This document shows, piece by piece, positions 1 through 64,000 of a DNA stretch of 64,000 nucleotides (its first letter is position 1; each line of letters begins with the position of its first letter). Source of the stretch: a virus; IMG/VR virus record IMGVR_UViG_3300025466_000012, positions 135,684 to 199,683 of that record; one strand, given 5' to 3'. Both the position numbers and the translations under genes were made by a program. The notes below the pieces were generated by a model. It made no database searches, was not told the origin of the DNA, and saw only the letters and a program-made list of their open reading frames with translations.

Positions 1-67
1 CCGAGTGGCTGGCAAGGCCAAGACAGTGGCTTCGACTGCGGCACAAGAGGCATCCGCAGAAGCATGA
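1..67 (+). CDS. 3' end of an upstream gene (partial)
   Basis: Frame 2 is open from the window start (RVAGKAKTVASTAAQEASAEA) to TGA 65-67, directly followed by a strong hairpin. Confidence 0.4.
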   Translation, partial: RVAGKAKTVASTAAQEASAEA

Positions 68-69
68 TC

Positions 70-97
70 CAGATGGGGGCCTGGCCCCCATCTGTTT
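70..97 (+). terminator. Strong hairpin, probable intrinsic terminator
   Basis: CAGATGGGGGCC (70-81) and GGCCCCCATCTG (83-94) are a perfect 12-bp inverted repeat, followed by TTT. Confidence 0.7.
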
Positions 98-133
98 GAC
101 CTCAACTTGATTGACCAGTTTTGGTTGTTGTCA

Positions 134-139
134 TAATTA
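134..139 (+). promoter_or_regulatory. Late-promoter-like motif (TAATTA variant)
   Basis: TAATTA-cttgt-ATG(145), same spacer as TAAATA-cttgt-ATG at 18515. Confidence 0.45.
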
Positions 140-144
140 CTTGT

Positions 145-375
145 ATGAGTGACGACCTTGATCCCAAACTACAGATGTCCATATACCGCCTGATGGTTGT
201 GCTGCACCACCAAGGAATCCACCGGATCCACATGGGCGGATTCATGCGTATACTGGGCATGAGCAACGAGTCTGCCAGCGAGCACGATGATGAACAGCTG
301 GTAGTGAATGATCAATTGGTTGAACTGGTGTATCAGATGACCCAGCCCAGATCGCCTGATCAGACCTTGCACTAG
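145..375 (+). CDS. Hypothetical protein
   Basis: ORF track 121..375; ATG 145 preferred because it follows the late-type motif. Confidence 0.6.
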   Translation: MSDDLDPKLQMSIYRLMVVLHHQGIHRIHMGGFMRILGMSNESASEHDDEQLVVNDQLVELVYQMTQPRSPDQTLH

Positions 376-463
376 ATTGGGTCATCTGAGCCAAATGACT
401 GGGCAATCTCTAGGTTTCTCATGACAGATTGTTGTATAATACATACATCAACAGGAGAAATAC

Positions 464-1042
464 ATGGCCGATTTACTGAAACAAGTACAGGCAACCAATA
501 TCAGCGAACTGACTCACGCAGGCAACTCTGAGCCCGGATATGACGCTCAACCGCAGGCGGATACCCTGTCTGTGTCAGTGTTGCATCCTGCAGACATCAC
601 GTCCTTGCAACTGGGATTGCCGGATTCGAGTCAATCAATGCCCCTAAATTGGCCAAGCACAGGATCGTACACAGCCGGTCTTGGTCTGATTCAAAATTAC
701 CCCAATTCTTTGTCGGTTGGTAATTTGAGCGGTGGAATTGGCACTTTTACCTTGCCCAATAGTCAACCCTGGCTCACCACTGCCAATCATTCAGGTCTTT
801 CCACCAAGATAGATCTGACAGGACCCGAGGCCGATATCATGATCAACCAGGTCAGCCTGGTTGATACCTTGCGCGGCATACAGGAACGACTCAACATATT
901 GGTACCCAATCCTGACTTGGAAAAGGAATGGGATCAGCTCAGGGCATTGGGCGAACAATACCGTGCCATGGAGATCAAGCTACAAGAGCAAGGCGACATG
1001 TGGGCCAAGCTCAAGGCCATGCCACCACCGGATATTGGTTGA
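464..1042 (+). CDS. Hypothetical protein with C-terminal coiled coil
   Basis: 192-aa ORF, SD AGGAG upstream, TATAAT at 435-440. Confidence 0.7.
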   Translation: MADLLKQVQATNISELTHAGNSEPGYDAQPQADTLSVSVLHPADITSLQLGLPDSSQSMPLNWPSTGSYTAGLGLIQNYPNSLSVGNLSGGIGTFTLPNSQPWLTTANHSGLSTKIDLTGPEADIMINQVSLVDTLRGIQERLNILVPNPDLEKEWDQLRALGEQYRAMEIKLQEQGDMWAKLKAMPPPDIG

Positions 1043-1067
1043 CTGTGCGACCCAGCTGTGTTATAAT
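1039..1067 (+). promoter_or_regulatory. sigma70-type promoter
   Basis: TTGACT (1039-1044), 17-nt spacer, TATAAT (1062-1067), extended -10 TGn. Confidence 0.75.
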
Positions 1068-1329
1068 ATATGTATATTATGTCAAAACAGTATCAAAAAA
1101 GCAGTGTTTTTGTGCATGATTGATGCCATAAACTAAGTATTTTGCAGAGTAATAAATCAAAGAGGACTTCGGAAATCCTCTTCGTTGACAAATGGTATGG
1201 GCATGCCACAAACAAAGGCATGCTCGGACAGTATGGCAAAGAAGGCCCGAGGTCTTGTGTCAATACATTGTCAATGCGTCCATTCTGGGCATCCGCTGGA
1301 GAACCCAGTCTGGTTCCAAGGAGAATAGC

Positions 1330-1887
1330 ATGACAACAAATCAAACAATCAAGCGTATCACGAATGCCACAGTCAAAACAGCCGGACTGGCCATGATCTT
1401 GTGGGCAGTTTTTATCATGACCGATAATAGACTGAACCAGCTGAGATCTCAGACCGATACTGTGCCTGGCATCACAGCAGCCGAATACAGCAAACAACTG
1501 GATTGTCTCACCCGCAACATCTACTGGGAAGCAGCCAATGAACCATTTGAAGGCAAAGTGGCCGTGGCCCAGGTCACCATGAACCGAGTTGAGTCTGGAC
1601 GTTTTGCCAACACAGTATGTGGAGTGGTCTATCAGAAAACTGTATTTTATGAAAAGATCGTGTGCCAGTTCAGCTGGTACTGCGAAGGCGGCAACAAGAA
1701 CGTGAAGGTAGTACACAACCGCCAGTGGCACGAAAGCGAAGAAGTGGCCAAGAAAGTGCTGTTGGAAGAATTCAGACTTCCGGTACTGGAGCAGGCCATG
1801 TACTATCATGCCGACCATATCAATCCGCATTGGGGCAAACCCAAATTGACCAAGATCGGTCACCACATTTTTTACTCAGAAAGCTAA
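1330..1887 (+). CDS. Cell wall hydrolase SleB/CwlJ family with N-terminal membrane anchor
   Basis: CLTRNIYWEA, GKVAVAQVTMNRV, VCGVVYQ, QFSW and IGHHIFY motifs; SD AAGGAG favours ATG 1330. Confidence 0.9.
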   Translation: MTTNQTIKRITNATVKTAGLAMILWAVFIMTDNRLNQLRSQTDTVPGITAAEYSKQLDCLTRNIYWEAANEPFEGKVAVAQVTMNRVESGRFANTVCGVVYQKTVFYEKIVCQFSWYCEGGNKNVKVVHNRQWHESEEVAKKVLLEEFRLPVLEQAMYYHADHINPHWGKPKLTKIGHHIFYSES

Positions 1888-1888
1888 C

Positions 1889-2203
1889 ATGATAATCAAA
1901 CTTGACGCTGTATTAAAAGCCGTAAATGAATGGTTCAATGTACACTTGCCCAAGATCTCGGCCGAGACCTTGCAGTGGTTGGCAGCCATAGTGTTGCATT
2001 GTGCCACTATACCTACTCTGTTGGCTCTGCTGACTGGACTCAGTGATCATACACCACCCTTGGATCTGGTGCTGTTTGCCTGGGCCGGCTTGGTCCTGCT
2101 GTTTGCTCGAGCTGTGGTACTCAAAGACAGCTTGAATACTGTGACCATAGGTGTGGGATTTGTGGTTCAGGCAGTGTTCATGGCCTTGATCTTGTTCAAG
2201 TGA
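1889..2203 (+). CDS. Small multi-pass membrane protein
   Basis: 104 aa with three hydrophobic segments. Confidence 0.7.
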   Translation: MIIKLDAVLKAVNEWFNVHLPKISAETLQWLAAIVLHCATIPTLLALLTGLSDHTPPLDLVLFAWAGLVLLFARAVVLKDSLNTVTIGVGFVVQAVFMALILFK

Positions 2204-2213
2204 TCGGTTGAAA

Positions 2214-2483
2214 ATGGCATGCAATCACAAACCGGATAGTGCCTGTCCGTTTTCGTTTACAGACCGGAGCGAACAGGTACAAAACTGGGGTTGCCTTCCC
2301 GAGCCTTATGAAATTGTAACCATGCGGGTAAAACACGGAAAAACCTGGGCTTGTCATGAAGATTGCGCACAGCCTTGCGTGGGTGCAATTCGGTTCCTTA
2401 AGCTAAACGGGCTACCATATTCTGTTGTTGATCACGAGCTTGTTACAGAAGAATCAGATTGGGCTCGGTATCTATCTGAATAA
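2214..2483 (+). CDS. Cys/His-rich hypothetical protein
   Basis: CPF, WGCLPEP, TWACHEDCAQPC; possible metal binding. Confidence 0.65.
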   Translation: MACNHKPDSACPFSFTDRSEQVQNWGCLPEPYEIVTMRVKHGKTWACHEDCAQPCVGAIRFLKLNGLPYSVVDHELVTEESDWARYLSE

Positions 2484-2495
2484 TTTGATCGATGG

Positions 2496-2524
2496 TTGAC
2501 ACAACGACGGAATTTTGTTATAAT
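2496..2524 (+). promoter_or_regulatory. Consensus sigma70 promoter
   Basis: TTGACA (2496-2501), 17 nt, TATAAT (2519-2524), with TGn extension. Confidence 0.85.
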
Positions 2525-2556
2525 AGTAGTATAAATTAACATTGTTGGAGTAACTG

Positions 2557-2952
2557 ATGACTATGCATCTTGAAGGACCGTGGTTGACCACAACAGGCAA
2601 AGTCAAGGGCAAACGCAAATGGCCCAGCGCCGAAGCCAAACGTCGGTCTGAACAACTGGAAACCGAGTGGCAACAACGCTTGGCCAAGATGAACAAAATG
2701 GCCCCTAGATTCAGCACCACACCCACGCCCACACCTAAAAAAACTGTGTTAGATACCGGTCCCAGGATTCCGCCTGGACGCGAAACTCCACACATACGAA
2801 GTCTCGACACTGGTTGGGTGGCCTGCACCAAAGGTGCTGACAAAACCTACACCGGTACCAAGGTCAAGGGCATAGGAACTATGCACAAATCCAATGCTGT
2901 GCCTATTTTTAGCGACGAAGAGGCCATTGACATAAGTAAAATGCGACGCTAA
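2557..2952 (+). CDS. Conserved hypothetical protein of T4-like phages
   Basis: C-terminal [27 protein letters not shown] motif recalled from T4-like phage proteins. Confidence 0.7.
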
Positions 2953-2968
2953 AAAAGATCGGATACAG

Positions 2969-3187
2969 TTGGCCAAAGAAGAAGCGATAAAAATGGAAGG
3001 TGTGATAGAAGAAATTCTACCCAACACTACCTACAGGGTCAAGATCGCCAATTTTGAAAAACCTGTGCTGGCCAGTCTCAACGGTCGCATGCGTCAACAC
3101 AACATCAAGGTCCTGGCCGGAGATACGGTGGAACTGGAATTCAGCCCGTATGATCTCACCAGAGGCCGCATCACCAGGCGCAGATAA
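2969..3187 (+). CDS. infA: Translation initiation factor IF-1
   Basis: 72 aa; [49 protein letters not shown]; TTG start. Confidence 0.95.
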
Positions 3188-3190
3188 ATA
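3185..3190 (+). promoter_or_regulatory. T4-late-like promoter motif
   Basis: TAAATA 5 nt before the SOD ATG. Confidence 0.6.
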
Positions 3191-3195
3191 TCAGC

Positions 3196-3738
3196 ATGCG
3201 TAACATAATCGATCTTGTAGAAGCCACTACCAAACCAGCCAAGCTGGAAACCACACCCTTGCCCTACACCCATAAGGCCCTGGAGCCGGTCATGAGTGCA
3301 GAAACAATTGAATATCACTACGAGCACTTGGCCAAGGGCTATGCCAAACGATACAACGCCGGTGAAGGCGATCCTGACTTCAATCGAGCTGGCAGTTTCT
3401 TGCACAATAAATTTTTCCCACAACTGCGTGAGCCCCGAGGCGCCAACAGACCCCGAGGCGCAGTACTGGCCCTGATTGAAGAAAAATTCAAAACCTACGA
3501 AGACTTTAAAGCGGAAATGAAAAAGTCTTTTATGTCTATCCAGGGAAGCGGATGGATTTATCTGAGTACTAGCGGAGAAATTAAAGTTATACACAATCAT
3601 GCTGTAAGGACCGATATTGCATTGTTGATCGATGCTTGGGAACATGCATGGTCGCTTCAATACCAATGGGACAAAGAGAAATACCTAGATAATATTTGGA
3701 AGATAATCAACTGGGACGTATGTAACGAACGACTATGA
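3196..3738 (+). CDS. sodB: Fe/Mn superoxide dismutase
   Basis: [31 protein letters not shown] and DAWEHAW; four metal ligands present; Fe versus Mn specificity uncertain. Confidence 0.9.
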
Positions 3739-4061
3739 TCACTATTACTGAAACGGCCGTGGCCAAAATACGAGATATCTTGGCCGAAGAAAATCAACCT
3801 GGACTCAAACTGCGAGTATTTGTGCAGGGCGGAGGTTGCTCGGGCATGCAGTACGGTTTCACACTGGATGATGTCCAGGGCGATGATGACTGGGCCCTGG
3901 AAATTGAAGATATCGCAGTCTTGGTAGACAGCATGAGTGGTCAGTACCTGCAGGGAGCCAGTGTAGATTATCGCGATGATGTAATGGGTGCCAGTTTTGT
4001 GATAAACAATCCGCAGGCAAAAACCACCTGCGGATGCGGCAGCAGCTTCGACCCGGGCTAG
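3735..4061 (+). CDS. erpA: A-type Fe-S cluster carrier (ErpA/IscA, HesB family)
   Basis: [17 protein letters not shown] and [14 protein letters not shown]. Confidence 0.9.
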
Positions 4062-4090
4062 AGCAAAAAAGTCAAGTCGATCCATTCTGG

Positions 4091-4096
4091 TAAATA
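4091..4096 (+). promoter_or_regulatory. T4-late-like promoter motif inside a hairpin loop
   Basis: TAAATA flanked by TCCATTCTGG and CCAGAGGATGGA, ahead of the tail fibre gene. Confidence 0.6.
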
Positions 4097-4117
4097 CAAG
4101 CCAGAGGATGGAGATCT

Positions 4118-6829
4118 ATGACTCAACAATACATCGAAGTAGGAACCAGCGCCAATGATGGCCTAGGCGATCCGTTACGCACCGCGTTCCAAAAAACCAA
4201 CGAAAATTTTACCCAGCTGTTTGAAACCCAGACCGGCAATGTGTCGGTAACTGGCAATATCGTGGGCGGAAATGTGCTGTCGCAAGCTGAAATATCAGCG
4301 CAGGGTTCGATCTATGCGTCAGGAAACATACAGGCTACCGGATACTTTTTCGGAGATGCCTCGGGCTTGTACAACATAAATGCCGGCAACATCACAGGAA
4401 GCTATGGCAATGCCAACGTGGCTGTTTTCTTGCCTACATATTCAGGCAGTATAGCCAATCTTACTGTGTCTGGCAATTTGACCGTGATCGGTAATATAAC
4501 TTCGACCGATGTGGTTGAACAGCAGGTAACTGTAATAGGCAATGTGTTGGCCGGTGGACAGGTCAGTGCCGGCGGCAACGTGATTGGCGGCAACCTAACT
4601 ACTGTTGGTATTGTAAGCTCAACTGGAAATGCCATACATGGTAACATACTAACAGCTGGCCAGATAAGCGCAGTCGGTAATGTTTCTAGCAATTATTTTA
4701 TTGGCAACGGAAGGCAATTGACTGGAATCACAGCCTACACCAATGCCAATGTGGCTGCCTACCTGCCCACATACACCGGCAACATCACAGCCGGCAATAT
4801 CAGCGTGTCGGGCACAGTCACAACCGGCAATATCAGCGTGTTGGCCAACATCACAGCCGGCAACATATTAACGGGTGGTCAGATCTCGGCCGCTGGCATA
4901 GTTACCAGTGCTGCAAATATCTCAGGTCTAAATTTACTAACCGCCGGAAACGTGAGTGCCACAGGTACTATCACAAGTGGTACCAGTTTGAATGGAGCCA
5001 ACATCTACAGTAATTTTGGTGTATATGGCCAATCAATACTTGGCAATATAATACTTGGCCTATCGATACTTGGTAACACAATTCTTGGTAATAGCTTTGT
5101 TAGTGCTGGAAATATAAGTGCCACAGGCAATATCTTGGGTGGTAATTTATCAACAGCAGGTACTGTGTATGGAGTCGAATTTGCAGGGACCACAGTAAGT
5201 GTGTTGGGTAACATCTATGGTGGCAATATCATCAATGCCGGCATAAGTTCGGTCACTGGCAACATGAGTGCTGGCAATATCAATACTGTTGGTCAGATAA
5301 GTGCCACTGGCAATATCAGCACCGCCGGTTACTTTGTTGGTGCATTTAGTGGTAGTATTTCGGGCAACGTAACAGCGCCAGGCTCAAATACACAAATTGT
5401 ATACAATAATTCGGGCAATTTGTCTGGTTCTGCTGGATTTACCTTTAATCAGTCGACTAATGCTGTAAGCATCACTGGCAATGCCACATCGGGTAACCTG
5501 TCGACAGCTGGGTTGATCTCGGCCACAGGTACTATCACAAGTGGTACCAGTTTAAATGGAGCCAACATCTACAGTAATTTTGGTGTATATGGCCAATCGA
5601 TACTTGGTAACACAATTCTTGGACTATCGATACTTGGCAATATAATACTTGGTAATAGCTTTGTTAGTGCTGGAAATATAAGTGCCACAGGCAATATCTT
5701 GGGCGGTAATTTATCAACAGCAGGTACTGTGTATGCTACAAGTTATGTTGGAACCACAGTAAGTGTGTTGGGTAACATCTATGGTGGCAATATCATCAAT
5801 GCCGGCATAAGTTCGGTCATTGGCAACATGAGTGCTGGCAATATCAATACTGTTGGTCAGATAAGTGCCACTGCCAACATAACTGGTGGCAATGTCGCAA
5901 CCGGTCGTGTTACAGCAACTGGTAATGTGGTAGCTGCTGGGTTCCAGTACGCCAACGGTACTCCTGTACAAGGGTCGGGCGCACAGGGTACCACAGGTAG
6001 TCAAGGTACGATAGGGAATACTGGCAGTCAAGGAACCACAGGTAGTCAAGGCGCTACCGGAACTCAAGGCACCACAGGTACCACTGGAAGCCAGGGAACG
6101 ACAGGTAGTCAGGGCACAAGTGGAACAAATGGCAGTCAAGGTACTGCTGGAACCACAGGTAGTCAAGGAACAACAGGTACCACTGGAAGTCAAGGTACTG
6201 CTGGAACAAATGGAAGCCAAGGAACCACAGGTAGTCAGGGTACTGCCGGAACAAATGGCAGCCAAGGTACCACTGGAAGTCAAGGAGCCACAGGCCCCAG
6301 CACAACGATCAATGCCACAGCAATAGCCACCAATGCCAACTTCTACCCGGTGTTTTTATCGGCTACTGGCTCCAATCAAACAGCCTATGCAAGTGCAAAT
6401 TTTTATCTAAATCCGTCAACCAATGTGTTGAACACCACAGCAGTCCAGGCCGAATATGCCGACTTGGCTGAATCGTATCTGGCCGATCAAGATTATCCAG
6501 CTGGTACCGTGGTCAGCTTTGGCGGCAATCAAGAAATCACTATCAGCACAATAGACAACGACAGTCGTATAGCTGGCGTGATCAGTACTAGACCGTCTTA
6601 TCAGATGAATTCTGGGCTGGTTGGCGATCATGTGGCTGCTGTTGCTCTACAAGGGCGTGTTCCGTGCCTGGTATCTGGACCGGTCACAGCCGGTGATCTC
6701 ATGGTATCAGACGGCACCGGTCGTGCCAGATCCGAACGTGAACCCAAACCCGGAGCCGTGATCGGCAAGGCATTGAAAGCATTTGATGGCGACTACGGTA
6801 CTATCGAAGTAGTAGTCGGAAGAGTCTAA
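4118..6829 (+). CDS. Long tail fibre-like protein with collagen segment and C-terminal intramolecular chaperone/autocleavage-like domain
   Basis: N-terminal GDPLRTAFQKTNENF anchor, GNI/GNV beta repeats, 36 Gly-X-Y triplets, YADLAESY...GVIST.P...ALQGRVP...GKAL C-terminus. Confidence 0.85.
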   Translation: MTQQYIEVGTSANDGLGDPLRTAFQKTNENFTQLFETQTGNVSVTGNIVGGNVLSQAEISAQGSIYASGNIQATGYFFGDASGLYNINAGNITGSYGNANVAVFLPTYSGSIANLTVSGNLTVIGNITSTDVVEQQVTVIGNVLAGGQVSAGGNVIGGNLTTVGIVSSTGNAIHGNILTAGQISAVGNVSSNYFIGNGRQLTGITAYTNANVAAYLPTYTGNITAGNISVSGTVTTGNISVLANITAGNILTGGQISAAGIVTSAANISGLNLLTAGNVSATGTITSGTSLNGANIYSNFGVYGQSILGNIILGLSILGNTILGNSFVSAGNISATGNILGGNLSTAGTVYGVEFAGTTVSVLGNIYGGNIINAGISSVTGNMSAGNINTVGQISATGNISTAGYFVGAFSGSISGNVTAPGSNTQIVYNNSGNLSGSAGFTFNQSTNAVSITGNATSGNLSTAGLISATGTITSGTSLNGANIYSNFGVYGQSILGNTILGLSILGNIILGNSFVSAGNISATGNILGGNLSTAGTVYATSYVGTTVSVLGNIYGGNIINAGISSVIGNMSAGNINTVGQISATANITGGNVATGRVTATGNVVAAGFQYANGTPVQGSGAQGTTGSQGTIGNTGSQGTTGSQGATGTQGTTGTTGSQGTTGSQGTSGTNGSQGTAGTTGSQGTTGTTGSQGTAGTNGSQGTTGSQGTAGTNGSQGTTGSQGATGPSTTINATAIATNANFYPVFLSATGSNQTAYASANFYLNPSTNVLNTTAVQAEYADLAESYLADQDYPAGTVVSFGGNQEITISTIDNDSRIAGVISTRPSYQMNSGLVGDHVAAVALQGRVPCLVSGPVTAGDLMVSDGTGRARSEREPKPGAVIGKALKAFDGDYGTIEVVVGRV
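4958..5873 (+). repeat. 352-nt internal direct repeat (4958-5309 and 5522-5873)
   Basis: Both copies start gccacaggtactatcacaagtggtaccag and end ggtcagataagtgccactg; period 564 nt. Confidence 0.9.
5978..6301 (+). repeat. Collagen-like Gly-X-Y repeat (GSQ/GTT-rich)
   Basis: 36 uninterrupted triplets from GAQ to GPS. Confidence 0.9.
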
Positions 6830-6830
6830 C

Positions 6831-9638
6831 ATGCACCAACCACAATGGGTGACTCCGGCTGGTGATTTGGGAACCATACCAGAAGGTATTTTTTACAGTG
6901 TTCCTATAGTGGCCGTAGATCCTGAGATCACAGTCACAGCCACCGGAGCCAACCTCACCGGTGGTATCGCCTATATAGAATTCGCCGGGCAGACCGGTAT
7001 AACCTATCCGTTGTCAAGCTCGGTGGTATTGACCGGATTTGTACCCCATGAATTGAACGGTACTTACACAGTGGTACGCAGTTCTTCCACAGCCATTGGC
7101 ATAATCAACAATACCACCGGATCAGTAACGACCTTGGGCACCATAACCAATGTTCCAGACACCATCACCTATGAAGTGGTAGCTGGGCAGTTGCCGGCTG
7201 GCGTGGCCATAGACACATTTGGTGTGGTGCATGGAGTTCCCGGTGCTGGCGTGGGTGGGGTGCCTGGTCTGGTTCCAAAAGATACGGCCAGTCAGTTTGC
7301 TATACGAGCACGCAACGGTTACAGCTTGGCCGACCGTACATTCAATCTCACCGTGACTGTGAGCAATCAGCCCTATTTTGTTACCCCTGCTGGCCAAGTT
7401 GGTGTGTACATCACTGGTGATCAGATTGAGAATCTCACGATTGAAACATACAATCCTGACATTTATGGAGCCAAACTGGTACGCCTAGTTTCGGGCAGTT
7501 TGCCACCGGGCCTGTCTATCGACTCAGCAGGTGTCATTTCGGGCGTGGTAGAACCAGCAGTGTTGCCCGGAGCTGCTCCGGCTGGATTTGATGCCAACAT
7601 TACACAATTGGGCACCATTCCCACTGTGGGGGTCGACCCACAGGTCGCACTGGATACAGCCTACCCGGTTTCCATTTATAACAGTGGCGTCATTGATGTT
7701 GCCACTGGCAATCTATGGGTGCAGATTGGTAATCAGCCACTGGGTCCACAGTATTCAAGCCAGTGGAACAATTATGGATTGGCATCTCAAGTGTCAATAA
7801 ATCAAGGTTTTGATCAGGCCGGCTTTGATTTTGCCAGCAGTCTCAACGCACCAGTCACCAACTATGAATTCACTCTGCAGGTCACCAACGGTCAAAACAG
7901 CAACTTACGAACATTCACTATAGAAGTGTATGCTCGCACCATCATGAGTGCCGACACTACCTACATCACGACCGACAACACCTACATCACAGCCGACGTG
8001 TACAATCTCACTACTCCGGTTGTTACTACCCCAACCGGCAGCATTGGATCAGTGCGTACCGGCAACTTCTTTGCCTTCCAATTTACAGGACAAAACATCG
8101 ACGGAGATCCGTTTGTGTTTGCTATAGATTCTGTGCCAGCTGGTCTGACTCTGGATCCAAATTCCGGCTGGCTGTATGGGCTGGTACCTGCCACGGGCAT
8201 ACTCACAACCACATACAATTTTGTTCTGAGAGCCATTGATGTGGCCGATCCTACCTTGATCAGCGCACCTTACAACTACAGTCTCACTGTGGTTGGATCC
8301 TTGAACAGCGACATAGTCTGGATCACACCCAGCGTGCTGGGAACCATTTCAAATGGTGCCACCAGTACCTTGTATGTACAGGCCCGCAGCGTGTCGGGAC
8401 TGGTACTGCAATACAGTCTGGCTGGCACTGCGCCAGGACAACCATCAACCTACAATCTACTACCGCAAGGACTGGAGTTGTTGCCGTCTGGGCACATAGC
8501 CGGACGAGTCAGTTTTGACACTTTTGCCCTGGATGGTGGAACCACGACCTTTGATCGAGGTCTACCGGTGGGTGAAACCACGTTTGATCTTGTGTTCACA
8601 TTTACAGTGACAGTGACCAGCACCAACGGTGCAGTCAATGCCAATCAGACGTTTAGTATCCGTGTTTTGCGCACATTCAACGAGCCGTTTGACAATCTTT
8701 ACATACAGGCATTGCCACCCGTGGCCGATCGCAGTTTGATCAATAGCCTGGTACAGAACATCAACATATTCCCACCAGGCCTGATCTATCGCAACGATGA
8801 TCCCAACTTTGGCGTAGCACGGCAGGTGGTATACGAGCATGCGTATGGTCTCACAGCCGCCACGCTTGACAGTTATGTGTCAGCCATGAATCTCAATCAC
8901 TATTGGAAGAATCTGGTTTTGGGATCGGTACAAACAGCACAGGCCCTGGACGACAACGGAAATATCATGTACGAAGTGGTCTACAGTCCCATCGTTGATG
9001 ATTTGGTCAATTCGGTCGGACAAAGCGTGGGCAAGAGTGTGACATTGCCTTATAGTGTGGAAACAGGTACCGGCACGGTCAGCACAGTGTATCCCAACAG
9101 CTTGGTTGATATGCGGACTCAGATTATCGATCAGATCGGTCAGGTCAGCAATGTGTTGCCTAGATGGATGTTGAGCAAACAGGCCAACGGGTCGGTGTTG
9201 GGCTTCACACCGGCCTGGGTCATTGCCTACACTCAACCTGGCGCCAGCGGACAAATTGCATACAATATCAACACACAGTTTGGTATCGAACGATTGAACT
9301 TGATAGATTTTGAAGTGGACCGATACGAATTGGACAACTTGTTGACGGTGAATTGGAATCGAGAGTTGCAACAATGGCAACCGACACCACCCACTGTGAC
9401 TGTGTTTGATTTTGCGCACAATCCAGCCAACACCACCTGGGTCAATGCACTCAATCCGGTCCTGGTGTTGCCTTGGGTCAACGACTACGGCGATACAGTG
9501 TCTTGGAGCTATTCTACCCCACCCGGAACCACGTTTGACGGTGGCAGCCTGCAATTTATTGATCCGGTGGACATGTATAGCTCGACCACAGCGTATGATA
9601 AATATCTAGTATTCCCTAGCCGCACAATTTTAGGATAA
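6831..9638 (+). CDS. Virion structural protein with putative Ig-like (He_PIG-type) repeats, probable baseplate component
   Basis: Repeated LPAGVAID, LPPGLSID, VPAGLTLD, LPQGLEL..G.I.G motifs; lies within the tail block. Confidence 0.7.
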   Translation: MHQPQWVTPAGDLGTIPEGIFYSVPIVAVDPEITVTATGANLTGGIAYIEFAGQTGITYPLSSSVVLTGFVPHELNGTYTVVRSSSTAIGIINNTTGSVTTLGTITNVPDTITYEVVAGQLPAGVAIDTFGVVHGVPGAGVGGVPGLVPKDTASQFAIRARNGYSLADRTFNLTVTVSNQPYFVTPAGQVGVYITGDQIENLTIETYNPDIYGAKLVRLVSGSLPPGLSIDSAGVISGVVEPAVLPGAAPAGFDANITQLGTIPTVGVDPQVALDTAYPVSIYNSGVIDVATGNLWVQIGNQPLGPQYSSQWNNYGLASQVSINQGFDQAGFDFASSLNAPVTNYEFTLQVTNGQNSNLRTFTIEVYARTIMSADTTYITTDNTYITADVYNLTTPVVTTPTGSIGSVRTGNFFAFQFTGQNIDGDPFVFAIDSVPAGLTLDPNSGWLYGLVPATGILTTTYNFVLRAIDVADPTLISAPYNYSLTVVGSLNSDIVWITPSVLGTISNGATSTLYVQARSVSGLVLQYSLAGTAPGQPSTYNLLPQGLELLPSGHIAGRVSFDTFALDGGTTTFDRGLPVGETTFDLVFTFTVTVTSTNGAVNANQTFSIRVLRTFNEPFDNLYIQALPPVADRSLINSLVQNINIFPPGLIYRNDDPNFGVARQVVYEHAYGLTAATLDSYVSAMNLNHYWKNLVLGSVQTAQALDDNGNIMYEVVYSPIVDDLVNSVGQSVGKSVTLPYSVETGTGTVSTVYPNSLVDMRTQIIDQIGQVSNVLPRWMLSKQANGSVLGFTPAWVIAYTQPGASGQIAYNINTQFGIERLNLIDFEVDRYELDNLLTVNWNRELQQWQPTPPTVTVFDFAHNPANTTWVNALNPVLVLPWVNDYGDTVSWSYSTPPGTTFDGGSLQFIDPVDMYSSTTAYDKYLVFPSRTILG

Positions 9639-9640
9639 AA

Positions 9641-10963
9641 ATGACCTACAACCTGTACACTTTTGGCAATCAGACCGGGCCTATTCCACTCAGCGAATTG
9701 GACAGCAATTTTGCCCAGCTGACTGATGCCAACAACATAGTGGCCAACACTGTGATCAACAGTGCCCAAGGCAACATCACCAGCTTGGGGCGTTTGACCG
9801 GTCTCAGCGTGGCCGGCAATGTGGCAGTGACCGGACCAATATCTACCAGCTCTACCTTGACCGCTGCGGGCAACTTGACTGCCAACGGACTGGTGGCCAC
9901 CAACATGTACATTGACAACAACAGTGCTGGAAATGCCATAGTGACTGGTAATCTTGTTGTGCGTGGCACCTTGACGTCAGTCAATGCTGCCAACGTGACC
10001 ACAAACAATCTTTTTATACAAGTGGCCAACAATGTGGGCAATACCAATCTTGCTCAATTGAACGGTGCCGGTCTGGTGGCTGGGCTGTCTGATTATGCCA
10101 CCATCCTGTACAACACCTTGACCAATACCTGGCAGACCAATATTGGTCTCACACCAATCAGCAACATAGCCGGACTAAATCTAGGCAACACCAACAACTA
10201 CTGGAACACAGTTTACGCACAGACCTTGATGTTGAGCGGCAATGCTCAGATGGGCAATTTGACTGTGAGAGGCGTTACAGCAAACACAGTTTCTGTCAGC
10301 AGTGTATCAGTCAGCGGTGCTGTGCAAGCCGGCAGTTTGACCACTGTGGGAAATATCGCCACAGCAACCAATATCACGGCTCTAAATCTTTATGCCAACA
10401 CACTGTCGTTGGCCAACGGTAATGGATCATTATCGCTTGGAACTCTCACTGCAAATGGTTTGATCTATTCTTCGGGCCTGACCACTGGCAACATAACTGC
10501 CACCGGCAATGTGGCCACTGCAAATGTGATCAATTCGGGAAATATTTTTACCACAGGTGTCACAGCCACAGGTCCTATTTCAACATCTGATAACATAAAC
10601 GCCAACTCGGCTCTTATTGCCAACAATCTGCATGTGTTCGGCAACACAACAATAAACAACGATCTCAACACAGGTGGAGAGATTGGGACCACAGGCAATA
10701 TTACTGCTACAGGAAATGCATTTGTATCAGCCGACGCCGTTTATGCCAGAACTGGCAATGTTTATGCCGGCGCTTATTTTGTAGGTAACGGTAGTCAATT
10801 GAGCAACGTTGCTGCAGCCAATATCCGCAATGCAAGTGGTTGGAGTGTGACTCCAGTGGGTAGCAAACTGTTTTTCTATTACGGACCTTCAGCCGTGGGT
10901 AGTCTGGATTCCAGTGGCAACTTTACTGTTACTGGTAACGTCACTGCATTTGGAACGCCATAA
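9641..10963 (+). CDS. Tail fibre-like beta-repeat protein
   Basis: N-terminal LSELDSNFAQL, G/N/T/A-rich repeats, C-terminal LDSSGNFTVTGNVTAF. Confidence 0.7.
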   Translation: MTYNLYTFGNQTGPIPLSELDSNFAQLTDANNIVANTVINSAQGNITSLGRLTGLSVAGNVAVTGPISTSSTLTAAGNLTANGLVATNMYIDNNSAGNAIVTGNLVVRGTLTSVNAANVTTNNLFIQVANNVGNTNLAQLNGAGLVAGLSDYATILYNTLTNTWQTNIGLTPISNIAGLNLGNTNNYWNTVYAQTLMLSGNAQMGNLTVRGVTANTVSVSSVSVSGAVQAGSLTTVGNIATATNITALNLYANTLSLANGNGSLSLGTLTANGLIYSSGLTTGNITATGNVATANVINSGNIFTTGVTATGPISTSDNINANSALIANNLHVFGNTTINNDLNTGGEIGTTGNITATGNAFVSADAVYARTGNVYAGAYFVGNGSQLSNVAAANIRNASGWSVTPVGSKLFFYYGPSAVGSLDSSGNFTVTGNVTAFGTP

Positions 10964-11901
10964 TGTCTTTGCCTTCAACAGGTACAATCAGCCTAAAGGA
11001 TATACAAAATGAGTTTGGAGGGTCCAATCCAATTTCACTCAGTGAGTATTACAAGAATGGACCTTATGTGACGGCCACAGATTATGCTCCCAATGTGCCG
11101 ACCAGCGGTACAATAAGCCTCAGCAATTTTTATGGAGCCAAAAAAAACACGTTGCAAACTGTTATCTTGACCTCAGGATCCAGTTGGACAGCTCCCAGCA
11201 CTGTGATCGGCTCACTCAGTGTCTTGGTTGTTGGTGGTGGAGGTGGGGGCGGAACCGGTACAGCACGCTATCACGGCAGTTCCAATGGTGGTGGTGGCGG
11301 TGGCGGTAACGGTGGGGTGGTATCAGACACTGTTTCGGTAACGCCTGGAACAACCTACACATATATCATCGGGTCCGCAGGTTCTGGAGCTGCAGCCGGC
11401 TCAGCCGGCGCCGGCGCCGCAGGCTCAAACACCACTATATTTGGATTGACTGCTTATGGTGGTGCAGGTGGTGCCGGGCAGGGCGGAAACAGCGCCACAG
11501 TCAGTCCAGGTGGCGGTGGCGGCGGTGCTGGGTGCAACGGTGACCAAGGCAACAGTGCCAATTCTGCCGGTGGTAGCCAAGGCTATGCTGGAGGCAGTTC
11601 AGGAGGTGGCAACATCAACGATACTGATTTTGGAGCAGGCGGCGGCGGATTCAGTGGACCAGGCGGCAATTACGATGGAAATTCCGGACTGGGCGGAACC
11701 GGATACAACGACCCAACTCTGGGCGGCATAGCCGGTGGAGGAAATGGTGGTGCTGGTTATGGGCGTGCATCAAATGGGTATGGTGGCGGTGCCAGCAATG
11801 AATCAGCCACCAACTACGGTGGTGGTGGTGGCGGTGGTCCGTCAGGCGGGCCCGGTGGCAACGGATATCAAGGTGCCATAGTGATCCAGGGCTATTGGTA
11901 G
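10963..11901 (+). CDS. Glycine-rich tail tip/fibre-associated protein
   Basis: MSLPSTGTISLKDIQNEFGGSNPISLSEYY N-terminus, VLVVGGGGGGG and GGGGGG...G.QG.IVI C-terminus. Confidence 0.7.
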   Translation: MSLPSTGTISLKDIQNEFGGSNPISLSEYYKNGPYVTATDYAPNVPTSGTISLSNFYGAKKNTLQTVILTSGSSWTAPSTVIGSLSVLVVGGGGGGGTGTARYHGSSNGGGGGGGNGGVVSDTVSVTPGTTYTYIIGSAGSGAAAGSAGAGAAGSNTTIFGLTAYGGAGGAGQGGNSATVSPGGGGGGAGCNGDQGNSANSAGGSQGYAGGSSGGGNINDTDFGAGGGGFSGPGGNYDGNSGLGGTGYNDPTLGGIAGGGNGGAGYGRASNGYGGGASNESATNYGGGGGGGPSGGPGGNGYQGAIVIQGYW

Positions 11902-11906
11902 ACGAC

Positions 11907-11912
11907 TAAATA
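11907..11912 (+). promoter_or_regulatory. T4-late-like promoter motif
   Basis: Intergenic TAAATA upstream of 11936. Confidence 0.55.
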
Positions 11913-11935
11913 ACTTACACTTTTGAGGATTATAC

Positions 11936-12811
11936 ATGACCAGCCAGATCAACCCATACAACATAGACGGAACCTATCCAATCGCTGGACAGGACAACAA
12001 CAGCCAGGGTTTCCGTACCAATTTTACAAATACTCAGACCAATTTTGAGTATGCTGCACAGGAAATAACCAATCTACAAAACAACGTGATTTTGAAAGCG
12101 GCCTTGACTGGAACGCAACTCAACAACAACATGAATGGTAGCCTGCTGTCCAACGCACAACTACAGCAAATGACCCAAACTGTGGTTGCCTTGGGCACCG
12201 TGACTGCCACAGCCACCTTGAACTATGCAGCCGGGCCATACACCACATTTACCACGGGCAGTAGCGTGATCTTGGCCTTTACCAATTTACCGGCGACTGG
12301 AAAGCTGGCCCAATGGGCTGCGGCCATCACAGTGGCCAGTACCAGCCATGTTGTGACCTTGCCAGCCGCAGTTACACTAAATGCACAAGGCATAGTGGGA
12401 TTTAACCCGGGCACCAACGCAATCTCGTTTGCCAACACCGGCACTTACACATTTGCATTCAGCACCACGGATGGTGGCAACACTGTGACTGTGAACGAAA
12501 TCAACAAAGAACTGGAACCATTCAACGGTGGCCAGGAGACCTTGGCCAGTGCTGGAGCAGCCAGTCTGGCTGTGACCACCAGCTGGTTCAATACCGCGGG
12601 CACAGCCACCTTGGCTGATGGTGTGACTGGTCAGATCAAGGTATTGGCTCAAACTGTGTCGGCCAGCATGGTGGTCACAGTGGCCAATGTCGGATGGAAG
12701 GCTTCAGGATCAGGTACCATAACCCTGGGCAGTATCGGAACTGCGTGTACCTTGCAATTTATTGACGGTGATTGGCTGTGTATCGGCAATAATGGTTGCG
12801 TGTTTGCTTGA
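11936..12811 (+). CDS. Probable virion structural protein
   Basis: YPIAGQDNNSQGFRTNF N-terminus, T/A/G-rich, late motif upstream. Confidence 0.65.
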   Translation: MTSQINPYNIDGTYPIAGQDNNSQGFRTNFTNTQTNFEYAAQEITNLQNNVILKAALTGTQLNNNMNGSLLSNAQLQQMTQTVVALGTVTATATLNYAAGPYTTFTTGSSVILAFTNLPATGKLAQWAAAITVASTSHVVTLPAAVTLNAQGIVGFNPGTNAISFANTGTYTFAFSTTDGGNTVTVNEINKELEPFNGGQETLASAGAASLAVTTSWFNTAGTATLADGVTGQIKVLAQTVSASMVVTVANVGWKASGSGTITLGSIGTACTLQFIDGDWLCIGNNGCVFA

Positions 12812-12836
12812 TCTTTTGCAGCTGATCGTGTACAAT
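12808..12836 (+). promoter_or_regulatory. sigma70-type promoter
   Basis: TTGATC (12808-12813), 17 nt, TACAAT (12831-12836). Confidence 0.55.
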
Positions 12837-12841
12837 AAGGT

Positions 12842-13063
12842 ATGGAACATCCGTTAATCTCCAACCTTGACCACATGACCGAACAAGAGCTGTTGGATCG
12901 TGTCAATGAACTCAACAAAAAACTGGGCATAGCCTATCGTATCGGAAATGGGCACTTGTGCAATCAGCTCAGAATGGCCATCGAGACTTTCCAAGGCAAG
13001 TATCTGGAAAAGATACGCAAAAATCCCGACAACAATTTTGACGAAATCATAGACATTTCATGA
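12842..13063 (+). CDS. Small helical hypothetical protein
   Basis: 73-aa ORF coupled to the next gene by an ATGA overlap. Confidence 0.7.
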   Translation: MEHPLISNLDHMTEQELLDRVNELNKKLGIAYRIGNGHLCNQLRMAIETFQGKYLEKIRKNPDNNFDEIIDIS

Positions 13064-13662
13064 ACGTGCGATTGAAGAAAAATCTGCATTTTACCATGGG
13101 TGTCTGGCATGCAGATCAGCTGGTCATGAACAGCTACATGGTCGATCTATATTTGCACACCAACACAGCAGATTCGGCCGAACAGAACATAGCATTCGAA
13201 AGACTCAAGTATTTTGTGTACGGTGAACTGGACAGCAGCATCATGCTAGATCAGCAGGCCGTACCCAAATGCCAACAACTGATGTCAGCCGGATTGCGAA
13301 TCACTACCATGCCGCATGAACTGGTTGATCAATTGGTGGGAATCATGCTATACTACAAGCTGAATGCCATCATGGAACAACGTATCGTGATCACGGATGT
13401 AGAAATCAGCAGCAATTTGGGCGACCATATAGTGTACATGCACAATCAGGACGAACACAGTCAAGATCTAGACCGACCCGCCTGGTGGACCACCGCAGAT
13501 CTAGCGCATTGTGATCATGATCTGATCGAATCCAGCAACATAGTCAATATCAATCGAGTCAGGTCCTGGCGAGAACTGGAACTGGATTGGCCAGTGGTGC
13601 ATGCTACAGAATCTGGCAACATAGTGTCCTTTAGCGATCTCAAACGAAATGATACAGAATAA
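13060..13662 (+). CDS. Hypothetical protein, possible degenerate T-fold (QueD-like)
   Basis: NSYMVDLYL and IAFERLKYFVYGELDSSIML resemble QueD HSFMVRLEI and IDFAELK...RLDHHYL but lack the Zn histidines; fold call is tentative. Confidence 0.65.
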   Translation: MNVRLKKNLHFTMGVWHADQLVMNSYMVDLYLHTNTADSAEQNIAFERLKYFVYGELDSSIMLDQQAVPKCQQLMSAGLRITTMPHELVDQLVGIMLYYKLNAIMEQRIVITDVEISSNLGDHIVYMHNQDEHSQDLDRPAWWTTADLAHCDHDLIESSNIVNINRVRSWRELELDWPVVHATESGNIVSFSDLKRNDTE

Positions 13663-14170
13663 ATTTGGTGAAATGATATTTTCCGAAAGCGATGTGTGTG
13701 ACTTGATCATGCAAGGACACACCGCGGAATCCCTACAAGGCATGTTGGTAGATGCGTCGGTTGATATCGAACAGATCGTACGCTATGTACAGCTGGCAGC
13801 CGATACTTTTACTCGTCCGGTCTTGGAAACCAGCAACATGTCAGTACTGGACTATGATCTAGAACAGCAGAGACATTGGCACATGCCGGCACAATATCAA
13901 CAACTGGACATAGCCCAGCATGTGCTGAGCCTGTGTGAAACTGATGCCGAACTGCAACGCTGTGGCCAGGAACTGTTGCTGTATCAGGAACGAAATCTGT
14001 TTCCGTTGTTGCAGTATCTTGCATATCTGGTGGATGTCATGCGTGACAATCATGTGATCTGGGGAGTTGGTCGCGGCAGCAGCGTGGCCAGTTATGTTTT
14101 ATACAAGCTGGGAGTACATCGCATTGACAGCTTGTACTATGATTTATCAGTTGAAGAATTTTTGCGTTAA
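13649..14170 (+). CDS. Stand-alone fragment of the DNA polymerase III alpha (DnaE) palm region
   Basis: WGVGRGSSVASYVLYKLGVHRIDSLYYDLSVEEFLR matches DnaE [34 protein letters not shown]. Confidence 0.8.
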   Translation: MIQNKFGEMIFSESDVCDLIMQGHTAESLQGMLVDASVDIEQIVRYVQLAADTFTRPVLETSNMSVLDYDLEQQRHWHMPAQYQQLDIAQHVLSLCETDAELQRCGQELLLYQERNLFPLLQYLAYLVDVMRDNHVIWGVGRGSSVASYVLYKLGVHRIDSLYYDLSVEEFLR

Positions 14171-14173
14171 ATA
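14168..14173 (+). promoter_or_regulatory. T4-late-like promoter motif
   Basis: TAAATA overlapping the stop of 13649..14170, upstream of 14196. Confidence 0.55.
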
Positions 14174-14195
14174 AACATCTCTTGGAGGGCAACAA

Positions 14196-14675
14196 ATGAC
14201 CAAAAAAATATACACAACAGCACAAGGCAAATCAGTGGACCTGGGTGCTATAGTTTTGAAAAATCAACATGTGCGTGCAGTGGGTAACATGAATGTGAAT
14301 GCACGCGGTGATCTCTTGGACGGCAGCAGTCGAGTGATTGATACCAGAAACAACCAAGTCACACAACAGCTGGCCAAAACCACACAACCGTCTACAGTCA
14401 GCAACCGGCCTTTGCATACCAGTACTGTGGCTGCACGACGCAACAGCGACCCTGGTACACCTACGGTAACACCAGCAGTCGCACAACCTGTTCCGGTACC
14501 AGATACAACGGTGGCCGTTGATCCTGTGATCGCACCACCGTCTGACACAATACCCGCAGAATCAACACAGGGTGGACTGGCAGCGGCCATGGCACGATCA
14601 AGAACTGTGACACAAGAAAAATTGGTCAATCCCAAAGAAGCTCTCAAACTCAAACCAGGAATACAAAAACTATGA
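14196..14675 (+). CDS. Hypothetical protein with P/T/A-rich linker
   Basis: 159 aa, SD GGAGG. Confidence 0.7.
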   Translation: MTKKIYTTAQGKSVDLGAIVLKNQHVRAVGNMNVNARGDLLDGSSRVIDTRNNQVTQQLAKTTQPSTVSNRPLHTSTVAARRNSDPGTPTVTPAVAQPVPVPDTTVAVDPVIAPPSDTIPAESTQGGLAAAMARSRTVTQEKLVNPKEALKLKPGIQKL

Positions 14676-15058
14676 CAGCCAAAGCCGCTTATGCTCCACA
14701 CATAATTGCACAACATCAATTGCGTGCATTGAAAAAAGATGTGATCGTGACCGACATGGTGTTTGATGTGCGTATCACACAAAGCGGCATCATTTTGCCC
14801 AACGACAACGGTACTGGTCTGGGTATCAGACCCAGATGGGGTCAAGTGTATGCAGTGGGTCCTGAACAGACCGATATTCAAGTAGGACAATGGGTATGTG
14901 TGGCGCATGGCAGATGGACTCGAGGAATTGACATCGAAGATGAATCGGGCAAAAGAGCCATACGCAAGATTGATCCTGCAGACGTTCTACTGGTTTCAGA
15001 CCGTTGCCCGCAAGATGAAAGCATGGGCGATGCAGTACATGTGCCCAAAATGTCCTGA
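14672..15058 (+). CDS. groES: Co-chaperonin GroES family protein
   Basis: LRALKKDVIV, TQSGIILP, GQVYAVGP, VGQWV and final DVLLV. Confidence 0.8.
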   Translation: MTAKAAYAPHIIAQHQLRALKKDVIVTDMVFDVRITQSGIILPNDNGTGLGIRPRWGQVYAVGPEQTDIQVGQWVCVAHGRWTRGIDIEDESGKRAIRKIDPADVLLVSDRCPQDESMGDAVHVPKMS

Positions 15059-15061
15059 TTG

Positions 15062-15286
15062 ATGGGTTTCCAAAAACCCAATATTGAACCGGCCTATCAG
15101 GCTGTGCGTGGTGTACTGACAGAAATACACAGTCCATACAACGACGGTTTTACCGGAAGCAGTTGCAAACAAGAACTGTATGTGTTAAAATGTTGGTTAG
15201 AGGACGAATACAATCGTTTGCCAACATTTGCCGGAGAAGAAAAATGGGAACAGGAACGCCTGATAATCAAACTGAAACAGCCATAG
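15062..15286 (+). CDS. Hypothetical protein
   Basis: ORF fills the operon gap between GroES and the next gene. Confidence 0.65.
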   Translation: MGFQKPNIEPAYQAVRGVLTEIHSPYNDGFTGSSCKQELYVLKCWLEDEYNRLPTFAGEEKWEQERLIIKLKQP

Positions 15287-15441
15287 TGCCGTGTCACATC
15301 TGTGGACAGGTTCCAAGCGCAGCCTGTGACTGGCGACAAGGTCGTTGTCCCTATCACAAAAGTCTTTTGGAGCAGATCCTGGACGACAACCACAAGGCAA
15401 GATTTTTCAATCTACTGAACTGGTTCAACAAGAAAAAATGA
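15286..15441 (+). CDS. Small Cys-rich protein
   Basis: GTG start overlapping the upstream TAG; MPCHICGQVPSAACDWRQGRCPYH; stop overlaps the next ATG. Confidence 0.55.
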   Translation: MPCHICGQVPSAACDWRQGRCPYHKSLLEQILDDNHKARFFNLLNWFNKKK

Positions 15442-15875
15442 TCCTGGCCTTGCGCGATGACCTCATGGTGCAACAGCAGTTGCCTGGTGGGTTGGATTCT
15501 GGGCTAGGTGCCTGGCAACACATGACCGCTGTAATCATGTTGAACCAGACTGGTCGCAAGCCGGTCAAAACAGTAGCGCCTATATTTTGGAATCGTTGGA
15601 AAAGTCCCTACTCATTCCTGCACGCCACCGAACAAGAAGTCAAGGATGTGATCTGGCCCTTGGGTATGGTCAACGTTCGCTACAAGCGATTGCATCAAAT
15701 GAGCAGAGACTTTTTGACTTGGGACGGCCGAGATGCTACAATATTGTATGGCATCGGCAAGTATGGATCAGACAGCTATGAGATATTCTTCAAGCAGAAC
15801 TACTCAGTCAATCCCACTGACAAAGAACTTAAACGCTATCTACTAGAGGAAATTTATGAAAGAACTATGGACTGA
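15438..15875 (+). CDS. HhH-GPD DNA glycosylase, MBD4-like
   Basis: WQHMTAVIMLNQT and LYGIGKYGSDSYEIF (MBD4: LHGIGKYGNDSYRIF); catalytic Asp retained. Confidence 0.85.
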   Translation: MILALRDDLMVQQQLPGGLDSGLGAWQHMTAVIMLNQTGRKPVKTVAPIFWNRWKSPYSFLHATEQEVKDVIWPLGMVNVRYKRLHQMSRDFLTWDGRDATILYGIGKYGSDSYEIFFKQNYSVNPTDKELKRYLLEEIYERTMD

Positions 15876-16776
15876 GAAGTACCGTCCTGCCGCAGCAGCT
15901 GAATATGTGTTCACAGATGACGCACAACGACAGCAGATCGAATCATGGATACGAGATCAGTCAATCCCGCACCTGTTGCTGAGCGGACGAGCCGGCACAG
16001 GCAAGACCACCTTGGCCAAGATGCTGATCAACGAACTCAATGTGGATGAATACGATGTCATGTACAGCAATGGTAGCAAAGAAGGTCGCAAGATTGAGTG
16101 GATCGACAAGCTGATCAACTTTTGTCAAACCATGCCGTTTGGTCGTGTCAAGATTGTGTTGATTGATGAGGCCGATTATCTAAATCCCAACAGTGTACAA
16201 CCGGCCTTGCGTAATCTCATGGAAGACTATAGCGAAACTGTGAGATTTATCATGACCTGCAATTATCCCAACAAGATTTTGCCAGCCCTGCACAGTCGTT
16301 GTCAAAATCTACAGATCAACCGAACTGATCTAACTGAGTTCACGGCACGAGCAGCCACTGTGTTGGTCACGGAAGCTGTGGAATTTGACCTAGATACTTT
16401 GGACAGCTATGTGCGTGCCACATATCCGGATCTGCGCAAGTGTTTGCAACTGCTACAGGCCAATAGTATCACAGGTGCCTTGATGCGACCCAGTGAAACA
16501 GACAGTGCAATCAAGGACTGGCGATTGGATGCTGTTGAACTTTTCAAAGCTGGTCGCACACGTGAAGCCAGGACCTTGATCTGTAATCAAGCGTCCGGTG
16601 AAGACATGGACAGCCTGTTCCGCTGGATGTACGACAATTTGGAATTATGGAGCACGGATACGGAACAACAGGATCAGGCCATCGTGATCATCCGCAACGG
16701 CTTGGCCAATGTGCCCTTGGTTGCCGACCAAGAGATCAACATTAGTGCTACCTTAGTTGAGTTGTGTCAGCTATGA
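15856..16776 (+). CDS. Clamp loader AAA+ subunit (T4 gp44/RFC small subunit-like)
   Basis: LWTEKYRP, Walker A GRAGTGKT, Walker B LIDEAD, SRC motif. Confidence 0.92.
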   Translation: MKELWTEKYRPAAAAEYVFTDDAQRQQIESWIRDQSIPHLLLSGRAGTGKTTLAKMLINELNVDEYDVMYSNGSKEGRKIEWIDKLINFCQTMPFGRVKIVLIDEADYLNPNSVQPALRNLMEDYSETVRFIMTCNYPNKILPALHSRCQNLQINRTDLTEFTARAATVLVTEAVEFDLDTLDSYVRATYPDLRKCLQLLQANSITGALMRPSETDSAIKDWRLDAVELFKAGRTREARTLICNQASGEDMDSLFRWMYDNLELWSTDTEQQDQAIVIIRNGLANVPLVADQEINISATLVELCQL

Positions 16777-17063
16777 GATACCTACTGTTAACCTATTATC
16801 GCGATGCTCGCGGACAGGCCAACGAAGTCATGACTGTGAGCCGCAAATTAAAAACCCGCGATTTACAAACGGCCAATACCATACTTGACTTTAGAGATCA
16901 ATGTGTCGTAAAATGTACTATAGAAGGAAACAGTGTGCCTAAAGATTGGAATCACATTGTGAGTTATTATTACCAACACTACTCGGCCACTATAGAAAGA
17001 CTGTTTAATGAAAATGGACACGAAATCAAAATCGAAAAACTCCAATCGACTGATCCTAACTGA
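16773..17063 (+). CDS. Hypothetical protein
   Basis: ATGA-coupled to the clamp loader gene. Confidence 0.65.
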   Translation: MRYLLLTYYRDARGQANEVMTVSRKLKTRDLQTANTILDFRDQCVVKCTIEGNSVPKDWNHIVSYYYQHYSATIERLFNENGHEIKIEKLQSTDPN

Positions 17064-17619
17064 CTGTGACGGAGTGTTGTTGGACTGGGAATGGGCATTC
17101 AGCGTATGGATGCAGGAACGTGGCTACACTCTCAGAGATGACAACAAGAAAAGCTATTACTTGCACAATCACTACAATGAGCTGACCGAAACCGATGCTC
17201 CGGCTGTGGTGCGAACATTCAACGAAAGTGCCGCAATTGGATTCTTGCCAGCACTACGTGATAGTGCGCACTATGTGAGACTGTTGCACGAGCGTCATGG
17301 ATACCGGTTTAGAGTGATCACCAGCCTCAGTCTGGATCGCAACGCACAACGATTGCGTGGTAAAAATCTCAGAAAGATATTTGGCAATGCCATAGAAGAT
17401 GTGATCTGTCTAGACACCGGTGCTGACAAAGATTCGGCCCTGGAACCCTATCGCGATAGCGGATTATGGTGGCTGGAAGACAAACCAGCCAATGCCGATC
17501 TAGGGCATCAGCTGGGTTTGAAAAGCATCTTGATCGAACACGGACACAACATGTCGCATGAATGTGCGTATCCGATCGCCCGTGATTGGCAACGTGTTTA
17601 TGAAATGATTACGGCCTAA
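17008..17619 (+). CDS. HAD-family 5'(3')-deoxyribonucleotidase
   Basis: ILTDCDGVLLDW (DxD motif I), ITS, K...L, WLEDKPAN. Confidence 0.85.
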   Translation: MKMDTKSKSKNSNRLILTDCDGVLLDWEWAFSVWMQERGYTLRDDNKKSYYLHNHYNELTETDAPAVVRTFNESAAIGFLPALRDSAHYVRLLHERHGYRFRVITSLSLDRNAQRLRGKNLRKIFGNAIEDVICLDTGADKDSALEPYRDSGLWWLEDKPANADLGHQLGLKSILIEHGHNMSHECAYPIARDWQRVYEMITA

Positions 17620-18350
17620 TCAGCATACATTTTTAGAACCGATCCTATAATAGCATGGCGTTGCACATCGCGCCCGGTCAGTTTACAAACCACGATTCCC
17701 GACACAGTGTCCTGATCCAATCGACTGATCAAGTCTAGTAGACCGTTATCAGCAATTCGTTTGTCTGCTTGATCTGTGTCGCCCGTGATTACTATTTTTG
17801 AGCCCGACCCAATGCGGGTCATCAGCATTTTACACTGGGCTGGGGTAGCATTTTGCATTTCGTCAGCGATGATAAAACAGTCCTTAAAAGTACGACCTCT
17901 CATAAATCCCAAGGGTGCAATTTCGATGGTCTGTTCTTCTAACATATTAGTAATGTCCTGCTGTCTGTAATATTCACGCAAAATATCAGTTAATGGGCGA
18001 ACCCATGGATCCATTTTTTGATTTAAATTACCTGGCAAAAATCCATGTTGCTCGTCCTCTACTGACACTGCCGGGCGGGTCAAGACTATCCGCTCACATT
18101 CACCTTGTCTAAGTGCTCGTACAGCGGCCAGCATGGCCAGGTAAGTTTTGCCGGTTCCGGCCGGTCCCACAGTGACCACTATGTGTTGGTCCGTGTCCTG
18201 TAGGGCCATGACCAAGTGTTCTTGATTCCGGGTACGTGGAATCAGCTCGACTGGCTTTGGCTGTCGCTGTCGGCGTACTTGATCGAAGTTTATGGTATTT
18301 TCTACTGGTGTCATACGGCGTTGTGCTTTTTGCGCTCGATTTCTGCTCAA
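17616..18350 (-). CDS. phoH: PhoH family ATPase
   Basis: GPAGTGKTYLA, LTRPAV, GFLPG, MRGRT, DEMQN, GDTDQ; TTG 18350 after GGGAG. Confidence 0.92.
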   Translation of the reverse strand: MSRNRAQKAQRRMTPVENTINFDQVRRQRQPKPVELIPRTRNQEHLVMALQDTDQHIVVTVGPAGTGKTYLAMLAAVRALRQGECERIVLTRPAVSVEDEQHGFLPGNLNQKMDPWVRPLTDILREYYRQQDITNMLEEQTIEIAPLGFMRGRTFKDCFIIADEMQNATPAQCKMLMTRIGSGSKIVITGDTDQADKRIADNGLLDLISRLDQDTVSGIVVCKLTGRDVQRHAIIGSVLKMYAD

Positions 18351-18400
18351 AACAATCTCCCGGTGGGTTGGTTGAATGACAGCAGGATTGCTGTCACTGA

Positions 18401-18406
18401 TATTTA
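18401..18406 (-). promoter_or_regulatory. T4-late-like promoter motif for phoH
   Basis: TATTTA on + strand is TAAATA on - strand. Confidence 0.5.
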
Positions 18407-18514
18407 GGTACTTGCACACGGATCTTTTATAGGCACTGATAATTGAGTTTTTTGATCATAAGTATTTGACTAGGCTAGACAATCCGGCTTTTTCATTGCA
18501 GTGCGCCACTCGGC

Positions 18515-18520
18515 TAAATA
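18515..18520 (+). promoter_or_regulatory. T4-late-like promoter motif
   Basis: TAAATA 5 nt before ATG 18526. Confidence 0.6.
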
Positions 18521-18525
18521 CTTGT

Positions 18526-19131
18526 ATGGCAAAAGACAATTTCCTCAACAACAAAGACCAGCCCTTGTTCAAGGACGGTGCCGACTACTGGCAGGTGGCA
18601 GAAAACATTCGTGATATCTACATGAGCGAAGGCAGTCTCAGTACCTTGCTGGATTTTGAGCGAGTGTTGGACGAATTAGACCTATACGCTTTCAAAAACT
18701 GGGCCATAGGCGAACTGGTTTCAGGACCCGATATCGGCAAATATCGAGTAGGAGCCATATTCATGTGGCCCGAAAATCTCATGCCGGACCCTAGAGGCGG
18801 CACTAGACTACTGCCGTTTGACTGCGAGGTCAAGTACAAAAAGACCACCATGAAGATCCCGATCCGGATCGAGGATCCGTCCGACTACAGACCCGGTACC
18901 AAAAAAGCCCGTATCACAGAAAAAAAGATTTGGCTGGTAGAAATCACCATGCCCAAGAGCCTCATGAGCGATATTCGTACCGGTTCGATTGAGCTGGAAG
19001 ATCAGGACATTGATCTGGAAGAATTGGACAGTGCCTACGAGCAGGATCTAGACCAAGACAGTTATCAAAGCGACCAAAAGGCCGAAAATGCACAACAAAA
19101 TCTACAAGCCCAAGCTACCAGTCCTTTCTGA
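18526..19131 (+). CDS. Conserved hypothetical phage protein
   Basis: Acidic ORF; ATG 18526 follows the late motif. Confidence 0.75.
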   Translation: MAKDNFLNNKDQPLFKDGADYWQVAENIRDIYMSEGSLSTLLDFERVLDELDLYAFKNWAIGELVSGPDIGKYRVGAIFMWPENLMPDPRGGTRLLPFDCEVKYKKTTMKIPIRIEDPSDYRPGTKKARITEKKIWLVEITMPKSLMSDIRTGSIELEDQDIDLEELDSAYEQDLDQDSYQSDQKAENAQQNLQAQATSPF

Positions 19132-19654
19132 AGCCCTGGCATTCAAGGACATGGAAGGGCTCATGAAGCCCACCATACACGTGGATGAATTCAGCAGCAA
19201 GATGGGCGACGACGACGACATCATAGTGATCAGTTTCTTTGTACGAGATCAGCAGGCCAGCAAGGATCTCATGCACTGGTTTGAAAAAGGCTACGATTTC
19301 GTGATCGACGCCGACTGTAGTCCCGGTGAGCTCAAACCCAATCGCTATCTGGTCTACGTGGAAATTCGTAGACGCAGCACAGCTGGTGGACATGTGGAAC
19401 AACTGTTGCAAGATCTAGACACCTTGACCGAGTATTCAGTCAAAGACTGGATCATGCACTATCGCGATCATGAAACTCCGTTTACCAGAGAGACTTTTGA
19501 TCGACTGGTTCCGCTCAGCCCAAGAGCCTATCGAGAGCGGGTGGAAGACAAACTCAACGAAGTAAGATCAGCTGCTGGTCTACCGGTACGTGCCGTGTAC
19601 GATACACAAGACAAAAGCCTACAGACCTTGCAAAGCGCAGCCGGAATAATTTAG
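19088..19654 (+). CDS. Hypothetical phage protein
   Basis: 188-aa ORF overlapping the upstream gene; LSE and LNE motifs near both ends. Confidence 0.72.
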   Translation: MHNKIYKPKLPVLSEALAFKDMEGLMKPTIHVDEFSSKMGDDDDIIVISFFVRDQQASKDLMHWFEKGYDFVIDADCSPGELKPNRYLVYVEIRRRSTAGGHVEQLLQDLDTLTEYSVKDWIMHYRDHETPFTRETFDRLVPLSPRAYRERVEDKLNEVRSAAGLPVRAVYDTQDKSLQTLQSAAGII

Positions 19655-19686
19655 ATCTGGTCACACGCATAGGTATATAACTACCT

Positions 19687-20355
19687 ATGCGATTAAAAAG
19701 TTTTGGATGCAGTTTTATATTTGGATCAGAGCTGGCCGATGATGGTCGAGAATTGTTATTCGCCACCAGCAGTCAGTTGACCTGGCCAGCGCACCTGGCT
19801 CGGCATCTAGGACGAACCTACGAATGCCATGCCCGACCCGGGTCAGGCAATCTACAGATCTCGGAATATGTGCTGAACCATGCGGCCGATGCTGATGCCA
19901 ATGATTTGTTTGTGATTGGTTGGACCTGGATCGACCGTTTTGATTATTACCCGGCCAATCCTCCACAACACAAACGCTTGCAACCCTGGCGCACCATCAT
20001 GCCCATTGATTGCGACCCCACAGCCCAGGTCTACTGGCGTGATCTACATTCAGAATATCGAGACAAATTTGCTGCTCTCAGCACCATCAAGTTGGTGATT
20101 GACACCTTGCAACAAAAACATATTCCATTTGTCATGACCTATATGGATCGATTGCTGTTTGATCAAAGGTGGCATACGTCACCGGCGGTGCTTGACCTAC
20201 AGTCTTGTATCAAATCTCACATGCGCCTGTTTGAAGATCAAACGTTTTTAGAGTGGAGTCGTGCCCATGGATATCCTGAAGGTGCGGCCAGTCATCCGTT
20301 AGAACAGGCTCACAGAGCAGCTGCTGACATCATGATCCGGGCTTTCGATAACTGA
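19687..20355 (+). CDS. SGNH/GDSL-hydrolase-like protein
   Basis: FGCSFIFG (block I-like), RPGSGN, IGWT and C-terminal SHP. Confidence 0.6.
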   Translation: MRLKSFGCSFIFGSELADDGRELLFATSSQLTWPAHLARHLGRTYECHARPGSGNLQISEYVLNHAADADANDLFVIGWTWIDRFDYYPANPPQHKRLQPWRTIMPIDCDPTAQVYWRDLHSEYRDKFAALSTIKLVIDTLQQKHIPFVMTYMDRLLFDQRWHTSPAVLDLQSCIKSHMRLFEDQTFLEWSRAHGYPEGAASHPLEQAHRAAADIMIRAFDN

Positions 20356-21061
20356 AATACAAGCGTTCGTTGCCGTCTTTTTTGAACTCCAGCAACTGTA
20401 GATCGAACTGTTCGGCAAATTGGTTCACAATTTCAAATGACCACGGAAATATGTCCACATAAGGTCCGCTCTTGTGAGCTATGCCCGGATTGGCTCTGAG
20501 ATAAAAATAACCACCGGGGGCTAATAGATCCACACAGTGGGCGAATCTGGCTTCAATTTCGTCTCGACTGTTGAAGTTTATGCTTCCTAGTGCCATGATA
20601 TGATCGTAACGTTGGCTGACCCGATATTCCAGGATGTCCACTTCATAATCGGCACAACTGTTGTAAGGATCGATTCCGATCAGATTGGGTATGCGTCCCC
20701 GGAACGGATGGTAACCACAGCCCACATCCAGCACAGCTCGAGGATCGGCAGCAGTGATACGTTCGGCCAGGCCCCAGCCGGTATAGTCGTAGTCGCCGGT
20801 TCTGGGTTTCCACATCTCACGGAAGAATCTGTCGGTATAGCGTTGGCTGAGATCATCAACTATTTGTTCCAAGGTTCCACGATATTCGCACGGCAGTCCC
20901 AGCTCGTGTTCAATCGCATCCTTGAATTTTCTATAACGAGCCGGAGTCCAAGGCAACGCATCCACTACAGTACCGGCATTGATCACGATGTTTTTGTATT
21001 TGGGTAAAGAGAAAGTTGATTGCAAATTTTTTGTAATTAGATTAAAAATTTTAGTATTCAT
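20330..21061 (-). CDS. Class I SAM-dependent methyltransferase with N-terminal helical (ACP-like) domain
   Basis: VLDVGCG, GIDP, YDHIMALGSINF, LLAPGG; ATG 21061 has a GGA SD, alternative start 21130. Confidence 0.8.
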   Translation of the reverse strand: MNTKIFNLITKNLQSTFSLPKYKNIVINAGTVVDALPWTPARYRKFKDAIEHELGLPCEYRGTLEQIVDDLSQRYTDRFFREMWKPRTGDYDYTGWGLAERITAADPRAVLDVGCGYHPFRGRIPNLIGIDPYNSCADYEVDILEYRVSQRYDHIMALGSINFNSRDEIEARFAHCVDLLAPGGYFYLRANPGIAHKSGPYVDIFPWSFEIVNQFAEQFDLQLLEFKKDGNERLYFSYRKPGS

Positions 21062-21081
21062 ATTGATTTTTCCATTATCGA

Positions 21082-21087
21082 TAAATA
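21082..21087 (+). promoter_or_regulatory. T4-late-like promoter motif for the diiron-enzyme operon
   Basis: TAAATA upstream of 21153. Confidence 0.45.
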
Positions 21088-21136
21088 AATGTACAGAGAG
21101 ATAAAAATTTTTACCTGGTCTGTAATTCATGATAAC

Positions 21137-21142
21137 TATTTA
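21137..21142 (-). promoter_or_regulatory. T4-late-like promoter motif for the methyltransferase
   Basis: TATTTA on + strand. Confidence 0.45.
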
Positions 21143-21152
21143 AGGAGATTTT

Positions 21153-21848
21153 ATGAACGCAAAACAATTTGTAACCAAGATCGTGGCCGACAACCAGGCT
21201 CTGTTTCAAGCCAGCCAGCACAATGTAAAGGCCTACTTTGATTCAAAACCAGCTCAAGAAGAACTGGTCGCACACTTCGTTGGTCGTATGGTCAATGAAA
21301 GAATGAACATGGTCGAAATCAGCCAGGCCATTGCCAACATGCCCGCCGATACAGATCCAGTAGAACTGCAACTGTTGACCAAACAAGCCCAGGACGAAGC
21401 CAATCACTTTCGTATGGTCAAGGAAGTCATTGAGCATATCCAGGGCAGTCCGGTTGATGTCGAAGCTGCCATTGCCGCTGAAACAGCCAAACCCACTGCC
21501 AAAGGTGCCGGTTTGCTGGCCAAGTACGATGCCGAATCAGACCCATTGGCCTTGGCTGCATATCAATTGGTTGCTGAGGGTCGTGCCGAAGCAGTATGGA
21601 ACACCATGGCCGAATGTTCACCTGATGCTTTTATCAGAAAAACCTATGCCAAGATTGCCAGAGACGAAGGTTTCCACAGCAAGATCGGTGCTAGAAAATT
21701 GCAACAGTTGTTGAAGACCGAAGCTGATTTTGCTCGTACCCAGACCTTGGTAGAAAATCTACGTCGAGACCTGTATGAAATTTCATGCCGCAACACCGTG
21801 GCTGCTGACGCCGGCAAAGCACTGGTAGCGGACGCCTACGGTTGGTAA
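21153..21848 (+). CDS. Ferritin-like diiron-carboxylate enzyme
   Basis: E49, DEANH (E82/H85), E142, DEGFH (E172/H175); SD AAGGAG. Confidence 0.85.
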   Translation: MNAKQFVTKIVADNQALFQASQHNVKAYFDSKPAQEELVAHFVGRMVNERMNMVEISQAIANMPADTDPVELQLLTKQAQDEANHFRMVKEVIEHIQGSPVDVEAAIAAETAKPTAKGAGLLAKYDAESDPLALAAYQLVAEGRAEAVWNTMAECSPDAFIRKTYAKIARDEGFHSKIGARKLQQLLKTEADFARTQTLVENLRRDLYEISCRNTVAADAGKALVADAYGW

Positions 21849-21849
21849 T

Positions 21850-22869
21850 TTGAAAAAATCCACAAACCTAATATATTATTTTGGTGGGTGTTACGGGACC
21901 TTTGTTGAATGGTCCTGTAACTTTTTTTCAAAGGGTGCTGACTTAACTGATTTGCCTTTTACCGAAACCGGAAGCAGTCATGACTTTCATGGTGGGTTGT
22001 TAACGCCGAATATCTTACCTAATTATGTAGAATCTACCAGAACAGATCGGTATGCAAGATGTCATCCTGGAACGTTTAAAGGGTTGTTTGAAAAAACCAA
22101 CTCAAACCAGGTGATACATAATAATTTATACCGTGACACAATGAAATTAGAATTATCATATCTGTCAGATAATTTTAAAAAAATATTAATTTTATACCCT
22201 ACTCAAGATACTCGGTTATGGTACGAGAACAATCAGTTGCAAAAAGTTCTAATATCTGAATCAGACTATCAACTATACTTTGAACCAGCTGGGCTTTCTC
22301 GAGATTATATGAGAGCTGCAATGACCAAAGATCCCTTATCAAGATTTAAAATTATGCTTGAACAAGAATTAGATTCCAAAAATATTTCTCAATGGGGCAA
22401 ACAGAATATATCGGATTTTGACGAATGGGAATTGAGAGAATTGTTGTCAATGTATTGGTTTAATCGCGATAAAGACCTATACACATGTTGTCCAGAACTA
22501 AAAACTAGTTTTCCTGAAATTAAATTTATTTCTATAGATAATTTCAAGAATAATTTTCAAAAGACTGTAATAGATTATTTGAACTATTTTGAAGTCGACA
22601 TTGATCAAGATAAATTATATCAATTGGATTTTGTAAAACAAGAATGGAATGCCGTACAGCATCATATCAATACGGATAGTTTGGTTAAAAAGATTATCAA
22701 CAGCATAATATCACAACAAGAGTTTGAATGGGAACCGCTGACTATACTGGACGAAGCATACCTACAAAAATGTTTAGCAGATGCGGGGATTCAGATAAAA
22801 TGCTACGAATTGAATAAGTTTCCAACAAACACCAAAGATTTTTTGCCATTGCTGGAATATACAGCATGA
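21850..22869 (+). CDS. AT-rich hypothetical protein, paralogue of 57038..57904
   Basis: 339-aa ORF with TTG start; shares WELRE and LN.FPT...L...LE motifs with 57038. Confidence 0.7.
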   Translation: MKKSTNLIYYFGGCYGTFVEWSCNFFSKGADLTDLPFTETGSSHDFHGGLLTPNILPNYVESTRTDRYARCHPGTFKGLFEKTNSNQVIHNNLYRDTMKLELSYLSDNFKKILILYPTQDTRLWYENNQLQKVLISESDYQLYFEPAGLSRDYMRAAMTKDPLSRFKIMLEQELDSKNISQWGKQNISDFDEWELRELLSMYWFNRDKDLYTCCPELKTSFPEIKFISIDNFKNNFQKTVIDYLNYFEVDIDQDKLYQLDFVKQEWNAVQHHINTDSLVKKIINSIISQQEFEWEPLTILDEAYLQKCLADAGIQIKCYELNKFPTNTKDFLPLLEYTA

Positions 22870-23426
22870 AGATAGGACTTACTCAACGAGTCCTGATGTT
22901 CAAGGAACGGGCGTATGACAGCCTGGGTCAAGAATGGTATTCTTACTTGAAAAGTCATACGCTTGTTGCTGTCCCTAATAGGTTGGATCAAGATTTTGAC
23001 AAACTGGCAGACGAGCTAGATCTGCTGGTTATCACTGGTGGTGATGATCGCTTGATCAGACGCACCACAGAACTACGGTTGTCCACCGCACTAATGAAAC
23101 AGCAGAAGCCCATCCTGGGCGTGTGTCACGGCGCATTTCTGTTGACCGATGTGCTAGGCGGCACGATAGGTCGCAAAGACGGACACCGTGGCGGGGTCAA
23201 TCACCAGATCCGGTATCGTGATAAAATGCAACAGGTCAACAGCTATCACGGGCTCGCAATCAAAACAGCTCCAGCATCAGCTGATGTATTGGCTGTGGAC
23301 GCCGACGGTGACTGCGAAGCCTGGATCAGTGGCACTGTAGCAGCAGTGGTATGGCATCCCGAACGCATGACAGATCCCTGGTTGCCGGATGAAATACAAA
23401 GTTTATTATTCAAGGAAGATCTATGA
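22866..23426 (+). CDS. Class I glutamine amidotransferase (peptidase C26/PuuD-like)
   Basis: ITGG, ILGVCHG nucleophile, NSYH, WHPE. Confidence 0.85.
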   Translation: MKIGLTQRVLMFKERAYDSLGQEWYSYLKSHTLVAVPNRLDQDFDKLADELDLLVITGGDDRLIRRTTELRLSTALMKQQKPILGVCHGAFLLTDVLGGTIGRKDGHRGGVNHQIRYRDKMQQVNSYHGLAIKTAPASADVLAVDADGDCEAWISGTVAAVVWHPERMTDPWLPDEIQSLLFKEDL

Positions 23427-23656
23427 AATTTCATGAAACAAAAATGCGTAGCCTGGTCAAAGGCATCTGTTGGAAAATCATTGGCGGTATTATCACCGCC
23501 TTTATCGTGTACTATTTGGCCACTCTAGGTTACAGCGCGACCAAGACTGCCACCGTGGTATTGGTATGTCAATTCACCATCAACACTGTTGCTTTTTTTG
23601 TGCATGACCGTATCTGGAATAGAATCCAATGGGGTCGGGAGATAAGCCAAGCATGA
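23423..23656 (+). CDS. DUF2061-like small membrane protein
   Basis: ETKMRSLVKGICWKIIG and FFVHDRIWNRIQWG. Confidence 0.7.
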   Translation: MKFHETKMRSLVKGICWKIIGGIITAFIVYYLATLGYSATKTATVVLVCQFTINTVAFFVHDRIWNRIQWGREISQA

Positions 23657-24624
23657 AAAAATTATTGTTGATATTGTTTTTTCCTGTGTTGGCCTTGGCC
23701 TGGGAACCCATAAAACCAGTCACTGTGATCGTGGGCAACACGCCTGGAGCCGGTAACGAAATCGCATTCCGCAAACTGGCCGACATAGTACAACGACACA
23801 ATCCCAAGTTTGTGTATGTGCTACAGAACATGCCTGGCGCCGATTCGGTCATTGCTCAAAATCGATTCTTTGAAGCATCCGCAGATGGTTACACCATCAA
23901 CCTACCCAGCCATATGAGCACCTATGTGACCAATGACATCTGGGAAGCAAAAATAAAGAAATGGGACTATGACGATTTTCTGGATGTCATGACCATGGGC
24001 AAGAGTCCTTTGGTGCTGGTGGCCTGGCCAGACAGTGCAGTACGAACTCCGCAAGATTTTGTACATCTAATTGCCACCACTCGACAACCCATCAATGTGG
24101 CCGTAGGCGGAGGAGCACACAGAACTGCATTTGAATATCTCATGGAACAGGGACATGGCAATCGAGATCTGGTCAAACCAATCAAGTTTAATGGTCCCTT
24201 GCCGGCTGTTTCCAGTGTGGCACAATATGATGGCAAAACCGGTACCGAATTTGGCATCATGCCTATCGCTGTAGCTCGTTCCTTGGTGGATGCTGGACGT
24301 GTGCGGGCCATTGGATTCACTGGCACACGCAAGATGGCGCAATATCCTGCTGTGCCATTGTTGAACACAGTAGCACCTGGCATCAATGTGTATGCGGCTT
24401 GGAGTCTACAATTACCGTTCGCTGCAGGACCCAACATTGAAGAATGGTACGAGCGAGAATTTGGAGCAGCAGCTCGCAGCGCAGAATACCAAGCCTGGTG
24501 CGAACAAAATGTGGTATTTGTGGAAGAAAATGAACTGCATCCGGCCGGACTGCGACGACACATCAAAGAACTGCGTGCCACATTCTTACCGATCTTGCGC
24601 AAAATTGATTTGGGACGCGAATGA
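23653..24624 (+). CDS. Tripartite tricarboxylate transporter substrate-binding protein (TctC/Bug)
   Basis: Signal peptide MKKLLLILFFPVLALA, TVIVGNTPGAG, NMPGA, ADGYT, VAVGGG. Confidence 0.85.
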   Translation: MKKLLLILFFPVLALAWEPIKPVTVIVGNTPGAGNEIAFRKLADIVQRHNPKFVYVLQNMPGADSVIAQNRFFEASADGYTINLPSHMSTYVTNDIWEAKIKKWDYDDFLDVMTMGKSPLVLVAWPDSAVRTPQDFVHLIATTRQPINVAVGGGAHRTAFEYLMEQGHGNRDLVKPIKFNGPLPAVSSVAQYDGKTGTEFGIMPIAVARSLVDAGRVRAIGFTGTRKMAQYPAVPLLNTVAPGINVYAAWSLQLPFAAGPNIEEWYEREFGAAARSAEYQAWCEQNVVFVEENELHPAGLRRHIKELRATFLPILRKIDLGRE

Positions 24625-25235
24625 AATACATATTCATGGCCGGAGCACCCGGCAGCAAATGGTCCAGCGTGAGCAAAAACATCTACTACAGTCCTGACAT
24701 AGATCGCAGCGACTATACCGATGCTCGCACGTATCACCACGACGCATCAGGTACCATGGAATTGATGCATCTGGGTGCTTATTTTGATCCCGGTATGGAA
24801 TTTGGCGCATGGTTTGATCGCTTGAGCCAACATACTCGAGACCAGTGCGAAGCAGAATTCGATCGACCGTTTTCGGGCACAGGTACACGCATCATCAAGA
24901 GTCATGTGTTTTGCTATCATTTGGATTTTATCAAGCAGACCTGGCCTGATTGTCCGATCATTCTGGTGCATCGCGGTGATGATGCCAGTCTGGGTTGGTG
25001 GGTGCGATGCGGGCACTTTGACATCACATATCCTGATTATCACGATTATTATCGAGACCTGCGCCACATGGCCAGAGAAATACAAAGACAAAATAGTGCC
25101 ATGCGACCACGCTGGGAACATGCCAGCAGTGTTGCGGACAATGTGACCTTGTGTGAGCAGATAGGTATCGCAACACCGCCCACAGAGTACAGACAAAATT
25201 ACGCAGACAATAAAATAAGGGTAAAAGTACTATGA
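24621..25235 (+). CDS. P-loop/sulfotransferase-like protein
   Basis: YIFMAGAPGSKWSSV, IIKSH, IILVHR pattern seen in sulfotransferase folds; function tentative. Confidence 0.55.
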   Translation: MKYIFMAGAPGSKWSSVSKNIYYSPDIDRSDYTDARTYHHDASGTMELMHLGAYFDPGMEFGAWFDRLSQHTRDQCEAEFDRPFSGTGTRIIKSHVFCYHLDFIKQTWPDCPIILVHRGDDASLGWWVRCGHFDITYPDYHDYYRDLRHMAREIQRQNSAMRPRWEHASSVADNVTLCEQIGIATPPTEYRQNYADNKIRVKVL

Positions 25236-25909
25236 CAACACCACAAAGCAGTTATGACAAATTACGAGAAAAAAGTTCGTATCACTTTGATACCACCAAG
25301 ATAGATCCCCGGTACGACACCGTGATTGAATTGGGGCACATCGACTGTGATTTTGCCCAAGATGTTGCAGAGATTGTTGCTGGTAGCAAACCTGCAAACT
25401 GGGAAACTCGCGGATTCAAGGGTGAACACACTGACGTGCCCAAGCCCGAACTGGCCGACGAAGAATACGATCTTGAACGAGTAGGCATAGATCCCAAAAC
25501 AATCATTACAAATTTAAACTGGAAGCTGAGTCCACGATTGCAAAAGATCAGCGACCTGTTTGGCATGCAAGATACCATGAACCGTATTCATGTGCAAATG
25601 CCCGGACAACTATGGAATCTGCATATTGACAAGTTGTACAAATGGTTTCCAGAGCAGCCGGATCAGGTGCTGAGATTGTTCGTACAACTCACAGACTGGC
25701 AACCTGGGCAGTTCTGGCAGTATGGTAACTACAACTGGAGCCAATGGCGGGCTGGTAACGTGACCACGTTTGACTGGCAAAATGTTCCGCACTCGACCGC
25801 CAATGCCGGATTCCATCCCAGGGTCACTTTGCAAATTACCGGCATCAAGACACCGGCCACGGAAGCATTTTTGAACTTGTTAAAAACTGCCAGCCCGTTG
25901 ACTGTATGA
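25232..25909 (+). CDS. 2OG-Fe(II) oxygenase, Asp/Asn beta-hydroxylase-like
   Basis: LHID (HxD), distal PHSTAN.G..PR..LQITG jelly-roll pattern. Confidence 0.7.
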   Translation: MTTPQSSYDKLREKSSYHFDTTKIDPRYDTVIELGHIDCDFAQDVAEIVAGSKPANWETRGFKGEHTDVPKPELADEEYDLERVGIDPKTIITNLNWKLSPRLQKISDLFGMQDTMNRIHVQMPGQLWNLHIDKLYKWFPEQPDQVLRLFVQLTDWQPGQFWQYGNYNWSQWRAGNVTTFDWQNVPHSTANAGFHPRVTLQITGIKTPATEAFLNLLKTASPLTV

Positions 25910-26559
25910 AAAAACTACTGATTGTGACTGGGCCGCAAGGATCTGGCAACCATTTTTTCAGTCGTGTGCTCAGCAGGCACCCAGATGTGCAAGGCTGGTC
26001 AGAACTGCTGGACAACTATTGGATACCCAGTGATCAAGAACCCTTCGCTGAATATTGGATCGATCCGTCAAAATTACAGGAAAATCATTTTGACGGAGCC
26101 GACTATCATCTGGCCAATGTAAGCTGTCCATTCTTCTTTGACGGGGTACGACATGTGCCCGATATTTTGGGTGTGGCCCAGCAGGCCAGCAGTTTTGGGG
26201 TGCAGGTTGAAATAGCAATTATTGTACGAGACCAAAATATCAATCAGTTGCAACAGTTGCGAGTACGCAAAGAACATACCACACCCATTGCGCAAAAATA
26301 CTATTATGAGACCCTGTTGCCATCGTTGTTTCCGGTACACTTCCTGGATCACGAAGCGTTCTTTTTGCACACCACACACTATCTCAAATGGGTCAGTCAT
26401 GTATTAAAATTTCCTATCGCCTGGTCCGATCCTGACATCATGCAGTTTATCAGTGAAGATGCCAACCACAAATATGTGCGATCCATTGATTCACACTGGT
26501 TGGATGAAGTGATACTGGCCGGTTGTCAGCCCAACCGAGGGCAAAGACTACGTGACTAA
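25906..26559 (+). CDS. P-loop/sulfotransferase-like protein
   Basis: LLIVTGPQGSGNH and IIVRD motifs. Confidence 0.55.
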   Translation: MKKLLIVTGPQGSGNHFFSRVLSRHPDVQGWSELLDNYWIPSDQEPFAEYWIDPSKLQENHFDGADYHLANVSCPFFFDGVRHVPDILGVAQQASSFGVQVEIAIIVRDQNINQLQQLRVRKEHTTPIAQKYYYETLLPSLFPVHFLDHEAFFLHTTHYLKWVSHVLKFPIAWSDPDIMQFISEDANHKYVRSIDSHWLDEVILAGCQPNRGQRLRD

Positions 26560-26980
26560 ACGCATATTGATCATGGGTCTGCCCGGGGCCGGCAAAACTA
26601 CCTTGGCCGAAAGTCTTCAAGAATGTTTATGGTATGAAGGACGCACCGTGAGTTGGTTCAATGCTGATCTAGTGCGTCAACAGCACAACGATTGGGATTT
26701 TAGTACAGCAGGACGGATCAGACAAAGCCAACGCATGCAACAGTGTGCTGCAAACGCTACCACGGACTACGTGATCTGTGATTTTGTGGCTGCGTTGCCC
26801 GAGCAACGAGACCTGTTTGATGCCGACTGGGTTGTGTGGGTAGATACTGTATCCCAAGGACGCTATGCAGATACCAACCGGGACTTTGTGGATCCTGATC
26901 ATTATGATTTTAGGGTGACCGAACAAGACAGCCAACGCTGGGCAGAAATAATAGCGTATAAAATTGTAACAGCAACCTGA
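26552..26980 (+). CDS. cysC: Adenylyl-sulfate (APS) kinase-like protein
   Basis: GLPGAGKTTLA, WFNADLVR, DWDFS..GR.RQ, ICDFVA; shorter than typical CysC. Confidence 0.78.
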   Translation: MTKRILIMGLPGAGKTTLAESLQECLWYEGRTVSWFNADLVRQQHNDWDFSTAGRIRQSQRMQQCAANATTDYVICDFVAALPEQRDLFDADWVVWVDTVSQGRYADTNRDFVDPDHYDFRVTEQDSQRWAEIIAYKIVTAT

Positions 26981-26981
26981 C

Positions 26982-26987
26982 TAAATA
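26982..26987 (+). promoter_or_regulatory. T4-late-like promoter motif for the lysis cassette
   Basis: TAAATA upstream of the endolysin gene. Confidence 0.55.
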
Positions 26988-27010
26988 TCAGCATCAAAGG
27001 AACCAAACAA

Positions 27011-27622
27011 ATGCAAATCAGATCAGAACAGCTGGCCCTAATGTTGCCAGGAAATCAATATGTAGACTCTTGGTGCGATGCCTTGAACAAGATCCTGCCC
27101 GATTACGATATCACCACAGCTCAGCGCATGGCTGCTTTCATAGCACAAACAGCACACGAAAGCGCCGGCTACAGTGCCTTGCACGAGAATCTGAACTATC
27201 AGGCTGCAAGCCTGTGCAGAGTCTGGCCACACCTGTTCAATGAAAGCAATGCCAATGATTATGCACATCAACCCGAGCGCATAGCCAACAGAGCCTATGC
27301 CAACCGAATGGGCAACGGTCCAGAAGAATCAGGCGATGGTTGGCGCTACTGCGGACGTGGTCTTGTGCAATTGACTGGTCATGACAACTATCAAGCGTTT
27401 GCCGACAGCATACAGACTGATATTGCCACCATTGCTGATTACCTGCAGACCTTCGAAGGTGCTGTACAAAGCGCCTGCTGGTTCTGGGAAAACAACAATC
27501 TCAACGCAGTGGCCGACACCGGTGACATGGCTCACATGACTCGAATCATCAACGGTGGGGAGCTGGGGCTGGCTGAACGCACTGCCAGATACAATCATGC
27601 CTTGCAAGTACTGACTTCATAA
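27011..27622 (+). CDS. Glycoside hydrolase family 19 endolysin
   Basis: AAFIAQTAHES, ENLNY, GRGLVQLTG.DNY, ACWFW, IINGG. Confidence 0.9.
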   Translation: MQIRSEQLALMLPGNQYVDSWCDALNKILPDYDITTAQRMAAFIAQTAHESAGYSALHENLNYQAASLCRVWPHLFNESNANDYAHQPERIANRAYANRMGNGPEESGDGWRYCGRGLVQLTGHDNYQAFADSIQTDIATIADYLQTFEGAVQSACWFWENNNLNAVADTGDMAHMTRIINGGELGLAERTARYNHALQVLTS

Positions 27623-28086
27623 TGTTTGAACTCATAATCAACCATGTGGTAGGACGAATTCCAGACTGGACCTGGCCTTTTGCAGCCGGCGGCGGAATGG
27701 CTGCTTATTTTGTGTTTGGCATTATGAATCACTTTCCACAGCTCAAATGGTATGTGCTGGTTGGTCGACCTGTGTCATTCACAGTGTTTGTGTTGGGTGT
27801 GTTTTTTTATGGCAGCGCTGGAGTACTGACTCTGCAACAGCAGGCGTTACAAGAAGCCAACCAGCGTGTGGAATTGGCCCGACAGGCCAGTATCAGTGCC
27901 AATGTAGAACTACAGACCGTGATGGCCGGTCAAACGCACTTGATCAAGGGGCGCAGCTATGGAGTGCGGCAACAGATCATACATGATCAGGTAGTAATTG
28001 ATCGTGACTGTAACAGAATCAATGACACAGCCTGGACCGATTACAATCGAGCAGTAAAAAATCAAGGTGAGGCAACACCTCGATGA
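27622..28086 (+). CDS. Membrane protein with coiled coil, i-spanin-like
   Basis: N-terminal TM segments then a helical region; lies between endolysin and a lipoprotein gene. Confidence 0.55.
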   Translation: MFELIINHVVGRIPDWTWPFAAGGGMAAYFVFGIMNHFPQLKWYVLVGRPVSFTVFVLGVFFYGSAGVLTLQQQALQEANQRVELARQASISANVELQTVMAGQTHLIKGRSYGVRQQIIHDQVVIDRDCNRINDTAWTDYNRAVKNQGEATPR

Positions 28087-28352
28087 AACTACTTGTACCT
28101 GTATTGGTGTTGTTGCTGTCAGCCTGTGCTACTAAAACAGCACCTGTGATTCCACAGTGGCCCACTGTTCCTGCAGATCTCACAGCACCAGCCGTGGATC
28201 TCGTGCCCTTGACCGAGGATCAACACAGTCTCAGTGATCTCATACAGAACTCCAATCAAAACTATACTCAGTATTATATCTTGAAGGAAAAATATCAAGG
28301 CTGGCAAAACTGGTACAATAACCAACAAAAAATATGGCAGGGACTACAATGA
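28083..28352 (+). CDS. Lipoprotein, o-spanin-like
   Basis: Lipobox LLSAC followed by a Pro-rich segment. Confidence 0.65.
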   Translation: MKLLVPVLVLLLSACATKTAPVIPQWPTVPADLTAPAVDLVPLTEDQHSLSDLIQNSNQNYTQYYILKEKYQGWQNWYNNQQKIWQGLQ

Positions 28353-28747
28353 AACTATTCACAATTTTGTTTGCGTTGTTGTCCGGTTGCGCGGCCTATG
28401 ATGCTGTGGTCATGACCAGATTTGATGCCAACGAATATCAGATGATTACCAAGATACGAGTCGATTCATCGCATTTTAAAAATTCGTGTGATGATCCAAC
28501 TGCCAGTCGTGCCAATGCAACAACGCTGGCACAGGAAACCGAGCTGTTTGCAGCCTACAGCGAACATTTACCACACAACGGTGACGGCTATCGTGCTGCA
28601 CAGGAACTGGATGCCATGGCCCAGGGCCTGGGCAAGCAGTACCAGACCAGTAGCACAGTCAGCACGTTGTTTTGTAAATTGAAGTTTGAAGGAGTTGAAC
28701 ACAGTGCCAACACCATACAACATGTACTAGGAAAGAGACCGAGATGA
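28349..28747 (+). CDS. Second lipoprotein
   Basis: MKLFTILFALLSGC lipobox; ATGA overlap. Confidence 0.65.
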   Translation: MKLFTILFALLSGCAAYDAVVMTRFDANEYQMITKIRVDSSHFKNSCDDPTASRANATTLAQETELFAAYSEHLPHNGDGYRAAQELDAMAQGLGKQYQTSSTVSTLFCKLKFEGVEHSANTIQHVLGKRPR

Positions 28748-29004
28748 CATTAGACGAAATCAATCAACAGTTGGCCAACCTGGCCGTATCCGGCGATCAG
28801 GATTTTGCCAATGCTGCCAACTACATAGCACAGGCCAGCCAGGCCGCACAAAGCGGACAATTGACACCGCAAGAATTGGTCGAGATACTGCGCGACATGC
28901 AACGACAGACAGCTATCCTGGAAGACGTGTCACGATTGGCATTCAAAGAAACACTAAATAGTTGCATCAATGGGCTATTACTCGTAGCAGGCGCAGTATT
29001 ATAA
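28744..29004 (+). CDS. Small helical hypothetical protein
   Basis: 86-aa ORF coupled to the upstream gene. Confidence 0.65.
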   Translation: MTLDEINQQLANLAVSGDQDFANAANYIAQASQAAQSGQLTPQELVEILRDMQRQTAILEDVSRLAFKETLNSCINGLLLVAGAVL

Positions 29005-29017
29005 AAAGGAAACCATC

Positions 29018-29449
29018 ATGGGATTTGTAAAACGCATAGAACAAGCAGTGGCCGATCGGCTCAAGGCAACATTTTTGGATTCAAAAAAAATCGTGGATCT
29101 GATCGAAGACGAAATCAAACAGCTAGAAGACAAATTGGCAGATGCACACAGCCGTGCAGCAGCATCCGCGGCCACAGCCAGAGACCATGCTATCGCGGCT
29201 GCTGCCCATGCCAAAGAATATGCCGACCAATTGGCACAAGAAGTGATCAACGCCGCTGATCGTGCCGACAAACACCTGGCCAATGTTGCATCACAGATTC
29301 AACCCACAGTTGATGTTCCAGTTGCTACCACAGTTGATGTTCCAGTTGCTACCACAGTTGATGTTCCAGTTGCTACCACAGTTGATGTTCCAGTTGCTAC
29401 CACAATTGATGTTCCAGCCGACACTCAGGTTACTAACACAGTTACATGA
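29018..29449 (+). CDS. Ala-rich hypothetical protein with C-terminal TVDVPVAT repeats
   Basis: 143-aa ORF, SD AGGA. Confidence 0.7.
   Translation: MGFVKRIEQAVADRLKATFLDSKKIVDLIEDEIKQLEDKLADAHSRAAASAATARDHAIAAAAHAKEYADQLAQEVINAADRADKHLANVASQIQPTVDVPVATTVDVPVATTVDVPVATTVDVPVATTIDVPADTQVTNTVT
29304..29417 (+). repeat. 24-nt coding tandem repeat
   Basis: ccacagttgatgttccagttgcta x4 perfect plus an 18-nt partial copy. Confidence 0.92.
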
Positions 29450-29461
29450 AAGACAGCCGAG

Positions 29462-30055
29462 ATGACTAGTGGACATCGCAAAAAAGACGAACATTGGTTA
29501 AACAGCAAATGGCGACCCATGATGGGTTGGATGTATATGTTTGTGTGTTTTTTTGATTTTGTACTAGCACCTGTATTATGGAGCTTGGTACAGGCTCTGG
29601 AACATGGGTCGGTACAGGTCCAATGGCAACCGTTGACTCTGCAAGGAGCTGGCCTGTTCCACGTGGCCATGGGTGCCGTGATTGGTATCAGCGCATACGG
29701 TCGCACACAAGAAAAAATGACCGGCTCTAACAACGGTGGTCCATTGAATGGATTCGCACCTGGATCAGGAACTACCTATATTCCACCAGGTGGACAGAAC
29801 ACTGTGTCAGTTAGCAATCAGCCCACATTTGGATCCACAACCTCTGGCAATTTTGGTTCCAGCACACAGCCTGCATTTGGTCAACCCAGCACACCCGCAC
29901 CATTTGGTCAACCCAGCACACCCGCACCATTTGGTGCACCACCGGCATTTGGTGCATCATCGGCCGCAACCGCTCCGCCCGCATTCGGTGCCGCACCACC
30001 AGCATTTGGTGCCAAACCAAGTGGACCTCCGGCTGCATCAATGCCAGCAATTTGA
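29462..30055 (+). CDS. Holin (3TM GTA-holin-like) with FG-repeat C-terminal tail
   Basis: WLNSKWRPMMGWMY, WQPLTL.GAGLFH.AMGAVIG..AYGRT.EK, then a low-complexity tail. Confidence 0.8.
   Translation: MTSGHRKKDEHWLNSKWRPMMGWMYMFVCFFDFVLAPVLWSLVQALEHGSVQVQWQPLTLQGAGLFHVAMGAVIGISAYGRTQEKMTGSNNGGPLNGFAPGSGTTYIPPGGQNTVSVSNQPTFGSTTSGNFGSSTQPAFGQPSTPAPFGQPSTPAPFGAPPAFGASSAATAPPAFGAAPPAFGAKPSGPPAASMPAI
29874..29935 (+). repeat. 27-nt coding tandem repeat
   Basis: catttggtcaacccagcacacccgcac x2 plus catttggt; encodes FGQPSTPAP. Confidence 0.9.
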
Positions 30056-30067
30056 CAAGGAACTGAC

Positions 30068-30244
30068 ATGAAAAAATTATTGATAGTGACCACTGCTATT
30101 TTTGCCATAACTCTGGCACAGGCCACAGAAACCAAAACTGTATGCCATGATCGCACCGACAAACATGGCGTGACCAAACAGGTCTGTAAAAAAATCAAAG
30201 TGCATGCCAAGTTTGATGGCACTCCGGTTCCGACCAAAAAATAA
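30068..30244 (+). CDS. Small secreted protein (58 aa, not in ORF track)
   Basis: [19 protein letters not shown] signal peptide then TETKTVC...QVCKKIKVH; SD AAGGA. Confidence 0.65.
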
Positions 30245-30279
30245 ATCCGCCTGGCAGGTCCTGCGGGCATAATTACTGC

Positions 30280-31032
30280 ATGACCGACCATTATCAAACT
30301 CTGGGCGTAGATCGATCGGCCACTGCTGACGAAATCAAACAGGCCTATCGACGCTTGGCCAGCCAACACCATCCTGACAAGGGTGGTGATACGGCTCGAT
30401 TCCAACAGATACAGGCTGCCTACGATGTGATTGGCAATGCCGAACAACGCTCGAGATACGATGCTCCTGCTGCCGGATTTGGCACACAAACACCGTTTGA
30501 TTTTGATAACATATTCAACATGTTTGGTGCCAGATTCCAACAAAATACACGTCAACAACACATGCGCATGTCCTTGTGGGTGACCTTGAACGACGTGGCA
30601 CGTGGAGGCACCAGACCAGTCAGCCTGGGTGCTATGACCGTAGAGCTAGAAATACCTCTGGGCATCAACGATGGCGACAATGTGCAGTACAACAATCTAG
30701 GCTACGAAGGTCTCAACCTTGTGGTCAACTATCGCATACACCCGCATCCGCGATGGCAAAGACAAGGTCTCAATCTTTCGCAAGAAGAAACAGTTTCTAT
30801 ATGGGATCTAATATTGGGCGGGGAAATCATAGTGCGAGATATCTTGGGCAACGATCTTAGCCTGACTGTGCCTCCACGCACGCAACCTGGAACCCAATTG
30901 CGACTGCGCAGCCGCGGACTTAGAGATCGTTCCGGAGCACAAGGAGATCTTATAGTGCGCATACAGGCACAGGTGCCCACTGACATCAGTCCGGAGTTAT
31001 TGGCTCAGATTGCCCAAACCCGAGCCAGATAA
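30280..31032 (+). CDS. dnaJ: DnaJ/CbpA-like co-chaperone without zinc finger
   Basis: J domain with HPD motif (QHHPDKGGD), C-terminal [16 protein letters not shown]. Confidence 0.88.
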
Positions 31033-31044
31033 ATACCTGATAGA

Positions 31045-31073
31045 TTGCATCTGCTGTGGAATTAGTGTATACT
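31045..31073 (+). promoter_or_regulatory. sigma70-type promoter for clpA
   Basis: TTGCAT (31045-31050), 17 nt, TATACT (31068-31073). Confidence 0.5.
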
Positions 31074-31102
31074 GGTACATAATCAAACAATCACGGAACA
31101 AC

Positions 31103-33361
31103 ATGCAAAACAATCCTGAAATAGAACAACTGATCGAACAAGCAGTAGAACTGGCACAAGAATTCAAACACGAATATGTGCTGACCGAACATGTGTTGTT
31201 GGCTCTGATCAGGCACAAGCCATTCCGCCAGACTCTGGAAAAATTTGGAGTGGATATCGACATGTTTGATCAAGAACTCATGGCCTATCTGGCCGGTTTG
31301 GTCAACTTGGTCACCAGCAGTGATCAGGCACCCAAGAAGACCAACGGTCTTGAACGCTGTTTCAATCGCGCTTTGACCCAGGTGTTGTTCACAGGACGCC
31401 GCAGCGTGACCACGGTAGATCTTTACTTGGCCATGATGGCCGAGACCAACAGCCACTCACACTATTTCTTGCTCAAGTACGGAGTCAAGAAAAACGAATT
31501 TGTTGAATTTTGGCAAACCAATTACAGTCAGGAACCGGTCACATTTACGGACAAGCAGGCCGACGAAATATTGAACGAACACTGTACCAATCTCAGTGCA
31601 TTGTCTGCAGAAGGCCGCCTGGAACCCATGATCGGTCGTGCGGAAGAACTCAAAGACATGATCACAGTGCTGGCCAGAAAGTTCAAGGCCAATGTGCTCA
31701 TGATAGGTGATCCTGGTGTGGGCAAGACCGCCATCATAGAAGGACTGGCACAAGAAATACAGGCCAAACGTGTGCCCGAATTCCTTCAAGATCACGAAGT
31801 GTACAGCCTGGAAATTGGCAGTCTTTTGGCCGGCAGCAAGTATCGCGGTGAGTTTGAAGAAAAATTCAAGAACGTGATAGCGGCTCTAGAAAGCAAAAAA
31901 CGCTGTGTGTTGTTTATAGATGAAGCTCATACCATGAAAGGTGCCGGCAGCTCCAGCAACAGTACCTTGGACTTTGCCAACATGCTAAAACCGGCTATAA
32001 CCAAAGGTAATATCAAGGTTGTGGCCTGTACCACCTGGGAAGAATATTATGAAAGTTTTGAAAAAGATCGAGCTCTCATGCGTAGATTCCACAAGGTCAC
32101 AGTGGACGAACCTGACGCCGAAACCACAGAGAAAATCCTGATCGGGATCAGTTCCAGACTGGAGCAGTTCCACAATGTGGAAATCGAATCCGAGGCCATC
32201 AAGTCGGCCGTGGACCTGGGCAACAGATACATACATGACAGAAAAAATCCCGACAAGAGCATCGACCTGCTAGATGGTGCCTGCGCCCGCGAGCGAGTAA
32301 AGGATCAAGGTCTAGTCTCTATTACCACCGACATGATCATGGCACAACTGAGCCGTGTCACTGATGTGCCAGTGGACCGACTACAGAACGAACGCAGTGT
32401 CAAGATCCGGGATCTGGAAAGCAACGTCAAGCAACACATTTACGGACAAGATACTGCTGTGGATGCTGTGCTGGAACGAGTGTATATCAGCTTCAGCGGA
32501 TTGGGCAATGGCAAACGACCCATGGCCAGTTTCCTGTTCTTGGGCCCAACTGGTACCGGCAAAACTGAACTGGCCAAACTGTTGGCAACCAATCTGGACA
32601 TGAAACTGCTCAAGTATGACATGAGCGAATATCAGGAAAAACACACAGTGTCCAGCCTGATTGGCGCTCCTCCGGGCTATGTGGGCTTTGAGGATGGCAA
32701 CGTGGGCGGTGGCAAGCTGATCAGTGATCTCAGCAAGAATCCATTCAGCATCATACTGTTTGACGAAATCGAAAAGGCACACCCAGACGTGATCAACATC
32801 ATGTTGCAGATGCTGGACGAGGCCCGTATCACCAGCTCCAATGGCAAAACAGTCAATCTCAAAAACACCATCATAATCATGACCAGCAATCTGGGTGCTG
32901 CTGACAACGAGCGCAACACCATTGGCTTCAGCGACAGCCTGGAACGGTCGGGCGAGGAAGATCGTGCCATGAAAGACTTTTTCAAGCCCGAACTACGCAA
33001 CAGGATCGATCGTGTGTGCAAATTTGTCAAGCTGGATACCTTGGCTGTGAAAAAAATCGTGGTCAAGTTCCTGGATGAACTACAGACCAGTCTGACCGAA
33101 CGCGGCATCAGACTCACAGTAAGTGAACCCGTGATCGACATGCTGGCCGAAAAAGGTTATGACAAAAAGATGGGCGCCAGACCGCTGGGACGCAAGATCG
33201 ACGAATTGATCCGTGTGCCCTTGAGCCGACGTATCTTGTTTGATGGCCTTGAAAACTGCAATTTACAGGCTGTGATGGATGGCGATCAAATACAATTTGT
33301 ACTGGCAGACAGCGTGCAGGCCACAGTAGATCAAGACGGAATTATCAAGATTGGCAACTGA
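31103..33361 (+). CDS. clpA: ATP-dependent Clp protease ATP-binding subunit ClpA
   Basis: Two AAA+ modules (GDPGVGKT and GPTGTGKT), no coiled-coil M domain, ClpP-docking IGF loop. Confidence 0.92.
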   Translation: MQNNPEIEQLIEQAVELAQEFKHEYVLTEHVLLALIRHKPFRQTLEKFGVDIDMFDQELMAYLAGLVNLVTSSDQAPKKTNGLERCFNRALTQVLFTGRRSVTTVDLYLAMMAETNSHSHYFLLKYGVKKNEFVEFWQTNYSQEPVTFTDKQADEILNEHCTNLSALSAEGRLEPMIGRAEELKDMITVLARKFKANVLMIGDPGVGKTAIIEGLAQEIQAKRVPEFLQDHEVYSLEIGSLLAGSKYRGEFEEKFKNVIAALESKKRCVLFIDEAHTMKGAGSSSNSTLDFANMLKPAITKGNIKVVACTTWEEYYESFEKDRALMRRFHKVTVDEPDAETTEKILIGISSRLEQFHNVEIESEAIKSAVDLGNRYIHDRKNPDKSIDLLDGACARERVKDQGLVSITTDMIMAQLSRVTDVPVDRLQNERSVKIRDLESNVKQHIYGQDTAVDAVLERVYISFSGLGNGKRPMASFLFLGPTGTGKTELAKLLATNLDMKLLKYDMSEYQEKHTVSSLIGAPPGYVGFEDGNVGGGKLISDLSKNPFSIILFDEIEKAHPDVINIMLQMLDEARITSSNGKTVNLKNTIIIMTSNLGAADNERNTIGFSDSLERSGEEDRAMKDFFKPELRNRIDRVCKFVKLDTLAVKKIVVKFLDELQTSLTERGIRLTVSEPVIDMLAEKGYDKKMGARPLGRKIDELIRVPLSRRILFDGLENCNLQAVMDGDQIQFVLADSVQATVDQDGIIKIGN

Positions 33362-34022
33362 CATGATCCCGGTAGTCAAGGATCGACTGTTTTTTGGTCG
33401 ATTTGAGTATTGTGTCAGCTTTCACATGGCCGAAGTCAGTGTGCTGAGAAACCGGGCCACGTATCAGCAGATTAACACAGCCATTGCATTACGCCGTAGT
33501 TGGCGCACCAAACTGTTTGGTGTCACCAAACTGTGTCATGGCGATGAAATAACATCAATCAAGATCAGCCATCTACATGATATGGCCGATCTGTTGCAAC
33601 GTGCTGTTGATCCTTACCGCTTGTGCGTGAGTTCAGATCGAGCCTGGGTGTATGCCAACAATCTAGGGTTCCTGGAGTGCATTGTGGCCATGCCCGGAGT
33701 CAGTGAACACAGCTACAGCCAGGTGATCATAGATCGTCCGTTGGATACCATACGATTAAAGGATTCCAACCACAAACGACGCAGCTATTTCCGTGGTCGA
33801 GCCATGACTGCCACACAGTATGAACAGTTGCGAGATTTTTTGAACAATTATCAAGACAGTGTCAGACTCAGTCCCAGTTTGACCAAATGGCTGGTACATC
33901 CCAATCGCAGACTGTATGGTTATTTTTTTGTGGATCACGACGATGACGGATGGTTGCTGATGGCTCAGCTGGCACAGCCGGGACTGATAAGAACCACTCT
34001 AGAAATATTGTCGTATAAATAA
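33351..34022 (+). CDS. Hypothetical protein
   Basis: 223-aa ORF overlapping the clpA stop. Confidence 0.7.
   Translation: MATDMIPVVKDRLFFGRFEYCVSFHMAEVSVLRNRATYQQINTAIALRRSWRTKLFGVTKLCHGDEITSIKISHLHDMADLLQRAVDPYRLCVSSDRAWVYANNLGFLECIVAMPGVSEHSYSQVIIDRPLDTIRLKDSNHKRRSYFRGRAMTATQYEQLRDFLNNYQDSVRLSPSLTKWLVHPNRRLYGYFFVDHDDDGWLLMAQLAQPGLIRTTLEILSYK
34014..34021 (+). promoter_or_regulatory. Full T4 late promoter consensus
   Basis: TATAAATA 7 nt before ATG 34029. Confidence 0.65.
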
Positions 34023-34028
34023 TTGATT

Positions 34029-34388
34029 ATGACACAATACACTACCTTGACCCTGGTTCCGTTTTTGCAATGGGGCCAACCTTCCGACTACTACGATGGT
34101 GGAAATACCTACACCGGTACGGCTGTTCCAGCAGCCAACTACTATGGCGGTCAAGGGGCCATACAAACTGTATTGTTTGACGTGACTGCTCTACAGGGCA
34201 ACGTCACAGTCCAGGCCACATTGAACGACAGCGCAGAATCAGCACCCTGGTTTGAAATCGGCAATCTGATTGCCAACAATGTGTCAGGAACAAGTAGCAA
34301 TACCGTGATTGGCAATTTTACCTGGTTGCGTGCTGTGGTAACTGATTTCGCAGGTGGCAACATCAATATTATAACTGGATCCTACTAA
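34029..34388 (+). CDS. Beta-rich probable virion protein
   Basis: Late motif upstream; T/G/N/A-rich, WFEI and WLRAVV. Confidence 0.6.
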   Translation: MTQYTTLTLVPFLQWGQPSDYYDGGNTYTGTAVPAANYYGGQGAIQTVLFDVTALQGNVTVQATLNDSAESAPWFEIGNLIANNVSGTSSNTVIGNFTWLRAVVTDFAGGNINIITGSY

Positions 34389-34822
34389 TGAATACACAAT
34401 TAACTTGCCGTATAAGCAATACCGATCCCGAATCAGCAGTTGGATTGGAAATTTGGTTAAATGCCGAACAGATTTACAACAGCGAACATGTGAGTGATCC
34501 TGTTGATTTTGAGTACCAATTAAATGATGACAAGGAATACCGTGAATTGCGTTTTGTAATGAAAAACAAAACACAAGATCATACTCATGTTGATGCTGAT
34601 GGCAATATCACCAAAGATTGTTGTATCTCCATTGAAAACTTGGCCTTTGACGGGGTCGACGACTGGCAATGGCTGTTTTGGGATCAGGCTGTGTACGAAC
34701 ATGATTTTAACGGCACTCAGTCCGTGACCAAGTCAAAATTTTACGGCATGATGGGTTGCAACGGTGTTGTCAGTGTTAAATTCTTCACTCCTATCTATCT
34801 TTGGTTGATAGAAATATTGTAG
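34388..34822 (+). CDS. Hypothetical protein
   Basis: 144-aa ORF, TAATG-coupled. Confidence 0.7.
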   Translation: MNTQLTCRISNTDPESAVGLEIWLNAEQIYNSEHVSDPVDFEYQLNDDKEYRELRFVMKNKTQDHTHVDADGNITKDCCISIENLAFDGVDDWQWLFWDQAVYEHDFNGTQSVTKSKFYGMMGCNGVVSVKFFTPIYLWLIEIL

Positions 34823-34825
34823 CCA

Positions 34826-34831
34826 TAAATA
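34826..34831 (+). promoter_or_regulatory. T4-late-like promoter motif
   Basis: TAAATA 7 nt before ATG 34839. Confidence 0.6.
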
Positions 34832-34838
34832 TGTTATT

Positions 34839-36146
34839 ATGAATTATCTAGTAATATATCCCGGCCGTTTCCATCCGTTCCATCTAGGACACAAGGCCAG
34901 TTACGACTGGCTGGTCAACAAGTATGGTCCTGAAAGTGTTTACATAGCCACCAGTGACAAACAGGCTCCTATAACCAGTCCGTTCAGCTATCCAGACAAG
35001 GTAGCAATGATGACCAAGCTGGGTGTACCAGCCAGTCACATAGTCAAAGTTCAAAATCCTTATCGAGCCACCGAAATAACCAACAGTCTTACGCCTGAAC
35101 AACAGGCCAGCACTGTGCTGATCTTTGCGGTCAGTGCCAAAGATGCCGAACGGTTTGATTTCAAACCCAAACGGGATGGCAGTCCCAGCTACCTACAGCC
35201 CTTGCCCGACAGCAAGACTCGTCTCAAACCCATGAGTAAACATGCCTATGTGCAAATAACCCCCACTGTGAATTTTCAAGTGCGTGGTCAGGATGCCAAC
35301 AGTGCCACGGCCATACGCAAGATGTTTATAGATGGCAACGACGATGACCGAGATCAAATCATACACGATTTATATGGCACTGCCGACACCAGTCTGCGAG
35401 ACATGTTCAAACAGCGACTGGGTGCGACCGATCGAGTAATAAAAATGATGCAGGAATGTCGTAAGATAGGAACTGATCGAAGCCGTACCTTGATGGAACG
35501 TATCATGCAACACGAACGTCGGGCACTGAATGAATTCGCACCCGCCGAACCACGAGACGATGACAACTACGAAGAGCCAGAATATCCAACGTCTTTGAAG
35601 AACAAAAATGGTCAGCATGTGGGCGACACCATGAAATTAACCAACGGTTCCTGGGCCTGGCAGTATTGGAAATTGGATCAGAATCCACATGGCCCATTCT
35701 ACAGCTTTGACATACTTGGTCATGATTTTGCAACTGAAAAAGAAGCCTACGCCAGTTTACAAGCATATCATGCCACCCACACTGCTCGACAATTACGAGA
35801 ATTTGCTCCTGCTGAACCACAAGACGGTGACGGTGATGTTCCGCCAAATGTCTACGAATTGGCCAATCGTTGGTGGAATAACACAGATGATCAAGACCGA
35901 ATTGCCATGGTGTTGCGTAGCATGGGCTGGGACATACAGCAGGCCGACGGCGAGGAAGATGTTTGTCAGCTGACCTATCGCGACGGCACAGTGTATTATC
36001 TCAACGACAGCGAGTTTGATCCCGAGTTATACGAAAACGCTGACTACATAGAAGAAAAATGGAGCGCCAAATACAAACGCAGCATCAATTGCGCCCATCC
36101 TCGAGGATTCAGTCAACGGGCTCACTGCGCCGGTCGTAAAAAATAA
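34839..36146 (+). CDS. HIGH-superfamily (cytidylyltransferase-like) nucleotidyltransferase with appended modules
   Basis: YPGRFHPFHLGH, NPY; modules beginning LNEFAPAEP and LREFAPAEP; final IEEKWSAKYKRSINC..PRGFSQRAHC. Confidence 0.75.
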   Translation: MNYLVIYPGRFHPFHLGHKASYDWLVNKYGPESVYIATSDKQAPITSPFSYPDKVAMMTKLGVPASHIVKVQNPYRATEITNSLTPEQQASTVLIFAVSAKDAERFDFKPKRDGSPSYLQPLPDSKTRLKPMSKHAYVQITPTVNFQVRGQDANSATAIRKMFIDGNDDDRDQIIHDLYGTADTSLRDMFKQRLGATDRVIKMMQECRKIGTDRSRTLMERIMQHERRALNEFAPAEPRDDDNYEEPEYPTSLKNKNGQHVGDTMKLTNGSWAWQYWKLDQNPHGPFYSFDILGHDFATEKEAYASLQAYHATHTARQLREFAPAEPQDGDGDVPPNVYELANRWWNNTDDQDRIAMVLRSMGWDIQQADGEEDVCQLTYRDGTVYYLNDSEFDPELYENADYIEEKWSAKYKRSINCAHPRGFSQRAHCAGRKK

Positions 36147-36166
36147 CAGCCTCGTGTAAACTAGTG

Positions 36167-36172
36167 TAAATA
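36167..36172 (+). promoter_or_regulatory. T4-late-like promoter motif
   Basis: Intergenic TAAATA upstream of 36200. Confidence 0.55.
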
Positions 36173-36199
36173 TTCGCGCTAACTTTATAAGAGGAAAAC

Positions 36200-37111
36200 A
36201 TGGCTGATCAAGACGCAGTACCTACAACACAAACCCCACAAGTCGGAGATGTAACCGAGCAACCAGCGCAGAACTTGCAACCTGGACAGAATCAGATACA
36301 GGTCAACATTGACTATCTACGTACCACCCGTGTGCATATCATGATGCCCTGCTATGGCGGCATGTTGACTGAAAGCACATTCATGAGCTACATCAAATGG
36401 TCAAACACCTGTCGGCAGTTGGGCATCGACTGGACCATGGAAACCATGACCAACGAGAGCTTGATCAGTCGCGCAAGAAATACTCTTACAGCCAAGTTCC
36501 TGAACAACAAGGAATCAACTCACTTGATGTTTATCGACGCTGATATCGGTTGGGAACCTTGGCATCTATTGGTCATGCTGGATCGTCAAGTGGACGTGAT
36601 CGGTGGCCTGTACCCTATGAAAAGCCTGCCGGTCAAATGGTGTGTAAACGGATTTGACGGTGCCGAAGAAGGACCAAACGGCCTTCAAGAAGTTACCAAA
36701 ACCGGTACTGGCTTCATGTTGATCAAGCGTGACGTATTTGCCAAGATGGACGCACATCCAGCGGTCAGACCGTTCATGAACGACATTGGCTTGCCAGCCG
36801 AACTGAATCCGTACATGAAGACCTATTTTGACACAGCGGTGCGTGAAAATCGTTACTACAGCGAAGACTGGACCTTCTGTGAAAATTGGAGAGACTTGGG
36901 CGGTAAAGTGTGGGTAGACAAGCGTGTGTTGCTCAAGCATACAGGAACCTATGTGTTTGATTATGCAGCTCAGGATCAGTTGTACAAAGATCTGCACACG
37001 TTGGCTGTACAAAATGGCGTAGCAGCTCCAGTTGATACTGGACCAGCTGTGGCACCAGCACCAGCTGAAGCCACTGTGCTTGCTTCCAGCAAAAAAACCA
37101 AGAAAAAATAA
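36200..37111 (+). CDS. GT-A fold glycosyltransferase-like protein
   Basis: MPCYGG, LISRARN, MFIDADI (DxD), GTGFMLIKR, SEDWTFC. Confidence 0.75.
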   Translation: MADQDAVPTTQTPQVGDVTEQPAQNLQPGQNQIQVNIDYLRTTRVHIMMPCYGGMLTESTFMSYIKWSNTCRQLGIDWTMETMTNESLISRARNTLTAKFLNNKESTHLMFIDADIGWEPWHLLVMLDRQVDVIGGLYPMKSLPVKWCVNGFDGAEEGPNGLQEVTKTGTGFMLIKRDVFAKMDAHPAVRPFMNDIGLPAELNPYMKTYFDTAVRENRYYSEDWTFCENWRDLGGKVWVDKRVLLKHTGTYVFDYAAQDQLYKDLHTLAVQNGVAAPVDTGPAVAPAPAEATVLASSKKTKKK

Positions 37112-37129
37112 CTGCATGGGTTTTGACAC

Positions 37130-37158
37130 AAAGCCGCTTTCTCAGCGGCTTTTTGTTT
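37130..37158 (+). terminator. Rho-independent terminator
   Basis: AAAGCCGCT-ttctc-AGCGGCTTT hairpin followed by TTGTTT. Confidence 0.85.
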
Positions 37159-37163
37159 GGCGG

Positions 37164-37169
37164 TAAATA
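37164..37169 (+). promoter_or_regulatory. T4-late-like promoter motif
   Basis: TAAATA 4 nt before ATG 37174, just after the terminator. Confidence 0.65.
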
Positions 37170-37173
37170 CTGT

Positions 37174-40100
37174 ATGAATATTCTCGAGCTTGATGCCTAT
37201 AACCTTGACGATGCAGTCAAATTCCATAATCGTTTGAATCCACGCCTGTGGACCAAGGATGAACATCTCCAACCCCAAGTGCGTGAACGTCTGTTGGAAA
37301 TAGCCGACGATTTTAGACAGTTCCTGGGCGTGAAGGATCTGGCTGTACAAGACATCACCATCAGCGGCTCCAACGCAGCCTACACTTATACTCCCAATAG
37401 CGATATTGATTTGCATTTGGTAGTTGACATGCCCGACGACGAAGTGTATCGAGAACTGTTTGCAGCCAAAAAATATCAATACAACGACGAGCATGACATC
37501 AAGATCGGCGGTGCCGATGTGGAACTGTATGTACAGGACAGTACAGAACCACACATCAGCCAAGGTTTATACAGTGTGCGTGACAACCAATGGTTGCGGG
37601 TGCCCAAACGAGTCAAGAGCGTGATGGACGACAGCAGTACCCGACACAAGTTCGAGTCCGTGGGTCGAGCCATTGAACGTGCTGTCAAAAGCGGTGACCC
37701 AGCCAAGATGACTCGCTTGATCAACAAAATCAAGCGCATGCGACAGACCGGTCTGGAAAATCACGGCGAGTTCGGACCTGAAAATCTCACGTTCAAACTG
37801 TTGAGAAATCAGGGCTTGATCAAGCAGTTGTACACAGCTCGAACAGCTGCGCATGATCAAGAATTCAGTCTGACCGAACAGGAACCTCGTAAACCATTTG
37901 TGTATGGATTCCGACAGGTCAGAGAAGCCAGTAGTCCGGATGGTGTCAGCCCCGAAACCAAGATGTTCCTCAGCGAAGAACCACCCATGGACGATGAAAG
38001 TGTGCTCAAAGACTTTGTGGAATTTTGTGTTCGCGAATTGAAAATTGACAGCTTGCCTGTCATCAAACTGCGTCGAGATCCGCAATGGCCAGTCATGCAT
38101 AAAACATTTGGTCGCTACATCAACGATCGAGATCTACTGGAAGTGGCCTGGGGCCAACGCCATCTCATGGATGTGTTGCGCACTGTGGCACACGAACTCA
38201 CACACCGACATCAGCACGAGCGAGATGGTGCCAAGATGGACCACACAGCTGGTGAGACCGGAAGTCCGTGGGAAAACGAAGCCAATGCCCGTGCCGGCAT
38301 ACTCATGCGCGACTATGGTCGACTGCATCCGGAATTGTTTGACGCTGGGACAGCTGAGAATCTAAAAGAAGCAACTGGTTACATACCCACTGCGGCCGAA
38401 AAGAATGATCCCAGATTCAAGATGGCTCTCAGCGTCGATGTACGTCCAGGAGCCTTGGGCCAAGCAGCCAATGCCTTCATGTTAAACACCGACAGCCAAG
38501 GTCATCCGCAGGAATTGAGACCCGACGGCCTGGTTGATCGCATGCAGGAACAATTGAACCAGTTCAAACAAACCGGAGTCTTGAGTGAAACAGTGGAGCT
38601 GGACGAAGTCAAAATGAGTCCAACTTCGTTGCGACAATTTGCCGACAGCCCTGCGGCCGAAGGCATACGTGCCGGCTTTGAGGCTGAGTTGATATTCGCA
38701 GGCCTGGGCGAGCCCGACTATGGCGAAACCGAGCCTGATTATGACATGGATGAACGTGCCTACAGCATACAACAGGTCTTGGATTTTTTCAGCAACGACG
38801 AATGGGGCTACGGCCTGAGTGATCGGCAGCGTGACCGGCTGGAAGAACAACTGGACGAAATGTACATAGAATGGCGAGACGAACAGATACGCCAAGATTT
38901 TCAGCACGACGGCGAGGACCTGATCACCGAGTTATGGTTAGAAGACCGACCCATGATTGAACGTATCCATGATGCCTTGACAGATGGCCTGGGCTTGTCC
39001 GACGATGAAGCCGACGCTGTGATAAAATTACACTCTAGAAGAGAACGTGGTGAGATCAAAGGATCAGAAATGAGCGAGGCTGAATTGGAAATGGCCGCTC
39101 AATACAGTGAAGCCCGTGGCATAGCCGACGACGTGCTGGAAGAGGATGTACAAGGCAGCATAGACAACCAAGACAGCATTTACGATCAAGCCTTAGACAA
39201 TTACCGCCTCAACTACTCAGGCAATGACGACAGTTTTTTCAGTGACGTGGGCTTGCGCTACATGAGCGACATCGAAAACCAATTTAGACTGGACTGGCCT
39301 TACATGACCACTACAGGTGGTGACAACGAAGGCGGCTACAGTGAAAGCAGTGCCCAGGCGCTGGCCGACAGTTTGAAATCGGACCTGGGGGTCAAGATCA
39401 AAGTGTCAGGTGGTTATCACAGTACCACCAGAGATGAACATTCGTGGATCTTTGAACCCGACTCAAGTTTGACTGCCGATGACAGCGACGACATGCCGGT
39501 AGAGATAGTGAGTCCGCCCATGCCGTTAAAAGAGTGTTTGAAAAAAATGGAAGAGTTTTTTGCCTGGGCCAAATCACACGATGCCTATGCCAACAGCTCA
39601 ACCGGATTCCACATGGGTGTGAGCCTGCCCACTCAGTTCAACGATGATGTGGATTTTGTCAAACTGATCCTGTTCCTGGGTGACAAGTATGTGTTGGAAC
39701 AGTTTGGTCGCGACAGTGTCAACTACTGTGCCAGTGCCATGAAAAAATTAAAAAACAGGATCGGCAACGATCGAGGCACAGCCATAGCAGATGCCATGAC
39801 GTTGATGAAAAAGAATCTGTTGGAACTGGCACACAGGAGCTTGGCCAGCAATCAGGGATTTGGCAAATATACCAGCATCAATCCCAAGGACAAATACATT
39901 GAGTTTAGATCAGCCGGTGGTGAAGACTACTTTCAAGATATCGACAAGTTAAAAAATACCCTGTTGCGTTATGCCCGAGCCATGAGCATAGCCGGCAATC
40001 CAGCTGCGGACCGCAATGAATACTATAAAAAATTATACAAACTGATCAGTCCTGACACACAAGATCCAACTCTGTCCTTGTTTGCACGCTACAGTGCCGG

Positions 40101-40863
40101 CGAACTCAGTGCAGAACAACTGAAACGGGACTGGGCTGAATTGGCCTTGGCAAAAGAACGTCCCAAGAAAGGACCGTATGATGATACTGAATGGGAAGCC
40201 GTTGACCCTGATACCGGAGAGGTATTGGCCACCACACGAGATTTCAGCATAACCAATGCTACCAATTATTTCCGCCAAGATTTAAAGTTGGCTCGTTTCC
40301 AAGTACGCGAGAAGGAACCTGACCTGGTCAGTCCCCGTGCCAAATTGGCCAAGCGTATCAAACAACCTAAGCCACAAGCCAAAGATGATCAACAAGATGC
40401 AGAACAACTACAGGCCCGTATAGATCCCGAGTCAGCACAGATTCCAAGAAACTGGGAGTTTTATAGTGCAGACAGCGGCACTGTAATTGATCGTGTAGAT
40501 GGAATCAATCTGATGCAGGCCAATGCAGTCAGAGCCGATGTAGTACGTAGATATCGACTGCCAGACGAGAGTGTGCGTATGCGTAGCGTGCCCACTGCTC
40601 AGTCAGCTGAACGAGCTAGAGCTAGAGTACAGGATATTGAACCCGACGTAGCACAAAACTTTGATCGACCCGAGGGAATTCAATCAACTGTGGCGGGTGT
40701 TCCGGCCTGGTACATATACAACACCCGCAATGATGCCATAGTAAGAACATTCTTCCAACCCACACGTGACGCAGCCGAAGTCTATGCCAGTGGGTGGTTA
40801 AGAAACAACGGTGTTCAAGATACCACCGGGTATCAAGTAAGACCGGCAATGGAGACACCGTGA
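37174..40863 (+). CDS. Polyvalent protein: Pol-beta-type nucleotidyltransferase + HExxH metallopeptidase + amidoligase (COOH-NH2 ligase type 2) + unknown C-terminus
   Basis: SGSN...SDIDLH...DVELY; VAHELTH...ENEANARAG; GFEAEL, VEIVSPP, STGFHMGVS, KYTSIN, IEFRSAGG. Confidence 0.85.
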   Translation: MNILELDAYNLDDAVKFHNRLNPRLWTKDEHLQPQVRERLLEIADDFRQFLGVKDLAVQDITISGSNAAYTYTPNSDIDLHLVVDMPDDEVYRELFAAKKYQYNDEHDIKIGGADVELYVQDSTEPHISQGLYSVRDNQWLRVPKRVKSVMDDSSTRHKFESVGRAIERAVKSGDPAKMTRLINKIKRMRQTGLENHGEFGPENLTFKLLRNQGLIKQLYTARTAAHDQEFSLTEQEPRKPFVYGFRQVREASSPDGVSPETKMFLSEEPPMDDESVLKDFVEFCVRELKIDSLPVIKLRRDPQWPVMHKTFGRYINDRDLLEVAWGQRHLMDVLRTVAHELTHRHQHERDGAKMDHTAGETGSPWENEANARAGILMRDYGRLHPELFDAGTAENLKEATGYIPTAAEKNDPRFKMALSVDVRPGALGQAANAFMLNTDSQGHPQELRPDGLVDRMQEQLNQFKQTGVLSETVELDEVKMSPTSLRQFADSPAAEGIRAGFEAELIFAGLGEPDYGETEPDYDMDERAYSIQQVLDFFSNDEWGYGLSDRQRDRLEEQLDEMYIEWRDEQIRQDFQHDGEDLITELWLEDRPMIERIHDALTDGLGLSDDEADAVIKLHSRRERGEIKGSEMSEAELEMAAQYSEARGIADDVLEEDVQGSIDNQDSIYDQALDNYRLNYSGNDDSFFSDVGLRYMSDIENQFRLDWPYMTTTGGDNEGGYSESSAQALADSLKSDLGVKIKVSGGYHSTTRDEHSWIFEPDSSLTADDSDDMPVEIVSPPMPLKECLKKMEEFFAWAKSHDAYANSSTGFHMGVSLPTQFNDDVDFVKLILFLGDKYVLEQFGRDSVNYCASAMKKLKNRIGNDRGTAIADAMTLMKKNLLELAHRSLASNQGFGKYTSINPKDKYIEFRSAGGEDYFQDIDKLKNTLLRYARAMSIAGNPAADRNEYYKKLYKLISPDTQDPTLSLFARYSAGELSAEQLKRDWAELALAKERPKKGPYDDTEWEAVDPDTGEVLATTRDFSITNATNYFRQDLKLARFQVREKEPDLVSPRAKLAKRIKQPKPQAKDDQQDAEQLQARIDPESAQIPRNWEFYSADSGTVIDRVDGINLMQANAVRADVVRRYRLPDESVRMRSVPTAQSAERARARVQDIEPDVAQNFDRPEGIQSTVAGVPAWYIYNTRNDAIVRTFFQPTRDAAEVYASGWLRNNGVQDTTGYQVRPAMETP

Positions 40864-41390
40864 GAGCAGAAGAATTCGTCACCGAAGCCCAACGTTGGCC
40901 CGACATTGAATCGGCCAAACGAGCATTTGTCAGCAATCCCAGATTCCAACATTTGCCCGTGAGTACAAGACAGGCCATGGCGGCCAGTGCTTATCAAAAA
41001 CAACGTGCGCCCACAAAAGATCTGTCTGCAAAATTAAAACAACCTGCAACACCGCATTGGCAGGATCTTGATGAATCCTACTATCGAGTGCCTGGCAACA
41101 TATTCCCCGATGGCGATCTGTATCTGACCTCGCATGCTCTTCATACCAGATTTCCTGAAAGAAATATACCAATAGATCGAGTGATCGATCTGTGCCAACA
41201 GGCCGGTGAACAATTTCCCAACAAACTTGAAAATTTAGGAGATGCCAGTCTGGTGATCCAGGCACCTGATCAGTTTGGTGTAGCCTTGCTCAAACAGGAA
41301 ATGTCCGATGGCACTTGTCGATACCTGGTCAAGACAGCACACGATCGGTTGAAATGCAGTCAAGAACAAACAGTGATAAGGGTAAGGTGA
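40860..41390 (+). CDS. Two-module protein with MRAEEFVTE leader; C-terminal module BECR/DUF4258 RNase-like
   Basis: GTG start after GGAG; LTSHALHTRFPERNI after a DLDE linker; RNase call tentative. Confidence 0.65.
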   Translation: MRAEEFVTEAQRWPDIESAKRAFVSNPRFQHLPVSTRQAMAASAYQKQRAPTKDLSAKLKQPATPHWQDLDESYYRVPGNIFPDGDLYLTSHALHTRFPERNIPIDRVIDLCQQAGEQFPNKLENLGDASLVIQAPDQFGVALLKQEMSDGTCRYLVKTAHDRLKCSQEQTVIRVR

Positions 41391-41803
41391 TGCGAGCAAG
41401 CGAATTTGTCACAGAAAACAAAGACACAGCCATGATGGGCAAGATTGAAGCCACGGGCAAAATAGTTCGCATACTGCAAAAAGCTCACTCGGTGAAATTC
41501 AGTGATCAAAAAGATTGGTTGCTGATCGACACCGATCCAGCCAAGGGCAGTAGGGGCCAAGGACTCAAATGGATACCGGCCAGCACAAGATTTGAATGGG
41601 TACGTCCGTACATGGCCGACATTGAAGAAAACTTTGCCGATGGCAAGAAAAAAGGTCGTAGTCGCCCAGGACGTGTGAAACGTGCCGGTGCCAGTTGCTC
41701 AGGATCGGTCACTGATTTACGTGCTCGGGCCCGACGAGCATCGGGCGAGCGTGCCAAGATGTATCATTGGTGTGCCAATATGAAATCGGGCAAGAAAAAA
41801 TGA
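41390..41803 (+). CDS. Two-module basic protein with MRASEFVTE leader
   Basis: Second module after DIEE: NFADGKKKGRSRPGRVKRAGASC...YHWCANMKSGKKK. Confidence 0.7.
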   Translation: MRASEFVTENKDTAMMGKIEATGKIVRILQKAHSVKFSDQKDWLLIDTDPAKGSRGQGLKWIPASTRFEWVRPYMADIEENFADGKKKGRSRPGRVKRAGASCSGSVTDLRARARRASGERAKMYHWCANMKSGKKK

Positions 41804-42372
41804 TATTGGTATACATACACGGCGCATCGGCCACCAGCGAAAGTTTCAATTACATTCGAGATCGTGTTGGTGGTCGCGACATGATGATCAACTATGACAG
41901 CCGCAATGGATTTGAAAACAATCTGCAGGCCATCCGCAATCAGATAGGTCATACACGTGACATATTCTTTGTGGCACATAGCCTGGGTGGCATATATGCT
42001 CTACATCTTGCAAATGCCATACCCGAGCAAGTGCTGGGTGCCGTGACCTTGAGCACACCCTATGGTGGTGCAGAAGTGGCAGATTTTGCCAAGTTTTTCC
42101 TACCTTTCAGCAGACTCATGCGCGACATAGGACCCACGTCGTGGGCCATGCGACAGGCAGACAAGATCAAGATACAGCATCCGTGGTGCAATGTGGTCAC
42201 ACTTCAGGGACAAAGTCCTTTTATGGCCGAAGCCAACGACGGCGTGGTCACTATCAACAGCATGCGAAAGCATCCGGACATGGAACTGATCGATGTGCAA
42301 CTGAATCATTACGAAGTGGTTCTCAGTGACCAAGTGGTCGACATAATCAAGCAACGAACAAACATTTTATAG
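41800..42372 (+). CDS. Alpha/beta hydrolase
   Basis: YIHGASA, AHSLGG nucleophile elbow, STPYGG, NDGVVT, NHYEV. Confidence 0.85.
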   Translation: MILVYIHGASATSESFNYIRDRVGGRDMMINYDSRNGFENNLQAIRNQIGHTRDIFFVAHSLGGIYALHLANAIPEQVLGAVTLSTPYGGAEVADFAKFFLPFSRLMRDIGPTSWAMRQADKIKIQHPWCNVVTLQGQSPFMAEANDGVVTINSMRKHPDMELIDVQLNHYEVVLSDQVVDIIKQRTNIL

Positions 42373-42381
42373 GACATGGTC

Positions 42382-42735
42382 ATGCGAGCTCAAGAATTCG
42401 TCCCAGAAGCTGTGAACCAGGCGATCATGCGCACTGACTGGGAGCAACTCAAACATCAGAATGGATACGACCTGATCGCACAGGGTCACAATAGTGGCAT
42501 CAGTGTGTATGCGTTTGATGCCAATGACCGAAACATCGGATGGGCACACTTTGAAGTCAAAGGTGATCATCTAGAAAGTTATGACAGCTATGTGAGTCCC
42601 GAACTGCGCAGACAGGGTATAGCCACGCTCATGTACAACTATGCCCAAGAGCTGGGCAACGACATCCGGGCCAGTACACATCAGACCCGGGCTGGTAAAC
42701 GTTTCTGGCGCGACCGGCAACAGACCAGCAGCTGA
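42382..42735 (+). CDS. GNAT acetyltransferase with MRAQEFVPE leader
   Basis: YVSPELRRQGIATLMY (motif A) and QTRAGKRFW. Confidence 0.8.
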   Translation: MRAQEFVPEAVNQAIMRTDWEQLKHQNGYDLIAQGHNSGISVYAFDANDRNIGWAHFEVKGDHLESYDSYVSPELRRQGIATLMYNYAQELGNDIRASTHQTRAGKRFWRDRQQTSS

Positions 42736-42761
42736 GTGATTTCTGATACTGTGTTCATGAC

Positions 42762-42767
42762 TAAATA
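42762..42767 (+). promoter_or_regulatory. T4-late-like promoter motif inside a hairpin loop
   Basis: TAAATA 4 nt before ATG 42772. Confidence 0.6.
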
Positions 42768-42771
42768 CAGC

Positions 42772-43068
42772 ATGACACGACATTTTGTTAGATTATTGGC
42801 AGATGTACATTGCGATTGGTCTGGATCGAGTCCGATCTATCGAGCCTATGTGAACAACGAATTGTTTGCCGAACGCAAATGGATCTGGCATGACAGCTAT
42901 CTGGAAGAAATGTTCCAGATTGACGCCGAACCCGGAGACTACCACATACGTTATGAACTGGTGCCCCCACATTTGGCCAGTCTACGAGTACAAAACATAC
43001 GTGTGGATCATGGTCCAGCACACCTGATTGACAGCAACACCATAAGGATAACAGATGCGATTGCATGA
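42772..43068 (+). CDS. Hypothetical beta-rich protein
   Basis: ATG follows the late motif; no SD. Confidence 0.7.
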   Translation: MTRHFVRLLADVHCDWSGSSPIYRAYVNNELFAERKWIWHDSYLEEMFQIDAEPGDYHIRYELVPPHLASLRVQNIRVDHGPAHLIDSNTIRITDAIA

Positions 43069-43261
43069 ATTTGTAAATCTACACGAAGACGGCGGCACAG
43101 TGAGCGGCGCCATAGCACCTGTGGTTCAGCCCTTGGGAGGTACCATTTCCAGATCTGGCGGCAGTTTCTTTAGTGGCACTAAATACTCTAACGACGCCAC
43201 GCCCAACACACCGGACTGGATGAAACAGTATAAACAAGGAAAGACCAAACGTGCTCGCTGA
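43055..43261 (+). CDS. Small protein with MRLHEFVNLHE leader
   Basis: 68 aa, G/S-rich after LHE. Confidence 0.65.
   Translation: MRLHEFVNLHEDGGTVSGAIAPVVQPLGGTISRSGGSFFSGTKYSNDATPNTPDWMKQYKQGKTKRAR
43180..43185 (+). promoter_or_regulatory. T4-late-like promoter motif upstream of dps
   Basis: TAAATA inside the preceding ORF. Confidence 0.4.
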
Positions 43262-43691
43262 TTTGTTAAAGACCCTGCTAGGAACACAATTTGCTTATTA
43301 CTTAAAGTCTCATTCGTTCCATTGGAACGTTGAAACTCCCGATTTCTATCAGTACCATAAATTTTTCCAAAAGATCTACGAAGATGCTTATGAAGCAGTG
43401 GATCCCATAGCCGAATATATTAGAAGTTTAGATGAATATGCGCCGGGTAGTCTTGAGCGCATGTTAGAATTAAGCGTAGTACCTGGACAGACCAAAGTAC
43501 CACGTGCCCAACTCATGATCGAAGAATTGTTGGCCGACAGCGAAACCATAGTTGATTTGTTGAATCAATGTTTTACCGCTGCTACCAATGAAAACAAACA
43601 AGACATAGCAAACTTTATGGCCGAACGTCTCAGCCAACAAAACAAGTTTGCATGGCAACTTCGTAGCACATTGAAAGAGAACCGGGCATGA
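43251..43691 (+). CDS. dps: Dps DNA-binding ferritin-like protein
   Basis: HSFHWNVETPDFYQYHKFFQKIYE, DPIAEYIRSL, final WQLRS. Confidence 0.9.
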   Translation: MLADLLKTLLGTQFAYYLKSHSFHWNVETPDFYQYHKFFQKIYEDAYEAVDPIAEYIRSLDEYAPGSLERMLELSVVPGQTKVPRAQLMIEELLADSETIVDLLNQCFTAATNENKQDIANFMAERLSQQNKFAWQLRSTLKENRA

Positions 43692-43692
43692 T

Positions 43693-44244
43693 ATGGCAAA
43701 CAATGACATATACAGCATAGTACAGCGATTGGCTGTACTGGAAGGCCGTATCACTCCGGTCGCCGCTCGTCATGGACTCAACCCGCAACAAAAAAGCGTG
43801 CCACAGATGCCGGCCTTGTTTCGCCCTCGCACACAGAAAATCTTGGGCGGAGATCCTGACGCCAAAAACCCCATGAGCGGATATGCCGTGGGCGGGTGCG
43901 AAGAAAGTGCCATGCAGGAAGAAATACTGGGCAAGAAGTCCTTGCGCGACTATCTACAGACCGTGCAGGCGCACAAGGACAACGAGATATTGGCCAAACG
44001 ACCAAATGCACATGGATTGGAAACCCGAGTAGTGACCATAGAAATGGCCGATGGCAGGACCTGTGAGATACACGGCAACGATCAGGACGGTTATGAAGTA
44101 CGTCACGCCGGACGCAGCTTGCCTACCAAATTTCCTCACATGGATCATGCCAGAATGGCTGTGGACATGTACAATCATAGATCGGCCACAGCCAGCAAAC
44201 AGACTGAGCAACACAGTGATGCTGATTACATAGAAGAGAAATAA
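43693..44244 (+). CDS. Hypothetical protein
   Basis: 183-aa ORF within the late cluster; VLE, QEE and IEE motifs. Confidence 0.7.
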   Translation: MANNDIYSIVQRLAVLEGRITPVAARHGLNPQQKSVPQMPALFRPRTQKILGGDPDAKNPMSGYAVGGCEESAMQEEILGKKSLRDYLQTVQAHKDNEILAKRPNAHGLETRVVTIEMADGRTCEIHGNDQDGYEVRHAGRSLPTKFPHMDHARMAVDMYNHRSATASKQTEQHSDADYIEEK

Positions 44245-44248
44245 TGAT

Positions 44249-46372
44249 ATGAACCTATTTGATTTTTTTGAGGACCGCAATAAAAAACCATCAGCAACCA
44301 CAGAAGGCAAACGACCATGGGGTCGCGAGGCCTTGGTCAAACGATTGGATCAATTGAAAAAACAGGATCAGGAAAACAATCGAGGACTCAGCGGCTTGGA
44401 CTTTGAGCGTCACCAACGCGAGCTTGAAGCGATGGCACAACGCCTAGATCCCAACCGATCCAAGCCGGACCTGGATGAATATCAGACCAACGAGCCCAGA
44501 CGCAGCAACTTCATGAGTGGCGCACCTGCCGCAGTAGATCCTGAACAACGTTGGAAACGACAGGTACGCGGTATAGCACAGGCCTACATGGGTCGCCAAC
44601 GACAGCTGGCTCAGTTGGCACAGAGCAAGGGACGAGACAGTATCTATCAGGTGGCATGGGATTATCTGCGCCATCCAGGCCAAGGCATCAGATACCCCGA
44701 AGGTGGCGGAGTCAATGCCGTGGATGTGGACTGGAATGATGTGGTAGCTGGCATACCAACCAGCCCCACTGTGGGTGGTCTGGATTTGCTGAAAGCTGCG
44801 CACAAGGAACTGGTCAGGATGGGCTATGGCAATACACCGGAAACGGCTCAGTTGCTCAAGGATGTGCTGAACATGAGTCCCAAGATGCATCAAGAGATAC
44901 AACAGGCCTACGATAGAAAAGTCAACGCCAGCAAGGAGTTGGCGGAGGAACTTGCTCCAATTGCAGGAACCTGGATTGCAAAATATTGGGATAAACAACC
45001 TGAAAATACCCCAGCCGAACAAATATTCCGTTCCGAAGATGAAGCACGGAAATTCTTAAACAAACTGCCAACTCATTATGTAAAAGCATTGCGACCAGCA
45101 AGAGCCGCAGGACATTTAAAAGACCAAGGTGTGGCGGAAGGCTTCTTAAATGAAGCCAACAGTCTAAAAGGCACTATAGACAGCATCGTGGTGCATGGTG
45201 AGGCTATCGCACAGATATATGAACAGATGAAGTCGGCCGCTAAGAAATATGTGGATAATCACGGCGAGCTGGAAGGATTCAGCATGGTTGCCGCTGGTAT
45301 CGGATCACGCTGGTTCCAGTCATTCTATTTCAACAAACTACAGAACGAACTCTATGCCCTGGTCAAACAGGCACCTAAATACTCTCCACTCCTGCTGGAT
45401 TTCCTCAAGTCGGAAGATTCCAAGTCATTCGGTAGAGTAGCAAAAGGTCTCCCGGGTATCCTGGAACAGATAGGATCAGAACTGGGCAGCCAGGAACTGA
45501 TGCGTTTCGGAAAACATTGGGCCCAGCGCCGTAGCGATTACCAGGCATATCTCAGCGGTCTCGAAGACGATGATGACTACGATGATGGTCCTCAAGAAAA
45601 GAAACCTAAGGATACGACACAGGGTCAACAAAATGCACAGGCGGCGGTGTTGATCAATCAAGGGATTAAAGATCATATACCTGCCAAATATCAAGGCAAA
45701 GTTAGGAATATGATCGATCGTTTACCTATGGAAAAAAGGATTATAGCACTTCAACAGGCCATAGAAAAATTCAAGGGTATGAATGAAAGTAAGCAAGGTG
45801 TGGTGGAAGGTCATAAAACTATCAAAGGACCACATGGTCGATTGGATGTGGACACAACCACATCAGGTGTGACCCGTGTGCAACAGAAAGATCGCACAGG
45901 TGCCAAACGATTCGGATTACCTTTCAAAACAGGTGGTCACGTGGGCCGAGACACCCAGCAGTCCGCTCCGGGTGCCAGTTCTTTGCTGAATACGACAAAT
46001 GGAGTCCGTAGAGCAACGCCTAGATTGGATCATAGCGATGATCTGCGAGAAGAACAGGACGTCGAGGGTGTGGAACGTGCGATCCTGCACAGGATCATGG
46101 TTGGTCATAAAGATTTGTTGTTGAAGTATGGACCGCAAAAGGTCATGCAAGCAGCAGAAGAAGTGGCCTATAATACCGGTGACATCAGTGAGATTGGCAC
46201 CAGCGATGTGTCCGGCTGGGTACAACAGGTTGAACAGATACTAGGTGCGGTAAGTGAAGCCAAGGCAGTAAAAACCAGACTGGATCCTGCTTGCTGGACT
46301 GGTAAAAAAATTGGCAACCCCAAAACCAAGGTCAAGAATGGTGTCAGAGTCAATAACTGCGTACCAAAATGA
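44249..46372 (+). CDS. Large multi-module protein with Glu-ending linkers
   Basis: MNLFDFFED leader; QGVAEG, QGVVEG, FLNEA, DLREE, VSEA linkers; C-terminal CWTG...KNGVRVNNCVPK module. Confidence 0.75.
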   Translation: MNLFDFFEDRNKKPSATTEGKRPWGREALVKRLDQLKKQDQENNRGLSGLDFERHQRELEAMAQRLDPNRSKPDLDEYQTNEPRRSNFMSGAPAAVDPEQRWKRQVRGIAQAYMGRQRQLAQLAQSKGRDSIYQVAWDYLRHPGQGIRYPEGGGVNAVDVDWNDVVAGIPTSPTVGGLDLLKAAHKELVRMGYGNTPETAQLLKDVLNMSPKMHQEIQQAYDRKVNASKELAEELAPIAGTWIAKYWDKQPENTPAEQIFRSEDEARKFLNKLPTHYVKALRPARAAGHLKDQGVAEGFLNEANSLKGTIDSIVVHGEAIAQIYEQMKSAAKKYVDNHGELEGFSMVAAGIGSRWFQSFYFNKLQNELYALVKQAPKYSPLLLDFLKSEDSKSFGRVAKGLPGILEQIGSELGSQELMRFGKHWAQRRSDYQAYLSGLEDDDDYDDGPQEKKPKDTTQGQQNAQAAVLINQGIKDHIPAKYQGKVRNMIDRLPMEKRIIALQQAIEKFKGMNESKQGVVEGHKTIKGPHGRLDVDTTTSGVTRVQQKDRTGAKRFGLPFKTGGHVGRDTQQSAPGASSLLNTTNGVRRATPRLDHSDDLREEQDVEGVERAILHRIMVGHKDLLLKYGPQKVMQAAEEVAYNTGDISEIGTSDVSGWVQQVEQILGAVSEAKAVKTRLDPACWTGKKIGNPKTKVKNGVRVNNCVPK

Positions 46373-47007
46373 AACTGAGCGATTTCCAAATCAGCAATCA
46401 TGACAAGCTAGACTCGATACTGGTTAGGTTATGCGAACTGGTCATGGACGGTCAAAAGAAAAATCCAGATCGTTACGGCATGGTAGCAGCCGCGGTACTA
46501 GATCCTGACAACAACTGTGTGGCCGCTTTGAATTATCAAACAGCTGATGGTGATGTGCATGGTGAACGTGCCGCCATAGATGCTTATCACGAACGCTTTG
46601 GTGAGATACCCGAAGGCAGTATCATCTTGACTACCTGTAGTCCGTGTACCGAGCCCATGTCAGACCGCTATGGTTCTAGTTGCAAAGATCTAATCAGCTC
46701 GACCGCGGTGCACAAGGTCTATGCTGGTTATAGAGATCCCAGCCAACAGACGCATGGCGGTGACAAGACTTATCATTTGGAAATCACTCGTAACAAAAAG
46801 ATACAACAACTGTGCCAGGCCTTTGCTGACACCTGGTTACGAAACGAACTGACCGAACTTGAATTCTTGGGCAGCCCTTGCACTAAAGACTGTTCGGGTC
46901 ACAGAGCCGGTTATGCCTGGAGCCAAAGCCGAGGTGGGCGTGTGGCACAGAGTCCATTCAGCCCCAGCTTCAACAAAGGCAGCCAATTGCAGGTGGATGG
47001 CAAATGA
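46369..47007 (+). CDS. Zn-dependent nucleotide deaminase with appended Cys-rich module
   Basis: VAAAVLD, HGE, TTCSPC...C, KVYAG; C-terminal LTELEFLGSPCTKDCSGHRAGY. Confidence 0.75.
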   Translation: MKLSDFQISNHDKLDSILVRLCELVMDGQKKNPDRYGMVAAAVLDPDNNCVAALNYQTADGDVHGERAAIDAYHERFGEIPEGSIILTTCSPCTEPMSDRYGSSCKDLISSTAVHKVYAGYRDPSQQTHGGDKTYHLEITRNKKIQQLCQAFADTWLRNELTELEFLGSPCTKDCSGHRAGYAWSQSRGGRVAQSPFSPSFNKGSQLQVDGK

Positions 47008-47093
47008 TCGACTATCCTTATCCGGTATACCCTGACCCTGATCCAGCATGTCCTGAGCAGGATCGTCTGAGACTTCCTTATGCACCTGTATAG
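47004..47093 (+). CDS. 29-aa Pro/Tyr-rich peptide (not in ORF track)
   Basis: ATGA-coupled to the deaminase stop; MIDYPYPVYPDPDPACPEQDRLRLPYAPV. Confidence 0.5.
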   Translation: MIDYPYPVYPDPDPACPEQDRLRLPYAPV

Positions 47094-47098
47094 AATTT

Positions 47099-47170
47099 GG
47101 CCTTAGGACCGAATGGCCGGCAGCTGGCCTGGTTGACCGATTCGCTACCGGTTAACCTAAAAGCGGCACG
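47099..47170 (+). ncRNA. Candidate structured RNA, family unassigned
   Basis: 9-bp stem 47131-47139/47149-47157, 5-bp stem 47115-47119/47125-47129, loop-tail complementarity CGCT/AGCG; intergenic and GC-rich. Confidence 0.45.
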
Positions 47171-47174
47171 ATCA

Positions 47175-47203
47175 TTGACTGTGTGTGTTGTATCGTGTAT
47201 AAT
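47175..47203 (+). promoter_or_regulatory. sigma70-type promoter heading the replication/modification gene run
   Basis: TTGACT (47175-47180), 17 nt, TATAAT (47198-47203). Confidence 0.8.
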
Positions 47204-47227
47204 TACATATTCAACCAGGAGAGCTCA

Positions 47228-47488
47228 ATGACAAGTCGTGTGTTTACCACAGAACAAACTGCCAAACTAAACCAAATCATCAACGAAGGCATGCAGGTCA
47301 CGCATGAAATCGAAACTTTGACCGAAGGTCTCAATGACACAGTCAAGGCCATAGCCGAAGAGCTGGAAATCAAACCAGCCATTCTCAAACGTGCTATCAA
47401 ACTGGCACACAAGGCCGAGTTTGGCCGCGCACAGCAGGATCATGAAGTGCTGGAACAGATCTTGACCACGGTGGGCAAAACTCTCTAA
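47228..47488 (+). CDS. Small dsDNA-binding protein, T4 DsbA-like
   Basis: 86-aa helical protein, KAIAEELEIKPAILKRAIKLAHK; SD AGGAG. Confidence 0.6.
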   Translation: MTSRVFTTEQTAKLNQIINEGMQVTHEIETLTEGLNDTVKAIAEELEIKPAILKRAIKLAHKAEFGRAQQDHEVLEQILTTVGKTL

Positions 47489-47493
47489 TCCAG

Positions 47494-48135
47494 ATGGAAG
47501 CGTTTAGACACCAGCATCTGGTCTATGTGCCCATCACCAAGCATGCCAGTACCAGTTATCGACATCTGTTCCGAGATCAGTTGGGATGGCAACCCATGCA
47601 AACCGACGAAATTGATTGGACTGTAGATCATGTGTTTGGTCACCTGTTGCACCCGTATACTCGGCATTTGCAAGGCATCACAGAATGTGTGCAGAAATAC
47701 AATCTTGTACATCTGGTCGACGATGAATGTTTTTTAACCCTGTTGGGTACCGCAGTGTTTGATCTGCATTCATACCCGCTGTCGGCAGGATTTGGTGACA
47801 GTCTTTACAAAATTGACTGGATCCTGCTGGATCACCATATATACGACAGTGACTATATCACACGGAATTTTTTACAACAGCACGGTATCATGATAGACAC
47901 CATACCCAGGTTGAACACTGCTAGACCCAATGAAAAGGTATTGTTGGAAAAAATACAGACTGTCAGAGACAGCAAAGATCTTACCAACACGCTGACCTAT
48001 TTTTACGAACAGGATGTGGTCTTGTATGATCGGGTGAATCGACACAGCAGATACCATGAGCTTGAAAATTTGCCGTGGTCTGAATGCAGTTGGTTGACCA
48101 ACTATGTACCAATCAAGGTCGAAGTTGATCTGTAA
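47494..48135 (+). CDS. Sulfotransferase family 2-like protein
   Basis: YVPITKHASTSY (5'-PSB-like) and LLHPYTR (3'-PB-like). Confidence 0.62.
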   Translation: MEAFRHQHLVYVPITKHASTSYRHLFRDQLGWQPMQTDEIDWTVDHVFGHLLHPYTRHLQGITECVQKYNLVHLVDDECFLTLLGTAVFDLHSYPLSAGFGDSLYKIDWILLDHHIYDSDYITRNFLQQHGIMIDTIPRLNTARPNEKVLLEKIQTVRDSKDLTNTLTYFYEQDVVLYDRVNRHSRYHELENLPWSECSWLTNYVPIKVEVDL

Positions 48136-49084
48136 CATAGATCCTTACCTGGATCAAATCTGGCAAAAAAGCCAGTGCAGAAAACATGAATGGGCGATTT
48201 TGGGTACCCTCGAAAATCTCGTGAACACTCTTCCTGATAAAAGCAACACATATATCTGTTTGGTTGATGCAGTGCCCGAAAATGTTATTGTAAACTATCG
48301 TACCATAATCACTGATAATATCTTGAAGACCGATTCGGTACAACTATGGCCAGAATTTTGGGGCACTTTCAGCTACGATCCAGAATATTCGGATCGTGCT
48401 CCACAAAAACTATTCAACTGTTTTATGCACCGGACCGGAGTCATGCGACAGACATGGTTCTACGAACTGATCCGACGAGAATTGTTGGATCTAGGATCAG
48501 TTTCATTCTTGTTAGATTATAGAGACAATGCTGGTTATACCAAAGGCTGGAGCACTGTAGAAGAAAAACAGGCTCTGTTCCAATGGATATTTGAAAAACT
48601 TGATGCAGAATTTCTGGCCGAGCACGAAAGCATACGATCGTTGGTACCTTATCGTAATTTCCACACTGATCTTGACCAGGCCGTCGTAGATTCAAAAATA
48701 AGCCTGGTACTAGAGACCTATTACGACAACTCGATGGCCATTGCATTCAGTGAAAAGGTATTTAGGGCTTTACAATTGCCTCGTCCTATGTTACTATATA
48801 GTGGTGTTGGTGCCATCAACGAGTTACGGAAAATAGGATTTGATCTTTACGATGACATAGTGGATCATGGCTACGACCTAATTGTGGACTCCAATCAAAG
48901 ACAATTAGACATTTTATCCAGGCTAGAAAATTTTAAAAGTTTTAATTACACAGACAACACTCTTCGAGATTTTGAACAACGAGCTAACAAAAACAGAAAC
49001 ATCTTGAAAAATTTAAAACAAAATTGGCCTCATAAGCTCGACAAAATTGTTGCCAGCCTCAGAGATCACAACAACGGAGAATAG
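48104..49084 (+). CDS. AT-rich glycosyltransferase-like protein (GT10/GT-B-like)
   Basis: ISLVLET, FSEKVFRAL..PRP, GFDLYDDIVDHGYD pattern; tentative. Confidence 0.55.
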   Translation: MYQSRSKLICNIDPYLDQIWQKSQCRKHEWAILGTLENLVNTLPDKSNTYICLVDAVPENVIVNYRTIITDNILKTDSVQLWPEFWGTFSYDPEYSDRAPQKLFNCFMHRTGVMRQTWFYELIRRELLDLGSVSFLLDYRDNAGYTKGWSTVEEKQALFQWIFEKLDAEFLAEHESIRSLVPYRNFHTDLDQAVVDSKISLVLETYYDNSMAIAFSEKVFRALQLPRPMLLYSGVGAINELRKIGFDLYDDIVDHGYDLIVDSNQRQLDILSRLENFKSFNYTDNTLRDFEQRANKNRNILKNLKQNWPHKLDKIVASLRDHNNGE

Positions 49085-49085
49085 A

Positions 49086-51746
49086 TTGAGTTACATTGAT
49101 GCACTCTACGATCGCGAACACGATCGCATACACATAGTCGAGCGTCGCGATGGCGCAAGACACTATCGCGAATATCCGGCCAACTATATCCTGTACTATG
49201 ACGATGCCAGAGGAAAATTCCAAAGCATTTTTGGCACACCGGTGTCGAGATTCAGCACCAGGAACAACAAAGAGTTCCGCAAAGAAGTAAAGTTGCAGTC
49301 GGGCAAACGCCTGTACGAAAGCGACATCAATCCCATATTCCGTTGCCTGGAAGAAAACTACAAGGGACAAGATGCTCCCCGGCTCAACGTGGCCTTTTTT
49401 GACATCGAAGTGGACTTTGATCCCGAGCGTGGATTCAGTCCACCAGCAGATCCATTCAATCCAATCACGGCCATCTCGGTCTATCTGGGCTGGTTGGAAC
49501 AGCTGGTGACTCTGGTCATACCTCCACGTCACATGAGTGAGGACACTGCACAAGAAATAGCCAGTGAATTTGAAAACACCATCATATTCCGAGACGAAGC
49601 CGAAATGCTGAAAACCTTTCTGGATCTGATCGAAGATGCTGATGCACTGTCGGGCTGGAACAGTGAAGGGTTTGATATCCCGTACACAGTCAATCGAGTG
49701 ACTCGTGTGCTCAGTCGAGACGATACCAGAAGGTTCTGTCTATGGGATCAGTATCCCAAGAAACGCACGTTTGAACGCTTTGGTGCCGAAAACGAGACCT
49801 ATGACTTGATCGGTCGTGTACACATGGACTATATGCAACTGTATCGCAAGTACACCTATGAAGAGCGACACAGCTACAGCCTAGACGCCATTGCCGAACA
49901 TGAATTGGGTGAAACTAAAACAGTGTTCGAAGGTACCCTGGATCAACTGTACAATCAAAATTTCCGTATCTTTATCGAGTACAACAGACAGGATACCATG
50001 ATCCTGGCCAAGCTGGATCGCAAACTGAAGTTTTTGGATCTGGCCAACATCCTGGCACACGAAAACACAGTGTTGCTACAGACCACCATGGGTGCGGTGG
50101 CCTTGACCGAACAGGCCATCATCAACGAAGCACACGAGCGTGGCATGGTAGTGCCCAATCGCAAAGAAAGATACAGCGACGAAGACACACAGGCCGCAGG
50201 TGCCTATGTGGCCTATCCCAAAAAAGGCATACACGAATATGTGGGCTCCATAGACATCAACAGTCTATATCCCAGCGCGATCCGAGCACTCAACATGGGT
50301 CCCGAAACCATCGTTGGGCAGTTGAGACCCATCATGACCGATCGTTATATTGCAGACAAGATCCGAAGCGGTAGCAGTTTTGCTGCTGCCTGGGAAGGAC
50401 TGTTTGCCACATTGGAATATACCGCAGTCATGGAGATGCAGACTGGTACCGAAGTCACAGTGGACTGGGAGGACGGCGATGAAACTGTGCATAGTGCAGC
50501 CGAAGTCTGGCGGATCATATTCGACAGCAACCGGCCCTGGATGCTGACAGCCAATGGCACCATATTCACCTACGAACGCGAAGCCGTGATACCTGGCTTG
50601 CTCAAACGCTGGTATGCCGAGCGTAAAGACATGCAGAAAAAACTCAAAGAATGCGCCAATCAAGATGACGAAGAATACTGGGACAAACGACAACTGGTCA
50701 AAAAGATCAATCTCAACAGCCTGTACGGTGCTATTCTCAATCCTGGTTGTAGGTTTTTTGACAAGCGTATCGGTCAAAGTACTACTCTCACAGGGCGCAG
50801 CATTGCCAAACATATGGACGCCTATGTGAACGAATGTATCACAGGCCGATACGATCATGTGGGCGACGCCATCATCTACGGTGACACAGACTCGTGCTAT
50901 TTTACAGCCTATCCGTTTCTCCGAGAAGATATCGAACAGGGTCGTATGACCTGGACCCGAGACCTGGCAGTACAGTTATACGATTCCATAGCCGAACAGG
51001 TCAACGACAGTTTTCCTGGTTTTATGGAAACTGCGTTCCATGTGCCCAGAGAGATGGGCACAGTGATACGTGGTGGTAGAGAAATCGTGGCATCAAAAGG
51101 TCTGTTCATCACCAAAAAACGCTATGCGGTCATGTACTACGACAAAGAAGGCCGGCGTGTGGACACCCACGGCAGTCCAGGCAAGGTCAAGGCCATGGGA
51201 CTGGATCTCAAAAGATCCGACACACCTCGAGTGATCCAGGATTTCCTGAGCGAGATCCTGAACGATGTGCTGGTAGGTGCCACCCGCGAACAGATCGTGG
51301 AAAAGATCCGCGAGTTCAAATATGTGTTCCGCGATCGACCCGGATGGGAAAAAGGCAGTCCCAAGCGAGTCAACAACTTGACCAAGTACAGCAAAGAAGA
51401 AGAACGTCTGGGTCGGGCCAACATGCCTGGTCATGTGCGTGCGGCCTTGAACTGGAATGCCTTGAGAAAGATGAACGGCGACCGATACAGCCTGCAGATC
51501 GTGGATGGCATGAAAACCATCGTGTGCAAGCTCAAGGACAATCCGTTGGGTTGGACATCTATCGGCTATCCAACCGACGAATTGCACTTGCCCGAGTGGT
51601 TCCGAGAACTGCCATTCAATGATTCGGAGATGGAAGCCACCGTGGTCGATCAAAAGATCGACAACCTGTTGAGTGTGTTGGACTGGGATCTGGCCAGTGC
51701 TACCAATACCGACAATACCTTTGAGACCTTGTTTTCATGGAACTAG
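49086..51746 (+). CDS. Family B DNA polymerase with 3'-5' exonuclease
   Basis: FDIEV (ExoI), WNSEGFD (ExoII), YNRQD (ExoIII), SIDINSLYP, KINLNSLYG, YGDTDS; TTG 49086 after GGAG. Confidence 0.95.
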   Translation: MSYIDALYDREHDRIHIVERRDGARHYREYPANYILYYDDARGKFQSIFGTPVSRFSTRNNKEFRKEVKLQSGKRLYESDINPIFRCLEENYKGQDAPRLNVAFFDIEVDFDPERGFSPPADPFNPITAISVYLGWLEQLVTLVIPPRHMSEDTAQEIASEFENTIIFRDEAEMLKTFLDLIEDADALSGWNSEGFDIPYTVNRVTRVLSRDDTRRFCLWDQYPKKRTFERFGAENETYDLIGRVHMDYMQLYRKYTYEERHSYSLDAIAEHELGETKTVFEGTLDQLYNQNFRIFIEYNRQDTMILAKLDRKLKFLDLANILAHENTVLLQTTMGAVALTEQAIINEAHERGMVVPNRKERYSDEDTQAAGAYVAYPKKGIHEYVGSIDINSLYPSAIRALNMGPETIVGQLRPIMTDRYIADKIRSGSSFAAAWEGLFATLEYTAVMEMQTGTEVTVDWEDGDETVHSAAEVWRIIFDSNRPWMLTANGTIFTYEREAVIPGLLKRWYAERKDMQKKLKECANQDDEEYWDKRQLVKKINLNSLYGAILNPGCRFFDKRIGQSTTLTGRSIAKHMDAYVNECITGRYDHVGDAIIYGDTDSCYFTAYPFLREDIEQGRMTWTRDLAVQLYDSIAEQVNDSFPGFMETAFHVPREMGTVIRGGREIVASKGLFITKKRYAVMYYDKEGRRVDTHGSPGKVKAMGLDLKRSDTPRVIQDFLSEILNDVLVGATREQIVEKIREFKYVFRDRPGWEKGSPKRVNNLTKYSKEEERLGRANMPGHVRAALNWNALRKMNGDRYSLQIVDGMKTIVCKLKDNPLGWTSIGYPTDELHLPEWFRELPFNDSEMEATVVDQKIDNLLSVLDWDLASATNTDNTFETLFSWN

Positions 51747-52708
51747 ATTTTGTACAACTGGTGGCTTACCACAATCTGCTAGAGCATCAATCGTGCATGA
51801 ACATGCGAAAAACATTATCACCGGGTCTGGACCATATCTTGCATACCGTAGAAAGACATGCTGACTTTGCCAGTTTGGCACTGATTGAAAAACAACAGCA
51901 GATACAGACTGCTTTTGATCAGTTTGAACAAGAGCTGGATCGTATCAAGTGGCAGGTACGGGACAAGATTGCCCAGCAAGAAACAGTCTGGTACCAGCGT
52001 AGCTATCAACAGTATGAAGGTACCTTGCAGGATCGACTTTCACAACGTCCAGAATTTGTGCAGGAATATCGCAATCAACGCAGGTCAATCAGCGCAGAAA
52101 TGGATCATGTGTTGCAGTCTCGTGTGATGCGATACGGTGATTGGCGTCATGCTGGCATGATCATACATCCGGGATCCGAACAATTCCTGGATCACCTGGT
52201 CGGGCTAGATCCTCTGTATCTTGTAGACGAAAGCCTGTATCTGTTGGAACCGGTGTTGGCACAACACACCGAAGTCTATCAACGCCGACTGCGTACCTAT
52301 ACCATTGAAGAAAATCTTGACCGATCAATCTTGAGCCAAATACCCAATGATCAATTTGCTTTCTGCTTGGTCTACAACTACTTCGAATTCCGACCGGTAG
52401 ACATGATACGTCGGTATTTGGACGAGATCTGGCACAAGCTCAAACCCGGCGGAATCTTGGCCATGACCTTCAACGATTGCGATCGAGTCAGTGCAGTACA
52501 GCTGGTAGATCGTAACTTTGCCTGTTACACTCCGGGTCGGGTCATACGAGATCTAGCACAGTTGCAGGGCTACGAGATTGAGTTTGAATGGTCAGATGAA
52601 GGACCCACGACCTGGTTGGAACTGAAACGACCGGGGACCTTGACCAGCTTGCGTGGTGGCCAGACTTTGGCCAAAATAGTTCCGTATTCAGTTGAAAATT
52701 CTAAATAA
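51737..52708 (+). CDS. Protein with C-terminal class I methyltransferase-like domain
   Basis: FAFCLVYNYF...IWHKLKPGGILAMTFND; N-terminal coiled coil. Confidence 0.55.
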   Translation: MELDFVQLVAYHNLLEHQSCMNMRKTLSPGLDHILHTVERHADFASLALIEKQQQIQTAFDQFEQELDRIKWQVRDKIAQQETVWYQRSYQQYEGTLQDRLSQRPEFVQEYRNQRRSISAEMDHVLQSRVMRYGDWRHAGMIIHPGSEQFLDHLVGLDPLYLVDESLYLLEPVLAQHTEVYQRRLRTYTIEENLDRSILSQIPNDQFAFCLVYNYFEFRPVDMIRRYLDEIWHKLKPGGILAMTFNDCDRVSAVQLVDRNFACYTPGRVIRDLAQLQGYEIEFEWSDEGPTTWLELKRPGTLTSLRGGQTLAKIVPYSVENSK

Positions 52709-52720
52709 ACCCTGTACAAT
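52692..52720 (+). promoter_or_regulatory. sigma70-type promoter for the sliding clamp operon
   Basis: TTGAAA (52692-52697), 17 nt, TACAAT (52715-52720); TAAATA at 52702 lies in the spacer. Confidence 0.6.
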
Positions 52721-52741
52721 ACATATTCAAGGAGAACGACA

Positions 52742-53464
52742 ATGAGAGATCACTTATTAGATTTGGTAGGACACACACATGACCTGGGTTGCATTGACCT
52801 GGTGCGTATCGCCGGCACAGCCGACAAGACCACGATCGAGGCCTTGGCCGAAGATCGCAGCGTGGTGTTGCAAGGTGAATATGCCACACCCGTGGCTGAC
52901 TTCATGGGCACGTTTGGCATGCCCAATCTTGGCAAGCTCAAGATCATGCTGAACCTGCAAGAGTACAAAGAAAATGCTGTATTGACGCTGGGTAAAAATT
53001 CTGCAGGTGAGCCCGAGCATATCAGTTTCAAAAATGCCGCAGGTGATTTCAAGAACAACTACAGATTCATGGCCGCCGCACATGTGAATGCCAAGCTCAA
53101 GACCATTGAATTCAAAGGTGTGCCCTGGGTGATCGAGTTTACACCCACGGTGGTGGCCATACAGAGATTCAAGATGCAGGCGCAGGCCATGGCCGAGGAA
53201 TTGAACTTTGATGTCAAGACCGAAGGCGGCGATTTGAAATTCTACTTTGGTGATCATTCGACCCATGCTGGCAATTTTGTGTTTGAATCCGGTGTGACTG
53301 GTGTTCTCAAAAGAACATGGTCATGGCCAATCAAGACCGTGATTTCAATTCTGGATTTGGCCGGAGACAAGACTTTCCGTATCAGTGACAGTGGTGCAGC
53401 CATGATAACTGTGGATTCAGGACTGGCTGTTTACAACTACATTTTGTTGGCACAAACCAAGTGA
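52742..53464 (+). CDS. DNA polymerase sliding clamp (T4 gp45-like)
   Basis: 240 aa; FGMPNLGKL, YRFM, GAAMITVDSGLAVYNYIL pattern; lies downstream of PolB. Confidence 0.72.
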   Translation: MRDHLLDLVGHTHDLGCIDLVRIAGTADKTTIEALAEDRSVVLQGEYATPVADFMGTFGMPNLGKLKIMLNLQEYKENAVLTLGKNSAGEPEHISFKNAAGDFKNNYRFMAAAHVNAKLKTIEFKGVPWVIEFTPTVVAIQRFKMQAQAMAEELNFDVKTEGGDLKFYFGDHSTHAGNFVFESGVTGVLKRTWSWPIKTVISILDLAGDKTFRISDSGAAMITVDSGLAVYNYILLAQTK

Positions 53465-55029
53465 TACAGGACGACCTAACTGCCAAGCAACACGACTACG
53501 CAGTATTCTTGCCGGCCATCTCGGGATTCTATGCCACGTTTGTGGGCAAGCAAAGAGATCCGGTAAACGGTCCTTATGTGGATCCAGCTCGTATGCCTGT
53601 GGGCATACCGGACATGGAACAGATGAACTGGTTGAACGACCAGAAAGCCCTGTTCCCCTACAAGTGGTCGTTATACTCGGGTGGTCATGCCAACTTGGAT
53701 TTGAACAAGCAGGACTGGAGCGAAGACATGGTTCGCAATCGAGATCCCAATACCTTGTTGTTGGGAGACTCGGGCGGATTCCAGATTGCCAAAGGCTTGT
53801 GGGAAGGTGACTGGCGTGCCGGTTCTGGTTGTAAAAAAGCCGAAGCCAAGCGACGAGCGGTGTTGACCTGGCTGGACAGCGTCAGCAACTACTGTATGAC
53901 CTTGGATATTCCGACCTGGGTCATACACGACAAGAAAGCATCAGACGCTTGCCAGATACGCAACTTGCAAGAAGCCATTGACGCTACCAAGTTCAACAAC
54001 GAATATTTCATGCGGCATCGCCGAGGCAAGGCCAATGGTGGTACCAAGATTTTGAATGTGTTGCAGGGCGACAATCATCCCAATGCCGACGACTGGTACG
54101 AGATCATGAAAGAATACTGTGATCCCATCAAATATCCCGACACACACTTTGATGGCTGGGCCATGGGCGGACAGAACATGTGTGATGTACATCTGATCCT
54201 GCGCAGATTGGTGGCCTTGAGACATGATGGCCTGTTACAGGAAGGTGTACATGATTGGATGCACTTCTTGGGCACTAGCAAACTGGAATGGGCAGTGTTG
54301 TTGACCGACATACAACGAGCAGTAAGAAAATATGTGAATCCGGCATTTACCATCAGTTTTGATTGCGCCAGCCCGTTCTTGGCCACGGCCAATGGACAGG
54401 TATATCATCATATCGATCTGCCGCACGAAGGCAAATGGTGTTACAGAATGAGTCCAATCGTGGATGACAAAAAATACAGCAACGACACCAGGCCGTTTGG
54501 TCCTGCTGTGGTAGCTGATGGCCTGATCAAGCACTTTGACGAAAGCCCGATCAGTCAGCAGTTGACCATGAAAGACGTGTGTATCTATGCACCGGGTGAT
54601 CTCAACAAGATTGGCAAGGAAGGCAAGACGTCGTGGGACAGTTTCAGTTATGCGTTGTTGATGGGTCACAATGTGTGGATGCACATCGAAGCAGTACAAC
54701 GTGCCAATCGCGAATACGATGCCGGAAATTATCCCTACATGATGCGGAACGAAAATGGCGGAAACGAAATGTTCCGCGATATCGTGGAAGCCATATTTGC
54801 CACACCAGACCGAGCCGAAGCCGAGGCCATAATCGAGTACTACGATCGTTACTGGATGGACATAATCGGTACCAGAGGATTCAAAGGCAAGAAGGCCAAG
54901 AGTGGACGTCCGTTGTTCAATCAACTGTTTACAGTGACCGACTCTGAGTCGGTTGACACCGCAACAGATGACAGTGTACAATTAGATACAGCACTATTGG
55001 ATCAACTGGAACAGGAACCAATCACATGA
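53461..55029 (+). CDS. tRNA-guanine transglycosylase-fold enzyme (DpdA-like candidate)
   Basis: DSGGFQ, MTLDIP, LNVLQG, GWAMGG, HFLG, SFDCAS; three catalytic Asp positions present. Confidence 0.8.
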   Translation: MIQDDLTAKQHDYAVFLPAISGFYATFVGKQRDPVNGPYVDPARMPVGIPDMEQMNWLNDQKALFPYKWSLYSGGHANLDLNKQDWSEDMVRNRDPNTLLLGDSGGFQIAKGLWEGDWRAGSGCKKAEAKRRAVLTWLDSVSNYCMTLDIPTWVIHDKKASDACQIRNLQEAIDATKFNNEYFMRHRRGKANGGTKILNVLQGDNHPNADDWYEIMKEYCDPIKYPDTHFDGWAMGGQNMCDVHLILRRLVALRHDGLLQEGVHDWMHFLGTSKLEWAVLLTDIQRAVRKYVNPAFTISFDCASPFLATANGQVYHHIDLPHEGKWCYRMSPIVDDKKYSNDTRPFGPAVVADGLIKHFDESPISQQLTMKDVCIYAPGDLNKIGKEGKTSWDSFSYALLMGHNVWMHIEAVQRANREYDAGNYPYMMRNENGGNEMFRDIVEAIFATPDRAEAEAIIEYYDRYWMDIIGTRGFKGKKAKSGRPLFNQLFTVTDSESVDTATDDSVQLDTALLDQLEQEPIT

Positions 55030-55223
55030 GCGATTACACAAATAGACTACGACATCTAGAAGAAGCACATCACACTTTGGACAAACGCATCGACGGCATG
55101 GAACGTACCGGCATTTTTGGTGATTTCAATCTAGAAGACATGAAAAAACAACGCCTGCTGTTGCGAGACCAGATTGTTGCCCTTAAACAACAACACCAGA
55201 TCGACGACAAAAAACATGGATAG
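55026..55223 (+). CDS. YdcH/DUF465-like coiled-coil protein
   Basis: LEEAHHTLDKRI...MKKQRLLLRDQI. Confidence 0.65.
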   Translation: MSDYTNRLRHLEEAHHTLDKRIDGMERTGIFGDFNLEDMKKQRLLLRDQIVALKQQHQIDDKKHG

Positions 55224-55731
55224 ACCTGGACACAACAACATAAGTTTTTTTGTCGGAACCGAAGTAGAACACACACCGGCCCATGGACACAAGACCTTGT
55301 TTGTGGTGGGCACGCAAGACCCAGATGTCATATCAAAACGGTGTCGAGAAAACTGGTGTGAACACATCTACTTTGGAGCCAATCAAAGTTTTCCAAATCC
55401 TGCTGTCGGTGACACCACAGCTTGGCAGGCCTGGGAAAGCATGATTGTGCCGTGTTTGCAAGCAGGATACTTGTGTACCCTGGATATAGATGTGAGTGCA
55501 GTGGCAGGCCTGACCCAAGGGTGTTTGGTCGAATACCATAACTTCATACCCATGATCTCGGTCAAGATACCGCATATACAACAGTTGGGCTACCATGCCA
55601 CAATCAAGATTGACGACACCGACTTTGCCAAAAGCAACCCCGGAGTTTGGTGTCATAGTTTGCATGATTTAAGGACTAGAAAACAATTTACTCCGTGGGC
55701 GGCTTATACCAAAGACAAGGTGATCACATGA
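55216..55731 (+). CDS. Conserved hypothetical protein
   Basis: FFVGTEVEHTPAHG.KTLFVVG, HIYFGANQSF, NPGVWCHSL. Confidence 0.72.
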   Translation: MDRPGHNNISFFVGTEVEHTPAHGHKTLFVVGTQDPDVISKRCRENWCEHIYFGANQSFPNPAVGDTTAWQAWESMIVPCLQAGYLCTLDIDVSAVAGLTQGCLVEYHNFIPMISVKIPHIQQLGYHATIKIDDTDFAKSNPGVWCHSLHDLRTRKQFTPWAAYTKDKVIT

Positions 55732-56060
55732 AATCAGAACAACCAGCTACCGGCATATTGAAAAATCGAGACTGGGGCGATGCCGTGACCTACAAAGTGG
55801 TCTGCGAATGCGGGCAACCCGATCATGAACATGATGTCTGGATCGAAGCCTCTGAGACCGGAGTGGAAGTGCATGTGTATTTGACTGTCAAGACCAATTT
55901 CTGGAGTCGCACACGTTGGTCGCACATGTGGCAGTTGCTCACACAAGGCCATGTCCGCGCTGAAACCACGATTGGTATGAATCAACAGCAGGCCCAGAAC
56001 TATGCCTCTGCCTTGCATCATGCAGTAGAAGATGTGACACGATTAAGGCAAGCACCATGA
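55728..56060 (+). CDS. Hypothetical protein with CEC...H motif
   Basis: ATGA-coupled ORF. Confidence 0.68.
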   Translation: MKSEQPATGILKNRDWGDAVTYKVVCECGQPDHEHDVWIEASETGVEVHVYLTVKTNFWSRTRWSHMWQLLTQGHVRAETTIGMNQQQAQNYASALHHAVEDVTRLRQAP

Positions 56061-56332
56061 TCAAACGATTATTGCGACGCCTGATCAACTGGGCCCAAGA
56101 CCTGGATCACTGCAATGCCTTGTCCGTATCATCCTGTAGACCCGACATCGAAATGCCCAGTCCGGTCAGATTCAAAATACAACAGGCCACAGGTGGAACT
56201 ATCGTTGAAATTGCCCATTATGATAGCAAACGAGACGAAAGTCGTGTAAACTTACATATTATACCCGATTCAGAATCTGACATGCCTCAAGCGATCGCTC
56301 AAATTATAACCATTGAATTATTGAAAGCCTAA
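56057..56332 (+). CDS. Hypothetical protein
   Basis: ATGA-coupled ORF. Confidence 0.68.
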   Translation: MIKRLLRRLINWAQDLDHCNALSVSSCRPDIEMPSPVRFKIQQATGGTIVEIAHYDSKRDESRVNLHIIPDSESDMPQAIAQIITIELLKA

Positions 56333-56333
56333 C

Positions 56334-56798
56334 ATGATATCAAGTCAAAGAGAAACTGCGGAACGCATCAGCCGAGCAGCTACCAGAAAAATCTGGGTAC
56401 GTTTCCAAAAAGAAGGCATACACCGTTATCCGGCTGCCGCGACTGATCCACTATTGGCCACCGGAGACGAGTATGATGTTTCGTTCCTGGCCAGCCCACA
56501 TCGTCATATCTTCCATTTTAGAGTGTGGATTGATGTGTTCCATAACGATCGAGACATCGAGTTTATACAGTTCAAACGCTGGCTCGAGAACCTTTACAGT
56601 GGAACCGGTCCCTATAATGAAGGTCGAGTTTTAGAATTAAATTACAAATCTTGTGAGATGATGGCCGATGACTTATATATACAGATAGCAGATCGCTATC
56701 CGTATCGTGCTGTATGGATCGAAGTGGCCGAAGATGGCGAGAATGGTTGCTTGATCCAGTATGAACTTGCTCGCCCTAGCCTATCAATCGACATTTAA
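56334..56798 (+). CDS. queD: QueD/PTPS-like T-fold enzyme
   Basis: EGIHRYP, HRHIF (three Zn His), IEFIQFK, SCEMMA, VAEDGENG align to QueD EAAHRLP, HGHSF, IDFAELK, TSEVLA, VKETCTAG. Confidence 0.78.
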   Translation: MISSQRETAERISRAATRKIWVRFQKEGIHRYPAAATDPLLATGDEYDVSFLASPHRHIFHFRVWIDVFHNDRDIEFIQFKRWLENLYSGTGPYNEGRVLELNYKSCEMMADDLYIQIADRYPYRAVWIEVAEDGENGCLIQYELARPSLSIDI

Positions 56799-56810
56799 CA
56801 AGGAACCTAG

Positions 56811-57041
56811 ATGGGACGCCCACAATACCAGACCAATGCACGGGCCATGGCCGCTTGGAACGACCTGGATCGATTTAGAAATTTCTGCGTGGAATATGGT
56901 TATAGATTCCGTGAAGAAGACCTTTACAACTTTAAAACCTATGCCTGGCAACAGTACAACAAATGGGCGCAAGGCAAGAATGCCAAAAACATGTGGGAAG
57001 AAGATACCCGCAGATTCTCAGGATACCGATACAGTAGATGA
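56811..57041 (+). CDS. Small aromatic-rich hypothetical protein
   Basis: 76 aa, SD AAGGA. Confidence 0.7.
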   Translation: MGRPQYQTNARAMAAWNDLDRFRNFCVEYGYRFREEDLYNFKTYAWQQYNKWAQGKNAKNMWEEDTRRFSGYRYSR

Positions 57042-57904
57042 TCAATATATTTTTCGTTCCAGGAATGTTTGGATCAACCATCGAATACGTATTAAGATCT
57101 TTTACCAAAGAATACACACCCGTCACATGCAGTATCGATGATGATGGATCCATGCACTCGTTCAAGAAACAATTTCATCCACTCTCATTAGATGACCTGG
57201 GCAACTCTGTTTACTCGGACATTACCACTCCAATATATCCATTCAAAAAAGGTCACCTTCCTGAAATTATTGAGTTATTTCAAAAACAGGTTATGGACAA
57301 AAAATCTGTATTGATATATGCTGATTCATTACAATCAGCCGAACTCAACATGCTGTTTCAGTATTATAAAATTGCAAATGGATCAAGATTAAAACTCGGT
57401 CTGGATATATTCTGCGGGGACAATGCCCAAAACATTATAAATTGGAATAAAAAATACCGACACTGGAGCGATATGCAATATTGGGAGCTTCGTGAATGGA
57501 TCAGTCTGTTTTACCCACAGTGGGTACAGGAATGGATAATGTCTCAACATCAGGTACCCAACGGATTTTTAAAGATATCAAATACAGATCTATTATATAA
57601 TACCAAGGACCGCTTGATTGATATTGTAAATTTTACCAAACTAACCATTAGCAAACAGCTTGATGATTTTGTGACCAAATGGCAACAGAAGCAACAATAT
57701 ATTGTGTCGGAATTTGATACGTTAGATCAGATCATGTCCAACACGTTGTCTCAAAAAGATTTTTCCTGGTGCCCGTTGTGTATCATTGGCGAAGCTATCA
57801 TACAACAACGCTTACGGGCTGAAAAATTCGAGATCAGGTGCGATGGGCTCAACACCTTTCCAACAGACGCCAAAACACTTTACTCTCTGCTAGAAAAATG
57901 TTAA
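57038..57904 (+). CDS. AT-rich hypothetical protein, paralogue of 21850..22869
   Basis: GSMHSF, WELREWIS, IRCDGLNTFPTDAKTLYSLLE. Confidence 0.7.
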   Translation: MINIFFVPGMFGSTIEYVLRSFTKEYTPVTCSIDDDGSMHSFKKQFHPLSLDDLGNSVYSDITTPIYPFKKGHLPEIIELFQKQVMDKKSVLIYADSLQSAELNMLFQYYKIANGSRLKLGLDIFCGDNAQNIINWNKKYRHWSDMQYWELREWISLFYPQWVQEWIMSQHQVPNGFLKISNTDLLYNTKDRLIDIVNFTKLTISKQLDDFVTKWQQKQQYIVSEFDTLDQIMSNTLSQKDFSWCPLCIIGEAIIQQRLRAEKFEIRCDGLNTFPTDAKTLYSLLEKC

Positions 57905-57929
57905 ACTGATAAAACTATAGGAAATACAT

Positions 57930-59123
57930 ATGAGAAAACTATTTTATTGCGGACTTGAATCGTATGAATCAAGATACACTTTACAACTGACTGAATGGAA
58001 TCGACGTGTGTTTGATCGCCGCGGCCTAGACGTGATCTATGTTCCAGGTCAAACTATTGACAATACTGGTGCCATCAGCGTGGGGCAGGTGTTGGACGCA
58101 CATGGTCGCAGTTATTTTAGCATGAGTCAGATGATGAATCTGGTGCAGATGATGCGAAATGGGGAAGTCACTGGCGATGATGTGGTCTACTTTGAAGACA
58201 TGTTCCAGCCTGGAATCGAAAGTCTGCCCTACATCATGAATCAAATTGATCCCAGCATGCGACCAAAAGTGTTTGTGCGTTGTTTGGCACAGAGCATAGA
58301 TCCCGATGATTTTGTGCATGTGTGGGGCATGGCCGGTTGGATGGGACAATATGAACACATGGTGAACAGTTTTGTCACTGGCGTGCTGGCCAGCAACGAA
58401 GAGATGGTAGCCCACATGCGGATCGCTGGCTGGACTGCTCCGATCTACAACATAAGTGGACTGGCATTTGGCAAAAGCGAAGTGCTTGAGCGCATAGGTG
58501 GCTCGCAAAATATCCGACCATTTGATCAACGTACTCGCAGGGTGTCTTTTGCGGCACGCTGGGATCAAGAAAAACAGCCCGGCTTCTTCATGGATCTGGC
58601 CCAGCAACGTCAGGGGCAAGGCATTGAATTTGCTGTCATGCAAGGTGGGCCGTTGCGCAGCAACAATCCTGACTACGTGACCCGTGCTCGTGAACTGGAA
58701 GCCAATGGTTGCCTGACCATATATGAGAATCTAAAGAAAAATGATTACTATGCTTTGCTTAATGATACCCGTGTGCTATTTAACTGTGCTTTACAGGACT
58801 GGGTCAGCAACACCGTGTCAGAAGCAGACACGCTTGGATCGAATGTGTTATATCCTGCTTATCGTAGTTTCCCTGAAACTTTTGCAAATGACGCTGACCG
58901 GTTGTATGTTCCTTGGAGCCTGGCAGATGCCAGTGCCAAACTGGATAGACTGTTGCAACAACCGCACCCGAATCAAGGCTTGATCAGTGACTGGACTGAT
59001 GGCACTGTGGATCGTGTGGTGGACATCCTGAGCAACAACGGTCTAGAATGGTTCAGAAGCGGACCTGCATATCGTTCATATGCCAATGAGGCCAAGTATA
59101 AATTGAACAAGGCACAGCCATGA
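57930..59123 (+). CDS. GT-B (GT4-like) glycosyltransferase
   Basis: FAARWDQEKQP, VLFNCALQDWVSNTVSEA..G...LYPAYRSFPE donor-binding domain. Confidence 0.8.
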   Translation: MRKLFYCGLESYESRYTLQLTEWNRRVFDRRGLDVIYVPGQTIDNTGAISVGQVLDAHGRSYFSMSQMMNLVQMMRNGEVTGDDVVYFEDMFQPGIESLPYIMNQIDPSMRPKVFVRCLAQSIDPDDFVHVWGMAGWMGQYEHMVNSFVTGVLASNEEMVAHMRIAGWTAPIYNISGLAFGKSEVLERIGGSQNIRPFDQRTRRVSFAARWDQEKQPGFFMDLAQQRQGQGIEFAVMQGGPLRSNNPDYVTRARELEANGCLTIYENLKKNDYYALLNDTRVLFNCALQDWVSNTVSEADTLGSNVLYPAYRSFPETFANDADRLYVPWSLADASAKLDRLLQQPHPNQGLISDWTDGTVDRVVDILSNNGLEWFRSGPAYRSYANEAKYKLNKAQP

Positions 59124-60070
59124 AAATAGCAGTTACCGGGGCCGCCGGCTATATTGGTGGCCAGACCTTGCTGGATTTGATTGATGCCGGGCATGAAGTG
59201 CTGGCCATCGACCATCGTTTACCGCCTAGCCATCTGCTGCCGACACCCAGGACCTGGTGGCATACCGGTGATTATGCGACTGAATTGGCCTTTACTGCAC
59301 TGCATCGGTTTGCACCTGAGGCCATCATACACTGTGCCGGTACCAGCTTGGTTGGGCCCAGCATGACCGACCCAGCTGTATACTACGAAAACAATTTTGT
59401 GAAAACCAAACGGCTTCTGGATTTCTTGATCGTGAATGGCATGACTCCAAGAATCATATTCAGTTCGAGTGCATCAGTATATGGCAATCCGGTCATGACT
59501 CCATGCCAGGAATGCGATCCTGCGGAACCAATCAGTCCGTACGGACAAAGCAAGCTCATGACCGAATGGCTGTTGCAAAGCTATAACACAGCATACGGTG
59601 TGGACTATGTGGCGTTCCGTTACTTCAATGCGTGTGGAGCAGACAGTCAAGCCAGGCATGGACAGGAACCAGGTGCCACACATATCATAGCTCGAGTGTT
59701 GGAGGCCATGCGTGATCAAAACAATTTTGTGCTGAATGGCACGGATTTTGAAACAGCAGATGGAACCTGTGTGCGAGATTATGTGCATGTGCATGATTTG
59801 GTCCATGCGCATATCTTGGCTGTAGATTCCAAAGTGCCCGTTGGCATTTACAATCTGGGTACCAGTACTGGCCATAGCAATTTGGAAATCATACAAGGTG
59901 CCATTGCTGTGACCAAAAAAGATTTTGTTTACCAGTCTGGCCATAAGAGACCCGGTGATCCGGCCATGCTCACAGCCGATGCTGGCCAGTTCCAAAAGGT
60001 CAGCGGCTGGCAACCCAGACATGATCTAGACGCGATTTTATCACATGCCTGGGCCTGGTACACCCGATGA
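59120..60070 (+). CDS. galE: UDP-glucose 4-epimerase
   Basis: VTGAAGYIG, FSSSASVYG, YGQSK (YxxxK), FRYFNACG, DGTCVRDYVHV. Confidence 0.9.
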   Translation: MKIAVTGAAGYIGGQTLLDLIDAGHEVLAIDHRLPPSHLLPTPRTWWHTGDYATELAFTALHRFAPEAIIHCAGTSLVGPSMTDPAVYYENNFVKTKRLLDFLIVNGMTPRIIFSSSASVYGNPVMTPCQECDPAEPISPYGQSKLMTEWLLQSYNTAYGVDYVAFRYFNACGADSQARHGQEPGATHIIARVLEAMRDQNNFVLNGTDFETADGTCVRDYVHVHDLVHAHILAVDSKVPVGIYNLGTSTGHSNLEIIQGAIAVTKKDFVYQSGHKRPGDPAMLTADAGQFQKVSGWQPRHDLDAILSHAWAWYTR

Positions 60071-60645
60071 GTTTTCAAGCCTTGTTTGATTTTGAAACAG
60101 CCCTAGCTGATTATACCGGCGCACCTTATGTGGTTGCGACCACAGGTTGTACCCAGGCCTTGGAACTGTGTTTGAGATACGAACATGTGACTGCCTGTGA
60201 GCTCACGGCCTTTACCTATATCAGCATACCGCAACTGTTGCGACAGCTGGGCATCAGTTATAGATTCCGTACCGAATATTGGATCGGTGAATATCAGTTG
60301 CGTGGTACCAGAATCTGGGACAGCGCCAGACTGTTACGACCTGGCATGTACAGGCCCGGACAGTTGCAATGTGTCAGTTTCGGTCATGCAAAGCCTTTAC
60401 AGATAGGCCGTGTGGGTGCTATACTGTTAGATCGCAAGGCAGAATATGAAATGTTTAGTTGCATGAGATCGGATGGTAGAGACCTGCGCATTGAACCCTG
60501 GCAACGTCAGGAGACTTTTGCAGAAGGATATCACTACTGTCCAACCCTGGAAGATTGTGAGCGAGGCCTACAGTTGTTGTCCACAGTTGATCCCGAACCC
60601 AAACAGCACTCATATCCAGACCTAAGACGTATTGAATTTAAATGA
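60067..60645 (+). CDS. Shortened DegT/DnrJ/EryC1/StrS PLP-dependent aminotransferase
   Basis: TTGCTQALEL, DSA, SFGHAK (PLP lysine); only 192 aa. Confidence 0.78.
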   Translation: MSFQALFDFETALADYTGAPYVVATTGCTQALELCLRYEHVTACELTAFTYISIPQLLRQLGISYRFRTEYWIGEYQLRGTRIWDSARLLRPGMYRPGQLQCVSFGHAKPLQIGRVGAILLDRKAEYEMFSCMRSDGRDLRIEPWQRQETFAEGYHYCPTLEDCERGLQLLSTVDPEPKQHSYPDLRRIEFK

Positions 60646-60658
60646 ACAGGAACAAACA

Positions 60659-61414
60659 ATGAGCTACGATAAAGTATATAAAGATTTTGAAGCAGGCGAG
60701 GGCCTGAATAGCGACAAGGATTACAAAACTGCCAATCTGGCAGATGCCCTCCGTGCCAGAATGAAACGGGATAAAAAACGTTTCTGGGCCGGAGACAATA
60801 TCAGCGATTATTTGTATGGGAGCGACAAAGAACATTTGATCGATGAAGCTACAGAAGCATTTGAACGAGTATTAGATACACTACTGATTGATCGAGAAAC
60901 AGATCCAAATAGTCAAGGCACAGCTCGACGCTTGGCAAAAATGTATTTCAACGAAATCATGGCAGGCAGATATGAGCCTGCTCCTGATGCCACAGCCTTC
61001 CCCAATGATAGCGAAGATAGATATGAAGGCATGTTGGTCGTTCGTAGTGAGTTACGAAGCATGTGTAGTCATCATCATCAGCCTGTCTCAGGAGTTGCCT
61101 ATATCGGCATCATCGCCGCTGCCAAACTCATTGGACTTAGCAAGTATACCAGGATCGCTCAGTGGTGCGCTAGGCGTGGCACACTGCAAGAAGAGCTATG
61201 TAATGACATCGCTCGAGAAATAATGCGAGCTACTGACAGCGAAAATGTGGGTGTTTATATTGAAATGATACACGGATGTGTAGAAAATAGAGGCGTAATG
61301 GCTCACAATAGTCTAACACAAACCACTGTGCTCAAAGGCGCTTTCTTAAAAGATCCAGGAACAAAGAAAGAGTTTTTTGATAATATTGCTTTACAATCAA
61401 GGAATGGCAACTAA
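60659..61414 (+). CDS. folE: GTP cyclohydrolase I
   Basis: TARRLAKMY, SMCSHH, IGLSKYTRI, RRGTLQE, HGCVENRGV. Confidence 0.95.
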   Translation: MSYDKVYKDFEAGEGLNSDKDYKTANLADALRARMKRDKKRFWAGDNISDYLYGSDKEHLIDEATEAFERVLDTLLIDRETDPNSQGTARRLAKMYFNEIMAGRYEPAPDATAFPNDSEDRYEGMLVVRSELRSMCSHHHQPVSGVAYIGIIAAAKLIGLSKYTRIAQWCARRGTLQEELCNDIAREIMRATDSENVGVYIEMIHGCVENRGVMAHNSLTQTTVLKGAFLKDPGTKKEFFDNIALQSRNGN

Positions 61415-61440
61415 AATATGAAAACAGGATGCTGTGACAA

Positions 61441-61617
61441 ATGAATACAAATAACCCAAAAGCAATATTAAGACAAAAAGAAGCAGAATTTTGTAAGGTA
61501 GAAGAAGATGCGTTTTATACTAATCCTACCGATAAAAATAGATTTCGTGCCCAACGTAAACGAAATGAATTTGTTTGGCACACTATCAAACTGCAACAGG
61601 AGTTTGCGCCAAGATGA
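61441..61617 (+). CDS. 58-aa AT-rich ORF (not in ORF track)
   Basis: MNTNNPKAILRQKEAEFC...QQEFAPR; stop overlaps the next ATG. Confidence 0.45.
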   Translation: MNTNNPKAILRQKEAEFCKVEEDAFYTNPTDKNRFRAQRKRNEFVWHTIKLQQEFAPR

Positions 61618-61814
61618 TGTCATTGTTACTTTTTGTGTTGGGCGTTGCTGTTGGTATTACCTTGGCAGAGAAATCACAGCGTAGACCTCCACCCACACCC
61701 AGTGAATTACAAGATCGGCTCACTGTGGCAACCAATCTCAATGACAGTTTGCGGCGAGACCTGGACGAGGCCAAAGAAAAAATATGGAAATTGAAACAGT
61801 TGGAGACAAAATGA
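61614..61814 (+). CDS. Small membrane-anchored coiled-coil protein
   Basis: N-terminal TM segment; SD AGGAG. Confidence 0.65.
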   Translation: MMSLLLFVLGVAVGITLAEKSQRRPPPTPSELQDRLTVATNLNDSLRRDLDEAKEKIWKLKQLETK

Positions 61815-62179
61815 TCAAAAGCATTACTTCGAGCAGTGGTAGACATTTATCAGTCTACTCCGGAACAGGGCATTTGCCCATAGTGTACCCCAACAGCAAC
61901 AATCCGTTGCAGGGCATGTTGCGAATCAACGGCTTCAATCTTGAAGTGTTTGACGGCAACGTATGGTTGCAGATAGCCGCACCACAAGCAGACATTGCAT
62001 TGAATGACCATACCATGGCCACCCTGGACTGGGCCAAGAAAAAAATGGACAACGAAAAACGCATGTTGGAGCTGGCACAAACACACCCAGGTGTTGCCGA
62101 TGCTGTGGCTGAGCTGACGCATGCCCAGCAACAGGTCGATATCATGGTGGCCCTGACCGACAAAAACATCAGCAACTGA
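61811..62179 (+). CDS. Hypothetical protein
   Basis: ATGA-coupled, SD GGAG. Confidence 0.7.
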   Translation: MIKSITSSSGRHLSVYSGTGHLPIVYPNSNNPLQGMLRINGFNLEVFDGNVWLQIAAPQADIALNDHTMATLDWAKKKMDNEKRMLELAQTHPGVADAVAELTHAQQQVDIMVALTDKNISN

Positions 62180-62196
62180 CCAATCAACGGAGATAT

Positions 62197-62412
62197 ATGG
62201 GAATTTATATTTGCCAAACATGTGATACATCAGTTTTCATAATTTGCGCACGTTGCTCACCAGATCCAATAAGAGCCAGTGATGGTACCATGACCGACAA
62301 TCAAAAGGTTCTGCCAGATGGAAACACGGTCAAGATCACACTGTGTCAAAAATGTTTGAGATCAATTGACCCGCCCAGATGCTGTGATCAAGAAATGATC
62401 TGTCCTATCTAG
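62197..62412 (+). CDS. Small Cys-rich (Zn-binding-like) protein
   Basis: CxxC three times plus CC; SD GGAG. Confidence 0.6.
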   Translation: MGIYICQTCDTSVFIICARCSPDPIRASDGTMTDNQKVLPDGNTVKITLCQKCLRSIDPPRCCDQEMICPI

Positions 62413-62451
62413 ACCGAACCTGACAGATCGTGTTGCTAAAATCCCACACGA

Positions 62452-62480
62452 TTGACCCAAAAAGGCTCTAGCAGTATAAT
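62452..62480 (+). promoter_or_regulatory. sigma70-type promoter
   Basis: TTGACC (62452-62457), 17 nt, TATAAT (62475-62480). Confidence 0.75.
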
Positions 62481-62510
62481 AGTAGTATCATTGTAATCAA
62501 GGATACTGCC

Positions 62511-64000
62511 ATGCCCAGAAAACTGTTATATCTATTGATGTTTGGCTCGGCTGTGCTGGTCGGCTGTGCTGGTGGTGGCAGTGGTAGTGGTGCAATACCG
62601 CCTGGCGTGTCGGTTCCTACGCCCACACCGGCACCAACGCCACCGGCCACAACGAAAGCCAGTCCTGCTGTGCCCTACGCTACCCCGGTCATGGTTGGAT
62701 CGCTCAATCCCTTGCAAGGCAGCAATGGCAATCAGTATCCCAGCTCGCAGACGTTTGTCCAAGACCTAACCGGATCGGGCGCACAGAACGTGATCGTGGC
62801 CACTGCGCAAAGTTCAGGAACCGGTGTCACCAGCAACAACTATCTTGGCAGTGCGATTTCGGTATATGGTTGGTCACGTGGACAGTTGGTCGATCAAACA
62901 GCACAATGGTTGCCCAACAACAGCAACATCATCGTTGGCACCAATAACATCTTGTTCGGCAACTTTAACGGTTCTGGACGACCCAGCATGTACGTGGGAC
63001 CATTTACCGATAACAATACCAACACCAGCCAAGCTGAAATTTTTGTCAACTCAGGCAGTTCGTTCACCAGATACAATATCGATCTTCCTTATAAACTGAG
63101 TTCGCCTGGCAGCACCACTTTCATGTACAACGGTGTAGAAAACATCGTGGCTGTAAGCGACTCCAACAACACCACATTTATTTTTGGCAGTACCACCAAT
63201 CAGTTCCGGGCAGTCAACGTCAACAACCTGAACAACGCCGGCAGTGCCATTGCTGCTGGCGATTTTTTAGGAAACGGTACTACCACTTTCGTGATCACCG
63301 ACGACAACAACGGATCAGGAGCTGATCCACGATCGACCCGTTTGTACAACTGGAATCTAAATCAGACCACCGGGGCAGTAAGCATGAACATGATTGGAAT
63401 ATTGCCTCCGGCCATACTGGATACAGCCCAGTTTGATTCCTATTTTGCCAACTACCCCAAACCACCTGGTATCAATTTGCGTAGCAACAATATTGGCATC
63501 GTCAAGTACGATTTTGACGAATCCGGTGTGCCCAGCCTGGTGTTGCTGGATATGCCAACCAATTACAGTGGACCACTACAAAGTGCTGTTCAATTTCTAA
63601 AAAACAACGGGACCGGCACATTTACTGATGTGACCAGCACTGTGCTGACTGGCTACAACTACAACAAATCAGCCGCCACCATCAGCGTGGTTGATCTGCT
63701 GAACAATGGCTTGCCTGATATTGTGTTGTCCGGTGGTGGCGGAGTGCAGGTACTCATGCAGGTCAGTCGAGGTCAGTACGTGGCCAGTTTTGCCAACGTG
63801 ATCACCAGCTTCCAAAATCAAGTGGCCAGTTTGCAAAACGGTGCTGGTATTGCCAGCGTGGTCAATTTTGTGCAAGGACCAGGAGGTCAGCTGTACCTGT
63901 TGGACATGATAGACTCGCCGACCAACATGTCACAAAAGAATCTGTATCTCAGTGCGTTGGGATCCGGTTCTAGCACTGCCAATGCCGCCCAGTTGCTATC
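62511..64000 (+). CDS. Large lipoprotein with FG-GAP/VCBS-like repeats (partial, runs off the window; not in ORF track)
   Basis: Hand translation from ATG 62511 is open to 64000; lipobox LVGC, PTPTPAP linker, GNFNGSGRP, AGDFLGNG, DFDESGVP, DLLNNGLPDIV. Confidence 0.85.
   Translation, partial: MPRKLLYLLMFGSAVLVGCAGGGSGSGAIPPGVSVPTPTPAPTPPATTKASPAVPYATPVMVGSLNPLQGSNGNQYPSSQTFVQDLTGSGAQNVIVATAQSSGTGVTSNNYLGSAISVYGWSRGQLVDQTAQWLPNNSNIIVGTNNILFGNFNGSGRPSMYVGPFTDNNTNTSQAEIFVNSGSSFTRYNIDLPYKLSSPGSTTFMYNGVENIVAVSDSNNTTFIFGSTTNQFRAVNVNNLNNAGSAIAAGDFLGNGTTTFVITDDNNGSGADPRSTRLYNWNLNQTTGAVSMNMIGILPPAILDTAQFDSYFANYPKPPGINLRSNNIGIVKYDFDESGVPSLVLLDMPTNYSGPLQSAVQFLKNNGTGTFTDVTSTVLTGYNYNKSAATISVVDLLNNGLPDIVLSGGGGVQVLMQVSRGQYVASFANVITSFQNQVASLQNGAGIASVVNFVQGPGGQLYLLDMIDSPTNMSQKNLYLSALGSGSSTANAAQLL

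What the first reader, a model, noticed from the sequence alone, without database searches (positions are those of the whole stretch)
29819..30010. Holin with a nucleoporin-like FG-repeat tail
Seen: after the TM region, 64 consecutive residues contain 8 regularly spaced FG dipeptides (PTFG, GNFG, PAFG, APFG, APFG, PAFG, PAFG, PAFG) in uncharged P/A/S/T/Q spacers. Part of this arose by a 27-nt tandem duplication. Established: FG-nucleoporins use uncharged disordered spacers with FG motifs to self-associate and gate pores. Inference: the tail may drive holin raft condensation and so set lysis timing, or form a selective mesh in the lesion. I know of no described holin with such a tail.
Basis: partly seen in the sequence, partly recalled or inferred. 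Interest (0 to 1): 0.7.

Follow-up and report, generated by a model that had tools for sequence, protein, structure and literature searches.

The report
Phage holin-family protein with FG-repeat tail
A large uncultured phage encodes a small two-helix membrane protein of a known holin (lysis-timing) family that carries a real, charge-free, disordered tail studded with Phe-Gly repeats; the tail recurs in thousands of relatives and even at the opposite end of the protein, but what it does is untested.

Summary
ORF 29462-30055 (+, 197 aa) has eight FG dipeptides in residues 120-183, one charged residue in its last 112, and an exact 27-nt tandem duplication.

It is a member of a very large family of uncultured large phages. 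All share a strongly conserved two-helix membrane hairpin (PF11351 / PHROG 3427 'holin'; the window's own Pfam score is borderline) plus an uncharged, low-complexity extension.

New here:
- FG is enriched 3-4 fold over shuffles across the family, but about a quarter of tails have none.
- In a sister clade the extension sits at the N-terminus and is also FG-rich, with no third membrane helix. Both ends therefore lie on the same side of the membrane, probably the cytoplasm.
- The window's clade ends in a conserved C-terminal peptide whose presence goes with an adjacent GH19 endolysin/spanin module.
- Both clades keep a DnaJ-like and a ClpA-like gene just downstream, and FG-rich tails are commoner there. 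Neither association survives correction for shared ancestry, because there are too few independent contrasts.

Best reading: a holin-family protein with a cytoplasmic, position-swappable disordered module that tunes assembly or docks a partner. A nucleoporin-like mesh in the lesion is unlikely.

The scan has noted this protein type before on other DNA. I found no paper describing it.

The parts
29462..30055 (+). Gene for the 197-aa holin-family protein with the FG tail (stop codon included)
   Evidence: ORF list. PF11351 25.0 bits against cut-off 24.8, residues 10-81 on profile positions 63-122 of 123. phrog_3427 holin E 4.8e-8. 7,825 homologous clusters at E<=1e-3.
29462..29518 (+). Conserved basic N-terminal segment before helix 1 (residues 1-19, ...KKDEHWLNSKWRP); inferred cytoplasmic
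   Evidence: W17, R18 and P19 are invariant in 56 relatives. Across 282 relatives the 20 residues before helix 1 hold a mean of 4.7 K+R, against 0.2 in the inter-helix loop.
29516..29701 (+). Membrane hairpin: helix 1 (about residues 19-43), conserved loop with QWQPLTLQG (about 44-61), helix 2 (about 62-80, Gly/Ala-rich)
   Evidence: AlphaFold2 gives helices 6-46 and 58-90 with pLDDT 78-88 in the core. Two Kyte-Doolittle peaks, 1.97 and 1.57. Invariant W55, P57, G62, G64, H67, G71, G75.
29768..29791 (+). Semi-conserved motif GTTY[IV]PPG, about 20 residues after helix 2
   Evidence: Present in most relatives of the C-tail clade.
29819..30010 (+). FG-repeat array (residues 120-183, 8 FG, no charged residue)
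   Evidence: No secondary structure and pLDDT about 50-56.
29874..29935 (+). Exact 27-nt tandem duplication (2.3 copies) encoding the PFGQPSTPA units
   Evidence: Tandem Repeats Finder, 100% match. Copy number differs among >96% identical relatives.
30011..30052 (+). Conserved C-terminal peptide (residues 184-197, AKPSGPPAASMPAI; family pattern G-K-x-x-P...P-x-[LI] at the free C-terminus)
   Evidence: P195 present in at least 90% of 56 relatives. The pattern is present in 192 of 247 long tails. pLDDT rises to 70-76 over the last ~27 residues.
27011..27622 (+). GH19-type endolysin
   Evidence: phrog_181 endolysin E 8.9e-74. PF00182 E 8.3e-8.
27622..28086 (+). Membrane protein with a C-terminal coiled-coil-like region (i-spanin-like; could also be a second holin candidate)
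   Evidence: Sequence read. No family match. Assigned by position and by its overlap with the next gene.
28083..28352 (+). Small lipoprotein (lipobox LLSAC), o-spanin-like, overlapping the stop of the previous gene
   Evidence: Sequence read. A tblastn relative lies beside the endolysin in 44 of 58 related loci.
30068..30244 (+). 58-aa protein with a signal peptide or anchor and a basic two-Cys mature part, directly downstream; candidate antiholin or partner
   Evidence: Sequence. A relative lies within 1.5 kb downstream in 34 of 59 loci of the C-tail clade, including loci without DnaJ.
30280..31032 (+). DnaJ-like J-protein (HPD motif, short G/F linker, C-terminal domains, no zinc finger)
   Evidence: PF00226 E 3e-20 and PF01556 E 1e-23. 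Best solved relative is Thermus DnaJ2, E 9.5e-30.
31010..33361 (+). ClpA-like double-ring AAA+ unfoldase (no ClpB middle domain)
   Evidence: Colinear with E. coli ClpA in one stretch, E 1.7e-171. ClpB, ClpC and Hsp104 match only in two pieces.

Best explanation
The gene encodes a small inner-membrane protein of the PF11351 holin family in an uncultured large (jumbo) phage. It has three modules. First, a strongly conserved two-helix hairpin that does the membrane work; by family membership and context this is inferred to be hole formation or collapse of the proton motive force at lysis. Second, a charge-free, disordered extension of about 110 residues on the cytoplasmic side, in which Phe-Gly 'stickers' sit 8-9 residues apart in G/P/A/S/T spacers. 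Third, a conserved peptide at the free end of that extension.

I infer that the extension regulates the hairpin rather than forming part of the hole. It would act as a flexible tether with weak self-cohesion, influencing how readily the hairpins cluster, and it would present its terminal peptide to a cytoplasmic partner. Candidate partners are the lysis module next door (the endolysin) or the phage's own DnaJ-like/ClpA-like pair. The array grows and shrinks by replication slippage, which gives the phage lineage a quickly tunable parameter.

Shown here: the anatomy, the conservation, the FG enrichment, the swap between termini and the gene neighbourhoods. Inferred: topology, holin activity, cohesion and any partner.
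For: Family: PF11351 at 25.0 bits (cut-off 24.8) and phrog_3427 holin at E 4.8e-8. Most relatives carry PF11351 in precomputed annotation. An experimentally studied member of this Pfam family is ICP1 TeaA; its ectopic expression was assayed for collapse of the proton motive force and it is the phage's putative holin (PMC7182436). The family's namesake is the R. capsulatus GTA gene rcc00556, a putative holin that lies next to the lysozyme-like gene rcc00555, whose disruption blocks GTA release (PMC3423380).

Context: a GH19 endolysin and a spanin-like pair lie 1.8 kb upstream. In relatives with a C-terminal tail, the endolysin is within 5 kb in 47 of 58 loci; in L003 the order is endolysin, two small genes, then this gene.

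Anatomy: two long helices and a coil tail in AlphaFold2 models of both clades.

Tail under selection: FG occurs 887 times against 262+-14 in shuffles of 247 tails. Taken by clade, the figures are 216 against 63+-7 and 171 against 40+-6. There are 33 different xxFG contexts in each clade, and the spacing is alike (median 9 and 8). Tails have about 1% charged residues outside the terminal peptide.

Position swap: in 67 of 140 distinct relatives the extension is N-terminal and the C-tail is 5 residues long. This split maps as a single change on the tree. No hydrophobic third helix is found.

Cytoplasmic side: K+R counts are 4.7 before helix 1, 0.2 in the loop and 2.3 after helix 2.

Terminal peptide: conserved in 192 of 247 tails. 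Within the C-tail clade it is present in 45 of the 48 loci that have an endolysin nearby, and absent in 7 of the 8 that do not.

Slippage: an exact 27-nt repeat, and a 9-residue length polymorphism among near-identical sequences.
Against: 1. No function was tested.
2. The window's own Pfam score passes the cut-off by only 0.2 bits and covers only the last two of the model's three helices.
3. The hairpin is unusually well conserved for a holin (60-75% identity across hundreds of phages).
4. The classical highly charged holin C-terminus is absent.
5. In the N-extension clade the endolysin is not adjacent (3 of 56 loci). It lies 9-42 kb away in five genomes that are complete or nearly so.
6. The cultured relatives PA5oct, Atu_ph07 and Phosso keep the gene among structural and replication genes. 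The PA5oct protein was detected in virions by mass spectrometry, according to its GenBank annotation.
7. About a quarter of tails have no FG, so FG cannot be needed for the core function.
8. Both neighbourhood associations rest on related phages. Only 2-3 well-supported independent contrasts exist, so the sign tests cannot reach significance.
Confidence: 0.5

Rival explanations
1. The protein is mainly a membrane-anchored client, adaptor or regulator of the phage's own chaperone/unfoldase pair (the DnaJ-like J-protein and the ClpA-like AAA+ unfoldase), not mainly a lysis protein. The Gly/Phe-rich disordered extension, with a conserved peptide at its free end, would be what the J-protein or the ClpA-like ring engages. 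This could hold the protein, extract it or degrade it, for example as a proteolytic timer. This reading can be combined with the holin reading.
For: 1. A DnaJ-like and a ClpA-like gene follow within 3 kb in 47 of 63 loci of the C-tail clade and 53 of 65 of the N-extension clade. In the N-extension clade they are directly adjacent and the endolysin is not.
2. FG-rich extensions (3 or more FG) occur in 64 of 100 loci with DnaJ downstream, against 4 of 29 without.
3. The unfoldase is of ClpA type. Such enzymes engage free, unstructured termini (established knowledge), and here the conserved peptide sits at whichever end is free.
4. Precedents from papers: the MS2 L lysis protein binds host DnaJ strongly (PMC10688784), and DNAJB6 surveils FG-nucleoporin condensates through Phe residues of its own disordered region (bioRxiv 10.1101/2025.10.20.683411).
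Against: 1. Gene order is shared by descent in these related phages. With only 3 well-supported independent contrasts the FG/DnaJ association is not significant.
2. Tails with the terminal peptide persist in loci with no DnaJ within 10 kb, and an extension with only one FG (L076) still has DnaJ next door.
3. 'No DnaJ nearby' does not show that the genome lacks one.
4. No binding evidence of any kind.
Confidence: 0.22
2. The FG repeats have no function of their own. The tail is only a spacer between the hairpin and the terminal peptide, and FG units are what replication slippage happened to amplify.
For: 1. Exact tandem DNA repeats and length polymorphism.
2. FG count ranges from 0 to 10 among close relatives and changes state at least 37 times on the tree.
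3. About a quarter of the tails (51 of 247) have no FG yet keep their length, low charge and terminal peptide, for example L028, L030 and L071.
Against: 1. FG is over-represented 3-4 fold against composition-matched shuffles in two clades whose extensions are at opposite ends and are not alignable.
2. There are 33 different xxFG contexts per clade, so many different units were amplified and all carry FG.
3. 68% of all Phe in the C-terminal tails is followed by Gly.
4. Trp and Tyr in the tails are also often followed by Gly.
Confidence: 0.15
3. It is a virion-associated or ejection-stage membrane protein rather than a lysis protein.
For: The PA5oct homologue (108 aa) is annotated as a structural protein detected by ESI-MS/MS and lies among structural genes. 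The Atu_ph07 and Phosso homologues follow tail-fibre or large unknown genes. The hairpin is conserved more strongly than is usual for holins.
Against: The cultured homologues are only about 34% identical, lack the tail and lack the terminal peptide. Small membrane proteins often contaminate virion preparations (general knowledge). The window's clade sits beside endolysin and spanin-like genes.
Confidence: 0.08
4. One reading: the tails form a nucleoporin-like selective mesh inside the membrane lesion.
For: The composition and spacing resemble cohesive FG domains.
Against: 1. The tail is inferred to be on the cytoplasmic face rather than in the bilayer or periplasm.
2. Many relatives work without FG.
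3. Holes of canonical holins are far wider than a ~110-residue chain could span (established knowledge).
4. Bacteria are not known to have transport receptors that would use such a mesh.
Confidence: 0.03

Closest known systems
PF11351 GTA_holin_3TM family (R. capsulatus GTA putative holin rcc00556; Vibrio phage ICP1 TeaA)
   Same: Sequence match over the two C-terminal helices of the model. Small inner-membrane protein of a phage. Lies near an endolysin in the window's clade. As with TeaA and its antiholin ArrA, a small protein with an N-terminal hydrophobic segment is encoded next to it (gene at 30068-30244).
   Different: Two helices rather than three. Carries a long, uncharged, FG-rich disordered extension and a conserved terminal peptide, which none of the papers I read describes. 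No BLAST-level similarity to ICP1.
Classical holins with a cytoplasmic regulatory C-terminus (lambda S105)
   Same: The end of the protein after the last helix is cytoplasmic and is thought to tune timing rather than form the hole (established knowledge for lambda S; inferred here).
   Different: The lambda-type tail is short and highly charged. This one is about 110 residues with one charge, and in a sister clade it sits at the N-terminus.
Cohesive FG domains of nucleoporins (GLFG/PSFG type)
   Same: Repeated FG in uncharged G/S/T/P/A/N/Q spacers 6-13 residues long, predicted disordered, anchored to a membrane-embedded or scaffold part.
   Different: No homology can be claimed for low-complexity sequence. 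The array is about 60-110 residues rather than hundreds. There are no transport receptors and no pore scaffold. It is probably on the cytoplasmic face of the inner membrane.
Gly/Phe-rich regions of J-domain proteins (DnaJ, CbpA, Sis1, DNAJB6)
   Same: The only common bacterial sequence type with the same Gly/Phe-rich, uncharged, disordered make-up (from my own knowledge). A J-protein with such a linker is encoded 225 bases downstream.
   Different: No J domain. Membrane-anchored. Far more Pro, Ala, Ser and Thr.
SSB-type tails: a disordered linker ending in a conserved C-terminal tip that docks partners
   Same: The architecture: a folded part, an uncharged Gly/Pro/Gln-type linker, and a short conserved peptide at the free C-terminus (comparison from my own knowledge; the terminal peptide is shown).
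   Different: The tip here is Pro-rich and hydrophobic (for example ...PPQPDFPEI, or ...PPAASMPAI in the window), not acidic. No partner is known.

Membership tests
PF11351 GTA_holin_3TM | Score at or above Pfam's gathering cut-off | tested here: met
   25.0 bits against 24.8, only just passing. Residues 10-81 fall on profile positions 63-122 of 123. Most relatives carry PF11351 in precomputed annotation. phrog_3427 holin E 4.8e-8.
PF11351 GTA_holin_3TM | Three transmembrane helices | tested here: not met
   Two long helices in AlphaFold2 models of both clades. Two hydropathy peaks. N-terminal extensions of relatives have a 19-residue hydropathy maximum below 1.2.
Holin (functional class) | Small phage membrane protein with at least one transmembrane helix | tested here: met
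   197 aa; helices 6-46 and 58-90.
Holin (functional class) | Short, highly charged hydrophilic C-terminal domain | tested here: not met
   One charged residue in the last 112.
Holin (functional class) | Encoded with the endolysin and other lysis genes | tested here: inconclusive
   Met in the window (endolysin 1.8 kb upstream) and in 47 of 58 loci of its clade. Not met in the sister clade (3 of 56 loci; endolysin 9-42 kb away) or in cultured relatives.
Holin (functional class) | Timed lethal permeabilisation of the inner membrane that releases or activates the endolysin | not testable with these tools
   Needs expression experiments.
FG nucleoporin (cohesive FG domain) | Many FG motifs in uncharged hydrophilic spacers | tested here: met
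   8 FG in 64 residues with no charge. Family-wide enrichment 887 against 262+-14; median spacing 8-9.
FG nucleoporin (cohesive FG domain) | Intrinsic disorder | tested here: met
   No secondary structure, pLDDT about 50-56. This is a prediction only.
FG nucleoporin (cohesive FG domain) | Part of a nuclear pore scaffold and bound by transport receptors | tested here: not met
   The protein is a two-helix phage membrane protein. No other FG-dense ORF exists in the 200-kb record.
FG nucleoporin (cohesive FG domain) | Self-association into a condensate or gel | not testable with these tools
   Needs in vitro assays.
J-domain protein G/F region | Gly/Phe-rich linker attached to a J domain with an HPD motif | tested here: not met
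   No J domain in this protein. The J domain is in the separate gene at 30280-31032.

The most novel reading that the evidence does not exclude
The FG-rich extension is a genuinely cohesive, condensate-forming module on the cytoplasmic face of the membrane. Its assembly state would be policed by the phage's own J-protein and ClpA-like unfoldase, making this a viral, bacterial-cell counterpart of the FG-nucleoporin/DNAJB6 relationship. Together they would act as a tunable clock for holin triggering.
Probability: 0.1. Interest if true: 0.85.

Novelty: new variant of a known kind. Interest (0 to 1): 0.58.

Why it matters
How holins count time is a long-standing question. Known regulators are short charged tails, dual starts and antiholins. 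Here a very abundant group of environmental large phages attaches a long, charge-free, sticker-and-spacer disordered region with a conserved terminal peptide to a holin-family hairpin. The region can sit at either end of the protein, and its length changes by slippage.

If the region controls clustering or docks a partner, it would be a new and easily evolvable way to set lysis timing. It would also be one of the clearest cases of FG-type low-complexity sequence under selection outside eukaryotes. The constant neighbourhood of a phage J-protein and a ClpA-like unfoldase gives a concrete, testable partner hypothesis.

If the tail proves inert, the finding reduces to a well-documented low-complexity appendage on an ordinary holin.

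Tried and rejected
1. Complex prediction of the hairpin (residues 1-95) against the last 40 residues, to test whether the terminal peptide docks back on the protein's own cytoplasmic face, gave no verdict. I draw nothing from it. In hindsight the single job would have been better spent on the terminal peptide against the endolysin or the DnaJ C-terminal domains.
2. ESM Atlas look-alikes of the tail, with PF11351 excluded: no usable hit.
3. Megablast of 10 kb around the gene against cultured phages: no match. tblastn finds only tail-less or differently tailed hairpins in PA5oct-like phages, Atu_ph07, Phosso and NCTB.
4. A third transmembrane helix in the N-terminal extensions of relatives, as the Pfam name suggests: rejected.
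5. Other FG-dense proteins in the same phage that could be cohesive partners: none in the 199,683 bases held; the record is estimated 58% complete.
6. A simple rule that the tail needs an adjacent DnaJ: rejected. Tails with the terminal peptide occur without DnaJ within 10 kb, and an extension with only one FG (L076) still has DnaJ next door.
7. Independent-pair tests on the tree were underpowered in both cases, because the 85-residue core gives a poorly resolved tree. For FG-richness against DnaJ adjacency there were 3 supported pairs. For the terminal peptide against endolysin adjacency there were 2.
8. Sigma-70 promoter and terminator scans around the cassette gave counts near the shuffled expectation and did not define operons.
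9. The 204-aa gene upstream of the N-clade member P0143 is not the endolysin.
10. Endolysin adjacency was scored by tblastn with the window's GH19 enzyme only, so other endolysin types would be missed.

Full report
**What is there.** The window is the last 64 kb of a 199,683-base IMG/VR virus record estimated 58% complete. Almost all genes are on one strand, and no cultured phage matches at the DNA level. ORF 29462-30055 (+) encodes 197 residues.
The coordinates 29819-30010 are residues 120-183.
- The 112 residues after the second helix hold one charged residue. Eight FG compares with a mean of 1.44 and a maximum of 7 in 20,000 shuffles.
- A 27-nt unit is repeated exactly at 29874-29935.
- Among sequences more than 96% identical, one variant has an extra 9-residue unit.

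**The protein family.** Pfam gives PF11351 (GTA_holin_3TM) at 25.0 bits against a cut-off of 24.8, covering only the last two helices of the model. PHROGs gives family 3427 'holin' at E 4.8e-8.
- A word-indexed search found 7,825 clusters (90% identity) at E<=1e-3, the top 120 at 50-95% identity.
- An exhaustive search with residues 1-100 found 942 clusters at 50% identity.
- The contigs reach 340-525 kb, so these are jumbo phages.
- The core is strikingly constant. W17, R18, P19, D32, P37, W55, P57, G62, G64, H67, G71, G75, R81, E84 and K85 are invariant in 56 diverse members.
- AlphaFold2 with that alignment gives two long helices (6-46 and 58-90) and no secondary structure afterwards. pLDDT is about 50-56 through the FG region and 70-76 over the last ~27 residues.

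**The tail across relatives.** I collected 247 distinct tails of at least 40 residues.
- Composition: G 18%, P 14%, A 11%, S 10%, T 10%, N 8%, F 6%. The median charged fraction is about 1% outside the last 16 residues.
- FG occurs 887 times against 262+-14 in shuffles. 69% of all Phe is followed by Gly.
- FG counts run from 0 (51 tails) to 10.
- The most constant feature is a peptide at the very C-terminus, not FG. The pattern is G-K-x-x-P...P-x-[LI], for example ...GGKKAPPQPDFPEI; in the window it is AKPSGPPAASMPAI. It is present in 192 of 247 tails, and P195 is kept in at least 90% of the alignment.
- A second semi-conserved motif, GTTY[VI]PPG, lies about 20 residues after helix 2.
- More distant cultured relatives have the hairpin only (PA5oct, 108 aa), a short charged tail (Atu_ph07) or a Gln/Tyr/Pro-rich tail (Phosso).

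**A sister clade with the extension at the other end.** Many relatives have only about 5 residues after helix 2 but 60-190 residues before helix 1.
- These N-terminal extensions have no hydrophobic helix. The 19-residue hydropathy maximum is below 1.2, and the AlphaFold2 model of P0143 has two long helices (127-164 and 176-206) plus only two short ones in the extension.
- They are again low-complexity and FG-rich: up to 8 FG, and 171 observed against 40+-6 shuffled. Median FG spacing is 8, against 9 in the C-terminal clade. Each clade has 33 different xxFG contexts.
- They carry their own conserved motifs at the free N-terminus.
- On a tree of 140 distinct hairpins the side of the extension changes once, while FG-richness (3 or more FG) changes at least 37 times.

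I draw two conclusions. First, the two termini must lie on the same side of the membrane. The K+R distribution (4.7 before helix 1, 0.2 in the loop, 2.3 after helix 2) puts that side in the cytoplasm. Second, the extension is a self-contained module whose FG-rich, charge-free character is maintained wherever it is attached. That is hard to explain by slippage alone.

**Neighbourhood.** In the window the gene order is:
- GH19 endolysin, 27011-27622 (phrog_181, E 8.9e-74);
- a membrane plus coiled-coil protein and an overlapping lipoprotein (a spanin-like pair);
- a second lipoprotein and two small genes;
- the FG protein;
- a 58-aa secreted or anchored basic protein;
- a DnaJ-like J-protein with HPD motif, G/F linker and C-terminal domains but no zinc finger;
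- a ClpA-type unfoldase, colinear with E. coli ClpA at E 1.7e-171 and lacking the ClpB middle domain.

I then examined 160 IMG/VR loci, 140 of them with distinct proteins.
- In the C-tail clade the endolysin is within 5 kb upstream in 47 of 58 loci. DnaJ-like and ClpA-like genes are within 3-4 kb downstream in 47 of 59, and the small secreted protein in 34 of 59.
- In one relative the order is endolysin, two small genes, then the FG protein.
- In the N-extension clade, DnaJ-like and ClpA-like genes follow directly in 53 of 65 loci, but the endolysin is adjacent in only 3 of 56.
- In five N-clade genomes that are complete or nearly so, the endolysin lies 9-42 kb upstream, next to fibre-like genes, with no small membrane gene beside it.

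**Two raw associations.**
- FG-rich extensions occur in 64 of 100 loci with DnaJ downstream, against 4 of 29 without.
- Within the C-tail clade the terminal peptide is present in 45 of the 48 loci with an endolysin nearby, and absent in 7 of the 8 without (Fisher p 4e-6).

Both associations are confounded by shared ancestry. Only 3 and 2 well-supported independent contrasts exist, though most go the same way, so neither is established. The second association partly reproduces what an earlier follow-up of this scan reported on other DNA.

**Interpretation.** The holin reading rests on four things:
- family membership;
- ICP1 TeaA, which carries PF11351, is that phage's putative holin, and was assayed for collapse of the proton motive force on ectopic expression (PMC7182436);
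- the GTA gene pair rcc00555/rcc00556 (PMC3423380);
- the lysis-cassette position in the window's clade.

Four things count against it:
- the borderline score;
- the unusual conservation of the hairpin;
- the missing charged C-terminus;
- the contexts of the sister clade and of cultured relatives, including detection of the PA5oct protein in virions.

I put a holin-family lysis protein with a regulatory cytoplasmic extension at about 0.5. The main rival (about 0.2) can be combined with it: the extension may be what the phage's J-protein and ClpA-like unfoldase act on. The precedents are MS2 L, which binds DnaJ (PMC10688784), and DNAJB6, which surveils FG-nucleoporin condensates. A neutral slippage product is unlikely to be the whole story, given FG enrichment in two non-alignable clades. 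It remains possible for this particular array, because many relatives do without FG. A nucleoporin-like mesh in the lesion is unlikely, since the tail lies on the cytoplasmic face.

**Novelty.** Full-text searches for holins with FG repeats, with disordered C-terminal regions, or for nucleoporin-like repeats in phages found nothing relevant. The scan itself has flagged the same protein type in several other genomes, with one follow-up. I class it as a new variant of a known kind.

Noticed in passing
window 29304-29417 (in ORF 29018-29449, +): A 24-nt unit repeated 4.8 times at 98% identity encodes TVDVPVAT five times, at the end of a 143-aa coiled-coil-like protein just upstream of the FG gene. 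A relative of this gene was seen in only one related locus (L002).
   Followed up: partly
window 27622-28086, 28083-28352 and 28334-28747 (+): After the endolysin come a protein with two hydrophobic segments plus a coiled-coil-like tail, an overlapping 89-aa lipoprotein (LLSAC) and a second 137-aa lipoprotein (LSGC). This looks like a spanin-like pair with an extra lipoprotein. The first protein could instead be a second holin candidate. None has a Pfam or PHROG match.
   Followed up: partly
window 30068-30244 (+): A 58-aa protein with a signal peptide or anchor and a very basic two-Cys mature part directly follows the FG gene. It is kept there in 34 of 59 loci of the C-tail clade, including loci without DnaJ, but not in the N-extension clade. 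It is a candidate antiholin or partner, by analogy with ICP1 ArrA next to TeaA.
   Followed up: partly
window 30280-31032 and 31010-33361 (+): The phage encodes its own class-B-like J-protein (HPD motif, short G/F linker with an FDNIF motif, no zinc finger) and a ClpA-type double-ring unfoldase. The pair is conserved across both clades of these jumbo phages. No ClpP or DnaK was looked for.
   Followed up: partly
L004 4983-5507 (Sinorhizobium phage Phosso): The distant homologue has a Gln/Tyr/Pro-rich, prion-like tail instead of FG repeats: an aromatic-sticker tail of another flavour on the same hairpin.
   Followed up: no
L001 5956-6282 (Pseudomonas phage PA5oct): The tail-less 108-aa homologue is annotated as a structural protein detected by ESI-MS/MS and sits among structural genes.
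   Followed up: no
L089 4002-4700: A Bax inhibitor-1 family (PF01027) membrane protein is encoded about 3.3 kb upstream of the N-extension FG protein in that clade.
   Followed up: no
L077 / L161 (296-aa homologue): One relative has a 186-residue N-terminal extension with an acidic region and a Gly/Met/Ser-rich repeat (GMGMGGSMG...) instead of FG, plus a 41-residue C-tail.
   Followed up: no
window 29519-29539: Four Met codons (residues 20, 21, 24, 26) lie at the start of helix 1, and many gene callers start the protein at Met21. A second start that drops the basic N-terminal segment, as in dual-start holins, was not examined.
   Followed up: no
window 23629-24624 and 26552-26980: A TctC/Bug-type periplasmic binding protein (PF03401, E 3e-16) and an APS-kinase-like P-loop protein lie upstream of the lysis genes. 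The same genes precede the endolysin in relative L003.
   Followed up: no

Follow-up and report, generated by a model that had tools for sequence, protein, structure and literature searches.

Introduction

The capsid targeting sequence (CTS) of phage T4 is a short N-terminal tag. Its first 10 residues suffice, with residues 4 and 7 serving in targeting and residues 8 and 10 directing processing (PMC9026906). In the T4 record, ipII and ipIII both start with MKTYQEFIAE↓A (here and below, the arrow marks a cut site or a junction resembling one), while gp24 starts with MAKINELLRE, alt with MELITELFDE, and gp22 with MLKEQLIAE. The polyvalent proteins of phages and conjugative elements, reportedly defined in 2017 by Iyer, Aravind and colleagues, are said to be large and multidomain (nucleotidyltransferase [NTase], peptidase, amidoligase) and are believed to travel with the DNA and to be cut into separate parts. 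In phiKZ-like phages and SPN3US, several head-internal ejection proteins are cut after Glu by a gp21-like protease, with propeptides that are believed to direct these proteins to the prohead (PMC5694885). Among cyanophages, the protein T4-GC119 appears in a list of structural proteins as detected in purified virions (13 peptide counts; PMC3037559; the phage of the "Y, 13" column was assigned from gene lengths, not from the column header).

Here we analyze a window of 64,000 nucleotides from IMG/VR virus record IMGVR_UViG_3300025466_000012. An initial annotation of this window had proposed that a cluster of late genes shares a leader and encodes enzymes that are made as cleavable polyproteins, packaged in the virion, and injected with the DNA.

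Results and discussion

Four neighboring ORFs on the plus strand of the window begin with a common motif:

40860: MRAEEFVTEA
41390: MRASEFVTEN
42382: MRAQEFVPEA
43055: MRLHEFVNLHED

This resemblance, noticed in the initial annotation, was borne out when all six frames of the entire 199,683-bp record were scanned: M-R-x-x-E-F-[VIL] stood at five start codons compared to an average of 0.2 in codon-shuffled genomes. Four of the five sites lie at 40860-43055; the fifth, MRAREFIIEE (genome position 38839), adjoins the terminase gene. The likeness exists at the level of the peptide and not of the DNA, as synonymous codons alternate among the sites (CGA/AGA, GAA/GAG, TTC/TTT) and the upstream DNA is unrelated. 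Conserved as protein only, the leader ends exactly at Glu9, and it is predicted to form a short helix.

Conserved first codons might instead matter for translation, serving as a downstream box or, in tightly coupled genes, as a context for re-initiation, and leader genes do often overlap the preceding stop codon (GTGA or ATGA). We give this reading very little chance of being right: Arg is encoded by either CGA or AGA, the Glu, Phe, and Val codons vary, the leader is also found on genes behind long untranslated spacers, and coupled neighbors (the Dps-like and hydrolase genes) do not have it.

When viral contigs were scanned, the leader was recovered at 115 or more loci, and 103 of 114 came from the same clade, an abundant group of jumbo phages in which about 100 IMG/VR contigs contain it. 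These are uncultured jumbo phages related to the Rak2/121Q/Atu_ph07 group, with a T4-type head; the leader was not found in the cultured relatives checked (121Q, Atu_ph07, Phosso, and Vibrio phage 2.275.O). At least 20 unrelated body clusters stand behind the one nonapeptide, and in relatives it is found on more than 20 families, a GH19 lysozyme among them. Within a 125-aa family, identity is 76% in the leader versus 30% in the body, and conservation stops at E9. The leader is likewise kept in all eight GNAT orthologues, which are 28-37% identical. The predicted mature proteins have a median length of 126 aa and a median pI of 8.7, compared to 6.0 in the background, and one quarter of them are acidic. 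Rather than being equally common among early and replication genes, leader genes were confined to late or structural regions, namely beside head-completion and terminase genes and in the cluster at 34839-47007. On sequence grounds, these observations support a genuine N-terminal tag that is portable, occurs across the clade, and follows the logic of the T4 CTS.

The cluster and its signals are organized as follows, all on the plus strand:

34826, 36167, 37164, and 42762, plus strand: late-promoter-like TAAATA boxes, with box and spacing as before genes of the relative G001
34839..36146, plus strand: cytidylyltransferase-like enzyme (Pfam CTP_transf_like, aa 1 to ~200), no N-terminal leader
36200..37111, plus strand: conserved 303-aa protein, no assigned function (phrog_1574)
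37174..40863, plus strand: 1229-aa multidomain protein (NTP_transf_2, HExxH region, Amidoligase_2), no leader
40860..41390, plus strand: leader gene 1, 176 aa, starting (M)RAEEFVTE↓A, orphan body
41390..41803, plus strand: leader gene 2, 137 aa, starting MRASEFVTE↓N
41800..42372, plus strand: alpha/beta hydrolase (Pfam Abhydrolase_6, E 5e-7), no leader
42382..42735, plus strand: leader gene 3, GNAT acetyltransferase, 117 aa, MRAQEFVPE↓A (Pfam Acetyltransf_1, E 1e-6)
42772..43068, plus strand: conserved 98-aa protein, no assigned function, no leader, TAAATA at 42762
43055..43261, plus strand: leader gene 4, 68 aa, basic (pI 9.9), starting MRLHEFVNLHE↓D
43251..43691, plus strand: ferritin/Dps-like protein (Pfam Ferritin, E 2e-22), orthologues found, no leader
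43693..44244, plus strand: 183-aa protein, no assigned function, ending in ..DADYIEEK, the junction motif, and then stop
44249..46372, plus strand: 707-aa modular protein, linkers GVAE↓G at 45128-45139 and GVVE↓G at 45797-45808
46369..47007, plus strand: zinc deaminase (aa 20-120; Pfam dCMP_cyt_deam_1, E 1e-8), no convincing leader
47175..47203, plus strand: best sigma-70-like promoter of the region (11/12 matches)

The leader genes among these comprise two without assigned function, one basic Cys module, and one GNAT. Leader gene 1 has a GTG start overlapping the stop of the 1229-aa ORF (GTGA), and its body gave no Pfam or PHROG match and no homologue among the clade loci compared. Leader gene 2 ends in a basic two-Cys "NFADG" module (from 41630, after ..DIEE↓) that in relatives stands alone behind the leader, in proteins of 65-69 aa; its stop is overlapped by the ATG of the hydrolase gene. 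Homologues of leader gene 4 start with the canonical MRAxEF[IVL]xE.

Late-type TAAATA motifs had been reported ahead of several units of the cluster, and we found them 5-35 nt ahead of 34839, 36200, 37174, and 42772. The tail-fiber gene of the window is preceded in the same way, as are the portal, core-protein, and fiber genes of G001. A terminator follows the 303-aa gene at 37130-37152, and a sigma-70-like promoter occurs only after the cluster, at its downstream end and ahead of the DsbA-like and DNA polymerase genes. Judged by these signals, the locus looks late-transcribed.

The claim that hydrophobic-x-Glu motifs mark domain boundaries in the long ORFs generally did not hold, as [LIVMF]-x-E counts in the 435-, 1229-, and 707-aa ORFs were at chance level relative to shuffles (z = 0.3-1.1), the same as in the DNA polymerase. 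Comparative support was limited to the junctions E↓KWS (36039), E↓NFADG (41630), GVAE↓G (45128), GVVE↓G (45797), VSE↓A (46259), and LTE↓L (46858). The 34839 ORF runs from the enzyme through two variable modules, each after an L(N/R)EFAPAEP linker, to a basic Cys module, "KWS", at the C terminus (from 36039, after ..DYIEE↓); its G001 orthologue has other middle modules, bounded by QGVAE↓G, and retains the KWS tail. The 707-aa protein ends in a "CW" basic Cys module (from 46259, after ..VSE↓) and the deaminase ORF in a "CxxDCSGHRAGY" module (from about 46858, after LTE↓). As a pattern, hydrophobic-x-Glu has a low information content.

The small basic two-Cys modules always follow a hydrophobic-x-Glu, both behind the leader and as fusions to larger proteins, and the predicted mature N terminus of a module is identical in both settings. 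This holds for 7/7 occurrences of the KWS module and 13/13 of NFADG (7 independent contexts), and the junction before the CxxDCSGHRAGY module reads L-x-E↓L-[ST]-F in 10 of 11 contexts. QGVAE↓G was found in 33 nonhomologous contexts, where it bounds exchangeable modules, and (Q/E)GVAE↓G linkers form the module ends in the 707-aa ORF and its relatives. The middle module of the 707-aa protein recurs in one relative locus (L063), ending there in ..QGVAE and then a stop, and the module that follows it recurs in another (L025), where EGVAE↓G comes next. Modular polyproteins, the 707-aa ORF among them, are probably cleaved at (Q/E)GVAE↓G linkers as well. The multimodule proteins with GVAE linkers do not have the canonical leader. 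We know of no T4 counterpart for the strict QGVAE↓G linker.

The cluster is hyperplastic, with modules swapped between orthologous proteins, as would be expected if the shared start were a footprint of cassette shuffling, in which small mobile genes recombine at a conserved 5' end, the peptide itself is functionless, and fused genes retain the remains of their leaders at internal junctions. Some of these junctions (..DYIEE↓KWS) do resemble degraded leaders. We nevertheless find this quite improbable, given that the amino acids are conserved while synonymous codons change freely and the flanking DNA is not conserved, and that identity in the leader remains about 76% where it has fallen to 30% in the bodies. 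Furthermore, across seven unrelated contexts the junctions share nothing but positions -3 and -1, a pattern indicative of selection on the site rather than of common descent.

The best explanation overall, which we hold with somewhat more confidence than doubt, is that M-R-A-x-E-F-[VI]-x-E is a capsid-targeting propeptide of this jumbo-phage clade. Compared with the T4 tag, the leader keeps the targeting Phe, the aliphatic residue at -3, and the Glu at -1 (E-F-[VI]-x-E versus E-F-I-A-E). As in T4 IPI, IPII, IPIII, Alt, and gp24, a short N-terminal propeptide is carried by otherwise unrelated, mostly small basic proteins, and, as with the T4 internal proteins, the loci are variable and belong to a lineage with a gp21-family protease and a head module in T4 order. 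At 58% completeness, the record to which the window belongs has no head module, and the protease was seen only in relatives. In G001, which is 97% complete and whose DNA polymerase is 79% identical to that of the window phage, the module reads portal, core proteins, Peptidase_S77 protease, scaffold, and major capsid protein (MCP). The gp21-family Peptidase_S77 match has an E of 2e-23 in G001 and 1e-25 in another close relative, G004, and an invariant YLKE↓N stands at the expected end of the MCP propeptide.

The clade, known from sequence alone, also departs from T4. Its leader is one residue shorter (nine versus ten) and opens with M-R-A in place of M-K-T-Y, its cargo families are far more numerous (at least 20) and include enzymes (GNAT, GH19 lysozyme), and a cleavage-like junction is also present before modules fused inside larger proteins. 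The propeptides of phiKZ-like phages and SPN3US are mostly longer than 100 residues and use the motif (S/A/G)-x-E, whereas here, as in T4, the propeptide is short, a uniform nonapeptide. Unlike polyvalent proteins, the 1229-aa protein has neither a leader nor a conserved linker, and no defining polyvalent-protein domain (such as MuF) was found. What had been put forward as an undescribed system reads rather as an extension of the known T4 CTS/internal-protein principle, its leader matching MKTYQEFIAE at the key residues.

By analogy with T4 internal proteins, the leader would dock the newly made protein on the prohead scaffolding core, a gp21-type prohead protease would cut after Glu9, with an aliphatic residue at -3, and the mature protein would remain in the head alongside the DNA. 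Targeting, cleavage, packaging, and injection are all steps that we infer from this analogy. Because unrelated late genes have a common start closely resembling the T4 head-loading tag, the locus probably encodes head-packaged cargo. The region 34839-47007 would then be a late-transcribed, hyperplastic cargo locus whose leader genes yield small, mostly basic proteins and a GNAT. Hydrophobic-x-Glu junctions would be the points at which small basic two-Cys modules are freed, whether they come from leader genes or sit at the ends of larger proteins.

The nonapeptide could also be a tag for some other partner, such as a host chaperone or protease or the phage's own ClpA/ClpB-like AAA+ unfoldase, whose gene (31100-33361) lies just ahead of the cluster. 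Its role would then be to control how a set of accessory proteins is folded, stabilized, or delivered, and not to load the head. Clp substrates can be addressed through N-terminal tags, the leader is a predicted short helix, and a Clp-like ATPase gene is conserved immediately before the cluster in the genomes G000 and G001. This appears unlikely to us: the leader has no specific likeness to known Clp recognition motifs, and such a role would leave unexplained its T4 protease-motif ending, the hydrophobic-x-Glu before internal modules, and the two leader genes in the head-completion/terminase module.

Under the capsid-targeting reading, the idea of a packaged-enzyme cluster survives for the GNAT, which has the leader, but not for the nucleotidyltransferases, the HExxH region of the 1229-aa protein (a weak Peptidase_M78-like match), the amidoligase, or the deaminase, which do not; no RNase was found in the cluster. 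Because these large enzymes (nucleotidyltransferases, amidoligase, deaminase) have no leader, their packaging is unsupported, and to place the cytidylyltransferase-like, NTase/HExxH/amidoligase, alpha/beta hydrolase, Dps-like, and deaminase proteins in the head would be pure conjecture. Unless they have some other way into the head, the leaderless GVAE-linker proteins and the large enzymes are not packaged.

Module homologues (KWF, CW, and DACY) build the cyanophage protein T4-GC119 (P-SSM2 PSSM2_123, P-SSM4 PSSM4_160), which consists of small basic Cys modules (KWF-like, CW, DACY/DUF5872-like, SFxAR). Like the window's proteins, T4-GC119 has hydrophobic-x-Glu between its modules, and its gene adjoins terminase and neck genes. 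Unlike them, it belongs to the Kyanoviridae, does not have the MRAxEFVxE leader, and has only some module types in common; its modules are distant homologues (about 40% identity) from another phage family. That such homologues occur in virions of a T4-like cyanophage speaks, indirectly, for head packaging here.

A broader proposal, possible but in our view doubtful, is a two-part code in which the nonapeptide tag and the QGVAE↓G or hydrophobic-x-Glu cut sites give capsid-loaded polyproteins whose parts are injected and act ahead of any phage gene expression. The prohead protease would cut the polyproteins into parts, and the exchangeable cargo would comprise small basic Cys modules together with enzymes: GNAT, superoxide dismutase (SOD), lysozyme, and perhaps also the deaminase and the nucleotidyltransferases. 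Should the tag act like that of T4, the head-carried, probably injected protein set of uncultured environmental jumbo phages could be read from sequence, and that set would include candidate host-takeover and anti-defense enzymes. The T4 capsid-targeting principle would be old and general across distant T4-like lineages, and the QGVAE↓G linker and the Cys modules shared with cyanophages would be parts of a packaging and processing code. The nine-residue tag and six-residue linker could serve for loading foreign proteins into phage capsids.

Weaker versions of the leader had been suggested for three further genes. MNLFDFFED (44249) and MKLSDF (46369) are present in the sequence but had no support as leaders across the clade. 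The third gene lies outside the cluster:

3196..3738, plus strand: Fe/Mn superoxide dismutase, a true SOD with a 19-aa N-terminal extension ending in DLVE↓A

Because SOD orthologues keep [LI]-[VL]-E↓A at the end of this extension despite its varying length, the extension is plausibly a variant leader.

A shared leader peptide in a jumbo phage clade

Four neighboring ORFs in the cluster at 34839 to 47007 begin with a common motif, hereafter the leader, whose consensus is the nonapeptide M-R-A-x-E-F-[VI]-x-E.

Leader ORFs of the cluster (start, strand, N terminus)
40860, plus strand, (M)RAEEFVTEA, with a GTG start that overlaps the preceding stop
41390, plus strand, MRASEFVTEN
42382, plus strand, MRAQEFVPEA
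43055, plus strand, MRLHEFVNLHED, 68 aa

Across the whole record, a six-frame scan of start codons opening at least 40 codons found M-R-x-x-E-F-[VIL] at five sites, namely, these four and genome position 38839, against a mean of 0.2 expected from codon-shuffled genomes. Because the DNA 5' of the leaders is dissimilar and their codons vary synonymously between genes, we concluded that selection acts on the leader peptide. The start motif that the initial annotation had described in the four ORFs was thus upheld. Its weaker version at 46369 (MKLSDF) was discarded, as it lacks Glu and has no support from the clade.

The window covers positions 135,684 to 199,683 of its source record in IMG/VR, a linear contig of 199,683 bp estimated to be 58% complete (CheckV). 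Its family-B DNA polymerase (49047 to 51746) is 43 to 50% identical to those of Sinorhizobium phage Phosso, Agrobacterium phage Atu_ph07, Vibrio phage 2.275.O, and the 121Q/Rak2 group, all jumbo phages within the T4 superfamily. No DNA-level match to the region was returned by megablast against 50,697 phage records. Among related IMG/VR genomes (G001 to G005), the polymerases of G001 (349 kb, 97% complete), G002 (343 kb, 99% complete), G003, and G005 share 70 to 79% identity with that of the window. This clade is very common in metagenomes, given that its scaffold protein matched at least 600 IMG/VR stretches in a viral-contig scan, of which 80, approximately 80% identical, were retained.

The leader is a real feature found throughout the clade. 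Searching with a degenerate DNA pattern that encodes M-R-A-x-E-F-V-x-E gave at least 115 IMG/VR loci, nearly all of them true ORF starts. Among the matches listed, 103 of 114 loci have neighbor genes homologous to those of the window phage or G001, and the remaining 11 are chance matches within long ORFs, roughly the number expected. Strict leader genes number two to four in each of G001 to G005, compared to none for reversed-pattern controls, and a pattern search for the nonapeptide found it absent from Phosso, Atu_ph07, 2.275.O, 121Q, and T4.

When the protein bodies were clustered from after residue 11, we obtained 38 clusters, among them at least 20 families that bear an evident leader and are unrelated to one another. 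In the largest family (∼125 aa, 97 members), identity is 76% over the leader versus 30% over the body, with M1 and E9 invariant; likewise, GNAT orthologues that are 28 to 37% identical all keep the leader, and other members of the family of the 43055 gene bear the canonical form. Mature leader proteins have a median pI of 8.7, compared to 6.0 for the background.

In one relative (L100:4158-4946, plus strand), the leader stands ahead of one stretch rich in Lys/Arg, another rich in Gly/Tyr, and a lysozyme domain of the GH19 (chitinase class I-like) type, making this protein a possible virion-borne cell wall hydrolase.

The 125-aa family and the NFADG module protein (see below) had no tblastn match in 50,697 phage records, and neither the leader proteins nor most modules matched anything in Pfam or PHROG beyond a subthreshold DUF5872 match for the DACY module. 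An ESM Atlas look-up returned viral "hypothetical protein" clusters only. The AlphaFold2 model of the 125-aa family (pLDDT 73.5, pTM 0.38) was too low in confidence for a fold search, and when a leader protein and the G001 scaffold were modeled as a complex, the prediction scored 0.00, which is neutral on binding.

The leader resembles the T4 capsid targeting sequence

To compare the leader with T4, we read the N termini of head proteins from the T4 record.

T4 sequences (↓ marks the junction after Glu)
ipII and ipIII, MKTYQEFIAE↓A
ipI, MKTFKEFTST...ITE↓A
gp24, MAKINELLRE↓S
alt, MELITELFDE↓D
gp22, MLKEQLIAE↓A
gp23, ...FLTE↓AEIGG

The IPII/IPIII leader quoted in the initial annotation is the one in the record. 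According to a review of studies on T4, ten N-terminal residues of IPIII are enough to bring it into the head. Within this tag, the review states, targeting depends on residues 4 and 7 and processing on residues 8 and 10, and other basic proteins with similar tags occur in T-even relatives (PMC9026906; also PMC3012670 and PMC5694885). The clade leader has kept Glu-Phe as well as an aliphatic residue at position −3 and Glu at −1; it is shorter by one residue. In T4, changes of the kind E9D or at V7 of the clade leader stop processing while leaving targeting intact.

The clade also encodes T4-type head machinery. In G001, the head module follows T4 order: portal, a 72-aa protein, an acidic 286-aa protein, a Peptidase_S77 protease (E value of 2e-23), a 363-aa scaffold, and a gp23-like major capsid protein. 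Comparison of 54 to 79 relatives per protein revealed that YLKE↓N is kept in the major capsid protein at the expected propeptide end and that core proteins begin M-x-x-x-E-[FQ]-..., with L-I-E or similar. The module is missing from the window's own record, as fits a truncated contig. Our best reading, at somewhat better than even confidence, is that the leader represents the capsid targeting sequence of T4 in a variant form.

Leader genes lie in probable late contexts

The leader gene at genome position 38839 is flanked by a gp4-like gene for head completion and by the large terminase, a site at which relatives have two tandem paralogues; the record's other leader genes all fall in the cluster. 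In line with the initial annotation, TAAATA boxes stand 5 to 35 nt upstream of four genes (34839, 36200, 37174, and 42772), and the same arrangement precedes the tail fiber gene at 4118, a 988-aa ORF after the large terminase, and the G001 portal, core protein, and fiber genes. A strong terminator is located at 37130 to 37152, and the region's best sigma-70-like promoter (11/12; 47175 to 47203) sits just past the cluster, 5' of DsbA-like and polymerase genes. As judged from these sequence features, the layout would fit late transcription.

Two flanking features were also observed.
47175 to 47488, plus strand, the near-consensus promoter and then a small gene weakly matching T4 DsbA (E value of 0.0045), marking the change from the putative late cluster to replication genes
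31100 to 33361, plus strand, a ClpA/ClpB-like AAA+ protein gene just 5' of the cluster, in the same place in G001

Conserved Glu residues precede exchangeable modules

Several ORFs terminate in small basic two-Cys modules (KWS..YK.S.C, NFADGK.KG.SRPG, C..DCSGHRAGY, and CW..(K/R)-rich..NCVP). Glu always stands directly before each module in the loci compared, with a hydrophobic residue at −3. This hydrophobic-x-Glu motif precedes the KWS module in 7 of 7 cases and the NFADG module in 13 of 13 (seven independent upstream contexts), and likewise the DACY, KWF, and CW modules. In some phages a given module follows the leader immediately, and in others it forms the C-terminal part of a larger protein; either way, Glu is followed by the identical residue, such that a cut after Glu would yield the same product. 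Cytidylyltransferase-like proteins of the window phage and G001 have the enzyme domain and KWS tail in common, with differing middle modules and linkers.

A stricter junction, the (Q/E)GVAE↓G linker, occurs in 33 nonhomologous contexts overall. The 707-aa ORF (44249) has two, at 45128 and 45797 (the latter GVVE↓G), and the 988-aa ORF has four of this type. The segment between the 707-aa ORF's linkers recurs in another locus (L063), where it terminates in ..QGVAE and a stop, and the module after it recurs in L025, followed by EGVAE↓G where the window has ..AVSE↓A. Processing at module junctions and GVAE linkers is plausible. We rejected the broader proposal that every hydrophobic-x-Glu in the long ORFs (435 aa at 34839, 1,229 aa at 37174, and 707 aa) is a domain boundary, because the total count of [LIVMF]-x-E is at chance level.

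Additional junction arrangements were as follows.
Genome 41591 to 44557 (L118:8592-11558), the 988-aa ORF, its four GVAE↓G/D linkers ∼200 nt apart and bounding two identical 67-aa cassettes plus further modules
43693 to 44244, plus strand, an ORF ending ..DADYIEEK and then a stop; in other proteins this junction motif is followed by the KWS module, which looks to have been lost here
L122:1711-2274, minus strand, a variant leader, MRY(R/Q)EILE↓A, then a peptidoglycan-binding domain and a KWF module; in several relatives this variant precedes the CW module

Related module proteins occur in cyanophage virions

The KWF module protein has matches in 134 T4-like cyanophage records. Modules of these types, strung together with hydrophobic-x-Glu between them, make up P-SSM2 PSSM2_123 (which adjoins gp15 and gp16), its counterpart in S-RIM50, and P-SSM4 PSSM4_160. 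Their cluster, T4-GC119, is listed with proteomic data (Sullivan et al. 2010, PMC3037559), and in Table S8 of that study it is entered as structural and as detected, at 13 peptide counts, in a phage that we deduce from the gene-length columns to be P-SSM4. The cyanophage proteins share module types with those of the clade; the virion detection belongs to the cyanophage.

Packaging of enzymes

The initial annotation proposed that the cluster encodes packaged enzymes. The GNAT protein does bear the leader, but it is absent from the cytidylyltransferase-like, 1,229-aa NTase/HExxH/amidoligase, hydrolase, Dps-like, and deaminase proteins. It is also absent from the GVAE-linked polyproteins, whose head entry, if any, would thus require another signal. 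For the HExxH region, similarity to Peptidase_M78 is weak (E value of 0.01), and the suggested RNase did not hold up, no RNase-like domain having been found. Packaging of the large enzymes is accordingly speculative, and by analogy any cargo would be injected.

A candidate packaged enzyme is the Fe/Mn superoxide dismutase (3196 to 3738, plus strand), whose gene has a TAAATA box 11 nt upstream. Its N-terminal extension varies in length among orthologues and always ends [LI]-[VL]-E↓A. Directly 5' of this gene is a 72-aa ORF (2969 to 3187, plus strand), conserved at the same position in relatives, which, as judged by eye against E. coli IF-1, resembles translation initiation factor IF-1.
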